This document shows positions 1-64,000 of a stretch of DNA of 64,000 bases, piece by piece. Every line of letters begins with the position of its first letter. Position 1 is the stretch's first letter. The notes under the pieces were generated by a model. It did no database searches, was not told the origin of the DNA, and saw nothing but the letters and a program-made list of their open reading frames with translations. This stretch comes from Caldilineaceae bacterium (lineage in GTDB: Bacteria; Chloroflexota; Anaerolineae; Caldilineales; Caldilineaceae): positions 2,256,326-2,320,325 of the forward strand of contig OZ243971.1 of assembly GCA_965214715.1 (NCBI GenBank), given 5' to 3'. Made by a program: the position numbers and the translations under genes.

Positions 1-163
1 CGATGGCCTGGGTAATGGGAACCATCAACCCAAAACTCATCAGAATGCGCAGCAGATCGATCGGGCTCTTGCCCACGACCACTGCCAGATCACCCACGGT
101 GATGGGCGCCTCTATACAGACGGTGTCCTGTTCCGGCATTTCTTCTGCAAACTCTTCTTCCAT
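1..163 (-). CDS. infB: translation initiation factor IF-2, N-terminal end only (gene runs off the left edge)
   Basis: Minus-strand ATG at 163 preceded by GAAGGA. Translation MEEEFAEEMPEQDTVCIEAPITVGDLAVVVGKSPIDLLRILMSFGLMVPITQAI resembles the IF2 N-terminal motif. Conserved nusA-ylxR-infB gene order. Too short (54 codons) for the ORF track. Confidence 0.6.
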   Translation of the reverse strand, partial: MEEEFAEEMPEQDTVCIEAPITVGDLAVVVGKSPIDLLRILMSFGLMVPITQAI

Positions 164-295
164 CAATCCTTCGCTCCTCGGCCCTCTCTGTGGCACCACA
201 CCTCGGCAACAGCAATCCGGAGCCCCCATACCGGCCGGCCCCCTGTCGCAAGACAGGTAAGTTCTATGCGGGTTCCGGGCTGGCCATCGTGTCCA

Positions 296-646
296 TCATG
301 AATTTCCGGGTTTGGGGGCTTCTCCCAGACCTTCAAGATAATTCTGCAGATACCCTTTTTCGGCGGCTGTCAACCTGGCTTTGAGTGCCTGCTCAAGGGG
401 CGGGGTACGGCGCCCGGGCTTGCCGGCCGGGGACAATCCCAAGCCAATGGCCCAGCAATCCCGGTTGGCATGCAGATAAGCGCCGCGCCCGGACATTTTG
501 GAGGTGGGATCCACCAGGATACCCCCCGGGCTTTTCACGATCCGAATCAGGGAGCGCTTGTCCTGTACCTGCCGACAGGCGACACAGGTGCGCTGCGGAG
601 AGCGGCGGGGCCGCCCTGTCTGGAACTTCGCCATGTGCTGTCTCAC
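296..646 (-). CDS. ylxR: YlxR/RnpM family (DUF448) RNA-binding protein
   Basis: RTCVACRQVQDKRSLIRIV...DPTSKMSGRGAYLHANRDC matches the DUF448 Cys/GRGAY pattern. Sits directly downstream of nusA, overlapping its stop. Start may be 634 instead. Confidence 0.85.
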   Translation of the reverse strand: MRQHMAKFQTGRPRRSPQRTCVACRQVQDKRSLIRIVKSPGGILVDPTSKMSGRGAYLHANRDCWAIGLGLSPAGKPGRRTPPLEQALKARLTAAEKGYLQNYLEGLGEAPKPGNS

Positions 647-2388
647 TCATCCAGCAGGTCGTCAAAGCGGGCCGCATTGGGAGAACTTTCACGTCGCTTC
701 GTCCTGGGACCCGCGGAACGGCGTTTGCTCTCGTCCTCGTCCGCCTCCTCTTCTGCGGACCGGTTGCCCCGTCCTGCATCCATTTCATAACCGGCCAACA
801 GCTCTGGCGGAATTTCCATGTCTGCCAGGCTCTGGGCATCGGTCCGAGTCGCATCCCGGCGGGCTCTGAGCATGTCTGCCGTGATGATGGCCGGCAGTTC
901 TTCTTCGGGCACGACCGCAGGGGCATCTTCCAAGGCTGCCGTCTCCGTCTCAGCTTCGTGCTGCTGCTGCAGACTCTCGGTATATTCCTCGTAGGACATT
1001 TGTTCCAGGGCTTTCTGGGCAGCTTCCCTGAACGCGTCATCCACGGATACGGCAGGCCCGATTTCTGCAGGCTGGGCACTTTCCTGTGCGGCCGATTGCC
1101 ACTTCTCCTCGGCCTCGGAGACAAGGGGCTTGCCCAGAGCATCCTGCAGCACATCACTGAGTGCATCCGGTTTGTCGGCACCCTCTGCCGATGCCTCGTC
1201 GCGATCGGCCAGAATGCGGGCGGCCCGCTGCAGCGAATCGACCGATGCGGCCTGGCTCCGTGCCAGGTGGCGACTCGCCACAGCCAGCTGGTCGTGTTTG
1301 ATCATGTTCTGTTGGAGTTCAAACAGATCAATGCCTTCGCTCCGGGCTTCGGACTCGCTCTTGATGTCGATCCGCCAGCCGGTCAAACGGGCGGTCAGGC
1401 GGGCATTTTGCCCTGATCGACCGATAGCCAGACTCAGCTGGTCATCGGCGGCGACCACGGTCGCCGTGCGGTTGGTGCCATCTTCATGCAGGATCACTCC
1501 GGTGGCCTTGGCCGGACTGATGGCATTCAGGATATAGGTGTGGGGCTCTTCACTCCACTCCACCACATCTATCCGTTCCCCCGCCAGCTCGCTGACAATG
1601 TTCTTGATCCGGACCCCGCGCAGGCCGACGCAGCTGCCCACCGGATCCACATTGTCTACCGTGGCGATGACCGCCACCTTGCTGCGGGCCCCGGGTTCGC
1701 GCACAATGTTCTTGATTTCCACGATGCCTTCCCGCAATTCCGGAATCTCCTGTTCCAGCAGTCGGCGCAGCAGGTTGCGGTGGGTGCGGCTCAGCTTGAC
1801 GTAGGGACCGCGGTTGTCCTTTTCGACCTTCTCCACATAGAGCTTGATGTAATCGCCGCGCCGCAAACGATCGTTGGGAATCTGCTCCTCGCGCTTGAGG
1901 ACAAATTCGGAGCGATCATTGACCGTGACGGTTACCGTGTTGGACATGGAGTCCACACTGCGCACCTGGGCACTGATGATTTCCCCGACCCGATCTTTGT
2001 ATGTTTGGTAAATGATGTTGCGTTCGGCTTCCCGGATATGCTGGATGATGACCTGCTTGGCCGTTTGCACGGCAATCCGCGTGATATCCTCCGGCTGGAT
2101 TTCAATCAGCACCAGATCCCCTTCTTCTGCGGCCGGATCCACGGTGTAGGCATCTTCAAAGTTGATCATGGTGCGGTCATCCAGCACCTCGTCCGTGACC
2201 TCCTTTTCCACGAAAAGGCTGGACTCGCCGGTCACGCGGTCCACTTTGGCGACCACATTGGACAACAAACCGTTGCGATTGCGGTAGGTGGAGGCCAAAG
2301 CGGCCTCGATAGCCTCAAAAATGACGTTGGTGTCCAAGGCCCGCTCGGCCGCGACAGCCTTGATGCCAACTACCAGTTCCTTGTTCAT
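643..2388 (-). CDS. nusA: transcription termination/antitermination factor NusA with a long acidic C-terminal tail
   Basis: [37 protein letters not shown]-terminus, then S1 and KH regions ([30 protein letters not shown]). Start trimmed from the ORF-track 2457 to the ATG at 2388. Confidence 0.95.
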
Positions 2389-2651
2389 TGCCTCATTTGC
2401 CTCAGCGGCTATGCCGCAATACGGCCCCTTAAATACACAAAAAGTGGGATTCCCCACTCTACGTTACAAACTCCGCATACCTCTAGTTTGCACCGGAGGG
2501 GGTTGCACACGGCCGAAGCCAGGATGCTTCCCAGCGCAAGGATTATAACCCATCGGGAGGTCTCCGTTTGTATGAGGAGATGGAAATTGCCAGACAGGTG
2601 CAGAATGCGGGCTGCCTGGCCCGGCGCGCCTGCAGGATCCGAGGTCCTGGA

Positions 2652-3503
2652 TCAGGCCCCGAAAGAGGCAAGGCGCAGATAGGAGAGCAGGCCCAGTCCC
2701 AGCATCAGGCAGTAGCCCGCGAAGGGCATCAAGCTGTGCCGACGCACGAAATGCATCAGGAACCGGATCGTCAGGACCCCGGTCAAGGCACTGGCCAGAA
2801 AGGAAACGGCCAGTGGCCAGCTCAGAGTGGCCAGCCCCAATGTCGGATCGGCCAAAACACGGCGGAATTCCAGCAGGCCGGCCCCCAGCATGATGGGCAG
2901 GCCCATGAGAAAGCTGAAGCGGGCCACGCCCGGCCGCTCCAGAGACTGCGCATGCCCCATCGCTATCGTGGCACCGCTGCGGCTTATGCCCGGGACCAGC
3001 GCCAGTGCCTGACCCAAGCCCATCCATACGGCATGCAGCCAGGTCATTTCCTCCATGTAACGATACTGTGCGCGCCAGTGGGCGATCAGTTCGCTCCCTC
3101 CCAAAAGCAAGGCGGTGATGCAAAGACCGTAGGCTGCCGTGACCGGACTGGACATGGCCGTGGCCAAAAATGGCTGCAGGTAATAACCGGCGGCCACGAC
3201 CGGGATTGCGGCCAGACAGATGAAATATCCTTCACGGGCCTGGTAACTGGCCCAGCGCCTGTGGGCCAGCGTTCGCCACATGTCGCGGGCCATCCCCTGC
3301 AGGTTCCGCCGGAACACCCAGACCACAGAGAGCAGAGTGCCCAGATGTACCACCATGGCCGTCAACAGCGAAGGCGGGGACCATTGCAGCAGCGTGGGCA
3401 GGATTACCAAATGACCGCTGGACGAAATGGGCAGGAATTCGGTCAGACCTTGCAGAATGCCCAATACCAGGGCCTGGTACAGCTCAGGCACATCCGCAAA
3501 CAT
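2652..3503 (-). CDS. uppP: undecaprenyl-diphosphate phosphatase
   Basis: ALVLGILQGLTEFLPISSSGHLVI signature and GISRSGATI motif, multi-TM protein. Start trimmed to the ATG at 3503 (MFADVPELYQ). Confidence 0.9.
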   Translation of the reverse strand: MFADVPELYQALVLGILQGLTEFLPISSSGHLVILPTLLQWSPPSLLTAMVVHLGTLLSVVWVFRRNLQGMARDMWRTLAHRRWASYQAREGYFICLAAIPVVAAGYYLQPFLATAMSSPVTAAYGLCITALLLGGSELIAHWRAQYRYMEEMTWLHAVWMGLGQALALVPGISRSGATIAMGHAQSLERPGVARFSFLMGLPIMLGAGLLEFRRVLADPTLGLATLSWPLAVSFLASALTGVLTIRFLMHFVRRHSLMPFAGYCLMLGLGLLSYLRLASFGA

Positions 3504-3511
3504 GATGAGTC

Positions 3512-4696
3512 TCAGCGGTCCGGTGCGGTGTTCTGGCGTTGGGATTTCATTCGGGGCTGCACTCTTTGGGCATGGCGGGCAGTCTGGTCCGGAATGCGGT
3601 ACCGCGCGTGGAATGCTTGCCGAAACTCGGTCCAGTGCTGGCTCTGAATCGCCTGTCGGATGTCCTGCATCAGGGTTTGCATGAAAGTCACATTGTGAAT
3701 CGTACACAGACGCAGGCCGGAAATCTCCTTGCAGCGGGTGAGATGGTGCAGATAGGCCCGCGAAAAGTGCTGACAGGTGTAGCAGCCGCAGTCGTGCTGC
3801 ACCGGGATTTCGGCTGTGGCATGGACCGCATTCCGCAGATTCAGGCGCCCGGTCGGGTGCAGCACGGCCCCATTGCGGGCGATGCGGGTGGGCATAACAC
3901 AGTCGAAGAGGTCTACCCCGTGGTGCACGGCTTCCACGATATCGTCCGGAGCACCTATCCCCATAAGGTATCTGGGGCTGTGTTCGGGCAGGACCGGGCA
4001 GGTAAAGGCCAGCGTGCGGTACATTTCCTGTTTCGTCTCGCCTACTGACAGCCCGCCAATGGCCAGGCCCGCAAAATCGAGTTGGGCCAGGAAGGTGGCA
4101 CTGGCGACGCGCAAGTCCTCATGAACCCCCCCCTGTACGATGCCAAACAGGGCCTGATCCGCCCGGGTGTGCACTTCACGGCATGCCGTGGCCCAGCGGT
4201 GGGTACGGGCCAGCGCCACCTGCAGGTAGTCACGGTCGTGCGGAGGCGCGCATTCATCCAGGACCATGGCGATGTCCGGGCCCAGACTCTCCTGAATTTC
4301 CATGGCCAAGGCAGGCGTGTACTGGTGCCAACTGCCATCCAGATGTGACTGAAACGTGATACCGGCATCGTCCAGGCGGCGCCGGTGGGCCAGACTGAAA
4401 ATCTGAAAGCCGCCCGAGTCGGTCAGGATGGGTCCGGGCCATTGCATGAATTCATGCAGCCCCCCTAAGGTCTGTATCAGACGATGACCCGGTCGCAGGT
4501 ACAGGTGATAGGCATTGGCCAAAATCAGGTTGCAGCCGGCCGCTTGCAAGTCCCGCGGCTCCAGTGTCTTGACGGTAGCCTGTGTGCCTACCGGGGCAAA
4601 GGCCGGGGTATGCAATGGACCATGCGCTGTCTGCAATGCGGCGTGGCGGGCCTGCCCCTGGCGGGCCAGAATATCAAACGTGCATGACGGGCGCAT
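3512..4696 (-). CDS. tgt: queuine tRNA-ribosyltransferase
   Basis: ARHAALQTAHGPLHTPAFAPVGTQATVKT, TDSGGFQIFSL, GLAIGGLSVGE and the C-terminal CxCxxC...H zinc motif (CGCYTCQHFSRAYLHHL). Start at ATG 4696. Confidence 0.95.
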   Translation of the reverse strand: MRPSCTFDILARQGQARHAALQTAHGPLHTPAFAPVGTQATVKTLEPRDLQAAGCNLILANAYHLYLRPGHRLIQTLGGLHEFMQWPGPILTDSGGFQIFSLAHRRRLDDAGITFQSHLDGSWHQYTPALAMEIQESLGPDIAMVLDECAPPHDRDYLQVALARTHRWATACREVHTRADQALFGIVQGGVHEDLRVASATFLAQLDFAGLAIGGLSVGETKQEMYRTLAFTCPVLPEHSPRYLMGIGAPDDIVEAVHHGVDLFDCVMPTRIARNGAVLHPTGRLNLRNAVHATAEIPVQHDCGCYTCQHFSRAYLHHLTRCKEISGLRLCTIHNVTFMQTLMQDIRQAIQSQHWTEFRQAFHARYRIPDQTARHAQRVQPRMKSQRQNTAPDR

Positions 4697-4800
4697 GAGC
4701 AAAAGGCGATTGTGGCAGCACTGGGAGAAGGCCAGCGATTTCGCGTGCAACCCCTACGAAATCTATAATCAAAGGGCCTTCATATGCGTCAAGACCAAGG

Positions 4801-5169
4801 ATGATGCACGGCATGGGCGAGGAAATACAGCGTCAACGCCGCCGATTCAATCGGGCCTGGGAAGTGTTGAGCGAGCTTCCTTTTCCAGAGGTTTCCTGCG
4901 AACGCCTGCGGGACCTGCACAACGACATCAGTCAATATGATGTCGAGACGGTCAAGTTCATTCAGCAGTGGCGCACAGCTCCCCCGCACGAATTGGAGGA
5001 AGACCAGGATCTGGGTCAGGCGCTGTCCGCTTTCAAGTCCCGTACTCCTCTGGAAGTGGAAGGTCGCAGATCCCTGCTCACCTACAAGAACAAGGTAGAC
5101 GCTCTGATTCGAGAATACAACCTGCTCACCCGACTCCTGCAGGGACGGTCCCCGGCAGAGATCGCCTAG
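4801..5169 (+). CDS. hypothetical protein (122 aa)
   Basis: Open frame with ordinary amino-acid composition, divergent from tgt. No family recognised. The 3' end overlaps the convergent tag gene by about 44 nt. Confidence 0.4.
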   Translation: MMHGMGEEIQRQRRRFNRAWEVLSELPFPEVSCERLRDLHNDISQYDVETVKFIQQWRTAPPHELEEDQDLGQALSAFKSRTPLEVEGRRSLLTYKNKVDALIREYNLLTRLLQGRSPAEIA

Positions 5170-5770
5170 TGCAGGGATATACCTGTAGCATATCCGTACA
5201 GGCCGCGGCCCGAAAGCACGCCGGGGCATGGTCCATCACGAATCCGGTAGCCTGCATAAAAGCGTAACAGACCACGGGGCCGGTGAACTGGAAACCGGCC
5301 TGTTTCAGGCCCAGGGCCATGGCTTGGGCCTCGGGCGAGGTGGTCGGGCCGGTGCCCCGGATGATGGGCCGGTAATCCACATACTGCAGCAGCCACTGTC
5401 GGAAACTGCCTTCGCGCCGACACAGGGCCAGATAGGCTTGGGCGTTGCTGATGGTGGCCCGGATCTTGGACTGGTTCCGCACGATGCCCGGATCGGACAT
5501 CAGGGTTTGCACCTTGTGTTCGTCGTACGCGGCCACGGCTACGGGATTCAAGCCGTCAAATGCGGCCAGGAAACGATCCCGTTTCTCCAGAATCATCCGC
5601 CAGGAAAGTCCGGCTTGAAACGTGTCCAGCACCAGCTTGGCCCAAAGGTCCGGATCCGATTCGACGGGCACCCCCCATTCCTGATCATGGTACGCTGCCA
5701 TGGCCGCCCCGGCGTAGGCCCAGGCACACCGGCACAACCCGTCTTTCCCGATTCGGACCGGATTCGGCAT
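5126..5770 (-). CDS. tag: DNA-3-methyladenine glycosylase I
   Basis: RCAWA...YHDQEWGVPVESDPDLWAKLVLDTFQAGLSWRMILEKRDRFLAAF is the Tag signature. Start at ATG 5770 inside the long ORF-track frame 5126..6562. Confidence 0.9.
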   Translation of the reverse strand: MPNPVRIGKDGLCRCAWAYAGAAMAAYHDQEWGVPVESDPDLWAKLVLDTFQAGLSWRMILEKRDRFLAAFDGLNPVAVAAYDEHKVQTLMSDPGIVRNQSKIRATISNAQAYLALCRREGSFRQWLLQYVDYRPIIRGTGPTTSPEAQAMALGLKQAGFQFTGPVVCYAFMQATGFVMDHAPACFRAAACTDMLQVYPCTRRSLPGTVPAGVG

Positions 5771-5787
5771 ATTGTGGCTTCCCGACT

Positions 5788-6642
5788 TCAGCGCACGACC
5801 AGCACGATGCCGGTCAGGGTCAGACCCACGCCCAGGAGAGTATAGCCGTTTGGCAGCTCGGCAAAGAGCGCCGCGCCGGCCAGCAACGCGATCATCACTT
5901 CCTGCATGGCCAGGAGATTGACCACGGTGGCGTTGAGGTAACGCAACGCGGCATTGTACAAGGTGTGCCCCAGGCCCATGGGAATGAGGCCGGCCCCTAC
6001 CACGCTCACGATCGACTTCCAGGTATATCCCTGCGGCGAGAAGGTAAGCAGCGCAAAGGGCAGCGTGCAGACCGCCCCCAGCAAATAGACCGTTCCCGCA
6101 TAGGCAAAGAGGTCCGTCTGTGCGCGTTGGTGCCGACCGGCCACGCTGTAGATGGCGAAAGTCAGGGCGCTGCCCAAAGCCAACAGGTCCCCCCACAGCA
6201 TGGACCGGGTCATGTTCGGTTCGAATCCTGTCAGCCACACCAGACCGGTCAAGGACAGAACCACGCCCGTCCACTGGCTGCGATTCAGATTTTCCCGCAG
6301 CGCGAACCGGGAGAGCAAGGCAATGAAAACGACCGAAGAGTACACCAGGGTCAAGGCATGCGCCAGCGTGGTAAAGCGAATCGCGGCGACATAGGCCAGA
6401 AAATGCAGGCTCAGAGTCAGACCCAGGAGCCCGTACAGGGCCGGACTCTGGCGCCAGGGCAACGGCGCGCGGCGCCATCCCGCCACGGCCAGCACGGCCA
6501 GTCCTCCGATGAAGAGGCGGCCAAACGCAATCTCGGAGGAAGTCAGCGTCTCGGTGGCCCACCGCGTAAAGACGGGACTGGAACCAAACAGCAAGGCTGC
6601 CAGACCCGCAAAAAGGTATCCCTTGCGCCTTGGGGCCACCAT
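5788..6642 (-). CDS. EamA/DMT-family transporter
   Basis: 284 aa with about 10 hydrophobic helices in two halves, typical of EamA repeats. Lies 17 nt upstream of tag. Confidence 0.85.
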   Translation of the reverse strand: MVAPRRKGYLFAGLAALLFGSSPVFTRWATETLTSSEIAFGRLFIGGLAVLAVAGWRRAPLPWRQSPALYGLLGLTLSLHFLAYVAAIRFTTLAHALTLVYSSVVFIALLSRFALRENLNRSQWTGVVLSLTGLVWLTGFEPNMTRSMLWGDLLALGSALTFAIYSVAGRHQRAQTDLFAYAGTVYLLGAVCTLPFALLTFSPQGYTWKSIVSVVGAGLIPMGLGHTLYNAALRYLNATVVNLLAMQEVMIALLAGAALFAELPNGYTLLGVGLTLTGIVLVVR

Positions 6643-6667
6643 GGCAAGAGACTACGCGCGGCGCCTG

Positions 6668-6793
6668 TTATTGAAAGACACCGCTGATCCCCCCCAGTAC
6701 CATACTCAGGATGATAAGGGAGCTGAACCCGATCACGACCCATTTGGTCGATCGGGAAAAACCTTGCTGGCTTTGCCTGTTTTTCTTGGCCAT
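6668..6793 (-). CDS. possible 41-aa single-pass membrane peptide
   Basis: Hand translation gives MAKKNRQSQQGFSRSTKWVVIGFSSLIILSMVLGGISGVFQ*. Basic N-terminus followed by one TM helix. Weak RBS. Below the ORF-track size cut-off. Confidence 0.3.
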   Translation of the reverse strand: MAKKNRQSQQGFSRSTKWVVIGFSSLIILSMVLGGISGVFQ

Positions 6794-7142
6794 GATCTCT
6801 GTCCACACTGAGCAAGACTGCACACCCGCGGCGCGGCATCCTGAACATTATCCATCATGGGGCCAGATTGCCGCATACAGGCCCAGACCAAGGCAAACGC
6901 AAGATGGGCTACCACCTCACCCCTGGAGCCTGCAGTCGAGGCCCGTTGGCGTTGGCCCGGGATGCACCCGCGGGTCGTTTTCGCCTGTGGCCGCCGATTG
7001 AGCGCCCCGCGGCGCGGGAGAGCCGGATGAGGCCGCTCCCGGACACCAAGCCATCTGTCCCACAGGGGATATCCCGTGTGGGACCGTCACGGAAAGCCAT
7101 GCGACTGTTTTGCCAGGCCGACAGAAGCGTCTGCCTCCCTAG

Positions 7143-8133
7143 TCAATGTGAAATGCCTATCATCTCAAAACATATACCAGGAGTATCAGCAAAATCAACA
7201 CCTAGGTTCTGTGCCCAATGTCGAGCCAAGTGATTGAGTTTGATCGAGTCACCGACACCGGCAACTTTGTCCCGCTGTTTTGCAGGACCAGGCCTGTCGC
7301 TATTCTCGGCCTGACTGATTGCATAGACTGCTTTGGCATATGTATACCAGACAAATCTCAAGCCAATGTGACCATCACAGGCCCATCTAACTTCAGTGGG
7401 GGATGATGCTTGTGCTACATCAAGCCAATGTGCAAATTGGCTTGCAAGGTTCTCGATAGTGTCCGCACTCAAGTTGCTATGCCTAGCCAAGGCCGCTTTC
7501 CAACAATCAGTGTTCCACAGAATTACAGAGGCTGAGAGTTCTATCGGTTCCCAATGGATGGTGCGACGCACAAGTGGCAGCTGACCCAACCGGTACGCAG
7601 CCAACCCCAGCGCACATGCGGTGCTGATTATCATTGGGAAGTTTTCCCGCAGACACTCCAGTGCTGTCTGTGCAATGCTGCCATCCAGCGAAAAGTCACT
7701 TAACGGTTTCCGAAAAACGTCAAAATCAAGCAAGTAATTTTCGATTGAGTGCCCGCGTGACCATACCAGTCTATCCATCTGACGCTGTGCACCCAAGGAA
7801 TCGACAATGGCATTGTCGATTCTGAATTCCCTGAATTCGCGGTCGACGAACCCAACGAATCTATCCCGAAATGGCGTGCCGGAGATCAATGCACTGACTT
7901 TTTCGACCTTCTCTCTATTGCCCTTCTCCCGGAGTTTCAGACTTTATGTATTCGGCAGTCCTGATTACTGCCTGTGACTGCGCAGCGTCGGGAAGACCCT
8001 TTGCTTCTCCCATGGCTTCAGAAAGGAGCATGAAGAATCTCTCGTCCTGACGCCCTTCCAACAAGATATGGGACTTCTGGGAAATCCGCACTTCAGTTGC
8101 GAACTCATCATAGGTTAACTGTAGGCCCGGCAT
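7143..8133 (-). pseudogene. Toprim/DUF4435-like nuclease (AriB-like), split by one frameshift near 7900-7940
   Basis: The N-fragment (8133..7915) has HILLEGRQDERFF. The C-fragment (open from about 7943 in another frame) has FVDREFREF and RGHSIENYLLD. I recall these as OLD/DUF4435 Toprim motifs. The two pieces are in different frames with no intact alternative. Confidence 0.6.
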
Positions 8134-8175
8134 TGTGCAGTACAGGCGGAAACAGCTGAATCCAACTCGCCTTCT

Positions 8176-9611
8176 TTAGTTGCTGACCAATTCGGAAATT
8201 GCGTTCACCGCTGATGGAGTCGACTCCGGGGATAATTCAATCATCCGCTCTTGATACTGGGCACCGATTATGGGTGAATGCGTACATACAATCAATTGTT
8301 TTGACGGGAGCTGCTTCTTCATGGCATCGATAATTTTGCGTTGCCAATCAATATGAAGTGACAGTTCGGGCTCATCTACAAGGATCGTGCTGCTCTTGTC
8401 AATGCGGGAGGCAGAGTAGATGAGTCCTGCAATCTGACGTTCCCCAGACGACAGTGTTTCCAGTGAGTTCAACTCGCCGTCACTGTGCCGGATCTGCAAT
8501 GAGGGTGTTGAATCAGTATCTTGCCGCAAAGCAGTCCCTAACTGCTTTCCTTCCAGAAAACAGTTGACTGCATCAATGTATGCACGAACTGCGTCAAACT
8601 CATGTATGAGGTTTTGGTAACGTTGATCAAGTATCTCTTCATATACACGCAGCACTCTGGTGGTCGTATCTTGCTCCTCCTGATTTAGCAGCTCCGTCGA
8701 ACCAAGCTGGGATTTCAGATCCTCGAATGTGGAATCACGGTCCAACAATCCGTACTCCTCTTGCGTTTGCTGGAGTTGTTCCAACATTTCCTCAATGCGC
8801 ATCCTGATGGTCTCTGGAGTTCTTGCATCTTGACCGGTCGGAATGGAATCCTGACTAATTGTTGCAAAAACTCTGTTGAAGGCTTCGGATAGAAGAGTTC
8901 TGTCGTCACGGGCCAGGCGGCTGACTGCCTTCTGTATATCTTGATCGAGAGTGCGTTGAATATCCCGAGGAGACGGGTAATCGATTGAAGGTACAAATTC
9001 GCCGAAAACCTCACGGGCAATTATGGTTTGGGAATCCAATTCTGCAGCCGCGCGGCGTGCAACATAAGGTTTGGCCAGTCGAGTTTGGGACCGGGCCTCT
9101 GCGAAAATCCGGGAATTCCGGAGACGCCCACTGCGGAGGAGGTCTGTGGGATCGATAAGGGACCAAGCCTCTTGCATGAAGCGAAAGGCTGGAAAATAGG
9201 TCGCCTTTATACTGTACTTTTTTTGTAGGACTCGATTAGCTCGACTGAAAAGTACCTTCGTGGCTCTATGCCATTGGACTCGAGAGGCAAGGCAGCAATC
9301 TGATCACCGTCTATTCGGAGTCTCACCGCGGAATCGCGGTCACGATCCAGTCTGCATGACTCATATTCGATGTATGGTCCGTCTGCAACATGCAGCTGGA
9401 TTGTCTTGAAAGACAATGCCGCAAATCGTTCCAGGTCCAGATTGGCCGCGTTCGTCAAAATATGGAGCAAGGTCGTTTTGCCAGAGCCGTTGACACCGTA
9501 AACGATATTGACTCCTTCAGAGAATGCTATGTCCAAGTCGAATTTCCCGTGGAGACCAACGACTTTTAGATGCTTCAGGTATTGGGACATATCTTCAGGA
9601 AGTGGACGCAT
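8176..9611 (-). pseudogene. ABC/SMC-type ATPase (AriA-like), split at an A7 run
   Basis: The N-fragment has Walker A GVNGSGKTTLLHIL. The C-fragment has LSSGERQ signature, ILVDEPELSLH Walker B and CTHSP H-loop. The frames differ by one nt at minus-strand AAAAAAA (9218-9224). Start is 9611 or 9590. Confidence 0.7.
9218..9224 (-). other. A7 run at the break point of the ATPase gene
   Basis: Zero frame reads TAC AAA AAA AGT ACA GTA TAA. The -1 frame reads AAG TAC AGT ATA AAG... and continues open into MQEAWSLIDP. Confidence 0.8.
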
Positions 9612-9997
9612 TATGCATTCAAAGCAAGCTCGCACTTCATTATAGGCTGGGTCCGCTATGGGCAAACGCGTGGGTGGGACATCGTGAGGACAACGACACA
9701 ATGGCCGCATCGGACAACCACAACGTGCCTAACCAAACAACCCATTGAAGCCCACGACTACCAAGACAAGAAGCGGCAACCGTCCGTGGGACTCGTACCG
9801 CCTGAAAACGACAGGGATTCGGCTACACTCAAGACTCTCACTGGACCCGCAGCTACAGTAGACTGGAAAATGGAACATACCTTCTTTGAGATGCCTACAG
9901 TGCCACTCCAGGTCCACGAGTGCATTAACCCCTATACCATTCAGACCGCACGAAAACAGTGGCTCTGTGCAGTGCAGCCAAGGCAATCGCAAAGTCA

Positions 9998-10300
9998 TCA
10001 AAAGCCCCGGATTTGCTCCCTGCAGGCCAGATTGCGGCCGGCCTTGAGACGCCGGTTTTCCATGCCCCAGTGACCGCAGAGGGCAGCCCGCAGGGAATTC
10101 GGCTCCCTCCGCCCGCAGGGTCTGCGTACTCTCTTTCCGGGTGCCCATGGCATCCAGCATGACGATGCAGCCCGCCAGCGGCGGGCGAGTCCAGACTCGC
10201 CACCCACCAGGCCAAGGGGACCTCCGGCCGTTGCGGATCCCGCATCTGCGAGACCCGATCGTAAGGTGTCGTGGGCAGGAATGCCATGCGGCAAGGCCAG
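9998..10300 (-). mobile_element. heavily deleted ISAs1-family transposase relic
   Basis: GIPAHDTL (compare GIPSHDTF), MLDAMGTRKE (compare DAMGCQ) and GHWGMEN (compare HWGIEN) are compressed into about 300 nt in mixed frames. Confidence 0.45.
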
Positions 10301-10649
10301 CCACGTGGCAACCCAGGCCTGAGGGTCACGCCCGAATTCCGCGATGCCGGCATCACGGAACTGACGCCGCCTATGCAGGCACAGACGGCAATGCTGGGCA
10401 TGTCCGACAGCAGATGCCGCTTGGGGCGTGGCGGAAGTCCTCGATTGCGGTGACCAGGAAATGCCCTGCGCTTTTGGGCTTATGTGTGCTCTTGGGTGTG
10501 TATGGAACTCCTGCCGACCTTGTCCCCTCCTGGGACTCCGATGCGCGACTTTGCGATTGCCCTGGACCGGCTGCCGTCCTGAATCGGTTCCGCCCAGCCT
10601 GTGCTAGACTGACTGAACGATACCCATTGCCTTCCGACCCTGCCAGGAT

Positions 10650-11042
10650 GTGCCGCTTTTGAACCGCCTGACTGACACCTTGGGTATCGTGATGTTCCTG
10701 GTCGGCTTGGGCATCTGTCTGTATCTGTTGCAGCAAGTGTCCCCCTTCCTGGAAAACGGACAGGACAATGTCGAAGCCATCACCCTGATGTTTCTGGGGC
10801 TGTTTCTGCTGGCCGGCGGCGGGTTCACCGTGGTCTCGCGCCAGCTGCAGAGCCGATGGCCGGTCCTGATGGGACGGACGCGGGAAAACACGGGGCTGCG
10901 TCAGGGCGTCTTGGCCGGCGTCGCGGCCTGCGTGCTGGCTTTGCTGGCCATTTACGACCTGCTGGATGCCGCCATGGCGCTGACCGTGGTCTTCCTGGCA
11001 CTTCTGGTGGAAACCTTCTTGCGCAACCGGCGACCCGTGTAA
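10650..11042 (+). CDS. small integral membrane protein (about 4 TM)
   Basis: Four clear hydrophobic helices. GTG start with poorly spaced SD. No family recognised. Confidence 0.45.
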   Translation: MPLLNRLTDTLGIVMFLVGLGICLYLLQQVSPFLENGQDNVEAITLMFLGLFLLAGGGFTVVSRQLQSRWPVLMGRTRENTGLRQGVLAGVAACVLALLAIYDLLDAAMALTVVFLALLVETFLRNRRPV

Positions 11043-11153
11043 CAGCAGTGCCAGCCGCTGTCGGCCAACCAATCGCGGCACGGATGGCAACTTCCCCCCT
11101 TCCATGCGCAGTACGGTTTCTCCCGACCAGTCCCGTTGCCACTCCGGAGCGCC

Positions 11154-12173
11154 ATGACTCTCTCGGGTCCAAACTGCCTGCAACCCGAAACCGCGCTGCA
11201 GTGTCTGGGACTGGCGGCGACAGCCTACCAAGTGGTACAGGCCGAGGTATTCCAGCATCGCTGGCACCCACCTACCGACGTGGCCCTGCCGCTCTTCATC
11301 GGGAACGTCACGGCAGCGCATCTGCAGGGGCTTGTCTCCTGTCTGGCACAGGCCTATCCGTCTGACCACGCAGTGCATTGGATAGCGTCTGACGACGGGC
11401 GGCCGGGCCAGAGGCTGGGGTTGTCGATTTTGACCACCGCTGGCATACCGGCAGGCAGCGACAGCCTGCTGGTACCGCCGCTGGCGGAAGAGGCCAGCAT
11501 TTACACACTGGCCAATATACTGGCCCGGCTGCGCGCTCCGGGAGGTTGTCCCTGGGATCAGGAGCAGACTCTGGCTTCGATGCGGATACAGATTCTCAGT
11601 GAGGTCCATGAGGTACTGGAAGCCATCGATCTGCAGGATGATGAAAATCTGCAAGAGGAGCTGGGCGATCTCATCATGGATGCCCTTTTCCTGATTCATA
11701 TTGCCCAGACAGAGAACAAATTTCAGTTGGCGGATGTCGTAACCGGGATCTGCCAAAAGATGGTACGGCGGCATCCTCATGTATACGGCGGGATCAGTCT
11801 GCCCAACAGCGACACCGTGCTGTCACACTGGGACGAGATCAAGAAGGCCGAAAAGGCCGCCCAGGAGCGACCATCGCATCCTTTGGAAGGCATTCCTGCC
11901 GGGTTGCCGGCCCTGGAAACGGCCCGGGAACTGCAATCCAAGGCCCACAAGCACGGCATTGCCTTGCCCGCATGGACCACAGCCGCGGATCCCCCGCCGC
12001 CTCACCCCTGGACCGAGGAAAGGCTGGGCCGGGCCCTGTGGCATCTGGTACAGGCGGCGACCGCCGCCGGCATCAATGCCGAGACCGCCCTGCGGCGGCA
12101 GAATTCGCTCATTCGGCACCATGGCCAGCCACTGCCGGATGCGCACGAATCCCCGTCCCACGCTGTCTCCTGA
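11154..12173 (+). CDS. mazG: MazG-family nucleoside triphosphate pyrophosphohydrolase (YabN-like, partial methylase-like N-terminal region)
   Basis: LRAPGGCPWDQEQTLASMRIQILSEVHEVLEAID...EELGDLIMDALF...VRRHPHVYG is the MazG core. First ATG at 11154. Confidence 0.85.
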   Translation: MTLSGPNCLQPETALQCLGLAATAYQVVQAEVFQHRWHPPTDVALPLFIGNVTAAHLQGLVSCLAQAYPSDHAVHWIASDDGRPGQRLGLSILTTAGIPAGSDSLLVPPLAEEASIYTLANILARLRAPGGCPWDQEQTLASMRIQILSEVHEVLEAIDLQDDENLQEELGDLIMDALFLIHIAQTENKFQLADVVTGICQKMVRRHPHVYGGISLPNSDTVLSHWDEIKKAEKAAQERPSHPLEGIPAGLPALETARELQSKAHKHGIALPAWTTAADPPPPHPWTEERLGRALWHLVQAATAAGINAETALRRQNSLIRHHGQPLPDAHESPSHAVS

Positions 12174-12237
12174 CCCCTGGGCCCTGCAGCATGGGAAGGC
12201 AGGGGCGGTTTCCGTCTGGTAAGATTCGGGGCCAGAG

Positions 12238-12311
12238 GCGCCTGTAGCTCAGCGGATTAGAGCACTGGTCTTCGGAACCAGGTGTCGGGGGTTCGAATCC
12301 CTCCAGGCGTA
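12238..12311 (+). tRNA. tRNA-Arg (anticodon TCG), no encoded CCA
   Basis: Cloverleaf folded by hand: acceptor GCGCCTG/CAGGCGT, D stem GCTC/GAGC, anticodon stem CTGGT/ACCAG with loop CTTCGGA, T arm GGGGG-TTCGAAT-CCCTC. Position 1:72 is G:T. Confidence 0.85.
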
Positions 12312-12452
12312 CTGCTTGCGGCGTTCCGCATACGCACGTCTTGCGTGAATCCGGGCTGCAGAATGTCAGGGCACGGGCCAGTCGGGTTGCTGACAGAAAC
12401 AGCCAGCGCGGAGCCCACTCGTTCTTCCACGTCGTCAGAAAGGCAGGATTGC

Positions 12453-13625
12453 ATGGGCGCCGAATTGAAAATCACGGCCGTGGAACCGATCCACGCCGAC
12501 GCCGCCTGGGCGGCCTATACTTTCGTCAAGGTGGAAACAGACGGAGGTGTGACCGGTTATGCCGAAGTGACGGATTGGCGCATGCCACAGGCAGTCGCCG
12601 GCGGTGTACGGGACCTGGCCACGATTCTGAGGAGCCAGAATGCCCTGGATATTCAGGCGCGGTGTCAGGACATGTACCGCCTGACCTGCCAGGGGCCTGG
12701 CGGCGTCATACAGAGGTCCATTGCCGGGGTGGAATGTGCGCTGTGGGACATCAAGGGCAAAGCACTGGGACAACCGGTGCATGCCCTGTTGGGTGGCAAG
12801 TTGCGGGACGAGATTCGGGTGTACTGGTCCCACTGCGGCACGTACAGAGCCCGGTTTCCCGAGCTGTACGGCCAGCCGTTGCGGTCCTATGCCGACATTG
12901 CGGCATTGGGCCGCGAGGTCAAGGAGCGCGGGTACACGGCACTCAAGACCAATGTAGTCGTCCCCGGCGAACCGGCCCGGACCTTGAGTGCGGCCGATGG
13001 GCAGGACCCGGACTACATCGTGGACAAGGCGGTGGCCGTCATTGGGGCCTTCAAGGAGGGCACAGGCCCGGATTTCGATATCGCGCTGGATCTGAACTTT
13101 CACTTTCAGACCCTTGAGGTGGTGCGGATCGCCAAGGCGCTGGAGCAGTTCAAGATGCTGTGGCTGGAGGTGGATTCATTCGATCCCGAGGTCATCCGGC
13201 ATATTACGGATTCCACTTCGCTGACAGTCTGCTCGGCGGAAAGCGTCAATACGGTGCGAGAGTACCAGCGCTTCCTGGACTTGCGGGCCATGGACATCGC
13301 CATGTTCGACCTGCCCTGGACCGGGTTGGGACAGAGCCTGCAGATTGCCCAGCAGGCGGCCTGGCGGGAAATCCAGGTGGCTCCGCACAATTACTACAGT
13401 CACCTGTCCACGTTCCAGAACGCCCATCTCTGTGCCGTGCTGCCCAATCTCAAGATCATGGAAACCGATGTGGACTCCTGTCCCTGGCGCGACGAATATG
13501 TCACGGCCTTGCCGGAGATCCGCAACGGCTATCTGCAAGTGCCTGCGGCACCGGGCTGGGGGGTGGAACTGAACGAAGAGGCCATAGCCCGACGCCCCTG
13601 GCAGGGCAACATACCGTTCGGATAG
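12453..13625 (+). CDS. enolase-superfamily enzyme (mandelate racemase/muconate lactonizing family, sugar-acid dehydratase-like)
   Basis: IKGKALGQPVHALLGGK, DIALDLNFHF, WLEVDSF, ICSAESV and VAPHNY motifs. Start moved to ATG 12453 (RBS AAAGGCAGGA), because the ORF-track start overlaps the tRNA. Confidence 0.9.
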   Translation: MGAELKITAVEPIHADAAWAAYTFVKVETDGGVTGYAEVTDWRMPQAVAGGVRDLATILRSQNALDIQARCQDMYRLTCQGPGGVIQRSIAGVECALWDIKGKALGQPVHALLGGKLRDEIRVYWSHCGTYRARFPELYGQPLRSYADIAALGREVKERGYTALKTNVVVPGEPARTLSAADGQDPDYIVDKAVAVIGAFKEGTGPDFDIALDLNFHFQTLEVVRIAKALEQFKMLWLEVDSFDPEVIRHITDSTSLTVCSAESVNTVREYQRFLDLRAMDIAMFDLPWTGLGQSLQIAQQAAWREIQVAPHNYYSHLSTFQNAHLCAVLPNLKIMETDVDSCPWRDEYVTALPEIRNGYLQVPAAPGWGVELNEEAIARRPWQGNIPFG

Positions 13626-13699
13626 GCAGGCCTTGGGCCAGTAACGTTGCTGCCGACCCCCACCGGGCATACAGGCGAGAGACGCAATTCGAAAATCCC

Positions 13700-14287
13700 A
13701 TGCCTTTGCTGATTCTGCTCAACGGGCCACCGTGCGCGGGCAAGACTCATCTGCGGGACTACATTGTCCAGACCTTCCGTGTGCCGGCCATGTCCAAGGA
13801 CATGCTGAAAGAGAGTCTGTATGCAACCATGGGCTGGTCCGATCGAGCCTGGTCCCGCAAGCTGGGTCGGGCCGCCGTGGCGCTGCTGTATGAATACGCG
13901 GCCAGTCTGTTATCTCAGGATCTGCCCTGTCTGCTGGAAAACAACTTCAGAGCCGACAGGGCCTTGCAGGACCTGAAGACCCTGGAGGCCAGATTGCAAT
14001 TCCAGACAGGGCAGATTTTCGTGTGGGCCCAGCCGGAAGTATTGCACATGCGCTTCCAAGACAGGGCCCGGATGGCCAGTCGGCATCCGGGCCATCTGGA
14101 CCCGGTTTTGCAGCACGAATACAGGGCCGACGCCATACCGCAGTCACAACTGCGACCGATCGAGACCGGAGGACCTGTTCTCCGCCTGGAGACAACGTAC
14201 ATGGATGCCGCCTTGGCCGCGGACCAACAGGTCCGCGTGCGCACGTGGCTGTCGGGACTGGGACTGCCTCTCAAGCATGGCCCTTGA
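13700..14287 (+). CDS. P-loop kinase-like protein (AAA_33/CPT-like)
   Basis: MPLLILLNGPPCAGKTHL Walker A at the extreme N-terminus, about 195 aa. ATG 13700 lies inside a longer spurious frame. Confidence 0.7.
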   Translation: MPLLILLNGPPCAGKTHLRDYIVQTFRVPAMSKDMLKESLYATMGWSDRAWSRKLGRAAVALLYEYAASLLSQDLPCLLENNFRADRALQDLKTLEARLQFQTGQIFVWAQPEVLHMRFQDRARMASRHPGHLDPVLQHEYRADAIPQSQLRPIETGGPVLRLETTYMDAALAADQQVRVRTWLSGLGLPLKHGP

Positions 14288-14617
14288 CGGCTTGCCCGAT
14301 GCAGCGCGGCAAGGAGGCCTGCAGGCCGGACAAGCCTCAAACCCGGCATTCTCCCTTTACCCGCCAGGACGGCACAGCTGCAGACAGGGGATCGGACAGG
14401 ACCGCCTGGTCGATCTGCGAAGAGAGGTCTGTATGGACATTCTCTACGGAGGTCGGATACGCGGCAAGCCGCACGATCCCGTCATCCCCATGCAACACCC
14501 ACGGTATCCGGGAGTGGTTGGCATTGGGGGAGAGCGATCCCAGGCCCGCTGCGATTGTGAAACCATGGTGTTGCGCCGGGGGGTTAGGGCCAGACGGGAA
14601 GGGAGAGGCGTCTAACC

Positions 14618-15832
14618 GTGGCCGCCTGGCGTCGCAAGGTCTACATCGTCTGCCTGGCCCAGTGCCTGACCAACGTGGGATTTACGGTCGTGTTGCCATT
14701 CCTACCGTTGTTTGTGCAGAACTTGTCGGTGGGTACCGCGGGCAGTCCTACCATGTGGATCGGATTCACGTTGGCCGCCCAGCCCCTCACGATGGCCGTC
14801 GCGTCGCCGCTCTGGGGACTGGCAGCCGACCGCTTCGGCCACAAACTGATGCTGCTACGCGCCACGCTGCTGGGCGGGCTCGTCATGTTTTCCATGTCCT
14901 TCGTGCAAACCGCTGAACAATTGTTTGCGCTAAGGCTCATTCAGGGATTTACCACAGGCGTAGCATCCGCTGCCAGCGCCTATGTATCCGCCAATGTCCC
15001 GCGTCAACATGTGGGAGAAGCCCTGGGCTGGATCGCCACTGCGCGCTGGATCGGCATCGCGGGCGGCCCCTTGCTCGGGGGCACACTCAGCGACCTTGTG
15101 GGCATAAGAACCAGTTTCTGGTTCAATGGTGCTTTCATGCTGGGAGCAGGCCTCTTGATTCTGTGCCGGCTTCCGGAGCAATGGGATTCCCGCCTGACGC
15201 CAGATCGCCCGGCGCTCCTGCAGAGTTTCAGATCGCTGCTTCATCGTGCCCGGGTACGGTACCTGTATCTCTTTGCCTTTCTCGTGCATATCCCCATGTC
15301 GTTCACATTGCCGGTGGCTGCACTGTACATGAGTGAATTGTCCGCCGTGTCCGGACGCCCGTTCTTGCCGCCGGCGACCGCAACCGGTCTCATGTTCGGT
15401 CTGTTTGCCGCCGCCGGCGCCGTTTCTTCTGTCAAAGCCGGTAAACTGTGTGACCGCTTTGGCGCCAGCGCAATTCTGATCCTGAGCGCTGGCGCTTCCT
15501 GCCTGGTGTTCCTGCCGCAGGCATTCGCAGGGCATGTCTGGCAGTTGCTGGTGCTGCAAGCCGTGGCCGGCATCACAATCGGCGGAGTCTTTCCGGCAAT
15601 GGCTGCGCTCCTGAGCAATGTATCCGCAGGCAGCCACCCAGGCGCCATATTTGGAATGGAGAACAGTGTCCGTTCTGTGGCGCGTGTCATTGCGCCTGTG
15701 GTGGGATCGGCTCTGGCGCTTGCATTCGGGCTCAGATCTGCCTATCTGGCCGCAGCCATGGCCTTTGCCTGTCTGACGCTGCTCGCCTGGTGGATTCTCG
15801 GCCTCAGGGAGAAACGACCGGTGCAAGTCTGA
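14618..15832 (+). CDS. MFS transporter
   Basis: 404 aa, 12 predicted helices, GLAADRFGHKLML loop 2-3 motif. Confidence 0.9.
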   Translation: MAAWRRKVYIVCLAQCLTNVGFTVVLPFLPLFVQNLSVGTAGSPTMWIGFTLAAQPLTMAVASPLWGLAADRFGHKLMLLRATLLGGLVMFSMSFVQTAEQLFALRLIQGFTTGVASAASAYVSANVPRQHVGEALGWIATARWIGIAGGPLLGGTLSDLVGIRTSFWFNGAFMLGAGLLILCRLPEQWDSRLTPDRPALLQSFRSLLHRARVRYLYLFAFLVHIPMSFTLPVAALYMSELSAVSGRPFLPPATATGLMFGLFAAAGAVSSVKAGKLCDRFGASAILILSAGASCLVFLPQAFAGHVWQLLVLQAVAGITIGGVFPAMAALLSNVSAGSHPGAIFGMENSVRSVARVIAPVVGSALALAFGLRSAYLAAAMAFACLTLLAWWILGLREKRPVQV

Positions 15833-16355
15833 CCGGGAGGCCTTGTTGCCCTTCGGCTGGTCCGCGCGGATGGCGGATACGTGGCCCAACAGCCAGGATC
15901 CTGCCCGCCGCATTGGCGAACGGCTCGCAACAGGGCGGGAAATCCGTTGGCCCCCCTGCGTTGTCTGCCGCATCCCCAGCGGGATCTGGGTTCAGAACTC
16001 GACAATTCCGGTTGCACCACCTGTCCCGCTTCCCAAGGCCTGGATGAATGCGCGGGACACGAGCGCCAGGTCATCCAGGCGGGGGGACGGATCGCGCCTG
16101 CGACGCAAGATGCCAGAAGATGCAAGAGGGCACGCCGCGATTTCGGTCCGTCCCATATACGATACTATAGACACTGCACAATATGGCAGAATGCACCAGC
16201 GGGCAGTTGAAGCAATGCCGCCGCATTGCCACGGCGGCAACCAACCGGCCATGTGTGGTCTGAGCTGCAAACCCGTTGCTGTATGTCCTGTGTGGATACA
16301 AGACCACTGAATCTGCGCCATTTTGTCCATATCCCAAGAGAGGTTTTGCAGAGAG

Positions 16356-17294
16356 ATGGCTCCTCAGTTTCCTGGCCCGCGCCAAGTACGGGTGACCAGT
16401 CTCAGCTTCCATGACCAACCTTTGGCGCGCATTGCCAGCTTGGTGGAGGCAGAAGGTGCACAGGGCACCGATCTCATTGTGCTGCCCGAAACCTTCAATG
16501 GGCAAAGCAAGAACACGCCCGAAACCTTGGACGGCATGGCGGTTTCGACCATGGCCACCTTGGCCCGGCGCTTCCAGATGTACATTGTCTGTCCTATCGA
16601 TCGGGTTCAGGACGGCTTTCGGCTGAATTCAGCGGTCTTGCTGGATCGCGACGGCCAGATTGCCCATGTATATGACAAGGCATACCCCTATTGGTCTGAA
16701 TTCAAACTCGCGCCCCCGGTTGATGTCATCCATTCGACACCCTCTGTCGTCGCCACGGACTTTGGCCGCGTAGGCATGGCCATTTGTTTCGACGTCAATT
16801 TTCCCGAGGTGTGGCAGGCGTTGGCAGACGAGGACGCGGAACTGGTGATTTGGCCCAGTGCCTATTCCGCAGGCCGGGCGCTGCAAGCGCATGCCATCAA
16901 TCATCACTACTACATCATGACGTCCACATACAATCGAGATTGCATTGTCTACGATATCACCGGCGAAGAAATTCTGTACGAGACGGCGGCGGACATCAAT
17001 ATCACCCGCACTGTGCTCGACCTGGATCGCGGCATCTATCACGAAAATTTCAATCTGGACAAGAAGGCACAGTTGCTGGCGGCCCATCCCGAGACAGTCG
17101 AAATGGAGCAGTGGCTGGACCGTGAGCAATGGTTTGTCCTGCGCAGCAAGCGACCGGAGGTTTCGGTCCGGGCCTTGGCCCACCAGTACGGACTGGAAGA
17201 ATTGCGGATCTACAAGAGACGCAGTCTGGCACAGCTGGACGCCCGCAGAATCGAAGGCCCGGTTGCCTGGCCGACGCCGGCCGTAGCAGCCTGA
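16356..17294 (+). CDS. carbon-nitrogen hydrolase family protein
   Basis: LIVLPETF (catalytic Glu), YDKAYPY (Lys) and GMAICFDVNFPE (Cys) triad motifs. Confidence 0.85.
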   Translation: MAPQFPGPRQVRVTSLSFHDQPLARIASLVEAEGAQGTDLIVLPETFNGQSKNTPETLDGMAVSTMATLARRFQMYIVCPIDRVQDGFRLNSAVLLDRDGQIAHVYDKAYPYWSEFKLAPPVDVIHSTPSVVATDFGRVGMAICFDVNFPEVWQALADEDAELVIWPSAYSAGRALQAHAINHHYYIMTSTYNRDCIVYDITGEEILYETAADINITRTVLDLDRGIYHENFNLDKKAQLLAAHPETVEMEQWLDREQWFVLRSKRPEVSVRALAHQYGLEELRIYKRRSLAQLDARRIEGPVAWPTPAVAA

Positions 17295-17364
17295 TGGACC
17301 GCGCTGGAGCGTGTCGGACAGCACACGATCTTTTGTTCCGGATTGCCGAAGGATGGAAGCAATT

Positions 17365-18447
17365 ATGAAAGCAGCGTTGATTGGTTTGGAGCACCCTCAT
17401 GCCCTGGCGCATCTGGCTACTTTGCAACAGCTGTCCGAAGTGGACTCCATAGTCTTGTGGGGAGAAACCGAGGCCGCCATACGGAAAGCCACCGCCTGCC
17501 AGGGGTTCAAAGTGACAGCCGGATACTCCGATCTGGACGCTTTGCTGCGCGACCACGACCCGTTTTTCGCCATTGTTGCGGTCCGCAACCGCCAGGGACC
17601 GGAAGTATTCGGCAAGGTGCTGGCAGCCGGTATCCATCTGATGGCGGAGAAACCGGTGGGCCGCCACGCCGGCGAAACGCAGGCCGTCATGGACACGGCC
17701 CAGCGGTGTCGACGGCAGTTGTCCGTTTGCTACCAGGGACGGAGAAATCCCGTCTACATGAAGATGCGGGACATTGTGCAACAGGGCTTGTTGGGCCCCC
17801 TCATTTCCATGGAAATCCGCGGCATCTATACCCAGGTCAGCAAACGGGATCCGCAGCACTGGCTTTTCAACCAAGAGATAGCCGGAGGCGGCATTGTCTC
17901 TTGGTTGGGGTGCCATGACATTGACCGCATTCGTTTCATCACAGGCGAAGAGATAACCACGGTAGCCGCGCAAGTGGCCACCCGGAGTGGGGAAGACATT
18001 GACGTTGAAGATACCGCCAGTCTCTCCATGACATTGGCATCCGGCGCCATCGCCTCCATGCATCTGGGATATATTCTGGCCCAAAGCGGCGAGGGATATC
18101 ACAACCCCGCAGGCAACGACGTGTATCTGGGTCTCAACGGACGATTGGGCCGACTCCACCTGCGCGGGTTTGGCAACAGTCCTGCATCCAGATTGCAGGT
18201 GGAAAGCCTGCATCCGGATTGGGCTGCAGCTCCCCGGCAGACATTCGACATTGAGGTGGCGCAGTCCCCCGCATATGGGGGGATTGGGGGCGAACAGTTC
18301 ATGCGGGAGTTCATCCAGGCTGCCCAGGGCCATGGCAGTCCTCCCACAGTCGGCCAGGATGCTGTGCAAGTGGCACGGGTGACGGATGCAGCCTATGCCT
18401 CCAGCGCCACCGGGCAGCGTATCGCCGTTGAGCTGCCGCCTCCCTGA
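17365..18447 (+). CDS. Gfo/Idh/MocA-family oxidoreductase
   Basis: MKAALIGLEHPH N-terminal Rossmann start, HLMAEKP motif. RBS GAAGGATGGAAG. Confidence 0.9.
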   Translation: MKAALIGLEHPHALAHLATLQQLSEVDSIVLWGETEAAIRKATACQGFKVTAGYSDLDALLRDHDPFFAIVAVRNRQGPEVFGKVLAAGIHLMAEKPVGRHAGETQAVMDTAQRCRRQLSVCYQGRRNPVYMKMRDIVQQGLLGPLISMEIRGIYTQVSKRDPQHWLFNQEIAGGGIVSWLGCHDIDRIRFITGEEITTVAAQVATRSGEDIDVEDTASLSMTLASGAIASMHLGYILAQSGEGYHNPAGNDVYLGLNGRLGRLHLRGFGNSPASRLQVESLHPDWAAAPRQTFDIEVAQSPAYGGIGGEQFMREFIQAAQGHGSPPTVGQDAVQVARVTDAAYASSATGQRIAVELPPP

Positions 18448-18856
18448 TCCACCCTGCACCCACGCAGCAATCACTACAGCGTTGCGGATCCGCAGGCCCG
18501 TCGTTTCCGGCCTTCTGGACCGGTCGCAGTGCGCACCCCGCGAGGACCTGCAGCACCGGGAAATCGGCTCACGCGCGGGCCGGTCGACATCTTCGTGACT
18601 TGCCCGCCCCGCAGGGCGGACCGGCGATGCCCTGCCGCCTCGGTCAGAGGCGCACAGAGTAGAGTCCACAGGGGCCTGGAATCTGGCAGGCACGCCCTGC
18701 CTCCTGCCGCAATCCGCGACGCCAAGCCGGTTGTTGCAAGGGGCCAGTTGCGTCTCCATCCTTGGGATGGCTGACAGAGACCGTCCCTTGATATCGTGAC
18801 CAGCGCCACCGGCCGACATGCCGTTTGGGAGCCTCGGGGGTTGGAGGAGGCCCAAA

Positions 18857-19840
18857 CTATGCATAGCGGCCCGTCACGAAAGCCACTCCTGCACCGGCCC
18901 GCACGGCAGGTGTATTGCGGAGCAATACCAGAATGCCGTCCCGATTGCTCTGCACAGTGCAGAGTTCCTGGCCCCATACATCCCGGATGACACCGATACG
19001 CTGTCCTTTTCCGATCTCTTCCAGCAGGGTCACCTCGCTTTCGAACAAGCCGGCACAGGGAGCGGATATGAGAAAGTCCAGGTTACCGTCGCCCCATAGA
19101 TGCAGTGCGGTCTCTGGGAATTCTTCTGCTCCAGAGCGCATTTCCAGCCAGGACATTACATTGGTCACCCCTTGGGCATAGCATTCAATGGCTGCAGGAC
19201 CTGCGCGCCCGCCTCCCGCAGTCTCTGTATACAAACTGGGAATTCCCGCTGCATGTGCTACGGAAATGGTGCGGCCGGGCGGTACTGGAGGGGGATGGCC
19301 CCAAATTACGGGCGCGCCAAAAGCCTTTGCGGCAGCCAGACTTTTCCGCCCGCCCGGCGACTCATCGTGCACATATCCCACCAATGTCGGCATGTCCATG
19401 TCCGGGCCGCCACTGTGCAGATCGATGTAAAAATCCGACTGCAGGATGAGTTGTCGACAGAGTACGTCGGCAATGCGTTGGGTCAGGGTGCCGTCGGGAT
19501 TTCCAGGACATTCACGCGCCAGGTTCAGACCGTCCACCGGACTGGTGCGGGAGTTGGCCTTGAAGGCGGGCATATGGGTTACGGGTACCATCACCACGGT
19601 ACCCTGCAGATGCCGAGGATCCAACCCCTGAAAGATTCGGAGGATGACCCTGACGCCTTCCCATTCATTGCCGTGAACCGCGGCGGTCACCACCAGGACG
19701 GGACTGCGCACACTGCCCGTGGCATGCAAGAGAGGTATCTGCCCGGCACCGCCGCCTGGACGCTCTGCTGGGGCCAGCACAGCACGTCCTTTGGAGCAGA
19801 GTGCCAGGTCGGCCAGGTCGAAGCGGGAAGTCGGGTCCAT
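18857..19840 (-). CDS. succinylglutamate desuccinylase/aspartoacylase (AstE/AspA, M14-like) family zinc hydrolase
   Basis: VVTAAVHGNEWEG zinc motif, NLARECPGNPDGTLTQRIA, DFYIDLHSGG. RBS AGGAGG. Co-oriented downstream of the 20161..21741 gene. Confidence 0.85.
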   Translation of the reverse strand: MDPTSRFDLADLALCSKGRAVLAPAERPGGGAGQIPLLHATGSVRSPVLVVTAAVHGNEWEGVRVILRIFQGLDPRHLQGTVVMVPVTHMPAFKANSRTSPVDGLNLARECPGNPDGTLTQRIADVLCRQLILQSDFYIDLHSGGPDMDMPTLVGYVHDESPGGRKSLAAAKAFGAPVIWGHPPPVPPGRTISVAHAAGIPSLYTETAGGGRAGPAAIECYAQGVTNVMSWLEMRSGAEEFPETALHLWGDGNLDFLISAPCAGLFESEVTLLEEIGKGQRIGVIRDVWGQELCTVQSNRDGILVLLRNTPAVRAGAGVAFVTGRYA

Positions 19841-20160
19841 CGCGTAGCCTCCTGTGGTGTCCAGACCGGGGCGTCAATGCCGACTGGCTCCGCTGCGTGT
19901 TGCCGGTGGGCAGTGAGCGTGCGTTACCGGGACAGAGCGGCCTGCCCTGGCGGACCCAGCCCCGCGGCTGTGCTCGGTGTGGGGCGTCACCCCAAGCAAC
20001 GCTGGCCGGACTGCAGAAACTCCCGGGTCTCTTCTGTCCAGGCGGTGGAAAGGCCTGCCAGGAGCTGGCTCCACAGCCCATGGCCGTCACAGGGCGCTCC
20101 GCTCTTTGGCCGCTGCACTCCCGGCGCCCTACCGCTTGCGCCAGGATGGCAGCGGCACCG

Positions 20161-21741
20161 TCACTCCCGCACCGCAAATTCCGCTTGCCAGAGGGTCCGT
20201 CGTTCGGCGGGGAGCCATTGACCGACGCGCATGCGCACAATCTCGTACTCCGGCAGCGGAATGATCACAAGGCACTGCCCGTCGGCGTGCATCCCGCCCG
20301 CCTCCCGGAAACGAAAATCCCGATTGTCGAAGCCGTATGCCCGCCGCGCCCGGGGCAGGCTGTCCAGATCGGCCGGCACCAGGTGCAGGACGAACGGCGC
20401 CTCGGTATCCGCCGGCGCACACGGCTCCCGGAAGTAGATCAACCGGTTGTCGCGGTGATAGACCGCAAATGCGGCGCGGACAACCGGCACCTGGGCCGCG
20501 AGCGCCTGAGAGGTCCTCTCGATGAAAGCCGCCGCAGTCGGGCGCACCGCAAATTCCGCTTGCCAGAGGGGTGGCTCGCCGGAGCGCCGTTGGCCGACGC
20601 GCATGCGCACAATCTCGTACTTCGGCAGCGGGATGATCACAAGGCACTGCCCGTCGGTGTGCATACCGCCCGCCTCCCGGAAACGAAAGTCCCAATTGTC
20701 GAAGCCGTATGCCCGCCGCGCCCGGGGCAGGCTGTCCGGATCGGCCGGCACCAGGTGCAGGATGAACGGCGCCTCGGTATCTGCCGGCACACACGGCTCC
20801 TTGAAGTAGGTCAACCGGTTGTCAATGAGATAGACCGCAAATGCGGCGCGGACGACCGGCTCCTGGGCCGCGAGCGCCGAGATGAAAGCCGCCTCGGTCC
20901 GGATCCTGACATACTGAAACCCCATCAACCCGACACTGGCCACCACGACTCCCGCGCACACCGTCCGCCAGGCCGGCCCCGCGGGCGCCGTGTTCCGGCC
21001 GCCCAGCCCCAGCCCCAGTTCCAGCGCATAGCCCAGGCAGAGAAAACCGAACAGATACTCCTGCGCTTCATTGATCTTCCCCTGGTGGGGATTGTACTCG
21101 TTCACATAGGAGACCGCCAGCACCAGCAGCCCCGTGGTGGCGATGAGCATGAACCACCCGGGTTGTCGGGCCAGCAGCGTGTAGCAGGCCAGCAGCAGCA
21201 ACAGATGTTTCCCGCGCCTGAAAAGGAAGTCCGGATCCAAGGCAACAAACGGGATGTCGGGATTCGCAGAGTAGGCCACCGTACTCGGATAGTAGGCCAG
21301 CATCACCAGAAAGCCCAGCAGCAGGGTGGCGTACCAGACGGTGTTTCTCACTACATTATTACCTCTGGAACCAATGTTGTGCACGTTGAATTCGCCCTGG
21401 AAGTTCACCGCCTGCAGGAAACCGGGCGTCGCGAAGCCGAAGAGCCGTTGCCCCCAACTGATTTCCTCGCCCGCACCGAACACCAGGGCGAGGCCCCCCA
21501 GCACATAGACGCCGCGCCGTCCCAGGCCCCGCTCCCTCCCGGCGGCGAACAACAGGACGAGACCGGCCAGACCCAGCCAGACCGCAGTGAGATTCTCCAC
21601 CACATTGTCTTCCTGCACCAGCGCCCTGTATTGCGGCGCGTCGGCCGCGAGAAGATAGCCCAGGCCAAGGACGTTCAGACACAGGCCCAGATAGCCCAGG
21701 AGGGCAACTTGCCCCCCCCCCCCCCCATTATGCGCCACCAT
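20161..21741 (-). CDS. polytopic membrane protein (about 8 TM, GAGEEISWGQRLFGF loop) with two tandem C-terminal copies of the family domain (paralogue A)
   Basis: 526-aa intact frame starting ATG GTG GCG CAT AAT + G15. About 90% identical to the inverted copy at 22287..23936. The opposite-strand ORF 19801..21819 is a GC shadow. Confidence 0.8.
   Translation of the reverse strand: MVAHNGGGGGQVALLGYLGLCLNVLGLGYLLAADAPQYRALVQEDNVVENLTAVWLGLAGLVLLFAAGRERGLGRRGVYVLGGLALVFGAGEEISWGQRLFGFATPGFLQAVNFQGEFNVHNIGSRGNNVVRNTVWYATLLLGFLVMLAYYPSTVAYSANPDIPFVALDPDFLFRRGKHLLLLLACYTLLARQPGWFMLIATTGLLVLAVSYVNEYNPHQGKINEAQEYLFGFLCLGYALELGLGLGGRNTAPAGPAWRTVCAGVVVASVGLMGFQYVRIRTEAAFISALAAQEPVVRAAFAVYLIDNRLTYFKEPCVPADTEAPFILHLVPADPDSLPRARRAYGFDNWDFRFREAGGMHTDGQCLVIIPLPKYEIVRMRVGQRRSGEPPLWQAEFAVRPTAAAFIERTSQALAAQVPVVRAAFAVYHRDNRLIYFREPCAPADTEAPFVLHLVPADLDSLPRARRAYGFDNRDFRFREAGGMHADGQCLVIIPLPEYEIVRMRVGQWLPAERRTLWQAEFAVRE
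20164..20905 (-). repeat. in-gene tandem duplication, two units of about 375 bp (about 125 aa) encoding the C-terminal domain
   Basis: CGCACCGCAAATTCCGCTTGCCAGAG recurs at 20168 and 20543, and the units align throughout at roughly 90% identity. Confidence 0.85.
21712..21726 (-). repeat. C15 (G15 on the coding strand) homopolymer, codons 6-10 of paralogue A
   Basis: Counted directly from the sequence. Encodes GGGGG. Confidence 0.95.
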
Positions 21742-21891
21742 GTTCTGCCCATGGCCCGCCCGGGTGCTCCGCAGGGAGCGTACCGTGATTCATTCTGCAT
21801 GGTCCCGCCTGTGGGGTGAGGCATCCAGTGCACCGGAGCCCATCATACCGCGGAAGCATCCACTCCCGGCACTGCAGCATTGTACCTGTAT

Positions 21892-22100
21892 CCCGATATC
21901 TCCATGGCCCAGACTGGATCCGCCGCGGTCCAGGGGCAGAGCCATCCGGGCCCGGATCGCCTGTACCTCTTTTTTGCCCCTGTACAGATCGATGTAAAAA
22001 TCCGACTGCAGGATGAGTGGCCAACTGAGTGGTCAACAAAGCATGGCGGCAATGCGTTGGGTCAGGGGACTGTCGGGATTTCCAGGACATTGTGCAGGTC
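21892..22100 (-). pseudogene. fragment of a second AstE/AspA-like gene in the inverted-repeat spacer
   Basis: The minus strand reads ...CPGNPDSPLTQRIAAMLC*..LILQSDFYIDL.., matching ECPGNPDGTLTQRIADVLCRQLILQSDFYIDL of the intact gene. A 33-nt stretch is identical to 19418-19450. Contains an in-frame stop and an internal deletion. Confidence 0.6.
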
Positions 22101-22286
22101 CTGGCATATACTGGAGGGCCGCGGCCCAGCGTCCGCGCTGCGGTGCCGGGAGTGGATGCCTCCACGGTATTGGACCGGTAGAACCGCGGGATGCCTCACC
22201 CCACAGGCGGGACCATGCAGAATGAATCACGGTACGCTCCCTGCGGAGCACCCGGGCGGGCCATGGGCAGAACATGGTGGCGCATA

Positions 22287-23936
22287 ATGGGGGGGGGGGG
22301 GGGGCAAGTTGCCCTCCTGGGCTATCTGGGCCTGTGTCTGAACGTCCTTGGCCTGGGCTATCTCTTCGCGGCCGACGCGCCGCAATACAGGATGCTGACG
22401 CAGGAAGACAGGGTGGTGGAGAATCTCACTGCGGTCTGGCTGGGTCTGGCCGGTCTCGTCCTGTTGTTCGCCGCCGGGAGGGAGCGGGGCCTGGGGCGGC
22501 GCGGCGTCTATGTGCTGGGGGGCCTCGCCCTGGTGTTCGGTGCGGGCGAGGAAATCAGTTGGGGGCAACGGCTCTTCGGCTTCGCGACGCCCGGTTTCCT
22601 GCAGGCGGTGAACTACCAGGACGAATTCAACGTGCACAACATCGTCATCGGTGCGCAGGATTGGAATAGAAGAGCCGTCTGGTACGCCACCCTGCTGCTG
22701 TGCACGGCCACCGGCGCCGCTTTCCTGTGCCGCAAGGATACCCTCTGCGGGCTCCCCTTGCCCTCCATGCCCCTGCTGCTGGGCTTTCTGGTGATGCTGG
22801 CCTACTATACGACTTCCCAAAGCGGATTTATTTTGGATCCGAACTTCCTTTTCATGCGCGGGAAACATCTGTTGCTGCTGCTGGCCTGCTACACGCTGTT
22901 TGCCCGACAACCCGGATGGTTCATGCTCATCGCCACCACGGTGGTGCTGGTGCTGGCGGTCTCGTATGTGAACCGGTACAACTCCCGGGCCATCGACCTT
23001 AACGCGATGGTGGAAGTGCAGGAGTATCTGTTCGGTTTTCTTTGCCTGGGCTATGCGCTGGAACTGGGGCTGGGGCCGGGCGGGCGGAACACGGCGCCCG
23101 CGGGTCTGGCCTGGCGGACGGTGTGCGCAGGAGTCGTGGTGGCCAGTGTCGGGTTGATGGGGTTTCAGTATGTCAGGATCCGGACTGAGGCGGCTTTCAT
23201 CGAGAGGACCTATCAGGCGCTCGCGGCCCAGGAGCCAGTCGTCCGCGCCGCATTTGCGGTCTATCTCCGCAAAAACCGGTTGACCTACTTCAAGGAGCCG
23301 TGTGTGCCGGCAGATACCGAGGCGCCGTTCATCCTGCATCTGGTGCCAGCTGATCTGGACAGCCTGCCCCGGGCGCGGCGGGCATACGGCTTCGACAATC
23401 GGGATTTTTACTTCCAGGGAGCGGGCGGTGTGCACGCCGACGGGAAGTGTTTTGTCATCATCCCGCTGCCGAAGTACGACATTGTGCGCATGCGCGTCGG
23501 CCAACGGCTCCCCGCCGAGCAACGGGCCCTCTGGCAAGCGGAATTTGCGGTGCGCCAGACTGCGGCGGCTTTCATCGAGAAGACATCTCAGGTGCTCGCG
23601 GCCCAGGTGCCGGTTGTCCGCGCCGCATTTGCGGTCTATCTCCGCGACAACCGGTTGATCTACTTCAAGGAGCCGTGTGCGCCGGCAGATACCGAGGCGC
23701 CGTTCGTCCTGCATCTGGTGCCGGCCGATCCGGACAGCCTGCCCAAGGCGCGGCGGGCATACGGCTTCGACAATCGGGATTTTCGTTTCCGGGAGGCGGG
23801 CGGGATGCACGCCGACGGGCAGTGCCTTGTGATCATCCCGCTGCCGAAGTACGAGATTGTGCGCATGCGCGTCGGCCAATGGCTCCCCGCCGAGCAACGG
23901 GCTCTCTGGCAAGCGGAATTTGCGGTGCGGGAGTGA
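22287..23936 (+). CDS. polytopic membrane protein with two C-terminal family domains (paralogue B)
   Basis: Intact frame. With G16 it is served by the ATG at 22287 (ATA-ATG-G15) or by in-frame ATGs back to 22191. The ATGGTG start used by paralogue A (22274) is out of frame here. Confidence 0.8.
   Translation: MGGGGGQVALLGYLGLCLNVLGLGYLFAADAPQYRMLTQEDRVVENLTAVWLGLAGLVLLFAAGRERGLGRRGVYVLGGLALVFGAGEEISWGQRLFGFATPGFLQAVNYQDEFNVHNIVIGAQDWNRRAVWYATLLLCTATGAAFLCRKDTLCGLPLPSMPLLLGFLVMLAYYTTSQSGFILDPNFLFMRGKHLLLLLACYTLFARQPGWFMLIATTVVLVLAVSYVNRYNSRAIDLNAMVEVQEYLFGFLCLGYALELGLGPGGRNTAPAGLAWRTVCAGVVVASVGLMGFQYVRIRTEAAFIERTYQALAAQEPVVRAAFAVYLRKNRLTYFKEPCVPADTEAPFILHLVPADLDSLPRARRAYGFDNRDFYFQGAGGVHADGKCFVIIPLPKYDIVRMRVGQRLPAEQRALWQAEFAVRQTAAAFIEKTSQVLAAQVPVVRAAFAVYLRDNRLIYFKEPCAPADTEAPFVLHLVPADPDSLPKARRAYGFDNRDFRFREAGGMHADGQCLVIIPLPKYEIVRMRVGQWLPAEQRALWQAEFAVRE
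22289..22304 (+). repeat. G16 homopolymer at the start of paralogue B
   Basis: Counted directly. One G longer than the mirror copy. Confidence 0.95.
23188..23933 (+). repeat. in-gene tandem duplication, two units of about 375 bp encoding the C-terminal domain
   Basis: AAFIERTYQALAAQEPVVRAAFAVY...AEFAVRQ is followed by TAAAFIEKTSQVLAAQVPVVRAAFAVY...AEFAVRE. Confidence 0.85.
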
Positions 23937-23946
23937 CGGTGCCGCT

Positions 23947-24146
23947 GGATCCTCAGCATCTGCAGGATACCATGGTGATCGTGGCGTAACCCATATGCCC
24001 GCCTTTAAGGCCAATCCCCGCACCAGTCCGGTGGAGACGCCTGCACCTGGCGCGGGCCCGATATCCCCATGGCCCAGACTGGATCCGCCGCGGCCCAAGG
24101 GAGAGCCACCCGGGCCCGGATCGCCTGCACCTCTCTTTGCCCCTGT
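23947..24146. pseudogene. mosaic AstE/AspA-like gene fragments
   Basis: 23947-24035 is the reverse complement of 19533-19622 of the intact gene (DPQHLQDTMVIVA*..HMPAFKANPRTSPV). 24057-24146 repeats the 21892-21983 piece in direct orientation. Confidence 0.55.
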
Positions 24147-24252
24147 GCTGAGAAGGAATACAGGGCCGGAACAGGGCGCGTACAGACTTCCGCGGCCTCT
24201 TGTCTCTCTGCGCGCCTTGCGGCGGGACCGGAACTCGCGGGTGCCGCCTGGG

Positions 24253-25857
24253 TCAGGTGGGTGCCAGCACTTTACCGGGCCGCTGTCCCGTATGTTGTCC
24301 CTGGCGTACCACCGGGATGCCATTCACCAGTACATGCGAGATGCCCATAGCAAATTGATGGGGCTCTTCAAAGGTCGCCCGATCCAGGACAGTATCCGGA
24401 TCGAACACTGCAATATCGGCTTTGCCGCCTGCTTGCAAACGCCCGCGGTCGGTCAGACCTAATCGGTCCGCCACCTGACCACTCATCTTGAAAACGGCTT
24501 CCTCCAGGGAAAGTACCGGTTCCTGACGTACATAGCGACCGAGCACCCTGGCATGCGCGCCATACGATCGCGGATGGGGTTTGCCGGTATGGAGGCGCGT
24601 GCCGGGCGTCAATGCATAACCGTCCGATCCCATCATGCCCAAGGGATGCCGCAGAAACGCCTTCATGTCCTCCTCGGTGCGGTAGAAGAAAATCACCCCC
24701 AGGCGGGCATCGTCCAGGTCCATCAAGGCCAAGGCTGCGTCTACCGGTTCCATGTCCAAGGCGTGGGCGACTTCCGCCATGGTCATCCCTTCGTAGGGCT
24801 TGGCCGCCTCGGTATGCGTGGTGCTGACCAACAGCCTGTCCCACAACCACGGCCACCCTCTGAACAGTCCTTCGTGCAGCATGTCATCACGGATTGTCCG
24901 CCGTGCCTGGGGATCCCGCAGGCGCTCCCGCAACGCCGCAGGCCCTCCGGACTGGGCCCAAGTGGGTATGCATTGGCTGAAACCGCTGCTGCTGGCAGCA
25001 TAGGGATATACATCGAAGGTAATGTCATGTCCGGCCGCCACGGCATCTTCACAGACACCCATGACTGTGTCTGCCTCTCCCCAATGGCGTGGGTCATTGA
25101 CGGCCATGTGGGCTACCTGTACGGGCGCCCCCGTGGCCATCCCAATGTCTATCGCTTCCTGCACGCCCTTTACATGGTAGCCAGCCCAGCCGCGTATGTG
25201 GCTTGTGTATATCCTGCCGGGCCAACGCGCCATCGCCCGAGTCAGAGAGATGATCTCAGCCGTATTGCCATACGCGCTGGGCGGCAGAGTCAGCCCGGTC
25301 GAGAGGCCCACCGCTCCCTGTTCCATGGCCCGTTCCACCTGATACTGCATGGCCCGGATCTCGTCAGCGGAAGCCGCCCGATCCGCAAAACCCACCACCA
25401 GGCCCCTGACCGCGCTGTGTCCCACCAGGGGCGCAATATTGAGACTCACCCCGATCTCCGCGACCGTCTCGCGATATCCCTCCAGATCCTGCCAGGTCCA
25501 CGGCACGGCATCCCCGAAAATGCTGCTCAGAGTCTGGCGCAGGGCCTCCGTGCGGGCCGGCGAAACGGGAAAGGGGCTGTACCCGCAATTGCCTGTCACT
25601 TCCGTGGTCACGCCCTGCATGACCTTGCTCATGCCCAGCGGTTCCGCCAACAAGGTGAGGTCCGAATGAGTGTGAATGTCAATGAAGCCGGGTGCCACTA
25701 CCTGTCCGTCGGCATGGATTACCTCAGCGGCAGTGGCGTCGGCCAACCGGCCCACTCTCGCAATTTTGCCATTCCGGATGCCCACATTGCCTGGGTAGGC
25801 TTTGGCACCGGTGCCGTCCACCAACAGCCCGTTTCGGATCAGCGTATCGAATGTCAT
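24253..25857 (-). CDS. N-acyl-D-amino-acid deacylase (D-aminoacylase) family amidohydrolase
   Basis: FDTLIRNGLLVDGTG...VVAPGFIDIHTHSDLTLL N-terminal metal motif. Start at ATG 25857 with RBS GGGAGAAAG. Confidence 0.9.
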   Translation of the reverse strand: MTFDTLIRNGLLVDGTGAKAYPGNVGIRNGKIARVGRLADATAAEVIHADGQVVAPGFIDIHTHSDLTLLAEPLGMSKVMQGVTTEVTGNCGYSPFPVSPARTEALRQTLSSIFGDAVPWTWQDLEGYRETVAEIGVSLNIAPLVGHSAVRGLVVGFADRAASADEIRAMQYQVERAMEQGAVGLSTGLTLPPSAYGNTAEIISLTRAMARWPGRIYTSHIRGWAGYHVKGVQEAIDIGMATGAPVQVAHMAVNDPRHWGEADTVMGVCEDAVAAGHDITFDVYPYAASSSGFSQCIPTWAQSGGPAALRERLRDPQARRTIRDDMLHEGLFRGWPWLWDRLLVSTTHTEAAKPYEGMTMAEVAHALDMEPVDAALALMDLDDARLGVIFFYRTEEDMKAFLRHPLGMMGSDGYALTPGTRLHTGKPHPRSYGAHARVLGRYVRQEPVLSLEEAVFKMSGQVADRLGLTDRGRLQAGGKADIAVFDPDTVLDRATFEEPHQFAMGISHVLVNGIPVVRQGQHTGQRPGKVLAPT

Positions 25858-26220
25858 GTCTGGTCTTTCTCCCTTGCCCCACACGTTGTCGCTGCAGTCT
25901 CGACCATGCATGACTTGTCCAGTGATCACAGCCACATGCATGGTCGATATGGACAACTGTACAGTCTTGTCATTGCTTATGTCAATCATACATTTCCGGC
26001 CCAGCAGAGTCAGGGAAAGTATAGGGGGGTTATAGATCTAGCTAATAATGCAGGGATGGCCGGCGCATTGACATCGTGAGGTGTGTGGTGTCTCTCTGGT
26101 CACAACGACCGCAGAGCGCCGTGCCGTTTCGGCCTGAGGGGACGCTCGCGTCCTCAGACTGGTATACGGCGGATGGTTGTTGTGGCAAGGCGCTATTCAG
26201 TTGCCACGGGAGGACACCTC

Positions 26221-26889
26221 ATGCGAAGTCGCTGGATTGCACTTTGTATTTGTTTTGTCTTGGTATCCGATCCGGTCCTGGCACATTTTTGCGACGCCAG
26301 CTATCCCACGGAACAGGACCGGGCAGATTGTCGGTGGAGATATTGGAATGGCGAGTCGACCGCAGCGGATAGACAGGGTCCTGCCGTGTCCCCGGCAGCC
26401 ACACCGGTCCCGGCCGGATCCCCGCCGGAGGCGCAGGAACAGGCTTTTATCAGGGACTGATATACCCAAACTCAGATATATCCTGTTCACGGGTCCGTGC
26501 GGTGCCCCCTGGCAACGCCGCGCGCCGAGCTGCATGGGCCGGGGGGCTACAGAGGGCCCCATGCGATCCGCACACCGCCAGGATAGCCCCAGCGGTGTGC
26601 CGCCCGCGGCAGTCCCGATGGTGACTTGGGTATATCAGTCCCTCTTATCACGCACACTGTGGTACGGGGCGAGTTTCTGAGTCTGCTCGCGGCCCGCTAC
26701 CACTGTACAGTCTCTGTATTGGCTGCCATAAATCACATTGCCGATCCCAGCCGGATTGCCGTGAATGACCTGCTGTGGATTCCGGCGAACTGTACCGGGG
26801 TCGGCACCGGCGTCCTCACTACCTACTACCTATGGAAGCTACATCCCCAGAAACATGAACTATGGCTGCCTCCGCCGCCGTTGCCGTGA
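26221..26889 (+). pseudogene. secreted LysM-domain protein gene interrupted by a MITE-like insertion
   Basis: Signal peptide MRSRWIALCICFVLVSDPVLA (RBS GGGAGG) runs to ...EAQEQAFI. The LysM domain (HTVVRGEFLSLLAARYHCTVSVLAAINHIADPSRIAVNDLLWIP) resumes in the same frame after the 190-bp element. Confidence 0.7.
26453..26642. mobile_element. MITE-like element, copy A (190 bp)
   Basis: Terminal inverted repeats GGGACTGATATACCCAA / TTGGGTATATCAGTCCC. Flanked by TTTTATCA / TCTTATCA (8 bp, 7/8). The internal block GATATATCCTGTTCACGGGTC...GGCAACGCC is shared with copy B. Confidence 0.7.
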
Positions 26890-27569
26890 CAAACTCGGCC
26901 AGCTCCCTCATCGCCGGTGTGGCGGTTTTCTCCATAACATATACACATCTACACATTTGGCATCGCGCCCGATTCGGGTAGCCAGCTTTCCTTCACGGAC
27001 TTTTCCCCTCAATCATCGACGATTGGGCTGGGGGATCCTGATTCCCTTCTTCTGTGGGCTCTCTATTCGTGGCAGCCTTCAGCTCCTGTTACAGTACCCT
27101 CGCGGGCGCCGTGTAGCCCCGTTGCGGTACGACCTTGGTTGGTTTTACCGAAAACCGCGCTGCCCTAATAGCCACAGACACCACTGTGGTCTTGGGAATT
27201 CCCTCGGCACCAAGTTTTACTGCCGTTGACCTTTTCTTCTGGGGACGGCCTTTTCTCAAGTGGGTCGACCGGATTGTCGGCTCGGGCGTTCGGGGTCGTG
27301 GCGGGCATCGGTGGCGCGGCCCTCATCGCATGGATGCTGCCTCACGGAGCCATACACTTGGGAAGGAAGGTACATGTCGGCAGCTGCAGTGACGGTGCTG
27401 ATCATTACGGTGGTTCTGAGAATGCGCCCCGCCCCGTAACGTATTCAAGGCCGCACAAGGAGGTCATTCCAGCGATTTCGGCAGTGGGCAGGGCACTGGC
27501 CCTACATCTGGAGCCGGAACAAACCAGGTGGTGCGACAGAGCGCAACCGCCCGGCATGGAGGACGGCGG

Positions 27570-28523
27570 TCAAGACTGTGGCCGGACTACCAGCACGGGA
27601 GCGCCGGCCCCCCTCACCAAGGCCTCCGCGACACTGCCCATCATCCATCGTGACAACCCGGAACGTCCGTGAGTGGTTGTCACGATGAGGTTCCGGGATG
27701 TCTCGTGGGCCAAGTCCAAAAGGGCTGGCGCCGGATCTCCGCGCAGTACCTGATGCCGGACAGACAGATTCTTGCGTTTAAGACCCTCAGAGACCCTTTC
27801 CAGATATCCTAGGGCTTCCCGGGCCATGTCCGCGGTGAAATGGGGTATCCTGGTGGCAAACTCCGCATAAGTGTAGTAGGACGGATACTCCACCCTGACC
27901 ACCCGGGTGAGCAAGATCTCCAGCGATAGAAGACGGGCCAGCTCCTCGACGCAGGGCAGCACACGTTCGGCGAGTTTGGATCCATCCAGAGGCACCACTA
28001 TCGTGGTCAGGGCCGCGTCCTCTTCCTCCTGGTACTTCTTCGCCTTGTCCGGCGTGATGGTCAGAACCGGCACACTGGAGGAATGGAGCACCTTGTTGGT
28101 CACACTGCCAAGGATGCTGCGGCCAATGAGATTTCGACCGTGGGTTGACATCGCGATCAGGCCACACTCCTCACCCGCGACACGCAGAATCTCCTCGGCC
28201 GGGTTTCCCACGGAGGCTCTTGTTTCCACTTTTAAGCCCTGATCCTGCAAACGGAGTGCGATGGCATTCAGGCTGTGCAGGGCATGCTCTTTTGAGCTCT
28301 CTTCAACCTGGTCCCTGTATAGGATCCCGGCTTCCCTGACCGCCGAGGGATAGAGGGGCGGGAGCGAAGTGGGGTAGTCAATGGCGCCAGGATCGACCAC
28401 AGCCAGCAACACCAAGGGGACATTCGCCTTCCTGGCAATCTCCGAAACATAAGGCAGGATGCCTTCCGCAACGTCGGTTCCATCCAGGGGCACCAGGATG
28501 GGTTGGGACAAGACATGGGTCAT
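27570..28523 (-). CDS. tandem-domain universal stress protein
   Basis: Two UspA-like halves (ILVPLDGT... and IVVPLDGS..., each ending in GS/GR...GSV motifs). Start at ATG 28523. Confidence 0.85.
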   Translation of the reverse strand: MTHVLSQPILVPLDGTDVAEGILPYVSEIARKANVPLVLLAVVDPGAIDYPTSLPPLYPSAVREAGILYRDQVEESSKEHALHSLNAIALRLQDQGLKVETRASVGNPAEEILRVAGEECGLIAMSTHGRNLIGRSILGSVTNKVLHSSSVPVLTITPDKAKKYQEEEDAALTTIVVPLDGSKLAERVLPCVEELARLLSLEILLTRVVRVEYPSYYTYAEFATRIPHFTADMAREALGYLERVSEGLKRKNLSVRHQVLRGDPAPALLDLAHETSRNLIVTTTHGRSGLSRWMMGSVAEALVRGAGAPVLVVRPQS

Positions 28524-28794
28524 TGTTCTTTCCTTGTTTTCCTGTGCAGCTATAGTCTCTCCGTTCCGTACTGGAGCATCTGCTTTCCTCCGGAGCCAGG
28601 AGATAGGGAGATCATACCTAAAAAGACCACGCCGGTAGGGATGGCCCCGTGCGGCGATCCCCGCACAGACCTTGGGACGCGGCATCAGGTGGGGATGGCA
28701 CACCTTGGCGGGCCGTGGCACGGCTGCCGGGAGGTGTGCGGGGTCAGGATCACGGTCGGTGTCCACTCCACAACCGGGAGTGGCTGACCTCCGC

Positions 28795-29931
28795 TCAGAC
28801 CTTCGTGTACAAGTTGCGTTCGGGACGCATGGCCAAGGTCCGGATGTCAAGTGGCAGGGTTTCTTCCAGGACCAGTTTCACTAGCAGCTCGCCGATGAAG
28901 GGCGTAAATTTGAAACCGTGTCCCGAAAATCCGGCGCCAATGATCACATTGGGTAGATCGGGGTGGTGATCCAGAATGAAATCTTCATCGGGCGTATTGG
29001 TATACAGACACGTCTCGGTATGGACATGTTCCCATGCATGGTGGGGGAACAGGGATTCGACCCAACGCGTCAGGTTGGCTTGCACCGTCGGATCGGGCTC
29101 CGGATCCACTGCATCCGGTTGCACGAAGTCGCCCCAGTTGTCGTCGGCCACGGTCAATTTGCCGCGCCACACCGGAAAACCATAGTAGCCCTTGTCGTAA
29201 TCGATATACACCGGCACACGTTCCGGATGCAGAACCGCGGCATCCGGACTCCGGAAGTGAAATTTCTGCTGGCGCGTGACTTTGAGATTCAAGGCCAGCG
29301 CTGGCAGCAGCGCGGCGGTCCAGGCACCGCCTGTACAAATCAGGCGCCGACACAGAATCCGGCGATCCTCGGTGGCCACCTCCAGACGATGGCCTTGAGG
29401 CTGCAGCCCTACCACCTTTTGCGACGCCCACACGGATGCGCCCGCCTTGCGGGCCTCGGCGATCAATATGGGCAGGGACCGGTCAGGTTCCAGAAATCCG
29501 GCTCGGGGAACCCAGCAGGCCACATGCCCCGGGGGCAACTGCAGCATAGGGAAGCGCCGGGACACCTGCGCAGGGGTCAGCATTTCATGGGCTTCCTGCA
29601 TCTGACGCAGAGTCGTCAGGCCTTCCTGGAGCAGGCTATTCTCGGGATTGGCCAGGATCAGTTGTCCACACAGTCTCAGCAACGTTGTATGGGCCCTTTG
29701 TTCCAGGTCCTGCCATTGCCGCTGCGCGGCACGGGCCATTTCAACATACAGCGGGTTGGCATAGAAAGAGCGAAACGCCCGGGTGGCGCCATGTGTGCTG
29801 CCCCGGTCATGTCCCAGGGAAAACTGTTCGATACCCAAGGCCGGTATGCCGCGCAAGGCCAGATGATACAGGGCTGCACAGCCCATGGCACCCAGTCCCA
29901 GGACGACCGTGTCAGTTTCGTGGCGGATCAT
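28795..29931 (-). CDS. FAD-dependent oxidoreductase, monomeric sarcosine oxidase / N-methyltryptophan oxidase-like
   Basis: VVLGLGAMGCAALYHLALRG dinucleotide fold and GSTHGATRAFR motif. RBS AAGGAGAAG before ATG 29931. Confidence 0.85.
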   Translation of the reverse strand: MIRHETDTVVLGLGAMGCAALYHLALRGIPALGIEQFSLGHDRGSTHGATRAFRSFYANPLYVEMARAAQRQWQDLEQRAHTTLLRLCGQLILANPENSLLQEGLTTLRQMQEAHEMLTPAQVSRRFPMLQLPPGHVACWVPRAGFLEPDRSLPILIAEARKAGASVWASQKVVGLQPQGHRLEVATEDRRILCRRLICTGGAWTAALLPALALNLKVTRQQKFHFRSPDAAVLHPERVPVYIDYDKGYYGFPVWRGKLTVADDNWGDFVQPDAVDPEPDPTVQANLTRWVESLFPHHAWEHVHTETCLYTNTPDEDFILDHHPDLPNVIIGAGFSGHGFKFTPFIGELLVKLVLEETLPLDIRTLAMRPERNLYTKV

Positions 29932-30131
29932 GTGTTCTTCTCCTTGAACAGCCCGTTGCATTCCAGTAGTGCTCGCGCTCTGCATCACGGTGTGCATGTC
30001 CCCGCGGCTCTCACGCTCCCGAATATCGGGCCGCGCGGTCGCGGCGGTCCGGTCTGGCTCTCGTGGCGGTCAACGGAAATCCCGCGCACGCGGCCATCAC
30101 GAAAATGCACATGCCGGGTCAGTGCACAAGG

Positions 30132-31139
30132 CTATGTCGGCAGGACAAGGACATAGACCAGGCACTCCCCCATCAGTACCCGGGGAAACGTGCGCAGGAA
30201 CATCACGCGTCCGGTTTCTTCCGCCCGCACTTCGGCCAATACCGTACCGTCGGGATGGCGTACCTGACCGAGCATATCCCCGGTGGCGACAGGCTCCCAG
30301 AGCTCTACGGCAGGCACGAAAAGTCCCGAATAGGGACTGGGATAATTCACCTGCAGGTGACCGGCCTCTTCGCCCAATGTCTGCAGGCTGAACTCGGGTT
30401 CGGCGGTGGGATAGGAGCCGTCCGTGATACCCAGGAAAGTCAGAATGTTGCGAATACCCTGTACGGCAGCAGTCCGCTGCGCGGGGCGCAATCGGCCTTC
30501 GCCCCGATTCTCGACGTAAATGGCAGGCACGCCCTTGATCCGGGCCGCGGACAGCGTGCGGCCGGACAGCGCCTCGGTGCCCCAGACCAGATCAAAGCCG
30601 AACGCGATGGCGGCCGCGTGCAAACGAGCCCCCACAGCACCGCCTTGGACCTGATAGCCCGCCAGCTCCTTGCAGGCATACAGGTTGCCGCCGGCATGCA
30701 TCTCAAGCAGGAAGTCAGCCTGGACCACCAGATGTTCCTGAAACACATGCGCGATGCGCTCGGTAGGAAACCCGTGGGCACTGCCCGGGAATATGCGAGC
30801 CAGATTCAAGTGATCCCAACCGCCTTCCCGGGTGCCCCGGGCAAAGGCAGGCCCGTTCACCATGGGAATACCGAAGAATGTGCCCTCCATGTGCACCGGG
30901 TCCAAGGCGGAGAATACATCCTGAATGGCCACCGGCCCTTCATATTCGTCGCCGTGTACCAGGCCCGTCACCATGCAGACGGGACCGGGCCGCGCGCCGC
31001 GGGCGAGCAGGACGGGACAATAGAGCGGTTCCCCCGAAGGCAAAACATTCAAAACCAGATGCAGGCGGGTCTTGGTGCCCAAGGCAAAATCGGCAACCCT
31101 GAATTCAGAATAGAGAACCTGTAAGGCATCTGTCAACAT
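30132..31139 (-). CDS. succinylglutamate desuccinylase/aspartoacylase (AstE/AspA) family zinc hydrolase, second intact paralogue
   Basis: GLVHGDEYEG zinc motif, NLARIFPG, LLEMHAGG. RBS AAGGAGAG before ATG 31139. Confidence 0.85.
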   Translation of the reverse strand: MLTDALQVLYSEFRVADFALGTKTRLHLVLNVLPSGEPLYCPVLLARGARPGPVCMVTGLVHGDEYEGPVAIQDVFSALDPVHMEGTFFGIPMVNGPAFARGTREGGWDHLNLARIFPGSAHGFPTERIAHVFQEHLVVQADFLLEMHAGGNLYACKELAGYQVQGGAVGARLHAAAIAFGFDLVWGTEALSGRTLSAARIKGVPAIYVENRGEGRLRPAQRTAAVQGIRNILTFLGITDGSYPTAEPEFSLQTLGEEAGHLQVNYPSPYSGLFVPAVELWEPVATGDMLGQVRHPDGTVLAEVRAEETGRVMFLRTFPRVLMGECLVYVLVLPT

Positions 31140-31271
31140 CAATCTCTCCTTGGCGGTGATTATTGGGCCCAGGCCCGGCGCCTTCCTGGGCCTGGGCGAC
31201 CGGCACATGCAGGGGGCAGGGTCCACACAGCGGCACAGGTTCCCGTAGTCTCCTCCCATTCGGCCATGACA

Positions 31272-32201
31272 CTATGGACTGACGCCTGGGCCCGCCAGGG
31301 TGGGATCCAGTACATCCCGCAAGGCATCCGCCACACTGTTGAGACCCAGGATGAGGGACGTGATGAAGAGCCCCGGGAAAAAACCGTACCACCACGCCCG
31401 GCGCAGATGACCGCGGCCACTCAACAACATGGCACCCCAGGACGCGTCGGGCGGTTGTGTGCCCAAACCCAGAAAACTGAGCGCGGCCTCAACCAGGATC
31501 GCAAAGGCAATGGCCAACGTGAATTGCACGATCAGCGGCGCCAGCGAGTTGGGCAGAATGGTTCTGAAAATGATCCGGCGGTCGGTGGCACCACCCGCGC
31601 GGGCCGCCAGCACAAAGTCCATTTCCTTTTGTACCAGTATGCTGGACCGGGCCAGGCGGGCAAATCCGGGCAGACCGACAATGGCGACCGCAATCATGGC
31701 ATTAATCGAGCCCGGCCCCAGCACGGCCACGATGGTCAGCGCCAGCAAAAGCGCCGGAAAGGCCAGCAGCGTGTCGATGCAGCGCATAATGATCGCATCA
31801 AGCCATCGGCCTGCATATCCGCTCACCAGGCCCAGAGGGACTCCCAGGGCAGCCGCCGTGAAGGCGGCGAAAGCCCCCGCCAGCAAGGATATGCGTCCGG
31901 CGTGCAAGGTGCGCGTGTAGATGTCGCGCCCGAATTCGTCGGTGCCAAAGAAATGGGTCGAGCTGGGAGGCAGGAACTGGTTGCCCTTGCTGATCACCAA
32001 AGGATCGTGGGGGGAGAGGAGGGGGGCCGCAACCGAAACAAAAAACATGGCCAAGACGACCAACAGACCGATCATGCCGCCGCGATGTTGCCGGAAACGA
32101 CGCCACAAACGAACATGCAGGGATTCGGCGGGTGTGGCCAGAGGATCGAATGTGCCCGCCTGCGGGAATTCGGCGTCAGGGTCAATGCGACTGTCCGGCA
32201 T
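31272..32201 (-). CDS. ABC transporter permease (DppC/OppC-like)
   Basis: Binding-protein-dependent permease layout with N-terminal FGTDEFGRDI motif. Confidence 0.9.
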   Translation of the reverse strand: MPDSRIDPDAEFPQAGTFDPLATPAESLHVRLWRRFRQHRGGMIGLLVVLAMFFVSVAAPLLSPHDPLVISKGNQFLPPSSTHFFGTDEFGRDIYTRTLHAGRISLLAGAFAAFTAAALGVPLGLVSGYAGRWLDAIIMRCIDTLLAFPALLLALTIVAVLGPGSINAMIAVAIVGLPGFARLARSSILVQKEMDFVLAARAGGATDRRIIFRTILPNSLAPLIVQFTLAIAFAILVEAALSFLGLGTQPPDASWGAMLLSGRGHLRRAWWYGFFPGLFITSLILGLNSVADALRDVLDPTLAGPGVSP

Positions 32202-32247
32202 GAGAACTGGCAGTGATGGCGGTGGCCCGGCTGCTGCCCGGGTGTAT

Positions 32248-33192
32248 TCACTGATATCGAATCCGCGGATCCAGGAATCCGTAGGCCAAATCCGTGATCA
32301 GGGTCACACACACGAACGTGACGACCACAAACAGCACGGCACCCTGCAGGACAGGATAGTCCCGGGTCCCGATTGCCTGCAGCATCAGTCTGCCCAGGCC
32401 GGGCCAGTCAAAGATCGACTCCGTGACCACTGCGCCGCCCAAAAACGCTCCCAGTTGCAGACCCAGTATGGTCACCACCGGAATCAGGGCATTCTTCAAG
32501 ACATGACGCGCCAGAATGCCGGATTCCGACAAGCCCTTGGTGCGGGCCGTGCGCACATAGTCCATCTCCAGCACTTCCAGCATGGAGCTCTTGAGAAACC
32601 GTGTCAGTACTGTGGCGGAGTAAAAACCAAGTGTGATGGAGGGCAGGATCATCAGGCGCAACGCCAATACCGGCTTCTGGCTGAATTCAACGCGGCCGGA
32701 GGGGGGCAGCCATTTGAGTTGCAGAGAAAACACCAGCACCAGCAGAATACCCAGCCAGAACGTAGGAATGGCCTGCCCCAGGGCCACTACCAGCGATGTC
32801 AGACGTTCAAACCAGCCGCCTCTCCGGACCGCCGACAATATGCCCAAGGGCAGCGACAGGCACAGGGCCACCAGCAATCCACCGGCCGTCAGTTGCAGGG
32901 TGGCCAGGAATTTCCGCCGGATCAGGTCAAAAACCGGATAGCCGTTGAGAATGGACACGCCCAGGTCGCCACGCACCACCTGACCCAGCCAGATCAGGTA
33001 CTGCACGTAAATGGGTTGGTCCAGACCCAGACGGGCACGGGCCGCCACGATCTGTTCCGGCAGGGCATCGGGTCCGGCGATCAACATGGCCGGATCGCCG
33101 GGAATGAAACGCACCAGACCGAAAACCAGAATGGAACTCAGGAAGAGGACGGGCAGGGTCTGGACCAGGCGGCGCAATACATAAGTGGCCAT
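32248..33192 (-). CDS. ABC transporter permease (DppB/OppB-like)
   Basis: MATYVLRRLVQTLPVLFLSSILVF N-terminus and YVRTARTKGL EAA-loop motif. Confidence 0.9.
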   Translation of the reverse strand: MATYVLRRLVQTLPVLFLSSILVFGLVRFIPGDPAMLIAGPDALPEQIVAARARLGLDQPIYVQYLIWLGQVVRGDLGVSILNGYPVFDLIRRKFLATLQLTAGGLLVALCLSLPLGILSAVRRGGWFERLTSLVVALGQAIPTFWLGILLVLVFSLQLKWLPPSGRVEFSQKPVLALRLMILPSITLGFYSATVLTRFLKSSMLEVLEMDYVRTARTKGLSESGILARHVLKNALIPVVTILGLQLGAFLGGAVVTESIFDWPGLGRLMLQAIGTRDYPVLQGAVLFVVVTFVCVTLITDLAYGFLDPRIRYQ

Positions 33193-33411
33193 ACGGTCTA
33201 ACGACAGGCTATGTTACAGATGGCGGCTCTCTGCCTTTGTCTTGGAAAACACAGCACCCAAGACAGCGTTGTGCAGCCCCGGTCTCTTCTTCACGGCCCG
33301 GGAAGAAAGAAACCGGGGCAGGTTGGTCAACCGGCAGTGGTTGCCTCGCACCGGACCCGCTGGCCGCTGGCCCTCAGAGGCTGCGACGTGGCCGCGGGCA
33401 ACAGCGGAGTG

Positions 33412-35070
33412 TTATTCGATCCACGCATTGCCTGCCATCAACTCGTCGTTGACGGTCCAATCCAGGCCATGCACATTGGACTGGCGGGCAAACAGCGTGT
33501 ACTTCCAGGAAAGCGGAATGTCGACGCAGGCATCCAGCATAATCTCGTTGACTTTTCGGAAGGCCTCGCGCCGGGTTTCCCGGTCAAACGTGGCACCGGC
33601 AATCTGCAGGTTTTCCACGTAGCCTTCCGGAAAGTCGCCGCGGGGGAAAATGGGACTGGAACGAGGACGATACGGGCTATTGTCAAACAGCCCCATCGGG
33701 TCCAGATGCTGTCTTCCCACAAAAGTAACATCCAGATCGAATACGGCACTGCCATCCGTCTCCGGTGTACCGAGGTGCCGCGGGCCATACGTGGCGCTGT
33801 CCAGCGGTTCGACATCGACTTCCACCCCTATCGTGGCCAGATCGGCCTGCAAGATGGTGCCGATGTCCGTGGTCTCGGGAAAAGCCTGGATCGTGATCGT
33901 ATTCAGGACCAGCTTGACTCCATCCTTGTCCCTGACACCATCGCCGTCGCTGTCCACCCAGCCCGCTTCGTCCAGCAAGGCCGCAGACTGTTCCAGATCG
34001 AAACTGTAGGCATCGGCCAGATCTTCGAAATAGGCCACGGAATAGTCGGGAAATGCCAGTACCGTGGCCCCGCCCACCCCGAACAAAGCCTGATCCACTA
34101 TAGCGTCGCGGTCAATGGCCCAACAAACGGCTTGGCGGACCCGCTTGTCGCTGAGAGCCCCCTCCGGCTGGTCGGGATCGGGCGGATTCACCGTGATGGA
34201 ATACAGCAGACCGCCTTGCCCGAACTCGACCTCAATGCCCGAGTCCAGCAGGCGCTGATAGTCCTTGGGCGGAACGGCGATGGCAGCATCTATGATGCCG
34301 GTTTCCAGCGCCGTTACCAAGGCTTCCAGATCATCGAACGGTTTGAAAGACACCTCGTCCAGATAGGGCCGACCCTCGTCCCAATAGTTTTCGTTGCGGG
34401 CGAAGGTCAGAATGTCGCCCGGGATCCATTCCTGCAACGCAAACGGTCCCGTGCCAATACAGGAATTGGCCAGGGAATCGAACGACTCGGGGGCCATGAT
34501 GCGCATCACGTTCAGGATGTCGAACATGTTGGGCGTGGGCGCGGAAAACTCGATCGTGACACTATGGTCCCCATGAGCCACGGCGCCCGTGACCGTCTGC
34601 ACCATGCCGTGCACATTGGAGCCTGTATCCGGAACCAGGGCCCGTTCAATGTTCTGCACCACATCGGCCGCCACGAAAGACCGCCCATTGTGCCAGACCA
34701 CATCGTCACGCAGGGTCAGCGTGACCGCGGTGCCGTCGTCGTTCGTCTCCCATGCCGTGGCCAAGCGCGGCAGAATGTTCAGTCTCTTGTCGTAGACAAT
34801 CAAGCTGTCATAGCACTGGTTCTGCATGGGATAGCTGACAAAACCGAGCGAAAACGCGTCAAAGTTAATAATGTCATCCGTAGTGCCCACGACCAGGGAG
34901 CCGCCTCTTTGGGGACCCCCTTCCATGGTCACGGCATCGGCTGCCGGAGCGGCACCGCTGGGCGGGGCCGGGGCGCAGGAGATACTGGCCACCGCCAGGA
35001 CCAGCAGCAAGGCCACCCACAAGCCCAGTCGAGTTATATACCTAGCACGGCAAAACATAGCCAACCTCAT
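33412..35070 (-). CDS. ABC transporter substrate-binding lipoprotein, family 5 (peptide/nickel type)
   Basis: Lipobox LAVASISC, 552 aa, family-5 SBP size and layout. First gene of the permease operon. Confidence 0.9.
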   Translation of the reverse strand: MRLAMFCRARYITRLGLWVALLLVLAVASISCAPAPPSGAAPAADAVTMEGGPQRGGSLVVGTTDDIINFDAFSLGFVSYPMQNQCYDSLIVYDKRLNILPRLATAWETNDDGTAVTLTLRDDVVWHNGRSFVAADVVQNIERALVPDTGSNVHGMVQTVTGAVAHGDHSVTIEFSAPTPNMFDILNVMRIMAPESFDSLANSCIGTGPFALQEWIPGDILTFARNENYWDEGRPYLDEVSFKPFDDLEALVTALETGIIDAAIAVPPKDYQRLLDSGIEVEFGQGGLLYSITVNPPDPDQPEGALSDKRVRQAVCWAIDRDAIVDQALFGVGGATVLAFPDYSVAYFEDLADAYSFDLEQSAALLDEAGWVDSDGDGVRDKDGVKLVLNTITIQAFPETTDIGTILQADLATIGVEVDVEPLDSATYGPRHLGTPETDGSAVFDLDVTFVGRQHLDPMGLFDNSPYRPRSSPIFPRGDFPEGYVENLQIAGATFDRETRREAFRKVNEIMLDACVDIPLSWKYTLFARQSNVHGLDWTVNDELMAGNAWIE

Positions 35071-35662
35071 TTCTGTTCAAGTCAAAGTCAAAACGCATCC
35101 GGTCAATACAACCCTCTCTCTGCGACCGGCCGCGCGGGCAGCCAAGCATACAGGGCAATAGGAAAAGGTGCACAGTGACAGACGAAGTTTCATTCTAACA
35201 CCTCCCTGATTCAAACGCCCTGCCTTCCCAGGCAATCGCCAGGTCACGAATTGAAGCCGCAAGGGACATACCGGAACAGGTGCCATACACAGCAAAAAGC
35301 CCATATGAATCCCAAAACGCCGGGAGGCTCCTGGCGGTGCTTGCGGTCGACATGCTCGGCCTCGCGGTCTGTGCCTGCATAGGCTGTCAATGCCATTGGT
35401 CAGCATCGCGGAGTTCAGACGTGATCTCCAAGCCGGGTTTGCAACCTGGCAGCTTTGCGACGAAATACCCGCACAAAATCGGGCAGGAAAAACAAATGCC
35501 TCCAGGCCGGTCATATTGCGGCTGGCCTGGAGGCAATCCTGCCTTTTTGACGACTTTGCGATGATTTGGGATTACTCGCAGTCAAATACCCTGACTTCCT
35601 GTTTTTAAGTGATAAAATTGGCATAAAATAACATAAACAGAAACAATATCAGGGAAAGTGGC

Positions 35663-36940
35663 ATGCTGATCGAATTTTCCGTAGCAAACTTCAAGTCCAT
35701 CAAGGAAGAGGCCTGCTTGAACATGACGGCCGGACCTGGAAGAGAGCACAGGAAAATACATCTGGTGGTGCCTACACTGACGGCGAGAAGTCAACCTTCC
35801 CCCTTGGTCCGTACGGCGGTGATTTTCGGCGCCAATGCAGCGGGAAAGTCAAATTTGCTGGATGCCTTGAGGGTCATGAAGAACATCGTCCGCACATCCA
35901 GCCAAGGTCCTGCGGAACTTCCCGTAATCCCCTTCAAGTTTGATTTTGACAGCAAGAACCAAAGCACTGTGTTTGAAGTCAAGTGTATTGTCCAGGGAAT
36001 CCGTTTTATCAATATGGTTTTAGTGTCACCAAGGACAGGGTGCATGACGAATGGCTCTTTGCCTGGCCGCGGGGAAGAGTGCAAACCTGGTTTGAACGCG
36101 ACGGTCCCCACTGGAAATTGGGAGACAAGCTGACCGGCGACAAGGAGCTCTGGAAACGCACTACCCGCCCGGATGCCTTGTTCCTTTTCCACGGCCGTGT
36201 CTCTGAACAGCGAACAGTTGCGGCCACTGTATGACTGGTTTCACCATACAGTGCAGTATCCCACACCCCACGGCTGGACAGATGCGCTCTCACTTAAATT
36301 CTCACTTAAATATTGTCAAGACGAGCGCAAGCAGGCAGTCATTGATTTCTTGCATTCTGCAGATCTGGGCATTGCAGACCTGCGCATTACAAAAAAAGAA
36401 TTTTCGCCTGACATGCTCCCTGCTACCATATCCGTGGAAATGAAGGAAGAACTGACAAGAGGACTGGCGAGCAAGATGATCGTGGAGGATCTTTTTCTAA
36501 GACATGACACGGGCCTTGGCTACTCCACGGAACTGGATATGAAAGCGGAGTCGGCCGGCACGCAAAAGATCTTTTCGCTGGCGGGTCCTTGGCTTGAGGG
36601 CTTAAGCAATGGAAATGTGCTTGTAATCGACGAATTGGACAACAGCCTGCATCCCCAGCTGGTCGCGTTTTTGGTGGAGCGGTTCCACGACCCGGCAGTG
36701 AATACAAAAGGAGCCCAGCTCATATTTTCCACTCACGACGCTGCCCTCCTGAGTCAGGACAGATTCCGCAGAGATCAGATCTGGTTTTGTGAACGCAACA
36801 CATGACAGGAAACCCATCTGTATCCCTTGACGGATTTCCGTCCTCGCAAGGATCTGGAAAATCTTGAGCGCTCCTGTCTGGCAGGGCGATACGGAGCTCT
36901 GCCTTACACGCGACCGACAACCGTCCTGCATAGCCATTGA
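35663..36940 (+). pseudogene. AAA_21/abortive-infection-type ATPase: two frameshifts and one in-frame TGA
   Basis: Walker A IFGANAAGKSNLLDAL, YQYGFSVTKDRVHDEWLF in a second frame, VLVIDELDNSLHP...IFSTHD back in the first frame. TGA at 36803-36805 precedes the conserved tail LAGRYGALPY. Confidence 0.75.
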
Positions 36941-36943
36941 ACT

Positions 36944-37108
36944 ATGGCGAGACGCCCACCCCGTCCCCAGAGCAGAAGGCGGCAACCAGTCCGCGAAGCA
37001 TACGCACGCGTCCTCATTCTCTGCGAAGGGAAGAAAACCGAGGTGACCTATTTCAATGATCTCGTGGCACATTACAGTCTGAGCACAGCCAGCATAATAA
37101 GAGTGTAA
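36944..37108 (+). pseudogene. RloB-like protein, N-terminal 54 codons only
   Basis: ARVLILCEGKKTEVTYFNDL matches the RloB-like (Toprim-type) N-terminal motif. The frame ends at ...ASIIRV*, where high-G+C DNA begins. Confidence 0.6.
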
Positions 37109-37153
37109 AATAGGGATACTCCGGTAGTCCGGGGTTGGCCTGGCACCTATCCG

Positions 37154-37230
37154 GGGCGGATAGCTCAGTTGGTTAGAGCACTTCGTTTACACCGAAGGGG
37201 CCGGGGGTTCAAGTCCCTCTCTGCCCACCA
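37154..37230 (+). tRNA. tRNA-Val (anticodon TAC), CCA encoded
   Basis: Acceptor GGGCGGA/TCTGCCC, D stem GCTC/GAGC, anticodon stem CTTCG/CGAAG with loop TTTACAC, T arm GGGGG-TTCAAGT-CCCTC, then A-CCA. Confidence 0.9.
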
Positions 37231-37641
37231 GGCCATACACAAGCCAGCACCTTCGCGTCCAGACTCAAGTTAGGGGGGCCGGACTGAGCGCTTCCCCTGC
37301 ACTACTCCCGAATGTCCCCGTCATGCGGGGGAAGCTTTGATCTCCACTCTGCGCCCGCAGAATGTCTGCAGGGCTTCCTTCCCAAGTCGGCGGCGCGGCC
37401 GGGAAATTCAGAAATCCAGTCACGAACACGTACACTGTCGTATAGCCTGCATATACGTAGTGCCAGGCGCAACGATCAGCCATGAAGCCAAAGCGGACCT
37501 TACCATGGACGCCGAGTTGCCAAGCGGTATGCCTACGCAAACAGGCGCTCAGGGAGGCAGTGGAAAAGGGCCGCAGGCAAAGTCTGACATGAGTGCACCG
37601 CATCGTCTTTGGCGTTTATTTGCGTCCATATATTCTGATGA

Positions 37642-37652
37642 GGGGGGGGGGG
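37642..37652 (+). repeat. G11 homopolymer immediately after an ATG (37638), 100 nt upstream of the annotated start of paralogue C
   Basis: Counted directly. Context CTG ATG A G11 ATATGCGC. Confidence 0.95.
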
Positions 37653-37752
37653 ATATGCGCTCTCCCCGGCTGCACAATGCCCTGTTCGTCCTGTTTGTGG
37701 GCAGCATTCTGGTGTACAGACGCCGGCCAGCGGTCGCCACCCCGGACGGGAT

Positions 37753-39942
37753 ATGGCGCTGGGCCTGGCCTGCGTACCCTGGCTGGCCCTGCTGGGCTGG
37801 ATGACCGCCCTGACCTGGTTTCTGACGGATGATGCCTTCATCAGTTTCCGGTACGTGCGCAACCTGCTGGAAGGCCACGGTCTCGTCTTCAACCCCGGCG
37901 AGCGCGTCGAGGGGTACTCCAACTTTCTGTGGATCCTGGAACTGGCCGCCATCTGGCGGGTGGGGGGCGTGGAGCCCGAAGTTGCATCCCGGTGGCTGTC
38001 GGTCGTCTGCACCGTGGGCACCCTCGGCACCCTGCTGTGGTGGATGGCGCACCAGCCTGCGGTGGGACACCGCGGGCTGGTGATCTGGATGGCGCTGGGA
38101 CTGGTGTGCAGCAGCGCGACGTTCGCCGTGTGGACCTCGGGAGGCGGCCTGGAAACGCGGCAGTTCAGCCTGTTTGTGGTGGTGGCCGTGGTGTGCCTGG
38201 GCCTCTACCGTCACCACCCCGCGGGGCTGCTGGCCGCGTCGCTCAGTCTGGCGGGGGCGGCCCTGACCCGGCCCGAGGGGCCGCTGCTGGCTCTCTGCTG
38301 TTTTGGCTGGTTCCTCGGCCAACGGATGGCGGTGGCCGGCCGGGAGGGGCTGCACCGGGAGGGCCGGCGGGCCCTCCTCTGTCTGGTCGGACCGTGCGTG
38401 GCCCTGGTCGGGGCCCATTTCCTGTTCCGGTATGCGTACTATGGCGAGTGGCTGCCCAACACCTACCATGCCAAGCACGTCCGGGCGTGGTACGAGTCCG
38501 GCTTCCGCTACCTGTGGGCGGCGGCCCTGGAGACGGGGCTGTACCTGTGGCTGCCCCTGGCCTACATGGCCGCGCGGGCGCAGTGGCGCCAGCACCGGGA
38601 TGGCACGTTCGCGCTGGGGCTGGGGCTGGTGGGTACGCACATGGCCTATGTGATGCACATGGGGGGCGACCATTTCGAGTACCGTCCGCTGGACTTCTAC
38701 TGGCCCCTGCTGGCCTTCCCCGCCGCCACGGGTCTGGCGGGCCTGGCCGCGCGGATTGTGACCCGGGACCCGGGGCGGCCCCGCGCGCCCTTCCGGCGTT
38801 GGGGGGGGAGTGTGGACACAGGCGCCCGGGCCATGATGCTGATGCTCTTCGCGCCGGTCTGGTTCTATGCCAGTGCCCTGCAGGGGCTCCTGTTATATGA
38901 GGGGAGCCGGATCCATGAGTACATTCCGAGACTGCACATTGAGCTCGATCATGCAAATGCCCGGTGGTTACGGGTCGCCCCCGGCATGCCCATGCTGACC
39001 GCGGTTTCCAACGATCTGCGCCGCTTGATGGCGGTGCATAAGGTCGCCTCCCCTTTCACGCTACACCGCGCGTTCGCCAACCAGCAGATCCGAAGATGGA
39101 AGCCATACTACGTGCATATGGAGAGGGGCGTGATGCCGGATGATGCCCTGATGGCCGGCGGTGCCCTCGGCATTCGCTTCTACTACCTGCCGGACCTGGC
39201 GGTCATTGATCTCCACGGCTTGACCGACGCGACGATCGCGCGCCATCCGGTCACGATCCCCAACCACCAGCGCGCCATGGCCCATGACCGCAGCCCACCG
39301 GCCGGGTACCTGGAGGCCCGGGGCGTCAATTTCACGGTATACCCGGCGGCGGCCAGCGCCTCGGCCGCGTTGCGCCGCGCGGAGTACGCCCTGCCCGTGG
39401 GACCCGACCTGTGGATGCCGTTCGATGCCCCGGAGCGACAGTGGGTCCTCGATCGCTTTGCCCGCCAGAACCTGGTGACCTATATATGCCTGACAGGCCC
39501 TCCGGACCCGGCCGCGGGGAGCGCGTGGGGTGTGGACTGTGCGCCAGAGGACCGGATCGTGTGGGCCGGGGCGGACGCCTGGCGATCCCGTCTGCTCCGG
39601 GACCGCCGGCCCGTCATCCAGTCCGCCTGGGACGTGTATCACCTGGGCGACCGTCTGGTCTACGTCAGGGAACCCTGCGGACCGGCAGATGTGGCTGCCT
39701 CCCCCTTCTTCCTGCATGTGGTCCCGGTCCATCCCCAGGACCTCCCCGTCCCGCGCCGGTCCTATGGCTTTGACAACCTTGACTTCCACTTCCCGCAATA
39801 CGGCGTGATGTTCCGCGGATGGTGCCTGGCGGAGGTCCCGCTCCCGGCCTACCGGATCCGGAGCCTCCGCACCGGCCAGTATGTACGCCGGGAGGACAGT
39901 TTCCAGCATGTCTGGGAAGGCGAATTCCGCCATGTCCCATAG
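37753..39942 (+). CDS. GT-C-like polytopic membrane protein (DDAFISFRY...NPGERVEGYSNFLW loop) with one C-terminal family domain (paralogue C)
   Basis: 729-aa intact frame from the internal ATG at 37753. The frame stays open upstream to the TGA at 37639-37641. 96-97% identical to the next copy by eye. Glycosyltransferase assignment rests on a recalled motif only. Confidence 0.8.
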   Translation: MALGLACVPWLALLGWMTALTWFLTDDAFISFRYVRNLLEGHGLVFNPGERVEGYSNFLWILELAAIWRVGGVEPEVASRWLSVVCTVGTLGTLLWWMAHQPAVGHRGLVIWMALGLVCSSATFAVWTSGGGLETRQFSLFVVVAVVCLGLYRHHPAGLLAASLSLAGAALTRPEGPLLALCCFGWFLGQRMAVAGREGLHREGRRALLCLVGPCVALVGAHFLFRYAYYGEWLPNTYHAKHVRAWYESGFRYLWAAALETGLYLWLPLAYMAARAQWRQHRDGTFALGLGLVGTHMAYVMHMGGDHFEYRPLDFYWPLLAFPAATGLAGLAARIVTRDPGRPRAPFRRWGGSVDTGARAMMLMLFAPVWFYASALQGLLLYEGSRIHEYIPRLHIELDHANARWLRVAPGMPMLTAVSNDLRRLMAVHKVASPFTLHRAFANQQIRRWKPYYVHMERGVMPDDALMAGGALGIRFYYLPDLAVIDLHGLTDATIARHPVTIPNHQRAMAHDRSPPAGYLEARGVNFTVYPAAASASAALRRAEYALPVGPDLWMPFDAPERQWVLDRFARQNLVTYICLTGPPDPAAGSAWGVDCAPEDRIVWAGADAWRSRLLRDRRPVIQSAWDVYHLGDRLVYVREPCGPADVAASPFFLHVVPVHPQDLPVPRRSYGFDNLDFHFPQYGVMFRGWCLAEVPLPAYRIRSLRTGQYVRREDSFQHVWEGEFRHVP

Positions 39943-42188
39943 CCAGCGAGGCGTACAGACGCCGACCAGCGGTCGCCACCCCGGACGGGGCCTGGTGCTG
40001 GGCCTGGCCTGCGTACCCTGGCTGGCCCTGCTGGGCTGGATGACCGCCCTGACCTGGTTTCTGACCGATGATGCCTTCATCAGCTTCCGGTACGTGCGCA
40101 ACCTGCTGGAAGGCCACGGTCTCGTCTTCAACCCCGGCGAGCGCGTCGAGGGGTACTCCAACTTTCTGTGGATCCTGGAACTGGCCGCCATCTGGCGGGT
40201 GGGGGGTGTGGGGCCCGAAGTTGCGTCCCGGTGGCTGTCGGTCGTCTGCACCGTGGGCACCCTCGGCACCCTGCTGTGGTGGATGGCGCGCCAGCCCGCG
40301 GTGCCCCACCGCAGGCTGGTGACCTGGATGGCGCTGGGACTGGTGTGCAGCAGCGCGACGTTCGCCGTGTGGACCTCGGGGGGCGGCCTGGAAACGCGGC
40401 AGTTCAGCCTGTTTGTGGTGGTGGCCGTGGTGTGCCTGGGCCTCTACCGGCACCACCCCGCGGGGCTGCTGGCCGCGTCGCTCAGTCTGGCGGGGGCGGC
40501 CCTGACCCGGCCCGAGGGGCCGCTGCTGGCTCTCTGCTGTTTTGGCTGGTTCCTCGGCCAACGGATGGCGGTGGCCGGCCGGGAGGGGCTGCACCGGGAG
40601 GGCTGGCGGGCCCTCCTCTGTCTGGTTGGACCGTGCGTGGCCCTGGTCGGGGCCCATTTCCTGTTCCGGTATGCGTACTATGGCGAGTGGCTGCCCAACA
40701 CCTACCATGCCAAGCACGTCCGGGCGTGGTACGAGTCCGGCTTCCGCTACCTGTGGGCGGCGGCCCTGGAGACGGGGCTGTACCTGTGGCTGCCCCTGGC
40801 CTACATGGCCGCGCGGGCGCAGTGGCGCCAGCACCGGGATGGCACGTTCGCGCTGGTGCTGCTTCTGCTTGGTACGCACATGGCGTATGTGATGCACATG
40901 GGGGGCGACCATTTCGAGTACCGTCCGCTGGACTTCTACTGGCCCCTGCTGGCCTTCCCCGCCGCCACGGGTCTGGCGGGCCTGGCCGCGCGGATTGTGA
41001 CCCGGGACCCGGGGCGGCCCCGCGCGCCCTTCCGGCGTTGGGGGGGGAGTGTGGACACAGGCACCCGGGCCATGATGCTGATGCTCTTCGCGCCGGTCTG
41101 GTTCTATGCCAGTGCCCTGCAGGGGCTCCTGTTATATGAGGGGAGCCGGATCCATGAGTACATTCCGAGACTGCACATTGAGCTCGATCATGCAAATGCC
41201 CGGTGGTTACGGGTCGCCCCCGGCATGCCCATGCTGACTGCGGTTTCCAACGATCTGCGCCGCCTGATGGCGGCGCATCAGGTCGCCGCCCCTTTCACGC
41301 TACACCGCGCGTTGGCCAACCAGCAGATCCGAAGATGGAAGCCATACTACGTGCATATGGAGAGGGGCGTGATGCCAGATGATGCCCTGATGGCCGGCGG
41401 TGCCCTCGGCATTCGCTTCTACTACCTGCCGGACCTGGCGGCCATTGATCGGTTCGGCTTGACCGACGCGACGATCGCGCGCCATCCGGTCACGACCCCC
41501 AACCACCAGCGCAGGATGGCCCATGACCGCAGCCCACCGGCCGGGTACCTGGAGGCCCGGGGCGTCAATATCACGGTATACCCGGCGGCGGCCAGCGCCT
41601 CGGCCGCGTTGCGCCGCGCGGAGTACGCCCTGTCCGTGGGGCCCGACCTGTGGATGCCGTTCGATGCCCCGGAGCGACAGTGGGTCCTCGATCGCTTTGC
41701 CCGCCAGAACCTGGTGACCTATATATGCCTGACAGGCCCTCCGGACCCGGCCGCGGGGAGCGCGTGGGGCGTGGACTGTGCACCTGAGGACCGCATCGTG
41801 TGGTCCGGGGCGGACGCCTGGCGGTCCCGTCTGCTCCGGGACCGCCGGCCCGTCATCCAGTCCGCCTGGGACGTGTATCACCTGGGCGACCGTCTGGTCT
41901 ACGTCAGGGAACCCTGCGGACCGGCAGATGTGGCTACCCCCCCCCCCATTCTTCCTGCATGTGGTCCCGGTCCACCCCCAGGACCTCCCTGCCCCGCGCC
42001 GGGCCTATGGCTTTGACAACCGCGACTTCCGCTTCCCGCAATACGGCATGATGTTCCCCGGGGGGTGCCTGGCGGAGGTCCCGCTCCCGGCCTACCGGAT
42101 CCGGAGCCTCCGCACCGGCCAGTATGTACGCCGGGAGGACGACGGTTTCCAGCATGTCTGGGAAGGCGAATTCCGCCCTGCCCCATAG
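39932..42188 (+). pseudogene. GT-C-like membrane protein, paralogue D, frame broken at a C11 run (phase-OFF state or pseudogene)
   Basis: ATG 39932 overlaps the stop of paralogue C (ATGTCCCATAG). The frame runs to 42016. The C-terminal domain (FFLHVVPVHPQDLPAPRRAYGFDNRDF...EGEFRPAP*) continues in the +1 frame to 42188. Confidence 0.75.
41937..41947 (+). repeat. C11 homopolymer inside paralogue D
   Basis: GCT A C11 A TTC TTC CTG, compared with GCT GCC TCC CCC TTC TTC CTG in paralogue C. Confidence 0.95.
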
Positions 42189-42259
42189 GCAGCGAGGAGG
42201 AAGGAAGCCGGCCAGCGGTCGCCATCCCGGACGGGGCCTGGCGCTGGGCCTGGCCTGCG

Positions 42260-42596
42260 GGCCCTGGGAGGTGGTGCACGGCGGTCCTGCACCCAAAGCG
42301 CTGGTGCAAAAGGCCAGGCAATTGCGCAAGCAGGAAACCCGCCGGGGAGAACAATACGACAGAGTCTATTGCGTTTTTGATCGCGACGACCATGAAAGCT
42401 TTGAGGCCGCCAGTGCCTTCCTGATTATTGCAAAGGGATGCAGGGACTGTTCAAGACCCTCAACAGCAGCCTGGAAAGGGCCCTGCGGAATGCCGTCAAC
42501 GTGGCAAAAGACGCAAGCACAACAGGTGATCCCAACCCCTCCACGGAAGTCCACGAGCTGGTGAGATTTCTGCAGTCCCTTAAACCTGCTGCATGA
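42260..42596 (+). pseudogene. RloB-like protein, remaining fragments (internal deletion and frameshift)
   Basis: EVVHGGPAPKALVQKARQL...YDRVYCVFDRDDHESFEAA, then in another frame (42438..42596) ...DPNPSTEVHELVRFLQSL*, resembling the RloB-like middle and C-terminal motifs. Confidence 0.55.
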
Positions 42597-42940
42597 AGAA
42601 AAATACACTCATCGAAAACAGGAATTTGCGGTATTCCTGTAAAGGGGGACAACCCAGTTCCTCTGTTTCAGAAGAATGGCGGGACCGGAGTTGTTTTGGC
42701 CAGGACCTGTGACAAATCCACGGCATCAGGGGATTGATACAGGGTTGCTGCACCTACAATCATGGCTGTAGGTCTGCGACTGACCGGTGCCATGGCACCC
42801 ACCTGGAAGCCGTGCAGAGCGCAAGCTGTTCCCTGACAGGGACAGATACGTTAATATCGGCATCAGGTATGGCTGATATGAAATCACATGATTGATAACA
42901 AAGCGCGACTTTGTGCCAAGTCGCGCCAGGAGGAAGACCT

Positions 42941-44677
42941 ATGCAGACCACACGACCCCCTGTTTGCAGCCGGGGCTACCTCATATCCACCGATCACTAT
43001 CTGGCCACGATGGCGGGATTCAAAATCCTGGAACAGGGCGGCAACGCCGCAGACGCAGGCGTGGCTGCCGGTCTATGCCTCAATGTAGTAGTGCCGGAAT
43101 CTGCCCACTTTGGCGGTGTGGCACCCATCATTTACGGATCTGGCGACGGCGGGCCTGTCGAAACCATCAGCGGCCTGGGTCGCTGGCCCAAGGCGGCCAG
43201 CATCCGGCACTTCATGCAGCATCACGGCGGGGACATGCCCGAGGGCATTCCGCGGACGGTCACGCCGGCAGCACCCGATGCATGGCTGAGCGCCTTGGCC
43301 CGATGGGGCACCATGACCTTTGAGGAGGTCGTACAGCCCGCCCTGAAACTGGCGCAGGACGGCCGGCCTGTAGATGACCGATTTCACCGGGCCCTGCAGG
43401 CACCGTCCATTCGGGCCTATCCCACCACTGCTGCCACCTTTCTGCCTGCCGGAGTGCCCCTGCCACCGGGCCAACTCTTCATGCAGCCCGACTTGGCCAA
43501 CACGTTCCAGCGCATGATCGAGGCCGAGCACCGGAGTTGGGGCAACCGTAGGCAAGGAATTCGAGGGGCCCGCGACCTGATCTACCGGGGCGAGATTGCA
43601 CGGGAAATCGCTGCCTTTCATGCGCAGGCAGGGAGCCTGTTGACCTATGAGGATCTGTGCCATTTCACAGTGCTGGTGGAAGCGCCGGAGATTATTCGCT
43701 ACCGAGATCTCGATGTGCTCAGCTGTGGTCCCTGGTGCCAGGGGCCTTCGCTCCTGATGGCGCTGCGCATATTGGAGCATCTGGAACTCAGGACAATGGG
43801 GCACAATTCCGCCGATTATCTGCATGTGCTGCTGGAGACGCTCAAGTTGGTATTTGCAGACCGTGAGGCCTATTTTGGGGATCCCGGTTTTGTCAGGGTG
43901 CCTATGCAGGGCCTGCTGCATCCAGACTATGCACAGACGCGCCGGAGTCGCATTGATCGGCACGCAGCGGCGCCCCGCATGCCTGCCTGCGGGGAACCTG
44001 GACCTTTCGAGTCCAATCAGTCCGGTCCTCACGACCGCGTATCGCAGGGTGTCGCAGATTCTCCCCTTGACGCGCGGAAAACCCCATGGGAGAGCGACAC
44101 CAGTTATCTTTGCGTGGTTGACGGGGAAGGCAATGCCTTCTCCGCCACACCTTCCGACGGCATTGGAGGGGGGGCTGTCGTACCCGGTCTAGGCTTCCCT
44201 ATTTCACATAGGGGAACCCAAAGCTGGCTGGATCCAGACCATGCTTCTGCTCTTCAACCCGGAAAACGACCTCGACTGACCCCCAATCCGGCCTTGGTCA
44301 TGCAGAACGGTCAGCCATACATGCCGTTTGGGTGTCCCGGGGGCGATGCACAGGTACAGGGCATGCTCCAGGTTTTTCTGAACGTCGTGGAGTTCGGCAT
44401 GGATATTCAAAGCGCGATTGAGGCGCCGCGGGTCATCTCGCACAGTTTCCCCAATTCATTTTGGCCCCATATCAGCCTGGACGGTGCAGTTACGGTGGAG
44501 ACGCGCATCCCCGAAAACGTCAGGTCCAACCTGCAAGGCAAGGGACACATCTTGAATGAAGATGGAGACTGGAGTGGGCAGGTGAGCCGAGTGTGCGCCA
44601 TCACCATCGATCCCAAGTCGCGATTGCGCACAGGAGGTGCGGATCCTCGCACCACTGCATATGCAGCAGGATGGTGA
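42941..44677 (+). CDS. ggt: gamma-glutamyltranspeptidase family protein
   Basis: Autoprocessing/catalytic Thr context DTSYLCVVDGEGNAFSATPS and C-terminal GADPRTTAYAAGW. RBS AGGAGGAAG before ATG 42941. Confidence 0.9.
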   Translation: MQTTRPPVCSRGYLISTDHYLATMAGFKILEQGGNAADAGVAAGLCLNVVVPESAHFGGVAPIIYGSGDGGPVETISGLGRWPKAASIRHFMQHHGGDMPEGIPRTVTPAAPDAWLSALARWGTMTFEEVVQPALKLAQDGRPVDDRFHRALQAPSIRAYPTTAATFLPAGVPLPPGQLFMQPDLANTFQRMIEAEHRSWGNRRQGIRGARDLIYRGEIAREIAAFHAQAGSLLTYEDLCHFTVLVEAPEIIRYRDLDVLSCGPWCQGPSLLMALRILEHLELRTMGHNSADYLHVLLETLKLVFADREAYFGDPGFVRVPMQGLLHPDYAQTRRSRIDRHAAAPRMPACGEPGPFESNQSGPHDRVSQGVADSPLDARKTPWESDTSYLCVVDGEGNAFSATPSDGIGGGAVVPGLGFPISHRGTQSWLDPDHASALQPGKRPRLTPNPALVMQNGQPYMPFGCPGGDAQVQGMLQVFLNVVEFGMDIQSAIEAPRVISHSFPNSFWPHISLDGAVTVETRIPENVRSNLQGKGHILNEDGDWSGQVSRVCAITIDPKSRLRTGGADPRTTAYAAGW

Positions 44678-44867
44678 CTCTCTGCCACGGCAATAAGGCT
44701 CGCGTGATCTTGAAAGAGCGAGGGGAGAGAGCGCAGAACGGTAGAGTTGCCTGAGAGTGCTACGCTTTTCGTCTGTTTGACACTCTAGAATTTGCAGGAC
44801 TAATGTGGCCTGACCGAAGTCAAGTCGTACCTCTTCGGAATCCTAAAGATTGAGGAGTAACGCACTA

Positions 44868-45806
44868 ATGACCGCCGGACATTGCGCCGCCGCGATCCCC
44901 GGCTGAAGCCCCGAGCACGGGACCGGGTGGAAATTGTCGGTTCTTTGCCTAGGGCTGGACCGTACCCGCCGGGCCGCGCCTCTGGATATCTGTCTGGCCA
45001 CGGTGCGCCGTTGGATCCACTAGTGGATAGTTAAAAACTGCAAAGTCCCACATTTTGGAGGACAAGCCGCGCCTGTGAGCTGCTGCTGGGACTCCTCATT
45101 TCCCCTGGCAGCGCGAATCGCCTCCTGCACTCTGGCGTCATCGTGCAACCTACCCTTGCGAGCCGGCAGGCGACAGTGGCCTATCCGCGCGCTCCCCAGT
45201 AGCACGTCTGGCACTGCGCCATCGTACTGGCCACGGCCGAGGGCGTGGGCCCGCAGGCCCTCATGCGCCGCACCGGCAAGGCCAAGCAGAGGTGTGGTGC
45301 TGGCAGGAACGGTTCATGCAGGCGAGCGGGGACGGCAGGCTGCGCGATGCCCCGCGGCCTCTGGACAACCTCCCACGCCGGAGGGCCAGGTGCAGATGAT
45401 GCTGATCCGGACCTTGGGACCACCCCCCGCCGGCGCGTCCCAGTGGACTACCCGCTGCATGGCGCAGGAGTTTCGGGCCTTTCGGACTCACCTGGCCCTA
45501 CAGGTCCCCCAGCAGCCGGTGCACCTGATCCTGGACAACTATTCCACGTACAAGACCCAGAGTGTCCCCGAAGGGCTGGCAGCGCACCCGCGCTGGCACT
45601 TTCATTTCACGTCTTCTCCCGTTCCTGGAGGAACGCCGTGGAGAGCCTTTGCGCGCAGCCTGACGTGGGGTTGCTGTCGCCTCCCTGGAGACCTTGGCGC
45701 ATGCCATGCATCAGTGTCTGGCGGCCCATAACATCCAGACCGCGCGCCCGTTCGTGTGGCATCGGGATCCCGAGACGACCATTGCGGCTCGCAAAAGAGG
45801 ATACCC
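44868..45806 (+). mobile_element. degraded IS630-family transposase gene (frameshifts and a large internal deletion)
   Basis: PAGASQWTTRCMAQEF, HLILDNYSTYKTQ...HPRWHFHFT, SWRNAVESL and HNIQTARPFVWHRDPE occur in three different frames. Confidence 0.6.
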
Positions 45807-45813
45807 TTGGTTA

Positions 45814-45982
45814 GGGACTTATATACCTAAGTACACAGACTCGGATATATCCTGTTCACGGGTCATCAGGGTGCCCAACGGCAACGCCCTTCGCCGTCCC
45901 ATGGGCCGTGGAGTACCATGTTGCACTCCGGTACAGCGGAGGTGTACCACACATGCCGCGTGTACTTAGGTATGTAATTCCC
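45814..45982. mobile_element. MITE-like element, copy B (169 bp)
   Basis: Terminal inverted repeats GGGACTTATATACCTAAGTACAC / GTGTACTTAGGTATGTAATTCCC. Perfect 8-bp direct repeat CTTGGTTA on both sides. Confidence 0.7.
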
Positions 45983-46355
45983 CTTGGTTACAAACAATCC
46001 ACTAGGGGAGGCCTAGGGTCTGAAGTCCCTGCGCCCCTGATGGACCGGTCACCCGCCCGCGAGCCGCAGCCTTGTCCCAGCAGGGGCTGGCGATGCGGCC
46101 GCGCACGGTGCGCAAGTATCTGCACCTTATGGGGCCCGCTACCGGCGCACTCATGCGTGTCGGCGGCACACACAGTACGTACTTGGCCGGCAACCATGAC
46201 CTGCTCAGGATGTTCCTGATAGCGAAGACAAGGGTTGGCATCGTTGTGGAAGCTCAGGCAAGAACACGGCACTATGCGGCACAGCGCGGAGTCTGGCGCC
46301 AGATCCTGCAGACAGTAGAGCACGCGCACTTGCTTTGCCTTCCATCTGCGAAACG

Positions 46356-48407
46356 TCATTCCGACTGTCGCTCCGTCGCTCCGTCGGCAAAGAACGGACC
46401 GGGCGTCTCGCCCCGCAACAGCTTCGCCAGATCATCCAGGAACTCCAGGTAGGTGCCCTGCCAGCCAAAGTGATCCCAGAACCAGCCGTCGTATGGCGAT
46501 CCCACAGTCGCCTCTCCCTTCGGCACGTCGGCGTAGCGCTCGCGCATTGCCTCGATCTGCGTCGCCTCCAGCCGTCCGAGTTTGTAGTCCAGGTACAGCC
46601 CGAAGCAATCCACAAGTATCCTGACGTCGTTCACGTTGGCTTCCAGCAGCCTGGTGACATGCGCATGATCCTGTGCAACCTTACCCTCCAACGCGCGCCA
46701 AGCTGCCAACACACTTTCCATATGGCCGATGGCCTCTCGCTTCTCGTCCATCAGCTCGGCGGCATAGGCGTCGGTCAATGGCATCCGGTTGAAAATAAGT
46801 TGGTAGCGCGGGTCGTTTCGCAGCGCCGCGCGCTGCTCCTCAGGATAAGCATCCAATGGAAACTCCAGACCGAGGACGTTCTCGCCGACCCGGTCCATCC
46901 CTGGATGCAAGAGATCCGTCCACACGCGCCACGGTCCATTGAGCCGCGTATCAAGGTAGTTGTAGCGCGCAACGTAACTGTGGCACTGGGTCAAGCCACT
47001 GCGGCTGAACAGCACACCGCTGGTGGCGGGATAGGTGTCCCTGAGGGCCGGCAGAAACGCGACCGCATCCGCTCCGTACTCCATCGTTAGCCATTCAGAC
47101 AAGATGTCGTCCGGGTCGAGGTAGGGGTTCCAGCACAGCTTGCCGTAGGTGTACCAGTTGGAGAGATTGAGCGGATGGTCTACATACTCGGGGTGCACGG
47201 CCATGTTGGCGTCACATCCCTCGTATCCTTTGTCTGCCGCCGTGCGAAAGTCCTCGTACCAGTGGTGCGCCATCGAGCACGGCAAGAAGTTCATCCCAGC
47301 TGAATCGCCCACCAGTGCGACCTGAAGCACATATGGCGAACGTTCTCCGGGCCAATTGCCGGAATGGTTCCAGATCGGGTGCGGCGGATAAGGTGGGCGG
47401 TAGTCCCAGTAGCGGTGGCAATGTCCGATCCACACGTTCCCGGGAAAATCATCTCCCCAGTCGCCATACATTGCTGCCTCCGCTTTCGCATGGGCGGCTT
47501 GGTCCGTGCCGGCGAGCCACAGCACATCGCCGCCGAGGGTGGCTACGGCGTCGCTGACCACGCGTATGCCCGCTAGAACACGCTCGCGCAGCGGCGTCGC
47601 GGCACAGCGGTAGCAGTCGTCTTCATGGGGACCAGGCGCCTCTTCGCCCGCGCCTCTCAGCCTAAAATCGCGCACCGTCGGCATGGCAACGGCCATACGT
47701 GCCACAAAGTCTTGCCACTGCTCACGGATATGATCCGAGTACGGACACAATGTCACATAATGGCCATTTTCGTCGGGAGAGGCATAGTGGAGGGCCAGAC
47801 GTACCGAGACGCCAAAGCGATCCATAAACTGCGCGAACTGCTCGACCGGCTCGGCGTGGGAGAGCCAGCGGTCGAACAGTGAGCCCCTAGCCGCGTATTG
47901 CGAGAACAGGATGAGGTTGTTAACGCGCATGGCCAGCAGCCGCCGCGCCAGCTCCAGGTACTTCGGGATCTCCTCGGGGCGCAGCATCTTGTCATAGTCC
48001 AGAATGCTGTCGAACGGCAGACACCACACCATGTTCGATGGCGTCTCCCACATGTCTGCGCCGCGCAGCGCAAAGTGCGGGCCATCGGTCATTGCCGTGA
48101 TGGCTCGGCCAAGACGGGCACGGTCGATGCACTCCTGCACCCCATACAACACGCCGCGTCCATCGCCGCCCGTGATGTGCAGCGTTGTGGCGTTCTCCAC
48201 GTCGATGCGAAAGTGCTCCTGCTCCAAGTCGGTCCCGCTTGTGCTTAACACCGCTGTGACATCCCCTACCTCTGTCCCAATGGTTGGCTTCCTCGCACCC
48301 GATCTGTCGATCCAACGCGCCAGCTCGTCGGCTGCGGTCCGCACGCGACGGCCGGCGTCGCGCGGAAGTCGGATCGTATCAATCGCCTCAATCTGCATCT
48401 GTGTCAT
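46356..48407 (-). CDS. putative glycoside hydrolase (GH20b/GH67N-like N-terminal domain plus large catalytic region)
   Basis: 683-aa clean frame, start ATG 48407. N-terminal ...HITGGDGRGVLYGVQECIDR resembles the beta-sandwich that precedes TIM barrels in several GH families. Function uncertain. Confidence 0.5.
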   Translation of the reverse strand: MTQMQIEAIDTIRLPRDAGRRVRTAADELARWIDRSGARKPTIGTEVGDVTAVLSTSGTDLEQEHFRIDVENATTLHITGGDGRGVLYGVQECIDRARLGRAITAMTDGPHFALRGADMWETPSNMVWCLPFDSILDYDKMLRPEEIPKYLELARRLLAMRVNNLILFSQYAARGSLFDRWLSHAEPVEQFAQFMDRFGVSVRLALHYASPDENGHYVTLCPYSDHIREQWQDFVARMAVAMPTVRDFRLRGAGEEAPGPHEDDCYRCAATPLRERVLAGIRVVSDAVATLGGDVLWLAGTDQAAHAKAEAAMYGDWGDDFPGNVWIGHCHRYWDYRPPYPPHPIWNHSGNWPGERSPYVLQVALVGDSAGMNFLPCSMAHHWYEDFRTAADKGYEGCDANMAVHPEYVDHPLNLSNWYTYGKLCWNPYLDPDDILSEWLTMEYGADAVAFLPALRDTYPATSGVLFSRSGLTQCHSYVARYNYLDTRLNGPWRVWTDLLHPGMDRVGENVLGLEFPLDAYPEEQRAALRNDPRYQLIFNRMPLTDAYAAELMDEKREAIGHMESVLAAWRALEGKVAQDHAHVTRLLEANVNDVRILVDCFGLYLDYKLGRLEATQIEAMRERYADVPKGEATVGSPYDGWFWDHFGWQGTYLEFLDDLAKLLRGETPGPFFADGATERQSE

Positions 48408-48436
48408 GGCTCGGCTCCCGGCCGGTTTTCTCGATG

Positions 48437-49870
48437 TCAAGATTCGTTGACGGCATAGATCCGCGCGTCGCGCAGGTAGAAGCGCAGACACACGTCACGT
48501 CCCACCAAGCCCGTTGTGTCCTTCGCACCCCAGCGCAGAGGCAACGCCGTGCCATCCACATCAATGAACACACATTTTTCGCGCTCATAGCCCTCGATCA
48601 CGTGACCATCCGGTTGCCGCACCTCCACCATCACGTAGGCCTGATCGGGCAGCAGCGTCCCGGTGCCGCTCTCGAGGTTGACCGTCAGGGGGCGCTCCGG
48701 CACCGCAAACAGACGCGAGGAAAACTCGGCGTTCGCCTGTGACCCGACCCAGATGATGCGGTCGATCGGCGTGCTGTAGCGCCGCATGGTGTTGTACTCG
48801 AGAAAGCACAAGCGGTCATCGACGACAAAGGGAGTACAGGTGGTAAAGACACCCACGTGCATGTCGCGCGCCGGGCGCTGCCAGCGGAGTCCATCGTGGC
48901 TGACCCACCATTCGTAGGAAATATGAGGGCCATGTTCGCCCATCAGGAGTGGACTGCGGGCATAGTTGCGCATCAGACCGACGAACCGGTCCCGATAGGG
49001 AAACACGGTAAACATATAGAGCTCGAGCTCCGGCGGATCATCTGCGTCGGGTTCGATAAAGTTCTCCAGCCGCGACCAGTGGGCACCGTCGTCGCTGCTG
49101 CGGATCGCCAGCACGCGTCGTTGCCCTCGGGGATCGTTCGCCTTGATGCTGTCGGGGTACTCAAACCGAAATGGCCGCAGTACAGCCTGATAGCAGAGAT
49201 ATTGCTTGGTGCGGGGGTCATAGATCGCCGAAAATGCGTCGTTTCCATCCCGGAACACCGGGCTATGCTCCCACTCTTGCCAGTGCAGACCATCTGGGGA
49301 AAAGGCAACACCAGCGTTGTGAACCGGATGAAAACCCGGCAACAGCTCCCCAGCCAGCGCAGGCCCCCAGCCAGTGTGGACCATCGCGTAGCACCGATCG
49401 GGATCGGCGGCCCCGTCATTCCTCATGACCGAAAAGATGCCGCCATTGTCAATCAATACATTGGGCGATTGTGCGTCGGGCACGATGCCCAGATCCGGCC
49501 GCTCGAAGTGAATCCCATCGCGTGTCCGTGCATAGCAGACCTGCCATTTCATCTTGGTGGGATCCCAGCCGCTGCGTGTTACGCTAAACGTTTTCGAGCT
49601 TTCAGAATGACTGCGCGCGCTCGCCTGTTCCGCGTCCGCGTCCTCGACGAGGAATCTCTCGGGGCTGCGCCGCAGACTATACCAGACGTGGATGGCGCCA
49701 TCGCACTCCTGAAGGGTGGTGAAAGCCAGATCTTGTGAGAATTCATTCAGATCCTCCTCCAGTCCTTGGGGGGAGTCAGGATCCTTGAAGAGGGTGCAGC
49801 CGCCGGTGAGCAGCCGGCCGCGCGGTTCGTGCATGTCCTCGAGAGACATGAAAAGCAGGTTGCACGTCAT
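48437..49870 (-). CDS. BNR/Asp-box-like beta-propeller protein, probable glycosidase
   Basis: Recurrent SxDGxxW-type motifs (RTRDGIHF, SPDGLHW, SSDDGAHW, SHDGLRW). RBS AAGGAGGA before ATG 49870. Confidence 0.55.
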   Translation of the reverse strand: MTCNLLFMSLEDMHEPRGRLLTGGCTLFKDPDSPQGLEEDLNEFSQDLAFTTLQECDGAIHVWYSLRRSPERFLVEDADAEQASARSHSESSKTFSVTRSGWDPTKMKWQVCYARTRDGIHFERPDLGIVPDAQSPNVLIDNGGIFSVMRNDGAADPDRCYAMVHTGWGPALAGELLPGFHPVHNAGVAFSPDGLHWQEWEHSPVFRDGNDAFSAIYDPRTKQYLCYQAVLRPFRFEYPDSIKANDPRGQRRVLAIRSSDDGAHWSRLENFIEPDADDPPELELYMFTVFPYRDRFVGLMRNYARSPLLMGEHGPHISYEWWVSHDGLRWQRPARDMHVGVFTTCTPFVVDDRLCFLEYNTMRRYSTPIDRIIWVGSQANAEFSSRLFAVPERPLTVNLESGTGTLLPDQAYVMVEVRQPDGHVIEGYEREKCVFIDVDGTALPLRWGAKDTTGLVGRDVCLRFYLRDARIYAVNES

Positions 49871-49930
49871 TGCTCGTCCTCCTTGCAACGAGTTGTCCCT
49901 CTAGAGGAGTGTTTTACGAGGTCAGGCAGC

Positions 49931-50761
49931 TTATGCCAGCTCCAGTGATTTGAAAGCTTCCACTTGCCCTCGGATGGCGCGCTCGGTGGGCAACCGCTCG
50001 ATCGACGAAGCGCCAAAAAAGCCGACCACCCCGGGCATCTTGGGTAGCGCTATGCCGACGTTCTGCGGCTCATCCAACGGCCCGCCGTGACAGATCACCA
50101 ATACGTCGTCGCGGACTGTGCGCGCGGCGTCCGCAATGTCGAGCACCCTCCCGATGGCCTCATCCAACGTCATCGCCACCGCCGCCCCGATGGTGCCTGA
50201 GGTGGTCAAGCCCACGTGGGCGACCAACTGGTCGGCGCCGGCCTGTGCCATCTCCCTGGCCTGCTCCTCGTCAAAGACGTAAGGTGAGGTGAACAGATTC
50301 AGCTCGTGCGCGATGCGGATCACCTCCACCTCTTTGTCATATCCCATACCCGTGGCCTCCAGGTTGGCGCGAAAGCTCCCATCGATCAGCCCCACAGTGG
50401 GAAAGTTCTGCACGCCTGAAAAGCCGATCTCTTGTAGTTGCTTGAGAAACACGGGCATCAGGCGAAACGGGTCGGTGCCACACACCCCCGCCAACACCGG
50501 CGTGTCCTTCACCACCGGCAGCACCTCGGAGGCCATCTCGACGACGATCCCGTTGGCGTCGCCGTAGGGCATCAGCCCTGCCAGCGAGCCCCGGCCCGCC
50601 ATGCGATAACGCCCGGAGTTGTAGATGATGATGATGTCCGCTCCGCCGGCCTCGGCGAATTTGGCGGAGATACCGGTGCCCGCGCCGCATCCGACGATGG
50701 GCCTGCCGGTATCGATCTGGGCGCCAAGTCTGCTCAAGATCCCTTCCCGTGGAATAGACAT
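49931..50761 (-). CDS. phosphoenolpyruvate-hydrolase-like TIM-barrel protein (TIM-br_sig_trns family)
   Basis: [39 protein letters not shown]...[13 protein letters not shown] is the family hallmark as I recall it. Paired with a UPF0261 gene. Confidence 0.75.
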
Positions 50762-50774
50762 GGCTCAGTCCCTC

Positions 50775-52004
50775 CTATCCTGTCTGCAACATATCCAGCA
50801 AGAGCTGCGTTGCCTTGTCCACGAACTCGGGGTCGTTGATGTTGTTGTCTATCTCGATCACGGGGATGCCTGGCTTTAGATTGCTCTTGATCGCGTCGTA
50901 GCAGGCCTGGTCAGCCTCGGGGTCCCAGAATGCGCCCGCCTCGCCATCGGGACTCACGCTGTCGAGCATCGAGACACCCTTGAGCGGCAGCAGTATCGCC
51001 ACCGACGCCGTCGCCGCGTTCGCAGCCGCGGCGATTATCTCGCCCATGCGGGTGTTCTCCTCCACGTTCGTGCGCAGCAATGTGACGTTGGGGTTCCACT
51101 GATAGAGGTTGCGGTCCAGATACTTTTCCGGGATCGTCTCGATCCCCCCAAAGTTGGCCATGTCCACGCAGCCGGGGACAAGAACTGCCGGGATGCCGGC
51201 CCGCGCGGCGGCCAGGCAGCGCTCCGGCCCTGCACTGAACACGCCGCCGCACACCTCGTCAGCCAACTCGGTCGTCGTGGTGTCCAGCGAGGCGGCGATA
51301 TAGCCGTCGGCGATCAGGCTCTCCATCGTCCTGCCGCCGGTGCCAGTGGCGTGAAAGACCAGGACCTCGTAGCCGTTCTGCTCCAAGATGCCGCGTGCGC
51401 GGTCCACACAGGGGGTCGTGTTGCCGAACATCGAGGCCGTGATGAGCGGTTTCTCCTCGCGGACCGGGGGTTTCTCAACCGATACCATGCCGGCGATCGC
51501 GCCTGCGGCGTTGGCATAGATGCCGCGACTGATGCGGTTGATGCCGGCGACATCCACGATGGAGGGAACAAAGGTGATATCGCGCGTCCCGGCGTAGGCG
51601 CTGACGTCACCACCGCCTACCGTCGAGACCATCACCTTGGGCACACCCACCGGCAGCGTGCGCATTCCTGTCGAAGCGACAGACGTGCCACCGGTACCCC
51701 CCATGGCGATGACGCCGTCCAGCTTGCCTTCGTCGTACAGGCGGCGCGCGACGACGGCCAACCCCTTGGCCATCACGCTCATCGCCACGTCCTTGTGCTC
51801 GCCCGAGCTCAGGTAGGCCAGGTCACCGCCTCCCGCTGCTGCGACGGCCTGCCGCGGGACATCGGGCTCTATCGCGGGCTCTCCCATGACACCAAAATCG
51901 ACCACCAGCGTCTCGAGCCCCTGTTTTTCAATCAGCTCCTTGACAAAGGCGTATTCCTCTCCCTTCGTGTCAAGTGCGCCAAGCATGACGACTGTCCTTG
52001 CCAT
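50775..52004 (-). CDS. UPF0261 / Tm-1-like ATP-binding protein
   Basis: MARTVVMLGALDTKGEEYAFVKELIE N-terminus and GGTGGTSV motif. RBS GGAGGG before ATG 52004. Confidence 0.75.
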   Translation of the reverse strand: MARTVVMLGALDTKGEEYAFVKELIEKQGLETLVVDFGVMGEPAIEPDVPRQAVAAAGGGDLAYLSSGEHKDVAMSVMAKGLAVVARRLYDEGKLDGVIAMGGTGGTSVASTGMRTLPVGVPKVMVSTVGGGDVSAYAGTRDITFVPSIVDVAGINRISRGIYANAAGAIAGMVSVEKPPVREEKPLITASMFGNTTPCVDRARGILEQNGYEVLVFHATGTGGRTMESLIADGYIAASLDTTTTELADEVCGGVFSAGPERCLAAARAGIPAVLVPGCVDMANFGGIETIPEKYLDRNLYQWNPNVTLLRTNVEENTRMGEIIAAAANAATASVAILLPLKGVSMLDSVSPDGEAGAFWDPEADQACYDAIKSNLKPGIPVIEIDNNINDPEFVDKATQLLLDMLQTG

Positions 52005-52041
52005 TGTGCCCTCCTCTCTCGCGTAGCACGCGTGTAGGGCC

Positions 52042-52992
52042 TTACTCCCAAACAAACACCGTGCCAGACAATTCATGAGGGTCGTCGCGCAGTGTGTCAT
52101 AGATGCGCTGGGCGTCCGTTACCGGCACCACGTCTTGCAGCAGCGGAGTGATATCGACCAACCCCCGGCGAATGAGCCGACACAGATTCGCCAGATCATC
52201 GCGGTCATAGCCCGTGTTCTGTCTGATGGTGATCTCGTGCGCTTGACCCAGATTGAAGGTATACTTGACGTCAAAGCGGCCGGCGATGAGCAGCAGCCTG
52301 CCCCGGCTCTTGAGCGCGCGAATCAACTGGTTCTCCATCCCCTTGACGCCCGCCACGTCGATGAGTGCATCGCAGGTGCCATCGGCGACGTGTTTCTCCC
52401 ATCCGTCCCCTGTGACGTCGAACACCTCCTCAGCAGCGCCGATCAGTCGTGCCAATGCCAGCCGACGCGGGTCGATTTCGCAGACCGCGACGCGCGCACC
52501 CATCACGTTGGCGATCTGAGCCGCCATCTGGCCGATAAAGCCCTGACCGACGACGAGAACGCGTTCGCCCATGCGCAGATCAGCGTGCCGACAGGACCGC
52601 ATTGCCACACCGGACATGCCAAAGAGCGCGGCGTGCTTGGGGTCCACGTCCTCTGGCAGTTTGATGAGCAGCCCATCTTCACGCGCCACCACATATTCCC
52701 TGTGGTCGGCGTTGATGTACAACAGGTCGCCGACGGCAAGCTCCGCAACGTCCGGGCCAGTTTCGATCACGCGCCCCACGTGTTGATAGCCCCACCCGGC
52801 CGGCAGCGCGTCGTCAGGGTGCGCATGGTTGCCGCCGACCAGGTCGTTGTGCTCGGTCCCGTTTGTGATGCCCGAATACATCGTCCGGGTCTTGACCTGC
52901 TTGCCGGTGGGTCCTTCTGGCGCCGGCCAGTCGCTCACCAGGACCTTCTCGCGTGTCTTGTCGGGCCCAAGTCTTGTCACCAACGCACGCAT
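52042..52992 (-). CDS. zinc-type alcohol dehydrogenase (MDR family)
   Basis: GYQHVGRVIETG and VLVVGQGFIGQMAAQIA Rossmann motifs. Confidence 0.85.
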   Translation of the reverse strand: MRALVTRLGPDKTREKVLVSDWPAPEGPTGKQVKTRTMYSGITNGTEHNDLVGGNHAHPDDALPAGWGYQHVGRVIETGPDVAELAVGDLLYINADHREYVVAREDGLLIKLPEDVDPKHAALFGMSGVAMRSCRHADLRMGERVLVVGQGFIGQMAAQIANVMGARVAVCEIDPRRLALARLIGAAEEVFDVTGDGWEKHVADGTCDALIDVAGVKGMENQLIRALKSRGRLLLIAGRFDVKYTFNLGQAHEITIRQNTGYDRDDLANLCRLIRRGLVDITPLLQDVVPVTDAQRIYDTLRDDPHELSGTVFVWE

Positions 52993-53020
52993 GCAGCCGT
53001 CTCCGGGATTAAGGTCACGC

Positions 53021-53743
53021 CTACATTCTTTGGGCTACCCACTGGATCCCCCGGGATACGATCTCGCCAAAATTGGGGTTTGACCATGTCAGGTTGTCGT
53101 GCCCCGATTGGAAGCAAAAGACGCGCGCACGCTTGTGCAACCTCGTCCAGGCGATGGCGCTCATGCTCTTGGGATGGTCCGCTGTCAACAGGATGTCGCT
53201 GTCTGCACCTGGTTCGTCCATCATGTATGTCTCGTCCGCCATCTCCCAGGTATTCAGGCCCGTGGTGATCGGATGTTCAGAATTGGCGATCTCGACGCGC
53301 AGGGTCTGCTCGGGATGATGGCCGAAGCTGCGATCCCGGATACCCACCATTTCGTTCCACACTGGCCACTGCGGGTAGGCGAGGATGGCGTGGTGCAGGA
53401 CGACGATGCCTTGCTCCGTCTCGCCCAAGTGCTCCAATGCAGTCTTGGGTCTCCCCGCGTACCATGACCCTCCGTCGTCAGTGGGGCCATCCATCAACAT
53501 CGTGTAAAAGAGAACCACGTCATAGCCGTCCCGCGCACTTGCGCGTGAGGAGGCAAAGTCATCCATGTGCTGGATATAAGCATCAACGCCTGGCAAGCCA
53601 CGAAAGAACCGGTGAAGGTTCAGCACGTCATAGCCGTGACCACCGGTGATCACTGCGCATTGGATCGGGTCCGTTGTCGTCTTGCCTGTGACCACGTTAT
53701 AGACCTCTTGGGTTCGCGATGGATGTGAGCCCGCCGCAGCCAT
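53021..53743 (-). CDS. ThuA-domain protein
   Basis: AVITGGHGYDV...YDVVLFYTM...VVLHHAILAY pattern of ThuA-like class-I glutamine-amidotransferase folds. Start uncertain (53743 chosen). Confidence 0.75.
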   Translation of the reverse strand: MAAAGSHPSRTQEVYNVVTGKTTTDPIQCAVITGGHGYDVLNLHRFFRGLPGVDAYIQHMDDFASSRASARDGYDVVLFYTMLMDGPTDDGGSWYAGRPKTALEHLGETEQGIVVLHHAILAYPQWPVWNEMVGIRDRSFGHHPEQTLRVEIANSEHPITTGLNTWEMADETYMMDEPGADSDILLTADHPKSMSAIAWTRLHKRARVFCFQSGHDNLTWSNPNFGEIVSRGIQWVAQRM

Positions 53744-53972
53744 CCCATGGTATCCTCGCTGTCGATTGTGATGCGTGATGGTGGGGTGAGCTTGGACCTG
53801 GTTATCGACTCGCTCTTGATGCGGACTGCTGGTCAGCCACGATATGCTCCGAAGCTCGCTTTGGGAAGGGAACGCGGGGGACGGCACATCCCTCCGTCCC
53901 CCGCGTTTTGGTCATTGGACAGCGTGCGGTTTGGGTCCGTACACCGGTCAGATTGGGCGCGTTGCAGCCACT

Positions 53973-55634
53973 CTACTGCACGCGCGCCAGAGCGGCATTG
54001 TAAGCATCCACTATGTCCTGGGCACCCATGCTTTCGATCGTGGACGTGAGTTCGCCCCACGTGTCGTCATTGATGTCGATCTGATCCTCTACCATCTGCT
54101 GGAACGTTTCAAGCAGATAGGTGTCGATCGGAGCACCGAGACTGGCCGCTATCTCCGCCTCCTCTTCATTCAAAAGGATTGAGGGCAGAGGATCTCCGTA
54201 GGAGCCGCTGGGATTGATGAAATGATCGTCAATCCATCTCCATCCGTCCGGGAACTCCGGTGCGGGCCAGTCTGCCATCAGGCCCCAGTGTGGTTCAGCC
54301 TCTGGCCACCATACGCGGGCGAGGGAGCCGATGTCATTAATAAATGCCGCTTCGTTGGTCAGGGCGGGCGGGGACTCGGGGATCTCGCCGCTGCAATAGT
54401 GCCTTTCCTTGAGGCTTGAATGGCGCAGAATGGTGTCCGTATAACACTTGGTCCCATCCTCGCGATAGTCCCAATCCACGCCTTCCTTGCCTTGGTATAT
54501 CAGGAAGCGGCCTTCCATGCTGAACAGGTAATCCATGAGCCACACGGCCGCTTCGATCTCTTCGGGAGAGGACGAGGCGGAGATGACCAAGGGGTTGCCC
54601 AGCCATACATTCGAAGGAGCGGGCCAGAGTATCTTTTCGTCGTCGATCGTCAGCGACATGACGGGATAGAACTTGCCCTGGTCAATGCCGGCATTCTGGA
54701 CGCACGAATAAAAGTGCCAGCCCGTGTTCTCGAGTATGGCTCCCGCCTCACAGGTGCCGCGCGCCAGCGCCTCCCAGTCTGGGTCACTCATGGTCGCATA
54801 CTCCGGATGCAGGATACCGTTTTCCCACATCCAATTCATGAACTCGACCATGGTGCGGAAGCGGGCCATCAGCGGGCCATACTCGTATTGGTTGGTGTAA
54901 GGGTTAAAGTAAACGGTCAGGTCGGTCCCAAACCACTTGGCCCAGTTGCCCGCATGGCCTGTGAAGCCGCTGCGACTGGAGATGACGGGGTTGCCGCCCA
55001 GTTGCGCCTGCAGGCACGACATCGCCCCCTGGAGATCTTCCAAGGTCAGGATGGCATCCCAGTTACCGTTCCACCTGTCCTCGATGATCCCACACTGCTC
55101 GAGCAAATCCGCCCGCAATTGCAGCCACGGCCTGAGCTGGCGTAACCGCCTGACCTGGGGCACACCGTAAATATTGCCGTCAGGGGAAGTCATCAATTTT
55201 TCCATATCGGGCTGATTGTCCATCTCAGCCACGAGATTGGGCATCTTGCCTGCCTCGATGAACTCGTTGAGCGGCACGAACAGCCCTTGCGGACCAAACT
55301 CGTGCGCGATATCCATCGGGGTCCCGGTCGCGTCGGCCGGCAGGCCGAGCTGCATGATGTCTGGCAGATCGCCCGAGGCCAGGGTCGTGGCGATCCTCTC
55401 GCCAAGGAACTCGCGCGGGATCTGGCGGAATACAAGGTCAAAGCCGGTCTGTTCTGCCAACAACTGCATCGAGTACGTCTCAGGCGTGATGTCTCCAAAA
55501 ACACCTTCCGGCGCGATCATCAGCTCCAGCTCGACGGTTTCGGCGGCCCCAGGTTCCTGTGGAACGCAGCTCGCTAACAGAATGCTCAAAACAATGAGCA
55601 AGCACACAGATAGCAACAAGCTAAATTTCTTCAT
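53973..55634 (-). CDS. extracellular solute-binding lipoprotein (large sugar-type SBP)
   Basis: MKKFSLLLSVCLLIVLSILLASC lipobox, 553 aa, followed by two permease genes. Confidence 0.9.
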   Translation of the reverse strand: MKKFSLLLSVCLLIVLSILLASCVPQEPGAAETVELELMIAPEGVFGDITPETYSMQLLAEQTGFDLVFRQIPREFLGERIATTLASGDLPDIMQLGLPADATGTPMDIAHEFGPQGLFVPLNEFIEAGKMPNLVAEMDNQPDMEKLMTSPDGNIYGVPQVRRLRQLRPWLQLRADLLEQCGIIEDRWNGNWDAILTLEDLQGAMSCLQAQLGGNPVISSRSGFTGHAGNWAKWFGTDLTVYFNPYTNQYEYGPLMARFRTMVEFMNWMWENGILHPEYATMSDPDWEALARGTCEAGAILENTGWHFYSCVQNAGIDQGKFYPVMSLTIDDEKILWPAPSNVWLGNPLVISASSSPEEIEAAVWLMDYLFSMEGRFLIYQGKEGVDWDYREDGTKCYTDTILRHSSLKERHYCSGEIPESPPALTNEAAFINDIGSLARVWWPEAEPHWGLMADWPAPEFPDGWRWIDDHFINPSGSYGDPLPSILLNEEEAEIAASLGAPIDTYLLETFQQMVEDQIDINDDTWGELTSTIESMGAQDIVDAYNAALARVQ

Positions 55635-55764
55635 TGCTCTCTCCTCTATTGTGTATACAGGACAAACGCAAAGTCATGCCATGGGCAGATCCGGCTGCAG
55701 GGGAACAATAGCCGGACCGGGTTCTGACTACACAAGGAAGCATACCATTGGACTATAGCGCGGT

Positions 55765-56643
55765 TTACCCCTTGATTGCGCCGACCAGAGTGCCCTTCAC
55801 AAAGTACTTTTGGACAAAAGGATATACCAGCAGAATCGGCCCCAGCGTCACGATGACGGTTGCCATCTTTACCTGTCTGAAAAAGGCCTTCGCTTGCAAT
55901 GTATCGGCATAATTTCCCTGCACCACGTCCCCGGTAGCGCCCCTGACCAGCATCCGTCGCAACATGATGGTCAGGGGAAACTTCTCAGAATTGTTGAGAT
56001 AGATCAGCGGGTTGAAAAAGTCGTTCCAGATTGCCACCGCAACAAACAGCGCGATGGTCGCCAAGATCGGCTTGGACAGTGGCATGATGATCTGCAACAG
56101 GATACGAAAGTCGCTGGCGCCGTCCACCCGGGCCGCTTCCTTTAGCTCCCGGGGTATCGTTGAGATATTGGCCCTCACCAGTATGACAAACCAGAAGTTA
56201 AAGGCAACCGGCAAGGTAATGACCCAAATAGTATTCAGCAGTCCATAACTCTGGTAGGTCAGGTAGGTGGGAATCAGGCCGGCAGAAAAAAAGAGCGTCA
56301 GCCCAAGGATCAGGCTGATCGGGCCACGCCAGCGAAAGCGTGGCTCGGAGAGCGGATAAGCCGCCAGCAGGCAGACCATGAGTGTGAACGTGGTGCCCAG
56401 GACCGTGTACATGACAGAGTTGCGGTACGCACGCACGATCGCATTCGAGCGCGCGATCGCCTCGTATGGCTCCAGGTTGAAGCCGATGGGAAATAACGTC
56501 ACGGATTGCTTCCACACCGCTTCGCCGTCGCTCACCGAGAGGGAAAAGACGTACAGCAGTGGGTATATCATCAAACAGCTGAACCCTATCAAGAACAGGT
56601 AGTTCAAGTAATCGAACAGCTGCATCTTTCTCAGGGTATGCAC
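55765..56643 (-). CDS. carbohydrate ABC transporter permease
   Basis: Six-helix permease with EAA loop ELKEAARVDGAS. Confidence 0.9.
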   Translation of the reverse strand: MHTLRKMQLFDYLNYLFLIGFSCLMIYPLLYVFSLSVSDGEAVWKQSVTLFPIGFNLEPYEAIARSNAIVRAYRNSVMYTVLGTTFTLMVCLLAAYPLSEPRFRWRGPISLILGLTLFFSAGLIPTYLTYQSYGLLNTIWVITLPVAFNFWFVILVRANISTIPRELKEAARVDGASDFRILLQIIMPLSKPILATIALFVAVAIWNDFFNPLIYLNNSEKFPLTIMLRRMLVRGATGDVVQGNYADTLQAKAFFRQVKMATVIVTLGPILLVYPFVQKYFVKGTLVGAIKG

Positions 56644-56656
56644 AGTCTATACCTCG

Positions 56657-57646
56657 CTACCACAACCCTTCGCGGTCCTCATTGGTTCTTTTTACGATAA
56701 AGTTGGCCACGACCACCACAACAAATGCCACGATGGCGTCAAACAACCCTATCGCCGCGCCATAGCTAAAGTCGAACTTTATCAGTCCGCGCCGATACAC
56801 ATAGGTCGCAATGACATCCGAAACATTGTATGTGGCCGGTTGCTGCAGCAAAAACGCTCTCTCGAATCCCACCGAAACGATCGTGGACACCGAGAGGATC
56901 AGCGTGACACTGATCACCGGCAGCAGTCCGGGCAGCGTGACGTACCGGATGCGTTGCCAGCGCGACGCACCGTCCACGATCGCCGCTTCATACTGTGCCG
57001 GCGGAATGCCTGTCAGTGCCGCCAGGTAGATGATCGAACCCCAGCCGATGCCTTGCCACACGACAGAGCCAACGTAGAGCGGGCGAAACCACGTCGATGT
57101 GCCCAGGATGCGCACCGTGTCGCCGGTCAGGGCCACCGCGATCTGGTTGACGATGCCATCGAAGCTGAAAAAGTCATATATCAGACCGACGATCACCACC
57201 ACGGCGATAAAGTGTGGCAGATAGCTGATCGACTGGGTCACACGCTTGAATAGGCCGTGCTGCTGTTTGACCTCGTTGAGCAGCACCGCGAACACGATCG
57301 GCAGCGGATACGAGATCACCAGCGTCCAGAAACCCAGCACGACCGTATTCTTTACCACGCGGAAGAAAAAGGGATCCTCAACGAACTTGCGAAAGTTCTC
57401 CAACCCCACCCACTCACTGCCTCCGATCCCGGCCACAATGTTGTAGTCCTTGAAGGCGATCTGCAGGCCATACATCGGAAAAAACCGAAAAAGGAAAAAA
57501 CCGACCAGCACGGGCAGCATCATCACATAGAGCTGCCCGTTATTGCGGATTTCCTTCGCCAGCCACACACGCCCGGCGTGCAGGCGTGTGCGGGGATCGG
57601 AAAGTTCCGGAACCAGCGCAGCATCGATTGTCACATCTTCGCTCAT
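56657..57646 (-). CDS. sugar ABC transporter permease (LplB-like)
   Basis: EAA loop YEAAIVDGASRWQRIRYVTLP. First gene of the operon. Confidence 0.9.
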   Translation of the reverse strand: MSEDVTIDAALVPELSDPRTRLHAGRVWLAKEIRNNGQLYVMMLPVLVGFFLFRFFPMYGLQIAFKDYNIVAGIGGSEWVGLENFRKFVEDPFFFRVVKNTVVLGFWTLVISYPLPIVFAVLLNEVKQQHGLFKRVTQSISYLPHFIAVVVIVGLIYDFFSFDGIVNQIAVALTGDTVRILGTSTWFRPLYVGSVVWQGIGWGSIIYLAALTGIPPAQYEAAIVDGASRWQRIRYVTLPGLLPVISVTLILSVSTIVSVGFERAFLLQQPATYNVSDVIATYVYRRGLIKFDFSYGAAIGLFDAIVAFVVVVVANFIVKRTNEDREGLW

Positions 57647-58180
57647 GGTGCCACCTTGAGATGCGTGGTGAGCATATAACTCTTGACATGCTCCTGCAGG
57701 GCTGTGCGGAGGGCCGGACCTCGTGCAGGGAATGCCATCAGAGTGGTTTCCACGCTTCCGCTCCTGTGAGCCTGACCTCTATGGGCCATGCATGTTGCAG
57801 CGCTATCAGATATTCATTATGAGTGCAATGGGAAAGCAGGAGAGTTGCACAATCTGGATGGAGTTCCAATTTGGGCCATAGACGCGCGACAAAGCTGTTG
57901 TGGGATGTATGGTGAGGCCCAATGTCAAGACCACAAAACGTTTGCAATGATGTGGTCATTCATGAACTCACTCCCTTTTCAGGTTGATGAACGCACTATC
58001 CTAACAGACCGTTATGACCGTTCTTTACCCAAATTGAAATGCGATTGCCCGGTGTGTACGGCACTATACACGCAGCGATGGGCGGATCAGCTCTGTATCG
58101 AATTGGGGTACCAAGTGTTTCATGCGCGTCCCGCATATCAACGCATGTCAAAGGGAGCAAAGAGACGCCAATATGGAAAT

Positions 58181-58423
58181 TCAGATCCGTTGGGCGGAGC
58201 GGTAGGCCCGCAACATGAGCGGCTCTAGATACGCGCCGCCGCCCCTGGCAAATTGGCCGCTTTCGCTGTAAGGGTAGCGTGCCCTGATCTCGTTCGGTAT
58301 GACGATGTGGTCGGGGACATCGACGATGCCGAAGCCAAGCTCCTCCCCGCAGCGCACCCGTGTCCTTAACGTTTCCGGGCGGGTCATCGGCCCGCTGGTG
58401 GGTACACCGAGCCCGAATTTCAT
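58181..58423 (-). pseudogene. N-terminal stump (about 75 aa) of an LLM-class luciferase-like oxidoreductase
   Basis: MKFGLGVPTSGP...CGEELGFGIVDVPDHIVIP...YLEPLMLRAY matches the first quarter of LLM-family proteins and then stops. No continuation in any frame. Confidence 0.5.
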
Positions 58424-58478
58424 AACGCTGGTTTTCTTGCGGCTGTCAAATGTTTATGGCATTCGCTGCGTAGTGCGT

Positions 58479-59531
58479 TTAGCCTTGATTTGTATCCCAC
58501 TCAATCAGCACGCCGAGGAAATCTCTCGGGTGCTCAACGAGCATCGCATACATCTCTCCAACGTCGTCTGGCTGAACTCGGTGACTGATCAGCCCCTCGC
58601 CCAGCAGCGAGCCGTCCGCGAACAAACGCAAAACCAGATCAAGGTTGCGCTCACGGGTCCACGGATCGCGAAGTGTGTACGGATGCCCGGATACGCGAGC
58701 ATGCGCGCCAATCAGCGAGATTCCTTTGTGGTGGACAGCCCTGTATGGATCGATTTCGACTGTGCCACGCGGGCTGCCCAGCAGCACCACACGCCCGCCG
58801 TCGCCTGCCAGGTCCAGGGCTTGCGGTAGTACACGGGGATTGCCGGTCGCTTCGATCACCACCTCCGCCATGTGTCCCCCGGTGATATCGTACACTGTCT
58901 GCGCGATGTCCGACTTGTCCGGATTGAGAGCGCGGATACCGCTGGCTTCTGCGATCCCCACGCGATGGGGGAAAAGATCGACCCCAATCACGGGCCGCGC
59001 GCCGGACAGGCGAGATAATTGCGCCGCAAACTGGCCAATCAGCCCCAGACCCAAGACCACCACCGTTTCGCCCAGCGCGACTTTGCCCTGACGCACACCC
59101 ACCACGCTGATGCCACCCAGCACAGCCAATGCGCCCTGCTCCATCGTAACGTCTGGTGGCAAACGCCACATTCTGGTTGTGCGTACATCACACACGGCCC
59201 AGTCGCCATGCGCTGCGTAGACGACCACCCGGTCGCCTGTCGCCCATTCTGCCACCTCGCGGCCAACCGCCTGTACGGTGCCTGCCAAGGCATAGCCCAT
59301 ATCGATGGGAAATGGTGGCGGATTTGGCCGTGAGAAACCGCTGTGTGCACCACTGTACATCGCGATCTCTGTGCCCGCGCTGATGAGCGAGCGGGCTGAC
59401 TTGACGACAACCTCATGTGGGGCGGATACCTCTGCGATTTCGAAAGTTTCCCATTCAATCTGGCGAATGGCCTTACAGACCAGGCGTCTGGCTTGCACGG
59501 TGTTTTTCCTCTTGGATTGCTGTGTCGTCAT
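58479..59531 (-). CDS. zinc-type alcohol/polyol dehydrogenase (MDR family)
   Basis: SLISAGTE, VVVLGLGLIGQFAAQL. ATG 59531 overlaps the upstream gene by 59 nt, so a GTG at 59498 is an alternative start. Confidence 0.85.
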   Translation of the reverse strand: MTTQQSKRKNTVQARRLVCKAIRQIEWETFEIAEVSAPHEVVVKSARSLISAGTEIAMYSGAHSGFSRPNPPPFPIDMGYALAGTVQAVGREVAEWATGDRVVVYAAHGDWAVCDVRTTRMWRLPPDVTMEQGALAVLGGISVVGVRQGKVALGETVVVLGLGLIGQFAAQLSRLSGARPVIGVDLFPHRVGIAEASGIRALNPDKSDIAQTVYDITGGHMAEVVIEATGNPRVLPQALDLAGDGGRVVLLGSPRGTVEIDPYRAVHHKGISLIGAHARVSGHPYTLRDPWTRERNLDLVLRLFADGSLLGEGLISHRVQPDDVGEMYAMLVEHPRDFLGVLIEWDTNQG

Positions 59532-60561
59532 CCACCAAAGGCAACTTGATGGACTGCGCACTCGCTGCCGAACGGTAGATGGCGCGGATGATCTCAACTG
59601 CCTTGCGCCCCTCGGACCCTTCGACCGCGGGTGGTCGATCCTCGCGCAGTGCTGCGATCAGATCCACGATCTGGCGACGGTGATTCTCATAGCCGATGGC
59701 GGCTGGATCCTGCGAGCCACTCCCTGGACTTATCTCTAGACTCAGCATCTTCGCTTCCTCATCCGGCACTGCGTCTGCTAGTTGCCAGGTGACGATCTGC
59801 CCCTCCTCCAACGCGATCGTCCCTCCGTCGCCGTGCAATTCGATCCGTGCCGGGTCGCCCGGCCAACAACTGGTCGCCCCTTGGATCACCCCCAGCGCAC
59901 CGGTGTCGAACACCAGCACTGCCGATGCCGTGTCCTCAGTCTCCATCTCGTGGCTCAACGTGGCCGTGCGCGCGAACACGCTCTCCACCGGACCGGCCAA
60001 CCATTGCAACAGATCAATGCTGTGGATCGACTGGTTCATCAACGCACCCCCGCCGTCCAATGCCCGTGTTCCGCGCCAGTTCACGCCGTAATATTCTTGT
60101 GGACGATACCATTTGACGTATACATCGGCCATGGTCAGCCGTCCCAGCCGCCCGGCCTCAAGTGCGGCCTTGGCTTTGCGCACCCCTGCCATAAAGCGCA
60201 GCGGAAAGACACTCGCCAGCGTCACACCGGCCTGGCGGGCCGCGGATATGATTTGGTCCACACGCGGCAACGTGATGTCGAGTGGCTTCTCTACCAGCAA
60301 GTGCTTGCCGGCAGCCGCCGCAGCGACGGCAATCTCGGCATGGTTACCGCTGGGGGTGCAAACAGAGACGACGTCTACGTCGGGGCGGACCACCGCCTCT
60401 TCGTAGTTGGGCGTCCAATCGGCACCGTGGGTCTGCGCCAGGCGTCGGCCCACTTCTGCACCGCGATTACAGACAACTGTCACGCGCGCCTCGGGAATAT
60501 GGGCAATGGCTTCAGCGTGAATGTGGCCAATGTTCCCGGCGCCAATGATAGCGATATTCAT
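59473..60561 (-). CDS. Gfo/Idh/MocA-family oxidoreductase
   Basis: MNIAIIGAGNIGHIHAEAI and HLLVEKP motifs. Confidence 0.9.
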   Translation of the reverse strand: MNIAIIGAGNIGHIHAEAIAHIPEARVTVVCNRGAEVGRRLAQTHGADWTPNYEEAVVRPDVDVVSVCTPSGNHAEIAVAAAAAGKHLLVEKPLDITLPRVDQIISAARQAGVTLASVFPLRFMAGVRKAKAALEAGRLGRLTMADVYVKWYRPQEYYGVNWRGTRALDGGGALMNQSIHSIDLLQWLAGPVESVFARTATLSHEMETEDTASAVLVFDTGALGVIQGATSCWPGDPARIELHGDGGTIALEEGQIVTWQLADAVPDEEAKMLSLEISPGSGSQDPAAIGYENHRRQIVDLIAALREDRPPAVEGSEGRKAVEIIRAIYRSAASAQSIKLPLVDDDTAIQEEKHRASQTPGL

Positions 60562-60651
60562 AAGGTGTTGTTTCTCAACTCCTCGAATTGGCGATTCGAA
60601 AACGGTATTGAGCAAGCGGCGTCATGATTCGACTGAAGGTTGGTTCGGTGC

Positions 60652-61668
60652 CTACAAGCTCAATCCATACGAGCCAGTGTCAGCCGCTTGTTGCATGGTC
60701 AACGTGGTCCTCGTGGCTTGCAGGACGCTCTCGGTACACACCGCATCCGCGGCCGGTTGCCCATGAACATCGCGGAGAAATGACTTTACATAGCCTCCCG
60801 GATTGCCATCTGGCAAAGGCTCTGACCTCAGTTGTTTTTCGCCGTTTTGGTCCAGAGTAATTTCATCCGCCGTAAGCGAGGTCTCAAGCACCCCTTGGCG
60901 GCCCCAAAGCGTCATGCGCCAATAGTGCGGCAGCGAATAACCAAAGCTGTCGGGCATGAAATACGACACATCCACAAGTACCCTACAGCCGTTGTCCATT
61001 GTCAGCATCAATTGAGCGGCATCCTTGAAGTGGGGCAGATGCGAAGCAAAGGCATTCCAGCAGCGGGCGGCATTGACCGTTGTGAACCGGAGTCCCGTGA
61101 TCCAGGGAATGGCATCTATGGCGTGGACAGCAATATCGTTGATCGTTCTCCCATGTTGGCCCGGCTCGAAATACCCACGATGGGCGGCTACCGAGCATCA
61201 AAGGGTGCTGACCGCCGAAGGCAATGGCGTGAATCTCTCCAATCACGCCCCCGCGCACCATTTTCCTGAGCCAATGCATTGCGGGGCGTCGCGATGATCC
61301 AACATACAGCCGATTTTTAGTCCCTGCCGGGTGGACAATTGCTCAAGCCGATTCAATTCGTCCAGGCTGGTGCAGAGCGGTTTGTCACTGATCACATGCT
61401 TGCCTTGGGACAGCGCCTTGATGATGAGGCCGCCCCGTTTGGCATAGCAATCACCGATCGCAACAACATCACAGTCTGCCTCGGCCAGCATAGCGTCGAA
61501 ATCGTCGTGCGTGATTGCCGCCGAGCCTTGCGCCACAAGCTTTTCCCGTACCGTTGGGTCCGCCTCACAGGCGGCCACGATCTCGGTATCCTCCATGGCA
61601 ATGACCCGGCGGTAAAGGTCAAAGATGTGAAAATGTCTAAATCCGGCCACCGCTACTTTGATTTTCAT
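60652..61668 (-). pseudogene. Gfo/Idh/MocA-family oxidoreductase broken into at least three frames
   Basis: MKIKVAVAGFRHFH...HVISDKPL (61668..61243), MHWLRKMVRGGVIGEIHAI (a second frame), MLTMDNGCRVLVDVSYF... (60652..61011). Confidence 0.7.
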
Positions 61669-62333
61669 GACCAATCCCTTTTGTGTGCCTGTGTATCCCG
61701 ATGTCCAGTTCACTGTGCCTGACAAAATGCCATTTCTCTGCGCAAGCGACCGGTCGCCTCCGCTGTGCCTGCCCCGTAGGGCAGAAAGTCCGTGTTGGAC
61801 CGGATCCCCACGACCTCGTCGCCACGCCACATCAAGCGATATGCCACACCATCGGTGGGTTCCTCCAGCGTAGTGACAGGCAGGTCACACTGAATTTTGC
61901 ACGTCTTGTTCTTGCACCGGCACCACGATAGATGGGCCTACCCAGGCCGGGCGAGCTGATACCCGTTGCCGGCGTCCACCCAGGCATGCGAACGAACAGG
62001 TTTTGCGCAATCTTCGGTCGCAGGGCGAGAAGGCCAACTTGGGTCCGGCTTGTCTCTATACACAAGCGCGCATCCCCGTATTCGAAATGGAAATTGACCA
62101 ACGTACCCAAGGGCGTGCATGAGGTACGCCCTCAACTGACCGTCCCACGTTCCATCATCGCGGCTATACCGGTCGAGAGCGCGGACCATGCGGGAGTCCT
62201 GGCTGGCTCCCCAACCTGCATGTGGCGCGCTTCTCTCGGTCGATCATGGCGCTCCAGTATGGCTGCTAGCCGTGAGACGGTGAGAGGATATTGAGCATAT
62301 TCCTCCCCGCCAATTCTATGGATTGCTTGAACG

Positions 62334-64000
62334 TCAACATGCTTTGTTTCCCCATTGTGTTTTGCCATCTATCCATGTACGCATCGACGACCTGCTGTCA
62401 CGATTTGCCCACGCATAGTACGGAATGAACGTCGTCATACCATCCGGTTCGTCGCATGCCCCGCCGTATCCTTGTAGAGCAATAACCCCACCGAGAAGAT
62501 CCTGCCTGAAATCTGCCTCAAATTCGTTCAACAACGCTGACTGCCGATAGTGCCCTATGAGCGCGCGGCCGTCACCCGCCTCATTCCTGGCCGGCAATGC
62601 AACACCCACGTCCCACATATCCATAGCGGGATTGTCCGTACTCTCGACGCAATACACAAGCGGACCGCGACATAGTGCAACCTTGCCCTCATAGAACCTG
62701 GCACGCGGATCGGCAGTCACGGCAACAACGGGCATCGGCAGCTGCAGTGTGACCATATCCCCTTTGCGCCATTCTCTGTTGATGCGACAGTAGGTTCCCG
62801 ATGCGATGGCGCCTTCGAAAGGTTGTCCATTCACCTGCACAGCGGGATTGCGGCACCATCCAGGTATTCTCACGTTCAGGTCAAAAGTGGAAGGCCGTTC
62901 AGGATCAAGCGTGATGTTTACTGTACTGTCCCATGGATACCTCGCGTCCTGAGCCAGGCGGAGTTTCGCCCCATCGGCCAGGTGCCAGTCCAGCGTACAA
63001 CCATCATACAGGTGAACCCACACCCCATCCTGTGAAGTGCTGAACACGTATCCCGGCAATGATGCGATCATGCGCAGCGCGTTGGGCGAGCAGCAACTCG
63101 TGGAGGTTGATGACCAGGGAGTGCGTTGCCAGTGGTTGCCGTTGGATGAGAGAGGACACATATAGTGGAACTTGCCGCCGTCAAGGGATACGTGCGCCAG
63201 GAAGCCGTTGTACAGCGTCCTTTCCATCAGATCGGCGTACCTGGCATCGCCCGTCAGGGCCAGCATGCGCCAATTCCAACCCGCGTTTCCAATCGCTTCG
63301 CACGTTTCCAAACCAGTGCGCAGCAACACCCGAAAGACCCCCGTATGCAGATCGAAGGCGTCTTTGCAGATGAGTTCGCAGTTCTCAGAGTCCACAGCCA
63401 ATTGGCCAGTGAGATGCAGCTTCCCGGTTGTCATGTCATCCCAGATGGCTGTGAGCTTGTCCATGAATTCCGGGTCGCCGGTTTCCGCACAATAGTCGGC
63501 CCCGGCGCACAGGAGGTATGTTTGACGTACAACGTGCCTGCTCACGTAGCCGCGGAAATCGGAGCCGACAATCGGAGGCTGTCGCAGCAGTGGGGTGAGG
63601 AAATGTCTGGCGCCGGCGAGATAGCGTTCTTGGCCCGTGGTGCGGTAGAGTTCGACCAATGCCATTTCGATGACGCTGTGCCCAGCAAAATTCTCGCCCC
63701 GAAACTGCTCGCATACTGTGTCAGCAACACGCTCCGCGCATTCCAGAAACTCGGTCGACCCAGTTGCACGATGGTGGGCAATGGCAGCCTGGATCAGATG
63801 TCCTGGAGTGCCCAGTCCGTATGATCGTTCGAAATCGTCACCATAGTAGACAGTCCAGAATTGATTGTCTTGATGTGCATTGGCAACGCCGGTCACAAAC
63901 ACATCGAGCAAGGCACGCGTGTCCGGATCGTCTCCGGACTGTATGACATATGCACAGGCTTCCAGCCATTTTTGAAAATTCGCGCGCCAGGAATGCCCGT
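62334..64000 (-). CDS. GH127 (DUF1680) beta-L-arabinofuranosidase-like glycoside hydrolase, 5' end beyond the window
   Basis: The frame stays open to position 64000 (GHSWRANFQKWLEACAYV...). HLIQAAIAHHRATG, HSVIEMALVELY, RIPGW and GPLVYCVE are motifs typical of DUF1680. Confidence 0.85.
   Translation of the reverse strand, partial: GHSWRANFQKWLEACAYVIQSGDDPDTRALLDVFVTGVANAHQDNQFWTVYYGDDFERSYGLGTPGHLIQAAIAHHRATGSTEFLECAERVADTVCEQFRGENFAGHSVIEMALVELYRTTGQERYLAGARHFLTPLLRQPPIVGSDFRGYVSRHVVRQTYLLCAGADYCAETGDPEFMDKLTAIWDDMTTGKLHLTGQLAVDSENCELICKDAFDLHTGVFRVLLRTGLETCEAIGNAGWNWRMLALTGDARYADLMERTLYNGFLAHVSLDGGKFHYMCPLSSNGNHWQRTPWSSTSTSCCSPNALRMIASLPGYVFSTSQDGVWVHLYDGCTLDWHLADGAKLRLAQDARYPWDSTVNITLDPERPSTFDLNVRIPGWCRNPAVQVNGQPFEGAIASGTYCRINREWRKGDMVTLQLPMPVVAVTADPRARFYEGKVALCRGPLVYCVESTDNPAMDMWDVGVALPARNEAGDGRALIGHYRQSALLNEFEADFRQDLLGGVIALQGYGGACDEPDGMTTFIPYYAWANRDSRSSMRTWIDGKTQWGNKAC

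Follow-up and report, generated by a model that had tools for sequence, protein, structure and literature searches.

A poly-C tract as a candidate phase-variable switch in the C-terminal domain of a predicted GT-C-type membrane glycosyltransferase paralogue from a Caldilineaceae bacterium

Paralogue D, the downstream member of a tandem pair of predicted membrane glycosyltransferase genes in a Caldilineaceae bacterium, contains a run of eleven cytosines (C11) that places the remainder of its C-terminal domain out of frame. The best explanation of the tract is a contingency-type, slippage-driven phase-variable locus acting on the C-terminal domain of this one glycosyltransferase paralogue, a reading that we consider to have about an even chance of being correct. 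The site has three of the features by which contingency loci are recognized: an uninterrupted run of about eight or more G or C residues lies within an open reading frame, a change of one unit toggles the product between full-length and truncated forms, and the length of the run differs between close genomes, here the window and a second genome designated L001. The window is the whole 64,000-nucleotide stretch of contig OZ243971.1 that was analysed. The features of the tandem locus, all on the forward strand of the window, are:
37642..37652, +, G11 tract within a 32-nt indel (37630–37661), 101 nt upstream of the ATG of paralogue C; L001 lacks the indel
37753..39942, +, paralogue C, 729 aa, full length and 100% identical to P0001, homologous to membrane glycosyltransferases of the GT-C type
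38801..38808, +, G8 run in C, within codons RRWGGS; the paralogous G8 of D is at 41040–41047, and L001 has G5
39908..42016, +, main frame of paralogue D as publicly annotated (P0123, 702 aa), with the annotated start ATG at 39908
41937..41947, +, C11, the homopolymer proposed to act as a slippage switch; in frame at a length of 10 or 13, with 11 being out by +1
41949..42188, +, post-tract (+1) frame of D, 79 intact codons and a stop, coding for the remaining strands of the predicted C-terminal beta-sandwich
42204..42267, +, remnant of the start of a third copy in tandem, joined to a fragment of an RloB-like gene

The C11 run is found in the context GTGGCT-A-C11-A-TTCTTCCTG. The aligned site of paralogue C reads GCT GCC TCC CCC TTC TTC CTG, which encodes AASPFFL and is four nucleotides shorter than that of D. 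The main frame of D (ORF 39881..42016) is closed by a TGA stop at 42014–42016, 25 codons past the run, and the C-terminal sequence of the family, FFLHVVPVHPQDLPAPRRAYGFDN...EGEFRPAP*, is located in the +1 frame and extends to 42188. The stop codon of this frame has the same position in D, C, and L001. A run of ten cytosines together with the flanking adenines (A+C10+A) amounts to 12 nt and encodes ATPPPFFL, which restores the frame. The initial annotation had described the paralogous sites, the displaced frame, and the full-length C10 product in these terms, and had called the tract slippage-prone and the pair 96–97% identical. All of this is borne out: the run is a genuine uninterrupted homopolymer inside an open reading frame, thirteen cytosines restore the frame as well as ten, and the tandem units (37711–40021 and 39950–42267) are 96.2% identical. 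The real start of D is likely to be a GTG at 39995, which aligns next to the ATG of C. Upstream of C, shortening of the G11 tract to G10 would bring an ATG at 37638 into the frame of the gene; a scan of positions 37300–42700 for promoters and terminators provided nothing informative, and no promoter was called around G11. The equivalent of the G8 run is apparently frameshifted in a third paralogue, P0121.

The family to which C and D belong has no Pfam assignment, and neither the isolated C-terminal domain nor a second family of membrane proteins described below (family 2) matched a Pfam family. Residues 3–273 of C have a weak similarity to AftB (NCBIfam NF041481, E 2e-8; PDB 9dlf_C, E 1.7e-5); however, the score of 32.6 bits, from residues 7–273 only, is far below the cut-off of 1050 for the AftB equivalog NF041481. 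Residues D26 and D27 of the first loop are invariant across 53 homologues. The AlphaFold model of C, which is of moderate quality with a mean pLDDT of 67.6, has a predicted helical core, and a Foldseek search with the model identified ArnT (5ezm, E 5.7e-5, TM 0.39/0.50) as well as AglB, PglB, Pmt4, EmbB, and AftA. On these grounds, C is a GT-C-fold membrane glycosyltransferase remotely related to AftB, outside the AftB equivalog.

Residues 620–729 of C form a predicted beta-sandwich (block pLDDT 64–89) with weak matches to FN3-like and monobody-like structures. The domain is also appended to family 2 and, judging by partial-coverage matches that carry PF13231, appears to be appended to PMT_2-type proteins. 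By analogy with other GT-C enzymes, it is probably extracytoplasmic and probably has a role in acceptor recognition. The tract site, at approximately residues 645–651, falls between the strands predicted at residues 634–639 and 652–658. Because the tract is positioned in a loop within the domain, the out-of-frame state would delete most of the sandwich and leave the membrane core. The proposal of the initial annotation that the tract uncouples the membrane module from the C-terminal domain thus holds in that the length of the run decides whether the domain is translated; however, the separation is not clean, since the tract is inside the beta-sandwich and the off state would ruin the domain itself.

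A scan of species-representative genomes matched a second genome carrying the site, L001 (OZ243985.1, 'MAG: Caldilineaceae bacterium'), a 4.99-Mb chromosome. It is collinear with positions 31717–47432 of the window, and flank identity is about 97% (97.6% over 5.9 kb). Therefore, the two genomes are conspecific or very closely related. The two copies of the window correspond to a single gene in L001, which at the identical site (7949–7960) reads GCT-G-C12-A-TTTTTC, which is out of frame, with 10 or 13 cytosines being needed. Translation through C12 stops 34 codons on, and the annotated protein, P0122, is truncated at the same place as D. Since the single copy of L001 has C12 at the same site, the tract is inherited rather than private to D, and its length is variable; the difference between C11 and C12 is that of two genomes, both represented by consensus sequences. 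The possibility, raised in the initial annotation, that C11 is fixed in all reads and relatives, which would make D a simple pseudogene, does not agree with the C12 of a conspecific genome.

The comparison of the two genomes also reverses the direction of change assumed previously, namely that a short C5 run was extended into a long tract in one of two twins: growth of the tract from C5 in D after the duplication is rejected in view of the tract in the single copy of L001. Among the sites that distinguish the three sequences, C and D agree against L001 at 98, C and L001 agree against D at 32, and D and L001 agree against C at 46. C and D are mutual closest relatives along most of their length, and the sites shared by D and L001 cluster at the 3′ end, where C is the odd one out. 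There, C resembles the tract-less paralogue P0124 from elsewhere in the genome (AASPFFL...LPVPRRSY). As judged from these sequences, the ancestor of the locus probably had the tract, and C probably lacks it because its 3′ part is of other origin or has been converted. A metagenome scan for the conserved flanks separated by a variable gap gave no matches, and a protein-guided metagenome scan retrieved no relatives and no further copies of the site. Therefore, the site is known from two genomes only. Both carry it in the off state (C11 in D and C12 in L001), and no in-frame allele was found at the site. The tract is absent from about 120 of the closest members of the C/D family (family 1) in other genomes, which read ADTEAM|FFLHL or similar. 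Poly-G and poly-P runs of other family-1 homologues were inspected as candidate tracts, and the 'GGGG' of P0114 and P0107 is part of a naturally glycine-rich loop.

The C11 run is one of four G/C runs of at least 11 nt in the window, the others being C15 (21712–21726), G16 (22289–22304), and G11 (37642–37652). A first-order Markov model of the window predicts 0.16 such runs, and none of 300 simulations contained more than two. On its own, C11 would be little out of the ordinary, unlike the set of four. All four runs are in or near genes that share one C-terminal domain. C15 and G16 belong to a pair of genes of family 2, which encodes a membrane protein different from that of family 1, with the approximately 110-aa C-terminal domain of C and D present twice at its end:
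20161..21741, −, family-2 gene, the membrane protein product of which carries the domain twice; the G15 tract is C15 on the forward strand (21712–21726)
22191..23936, +, inverted sister of the family-2 gene, with G16 at 22289–22304 in frame with the second ATG at 22287

The inverted arms are 91–92% identical. In both genes, two ATG codons 13 nt apart, in different frames, are located ahead of the run. The G15 tract of the first gene starts 15 nt downstream of the start codon and continues the frame of the first ATG, whereas the G16 tract of its sister fits the second.

Family-2 genes of related genomes have comparable tracts:
L004, a circular contig of 5.06 Mb that carries at least six family-2 genes in tandem: G7, G12, G16, and G18 at the 5′ site, beside copies with interrupted runs
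L003, another genome: C27 at the family-2 5′ site of one gene; its tandem sister reads CTACCCACCCACC
L005 and L006, approximately 90% identical relatives of the family-2 genes of the window: five copies, all with G11, out of frame for both ATGs

Together with the genes of the window, family 2 thus has tracts of G7, G11, G12, G15, G16, G18, and C27 at one fixed 5′ site, beside sisters in which the run is interrupted. Family-2 homologues in many genomes start with poly-Gly or poly-Pro runs. The contig name of L006 is of the SPAdes style ('NODE_'), which indicates that its G11 tracts come from a short-read assembly. Because long G/C runs at a fixed position are seen across sister genes and genomes, including a short-read contig, they are real in this lineage, and they vary in length from one sister gene to another as well as from genome to genome. 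The tract of D has in common with them the genome, the association with the C-terminal domain, and the presence of a tract-bearing copy together with a tract-less sister. This lineage-wide pattern is the strongest support for interpreting the D tract as a switch.

An out-of-frame homopolymer in an assembled genome may also be an error of the consensus length. In that case, the gene would really be in frame, with C10 or C13, the long-read assembly or its polishing would be off by one or two bases, and the sequenced population would contain no off state. Homopolymers account for most of the errors that persist in long-read consensus data, in which the exact size of an 11–12 nt run is what can be trusted least; eleven and twelve are both within one or two bases of ten or thirteen, and contigs of related records have names such as 's959.ptg001147c' and 'ctg150453c', which are in the style of long-read assemblers; we take the 'ptg...c' and 'ctg...c' forms to be the naming convention of such programs. 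However, across approximately 13 kb of alignment between the window and L001, indels of 1–2 nt are confined to intergenic DNA or degraded genes, and the GGT gene has none. The reading frames of C and D are open over 2 × 1.9 kb, G8 runs included, and both the G15 and the G16 tract of the window keep the frame of a start codon. A length error at the tract is an unlikely explanation in our assessment, and even if it were true, a coding run of 10–13 cytosines would still be mutationally unstable, so that the state of the site would change but not its nature. The more general suspicion that these are error-rich nanopore assemblies loses weight because intact genes align cleanly across both genomes and because family-2 G11 tracts also occur in a short-read contig.

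If the run lengths are taken as correct, D and the single copy of L001 might be inactivated redundant paralogues, in which the run of cytosines is a mutational hot spot and switching has not been selected. Plain decay of this kind would fit a genome in which at least four paralogues exceed 90% identity, one of which, P0121 (409 aa), is also frameshifted, at a short G run. It would also fit the out-of-frame state in both genomes, the 3′ position of a tract that the wider family does not conserve, and the degraded neighbourhood, which comprises an AAA_21 pseudogene, an RloB remnant, and a DDE_3 transposase remnant. Whereas the adjacent AAA_21 ATPase gene is disrupted by two frameshifts and a premature stop, D shows a single lesion; no further disabling lesions were found in it, and the 1938-nt part before the tract is open. 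An ordinary pseudogene would be expected to have several lesions or relaxed constraint. In D, codon changes specific to the membrane module lean synonymous (nine synonymous and six non-synonymous, P = 0.006 against neutral evolution), and post-tract changes on the L001 branch number five synonymous and three non-synonymous (P = 0.024), although the counts of both tests are small and gene conversion between paralogues could mimic constraint. The pairwise dN/dS between D and L001 after the tract is 0.41 (8N:6S), with few sites and little statistical power. The post-tract frame and its stop are conserved in both genomes, and in both the run is uninterrupted. Furthermore, redundancy does not extend to L001, in which the tract-bearing gene itself is the sole copy above 90% identity. 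We regard decay as unlikely. A different proposal leaves the DNA fixed at C11 and attributes restoration of the frame, in a fraction of products, to slippage of RNA polymerase or to +1 slippage of the ribosome on CCC-C, which would generate truncated and full-length isoforms. The C-terminal domain is in the +1 frame, the direction favoured by slippage of tRNA-Pro at CCC-C; the run is longer than the RNA:DNA hybrid, a condition that allows transcript slippage; and the downstream frame is intact. However, efficient transcript slippage has mainly been documented for A/T runs, and the C12 of L001 would require the opposite shift. The run has no zero-frame stop or other pause signal, and the zero frame remains open for 25 sense codons after it, unlike at programmed +1 frameshifts of the prfB type. 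Such recoding is very unlikely to account for the tract.

In the preferred reading, that of a contingency-type switch, slipped-strand mispairing at replication would alter the length of the C run. Lengths of 10 or 13 would produce the full-length enzyme, whereas 11, as in the window, or 12, as in L001, would lead to a stop 25 or 34 codons later. The off state would retain the transmembrane catalytic core and lose five of the approximately seven strands of the presumably extracytoplasmic domain. The tract would thus act as a heritable and reversible switch that alters the modification of envelope glycans in a fraction of the cells, and the tract-less upstream copy C would be constitutively full length throughout. 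In this lineage, genes with the same C-terminal domain are marked by a number of G/C tracts, of which that of D would be one. That the tract switches and is selected to do so, where the domain is located and what its role is, and what activity the truncated product has, are the parts of the model that we infer.

Poly-G and poly-C contingency loci are known from surface-glycan glycosyltransferase genes of host-adapted Campylobacter, Helicobacter, Neisseria, and Haemophilus. As in those pathogens, D has an uninterrupted G/C run in the coding region of a predicted glycan-modifying enzyme, the length of the run sets the frame and varies between close genomes, sister paralogues are interrupted or stable at the site, and several such loci occur in one genome. 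By contrast, the host of D is a member of the Chloroflexota (Caldilineaceae-type) known only from assemblies of uncultured organisms, and its switching is a proposal based on sequence. In addition, the enzyme is of the integral-membrane GT-C type, and the tract is located towards the 3′ end, inside the C-terminal domain, so that the off state keeps approximately 90% of the protein. A tract near the 3′ end is atypical of on/off switches and counts against one here. The multi-helix membrane core, the invariant DD in the first loop, and a soluble domain after the core are shared with AftB, ArnT, PglB, AglB, Pmt, and EmbB. Unlike AftB and the other GT-C enzymes, however, C and D are without a Pfam family, and their soluble domain is a small beta-sandwich that also occurs on an unrelated membrane family and, apparently, on PMT_2 proteins. 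A further comparison is with the 5′ tracts of family 2, which share with D the genome and lineage, the C-terminal domain, the type of run, and tract-less sisters. Those tracts are located at the extreme 5′ end, behind two ATGs in different frames, and would gate the whole protein, whereas that of D would gate its last domain only. The mechanism is well known; what is unusual is its setting in this phylum, in this class of enzyme, and at a 3′, domain-level position. A search of the literature on homopolymeric phase variation in Chloroflexi found nothing specific; homopolymeric tracts in prokaryotes have been the subject of a general survey (PMC2831843).

The distribution of the tracts allows a broader and more tentative proposal, which we consider possible but hold with less than even confidence: a lineage-wide homopolymer contingency system in uncultured Chloroflexota, comprising Caldilineaceae and relatives, that is aimed at membrane proteins with one Ig-like C-terminal domain. 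In such a system, arrays of paralogues would each carry their own G/C tract, of up to 27 nt, some with dual starts, and D would be a rarer domain-level variant that provides two forms of an enzyme. Gene callers truncate or mis-start the tract-bearing genes, as is the case for P0123, P0122, P0133, and P0134. Therefore, a frameshift at a run of this kind in a long-read genome calls for neither automatic 'correction' nor dismissal of the gene as a pseudogene.

In a few host-adapted pathogens, phase variation by homopolymers is textbook knowledge. The same signature is seen here in uncultured Chloroflexota, where it is concentrated on envelope- or glycan-related membrane proteins with one domain in common. 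Should the switching prove real, the tracts would diversify the cell surface stochastically, as protection against phages, grazers, or a host, for instance, and the gene arrays would be where to search for it. If the lineage-wide system is true, it would constitute a phase-variable cell envelope in a phylum for which none has been described.

The C-terminal domain of the tandem glycosyltransferase paralogues C and D is also present, twice in each copy, in the products of a pair of family-2 genes, which encode a membrane protein without a Pfam family. The two genes form an inverted duplication with 91–92% identity, which also includes a fragment of an adjoining AstE/AspA-like gene:

20143-21878, minus strand, family-2 copy
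22137-23953, plus strand, family-2 copy

Each of the two copies contains a run of G15 or G16 directly after the start. The run is preceded by two ATGs, positioned 13 nt apart in different frames, and therefore a start codon is available for two of the three phases of the run. Family-2 genes in related genomes carry tracts at one shared 5' site (positions are those of each locus):

L003, 3067-3093, C27
L004, 2353-2364, G12
L004, 4215-4230, G16
L004, 6080-6097, G18
L004, 10126-10132, G7
L005, 1253-1263 and 3993-4003, G11 each
L006, 9927-9937, 12540-12550, and 15280-15290, G11 each

None of the five G11 copies is in frame with either ATG. In these other genomes, the tract-bearing relatives adjoin sister copies whose runs are interrupted. 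The contig of L006 has a SPAdes name, and we take it to be assembled from short reads; therefore, the family-2 tracts are not a long-read artefact.

A homopolymer is also located upstream of paralogue C, within a 32-nt insertion that is missing from the conspecific genome (OZ243985.1, locus L001):

37630-37661, insertion TATATTCTGATGA-G11-ATATGCGC, 101 nt upstream of the ATG of paralogue C

The insertion places an ATG (37638) immediately before the G run, and this ATG would be in frame with paralogue C if the run were G10.

The neighbors of the glycosyltransferase genes are degraded:

35663-36805 (L001 3949-5220), AAA_21 (AbiEii/RloA-like) ATPase gene
42204-42564, third tandem glycosyltransferase copy, start only (64 nt), joined to a fragment resembling RloB (PF13707, E 6.5e-7, slightly below the cut-off)
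45075-45800 (L001 about 12000-12500), degraded DDE_3/IS630-like transposase remnant (PF13358, E 1.3e-3)

The ATPase gene is whole in L001 (423 aa), whereas the copy in the window is disrupted: short T runs there carry insertions of +2 and +1, 12 nt are inserted and 9 nt deleted, and a stop occurs early. The transposase remnants of the two genomes differ by several 1-nt indels. One or more glycosyltransferase genes seem to have inserted between the members of an AAA_21/RloB gene pair, truncating RloB in both genomes.

Two further paralogues encoded outside the window in the same genome, P0121 and P0124, have the N-terminus MSGKANSAM..., which is an out-of-frame reading of the C-terminus of a preceding copy. 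The C-to-D tandem junction thus occurs at one or more further loci, an indication that this genome has a second array of the glycosyltransferase family. More distant family-1 homologues from other genomes (P0108, P0111, and P0066) likewise end in tails that look out of frame, variously placed within or ahead of the C-terminal domain. They represent either additional frameshifted alleles or errors of assembly.

Paralogues C and D share a shorter run, within codons for RRWGGS:

38801-38808, G8 run in paralogue C
41040-41047, G8 run in paralogue D

The counterpart in L001 is G5, and a 6-nt GGGAGT stretch is missing there. P0121 (409 aa) appears to be frameshifted at the site of the G8 run, and its protein sequence fits a run of G7 in place of G6. 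The glycosyltransferase family may have a second unstable run here, shorter than the first.
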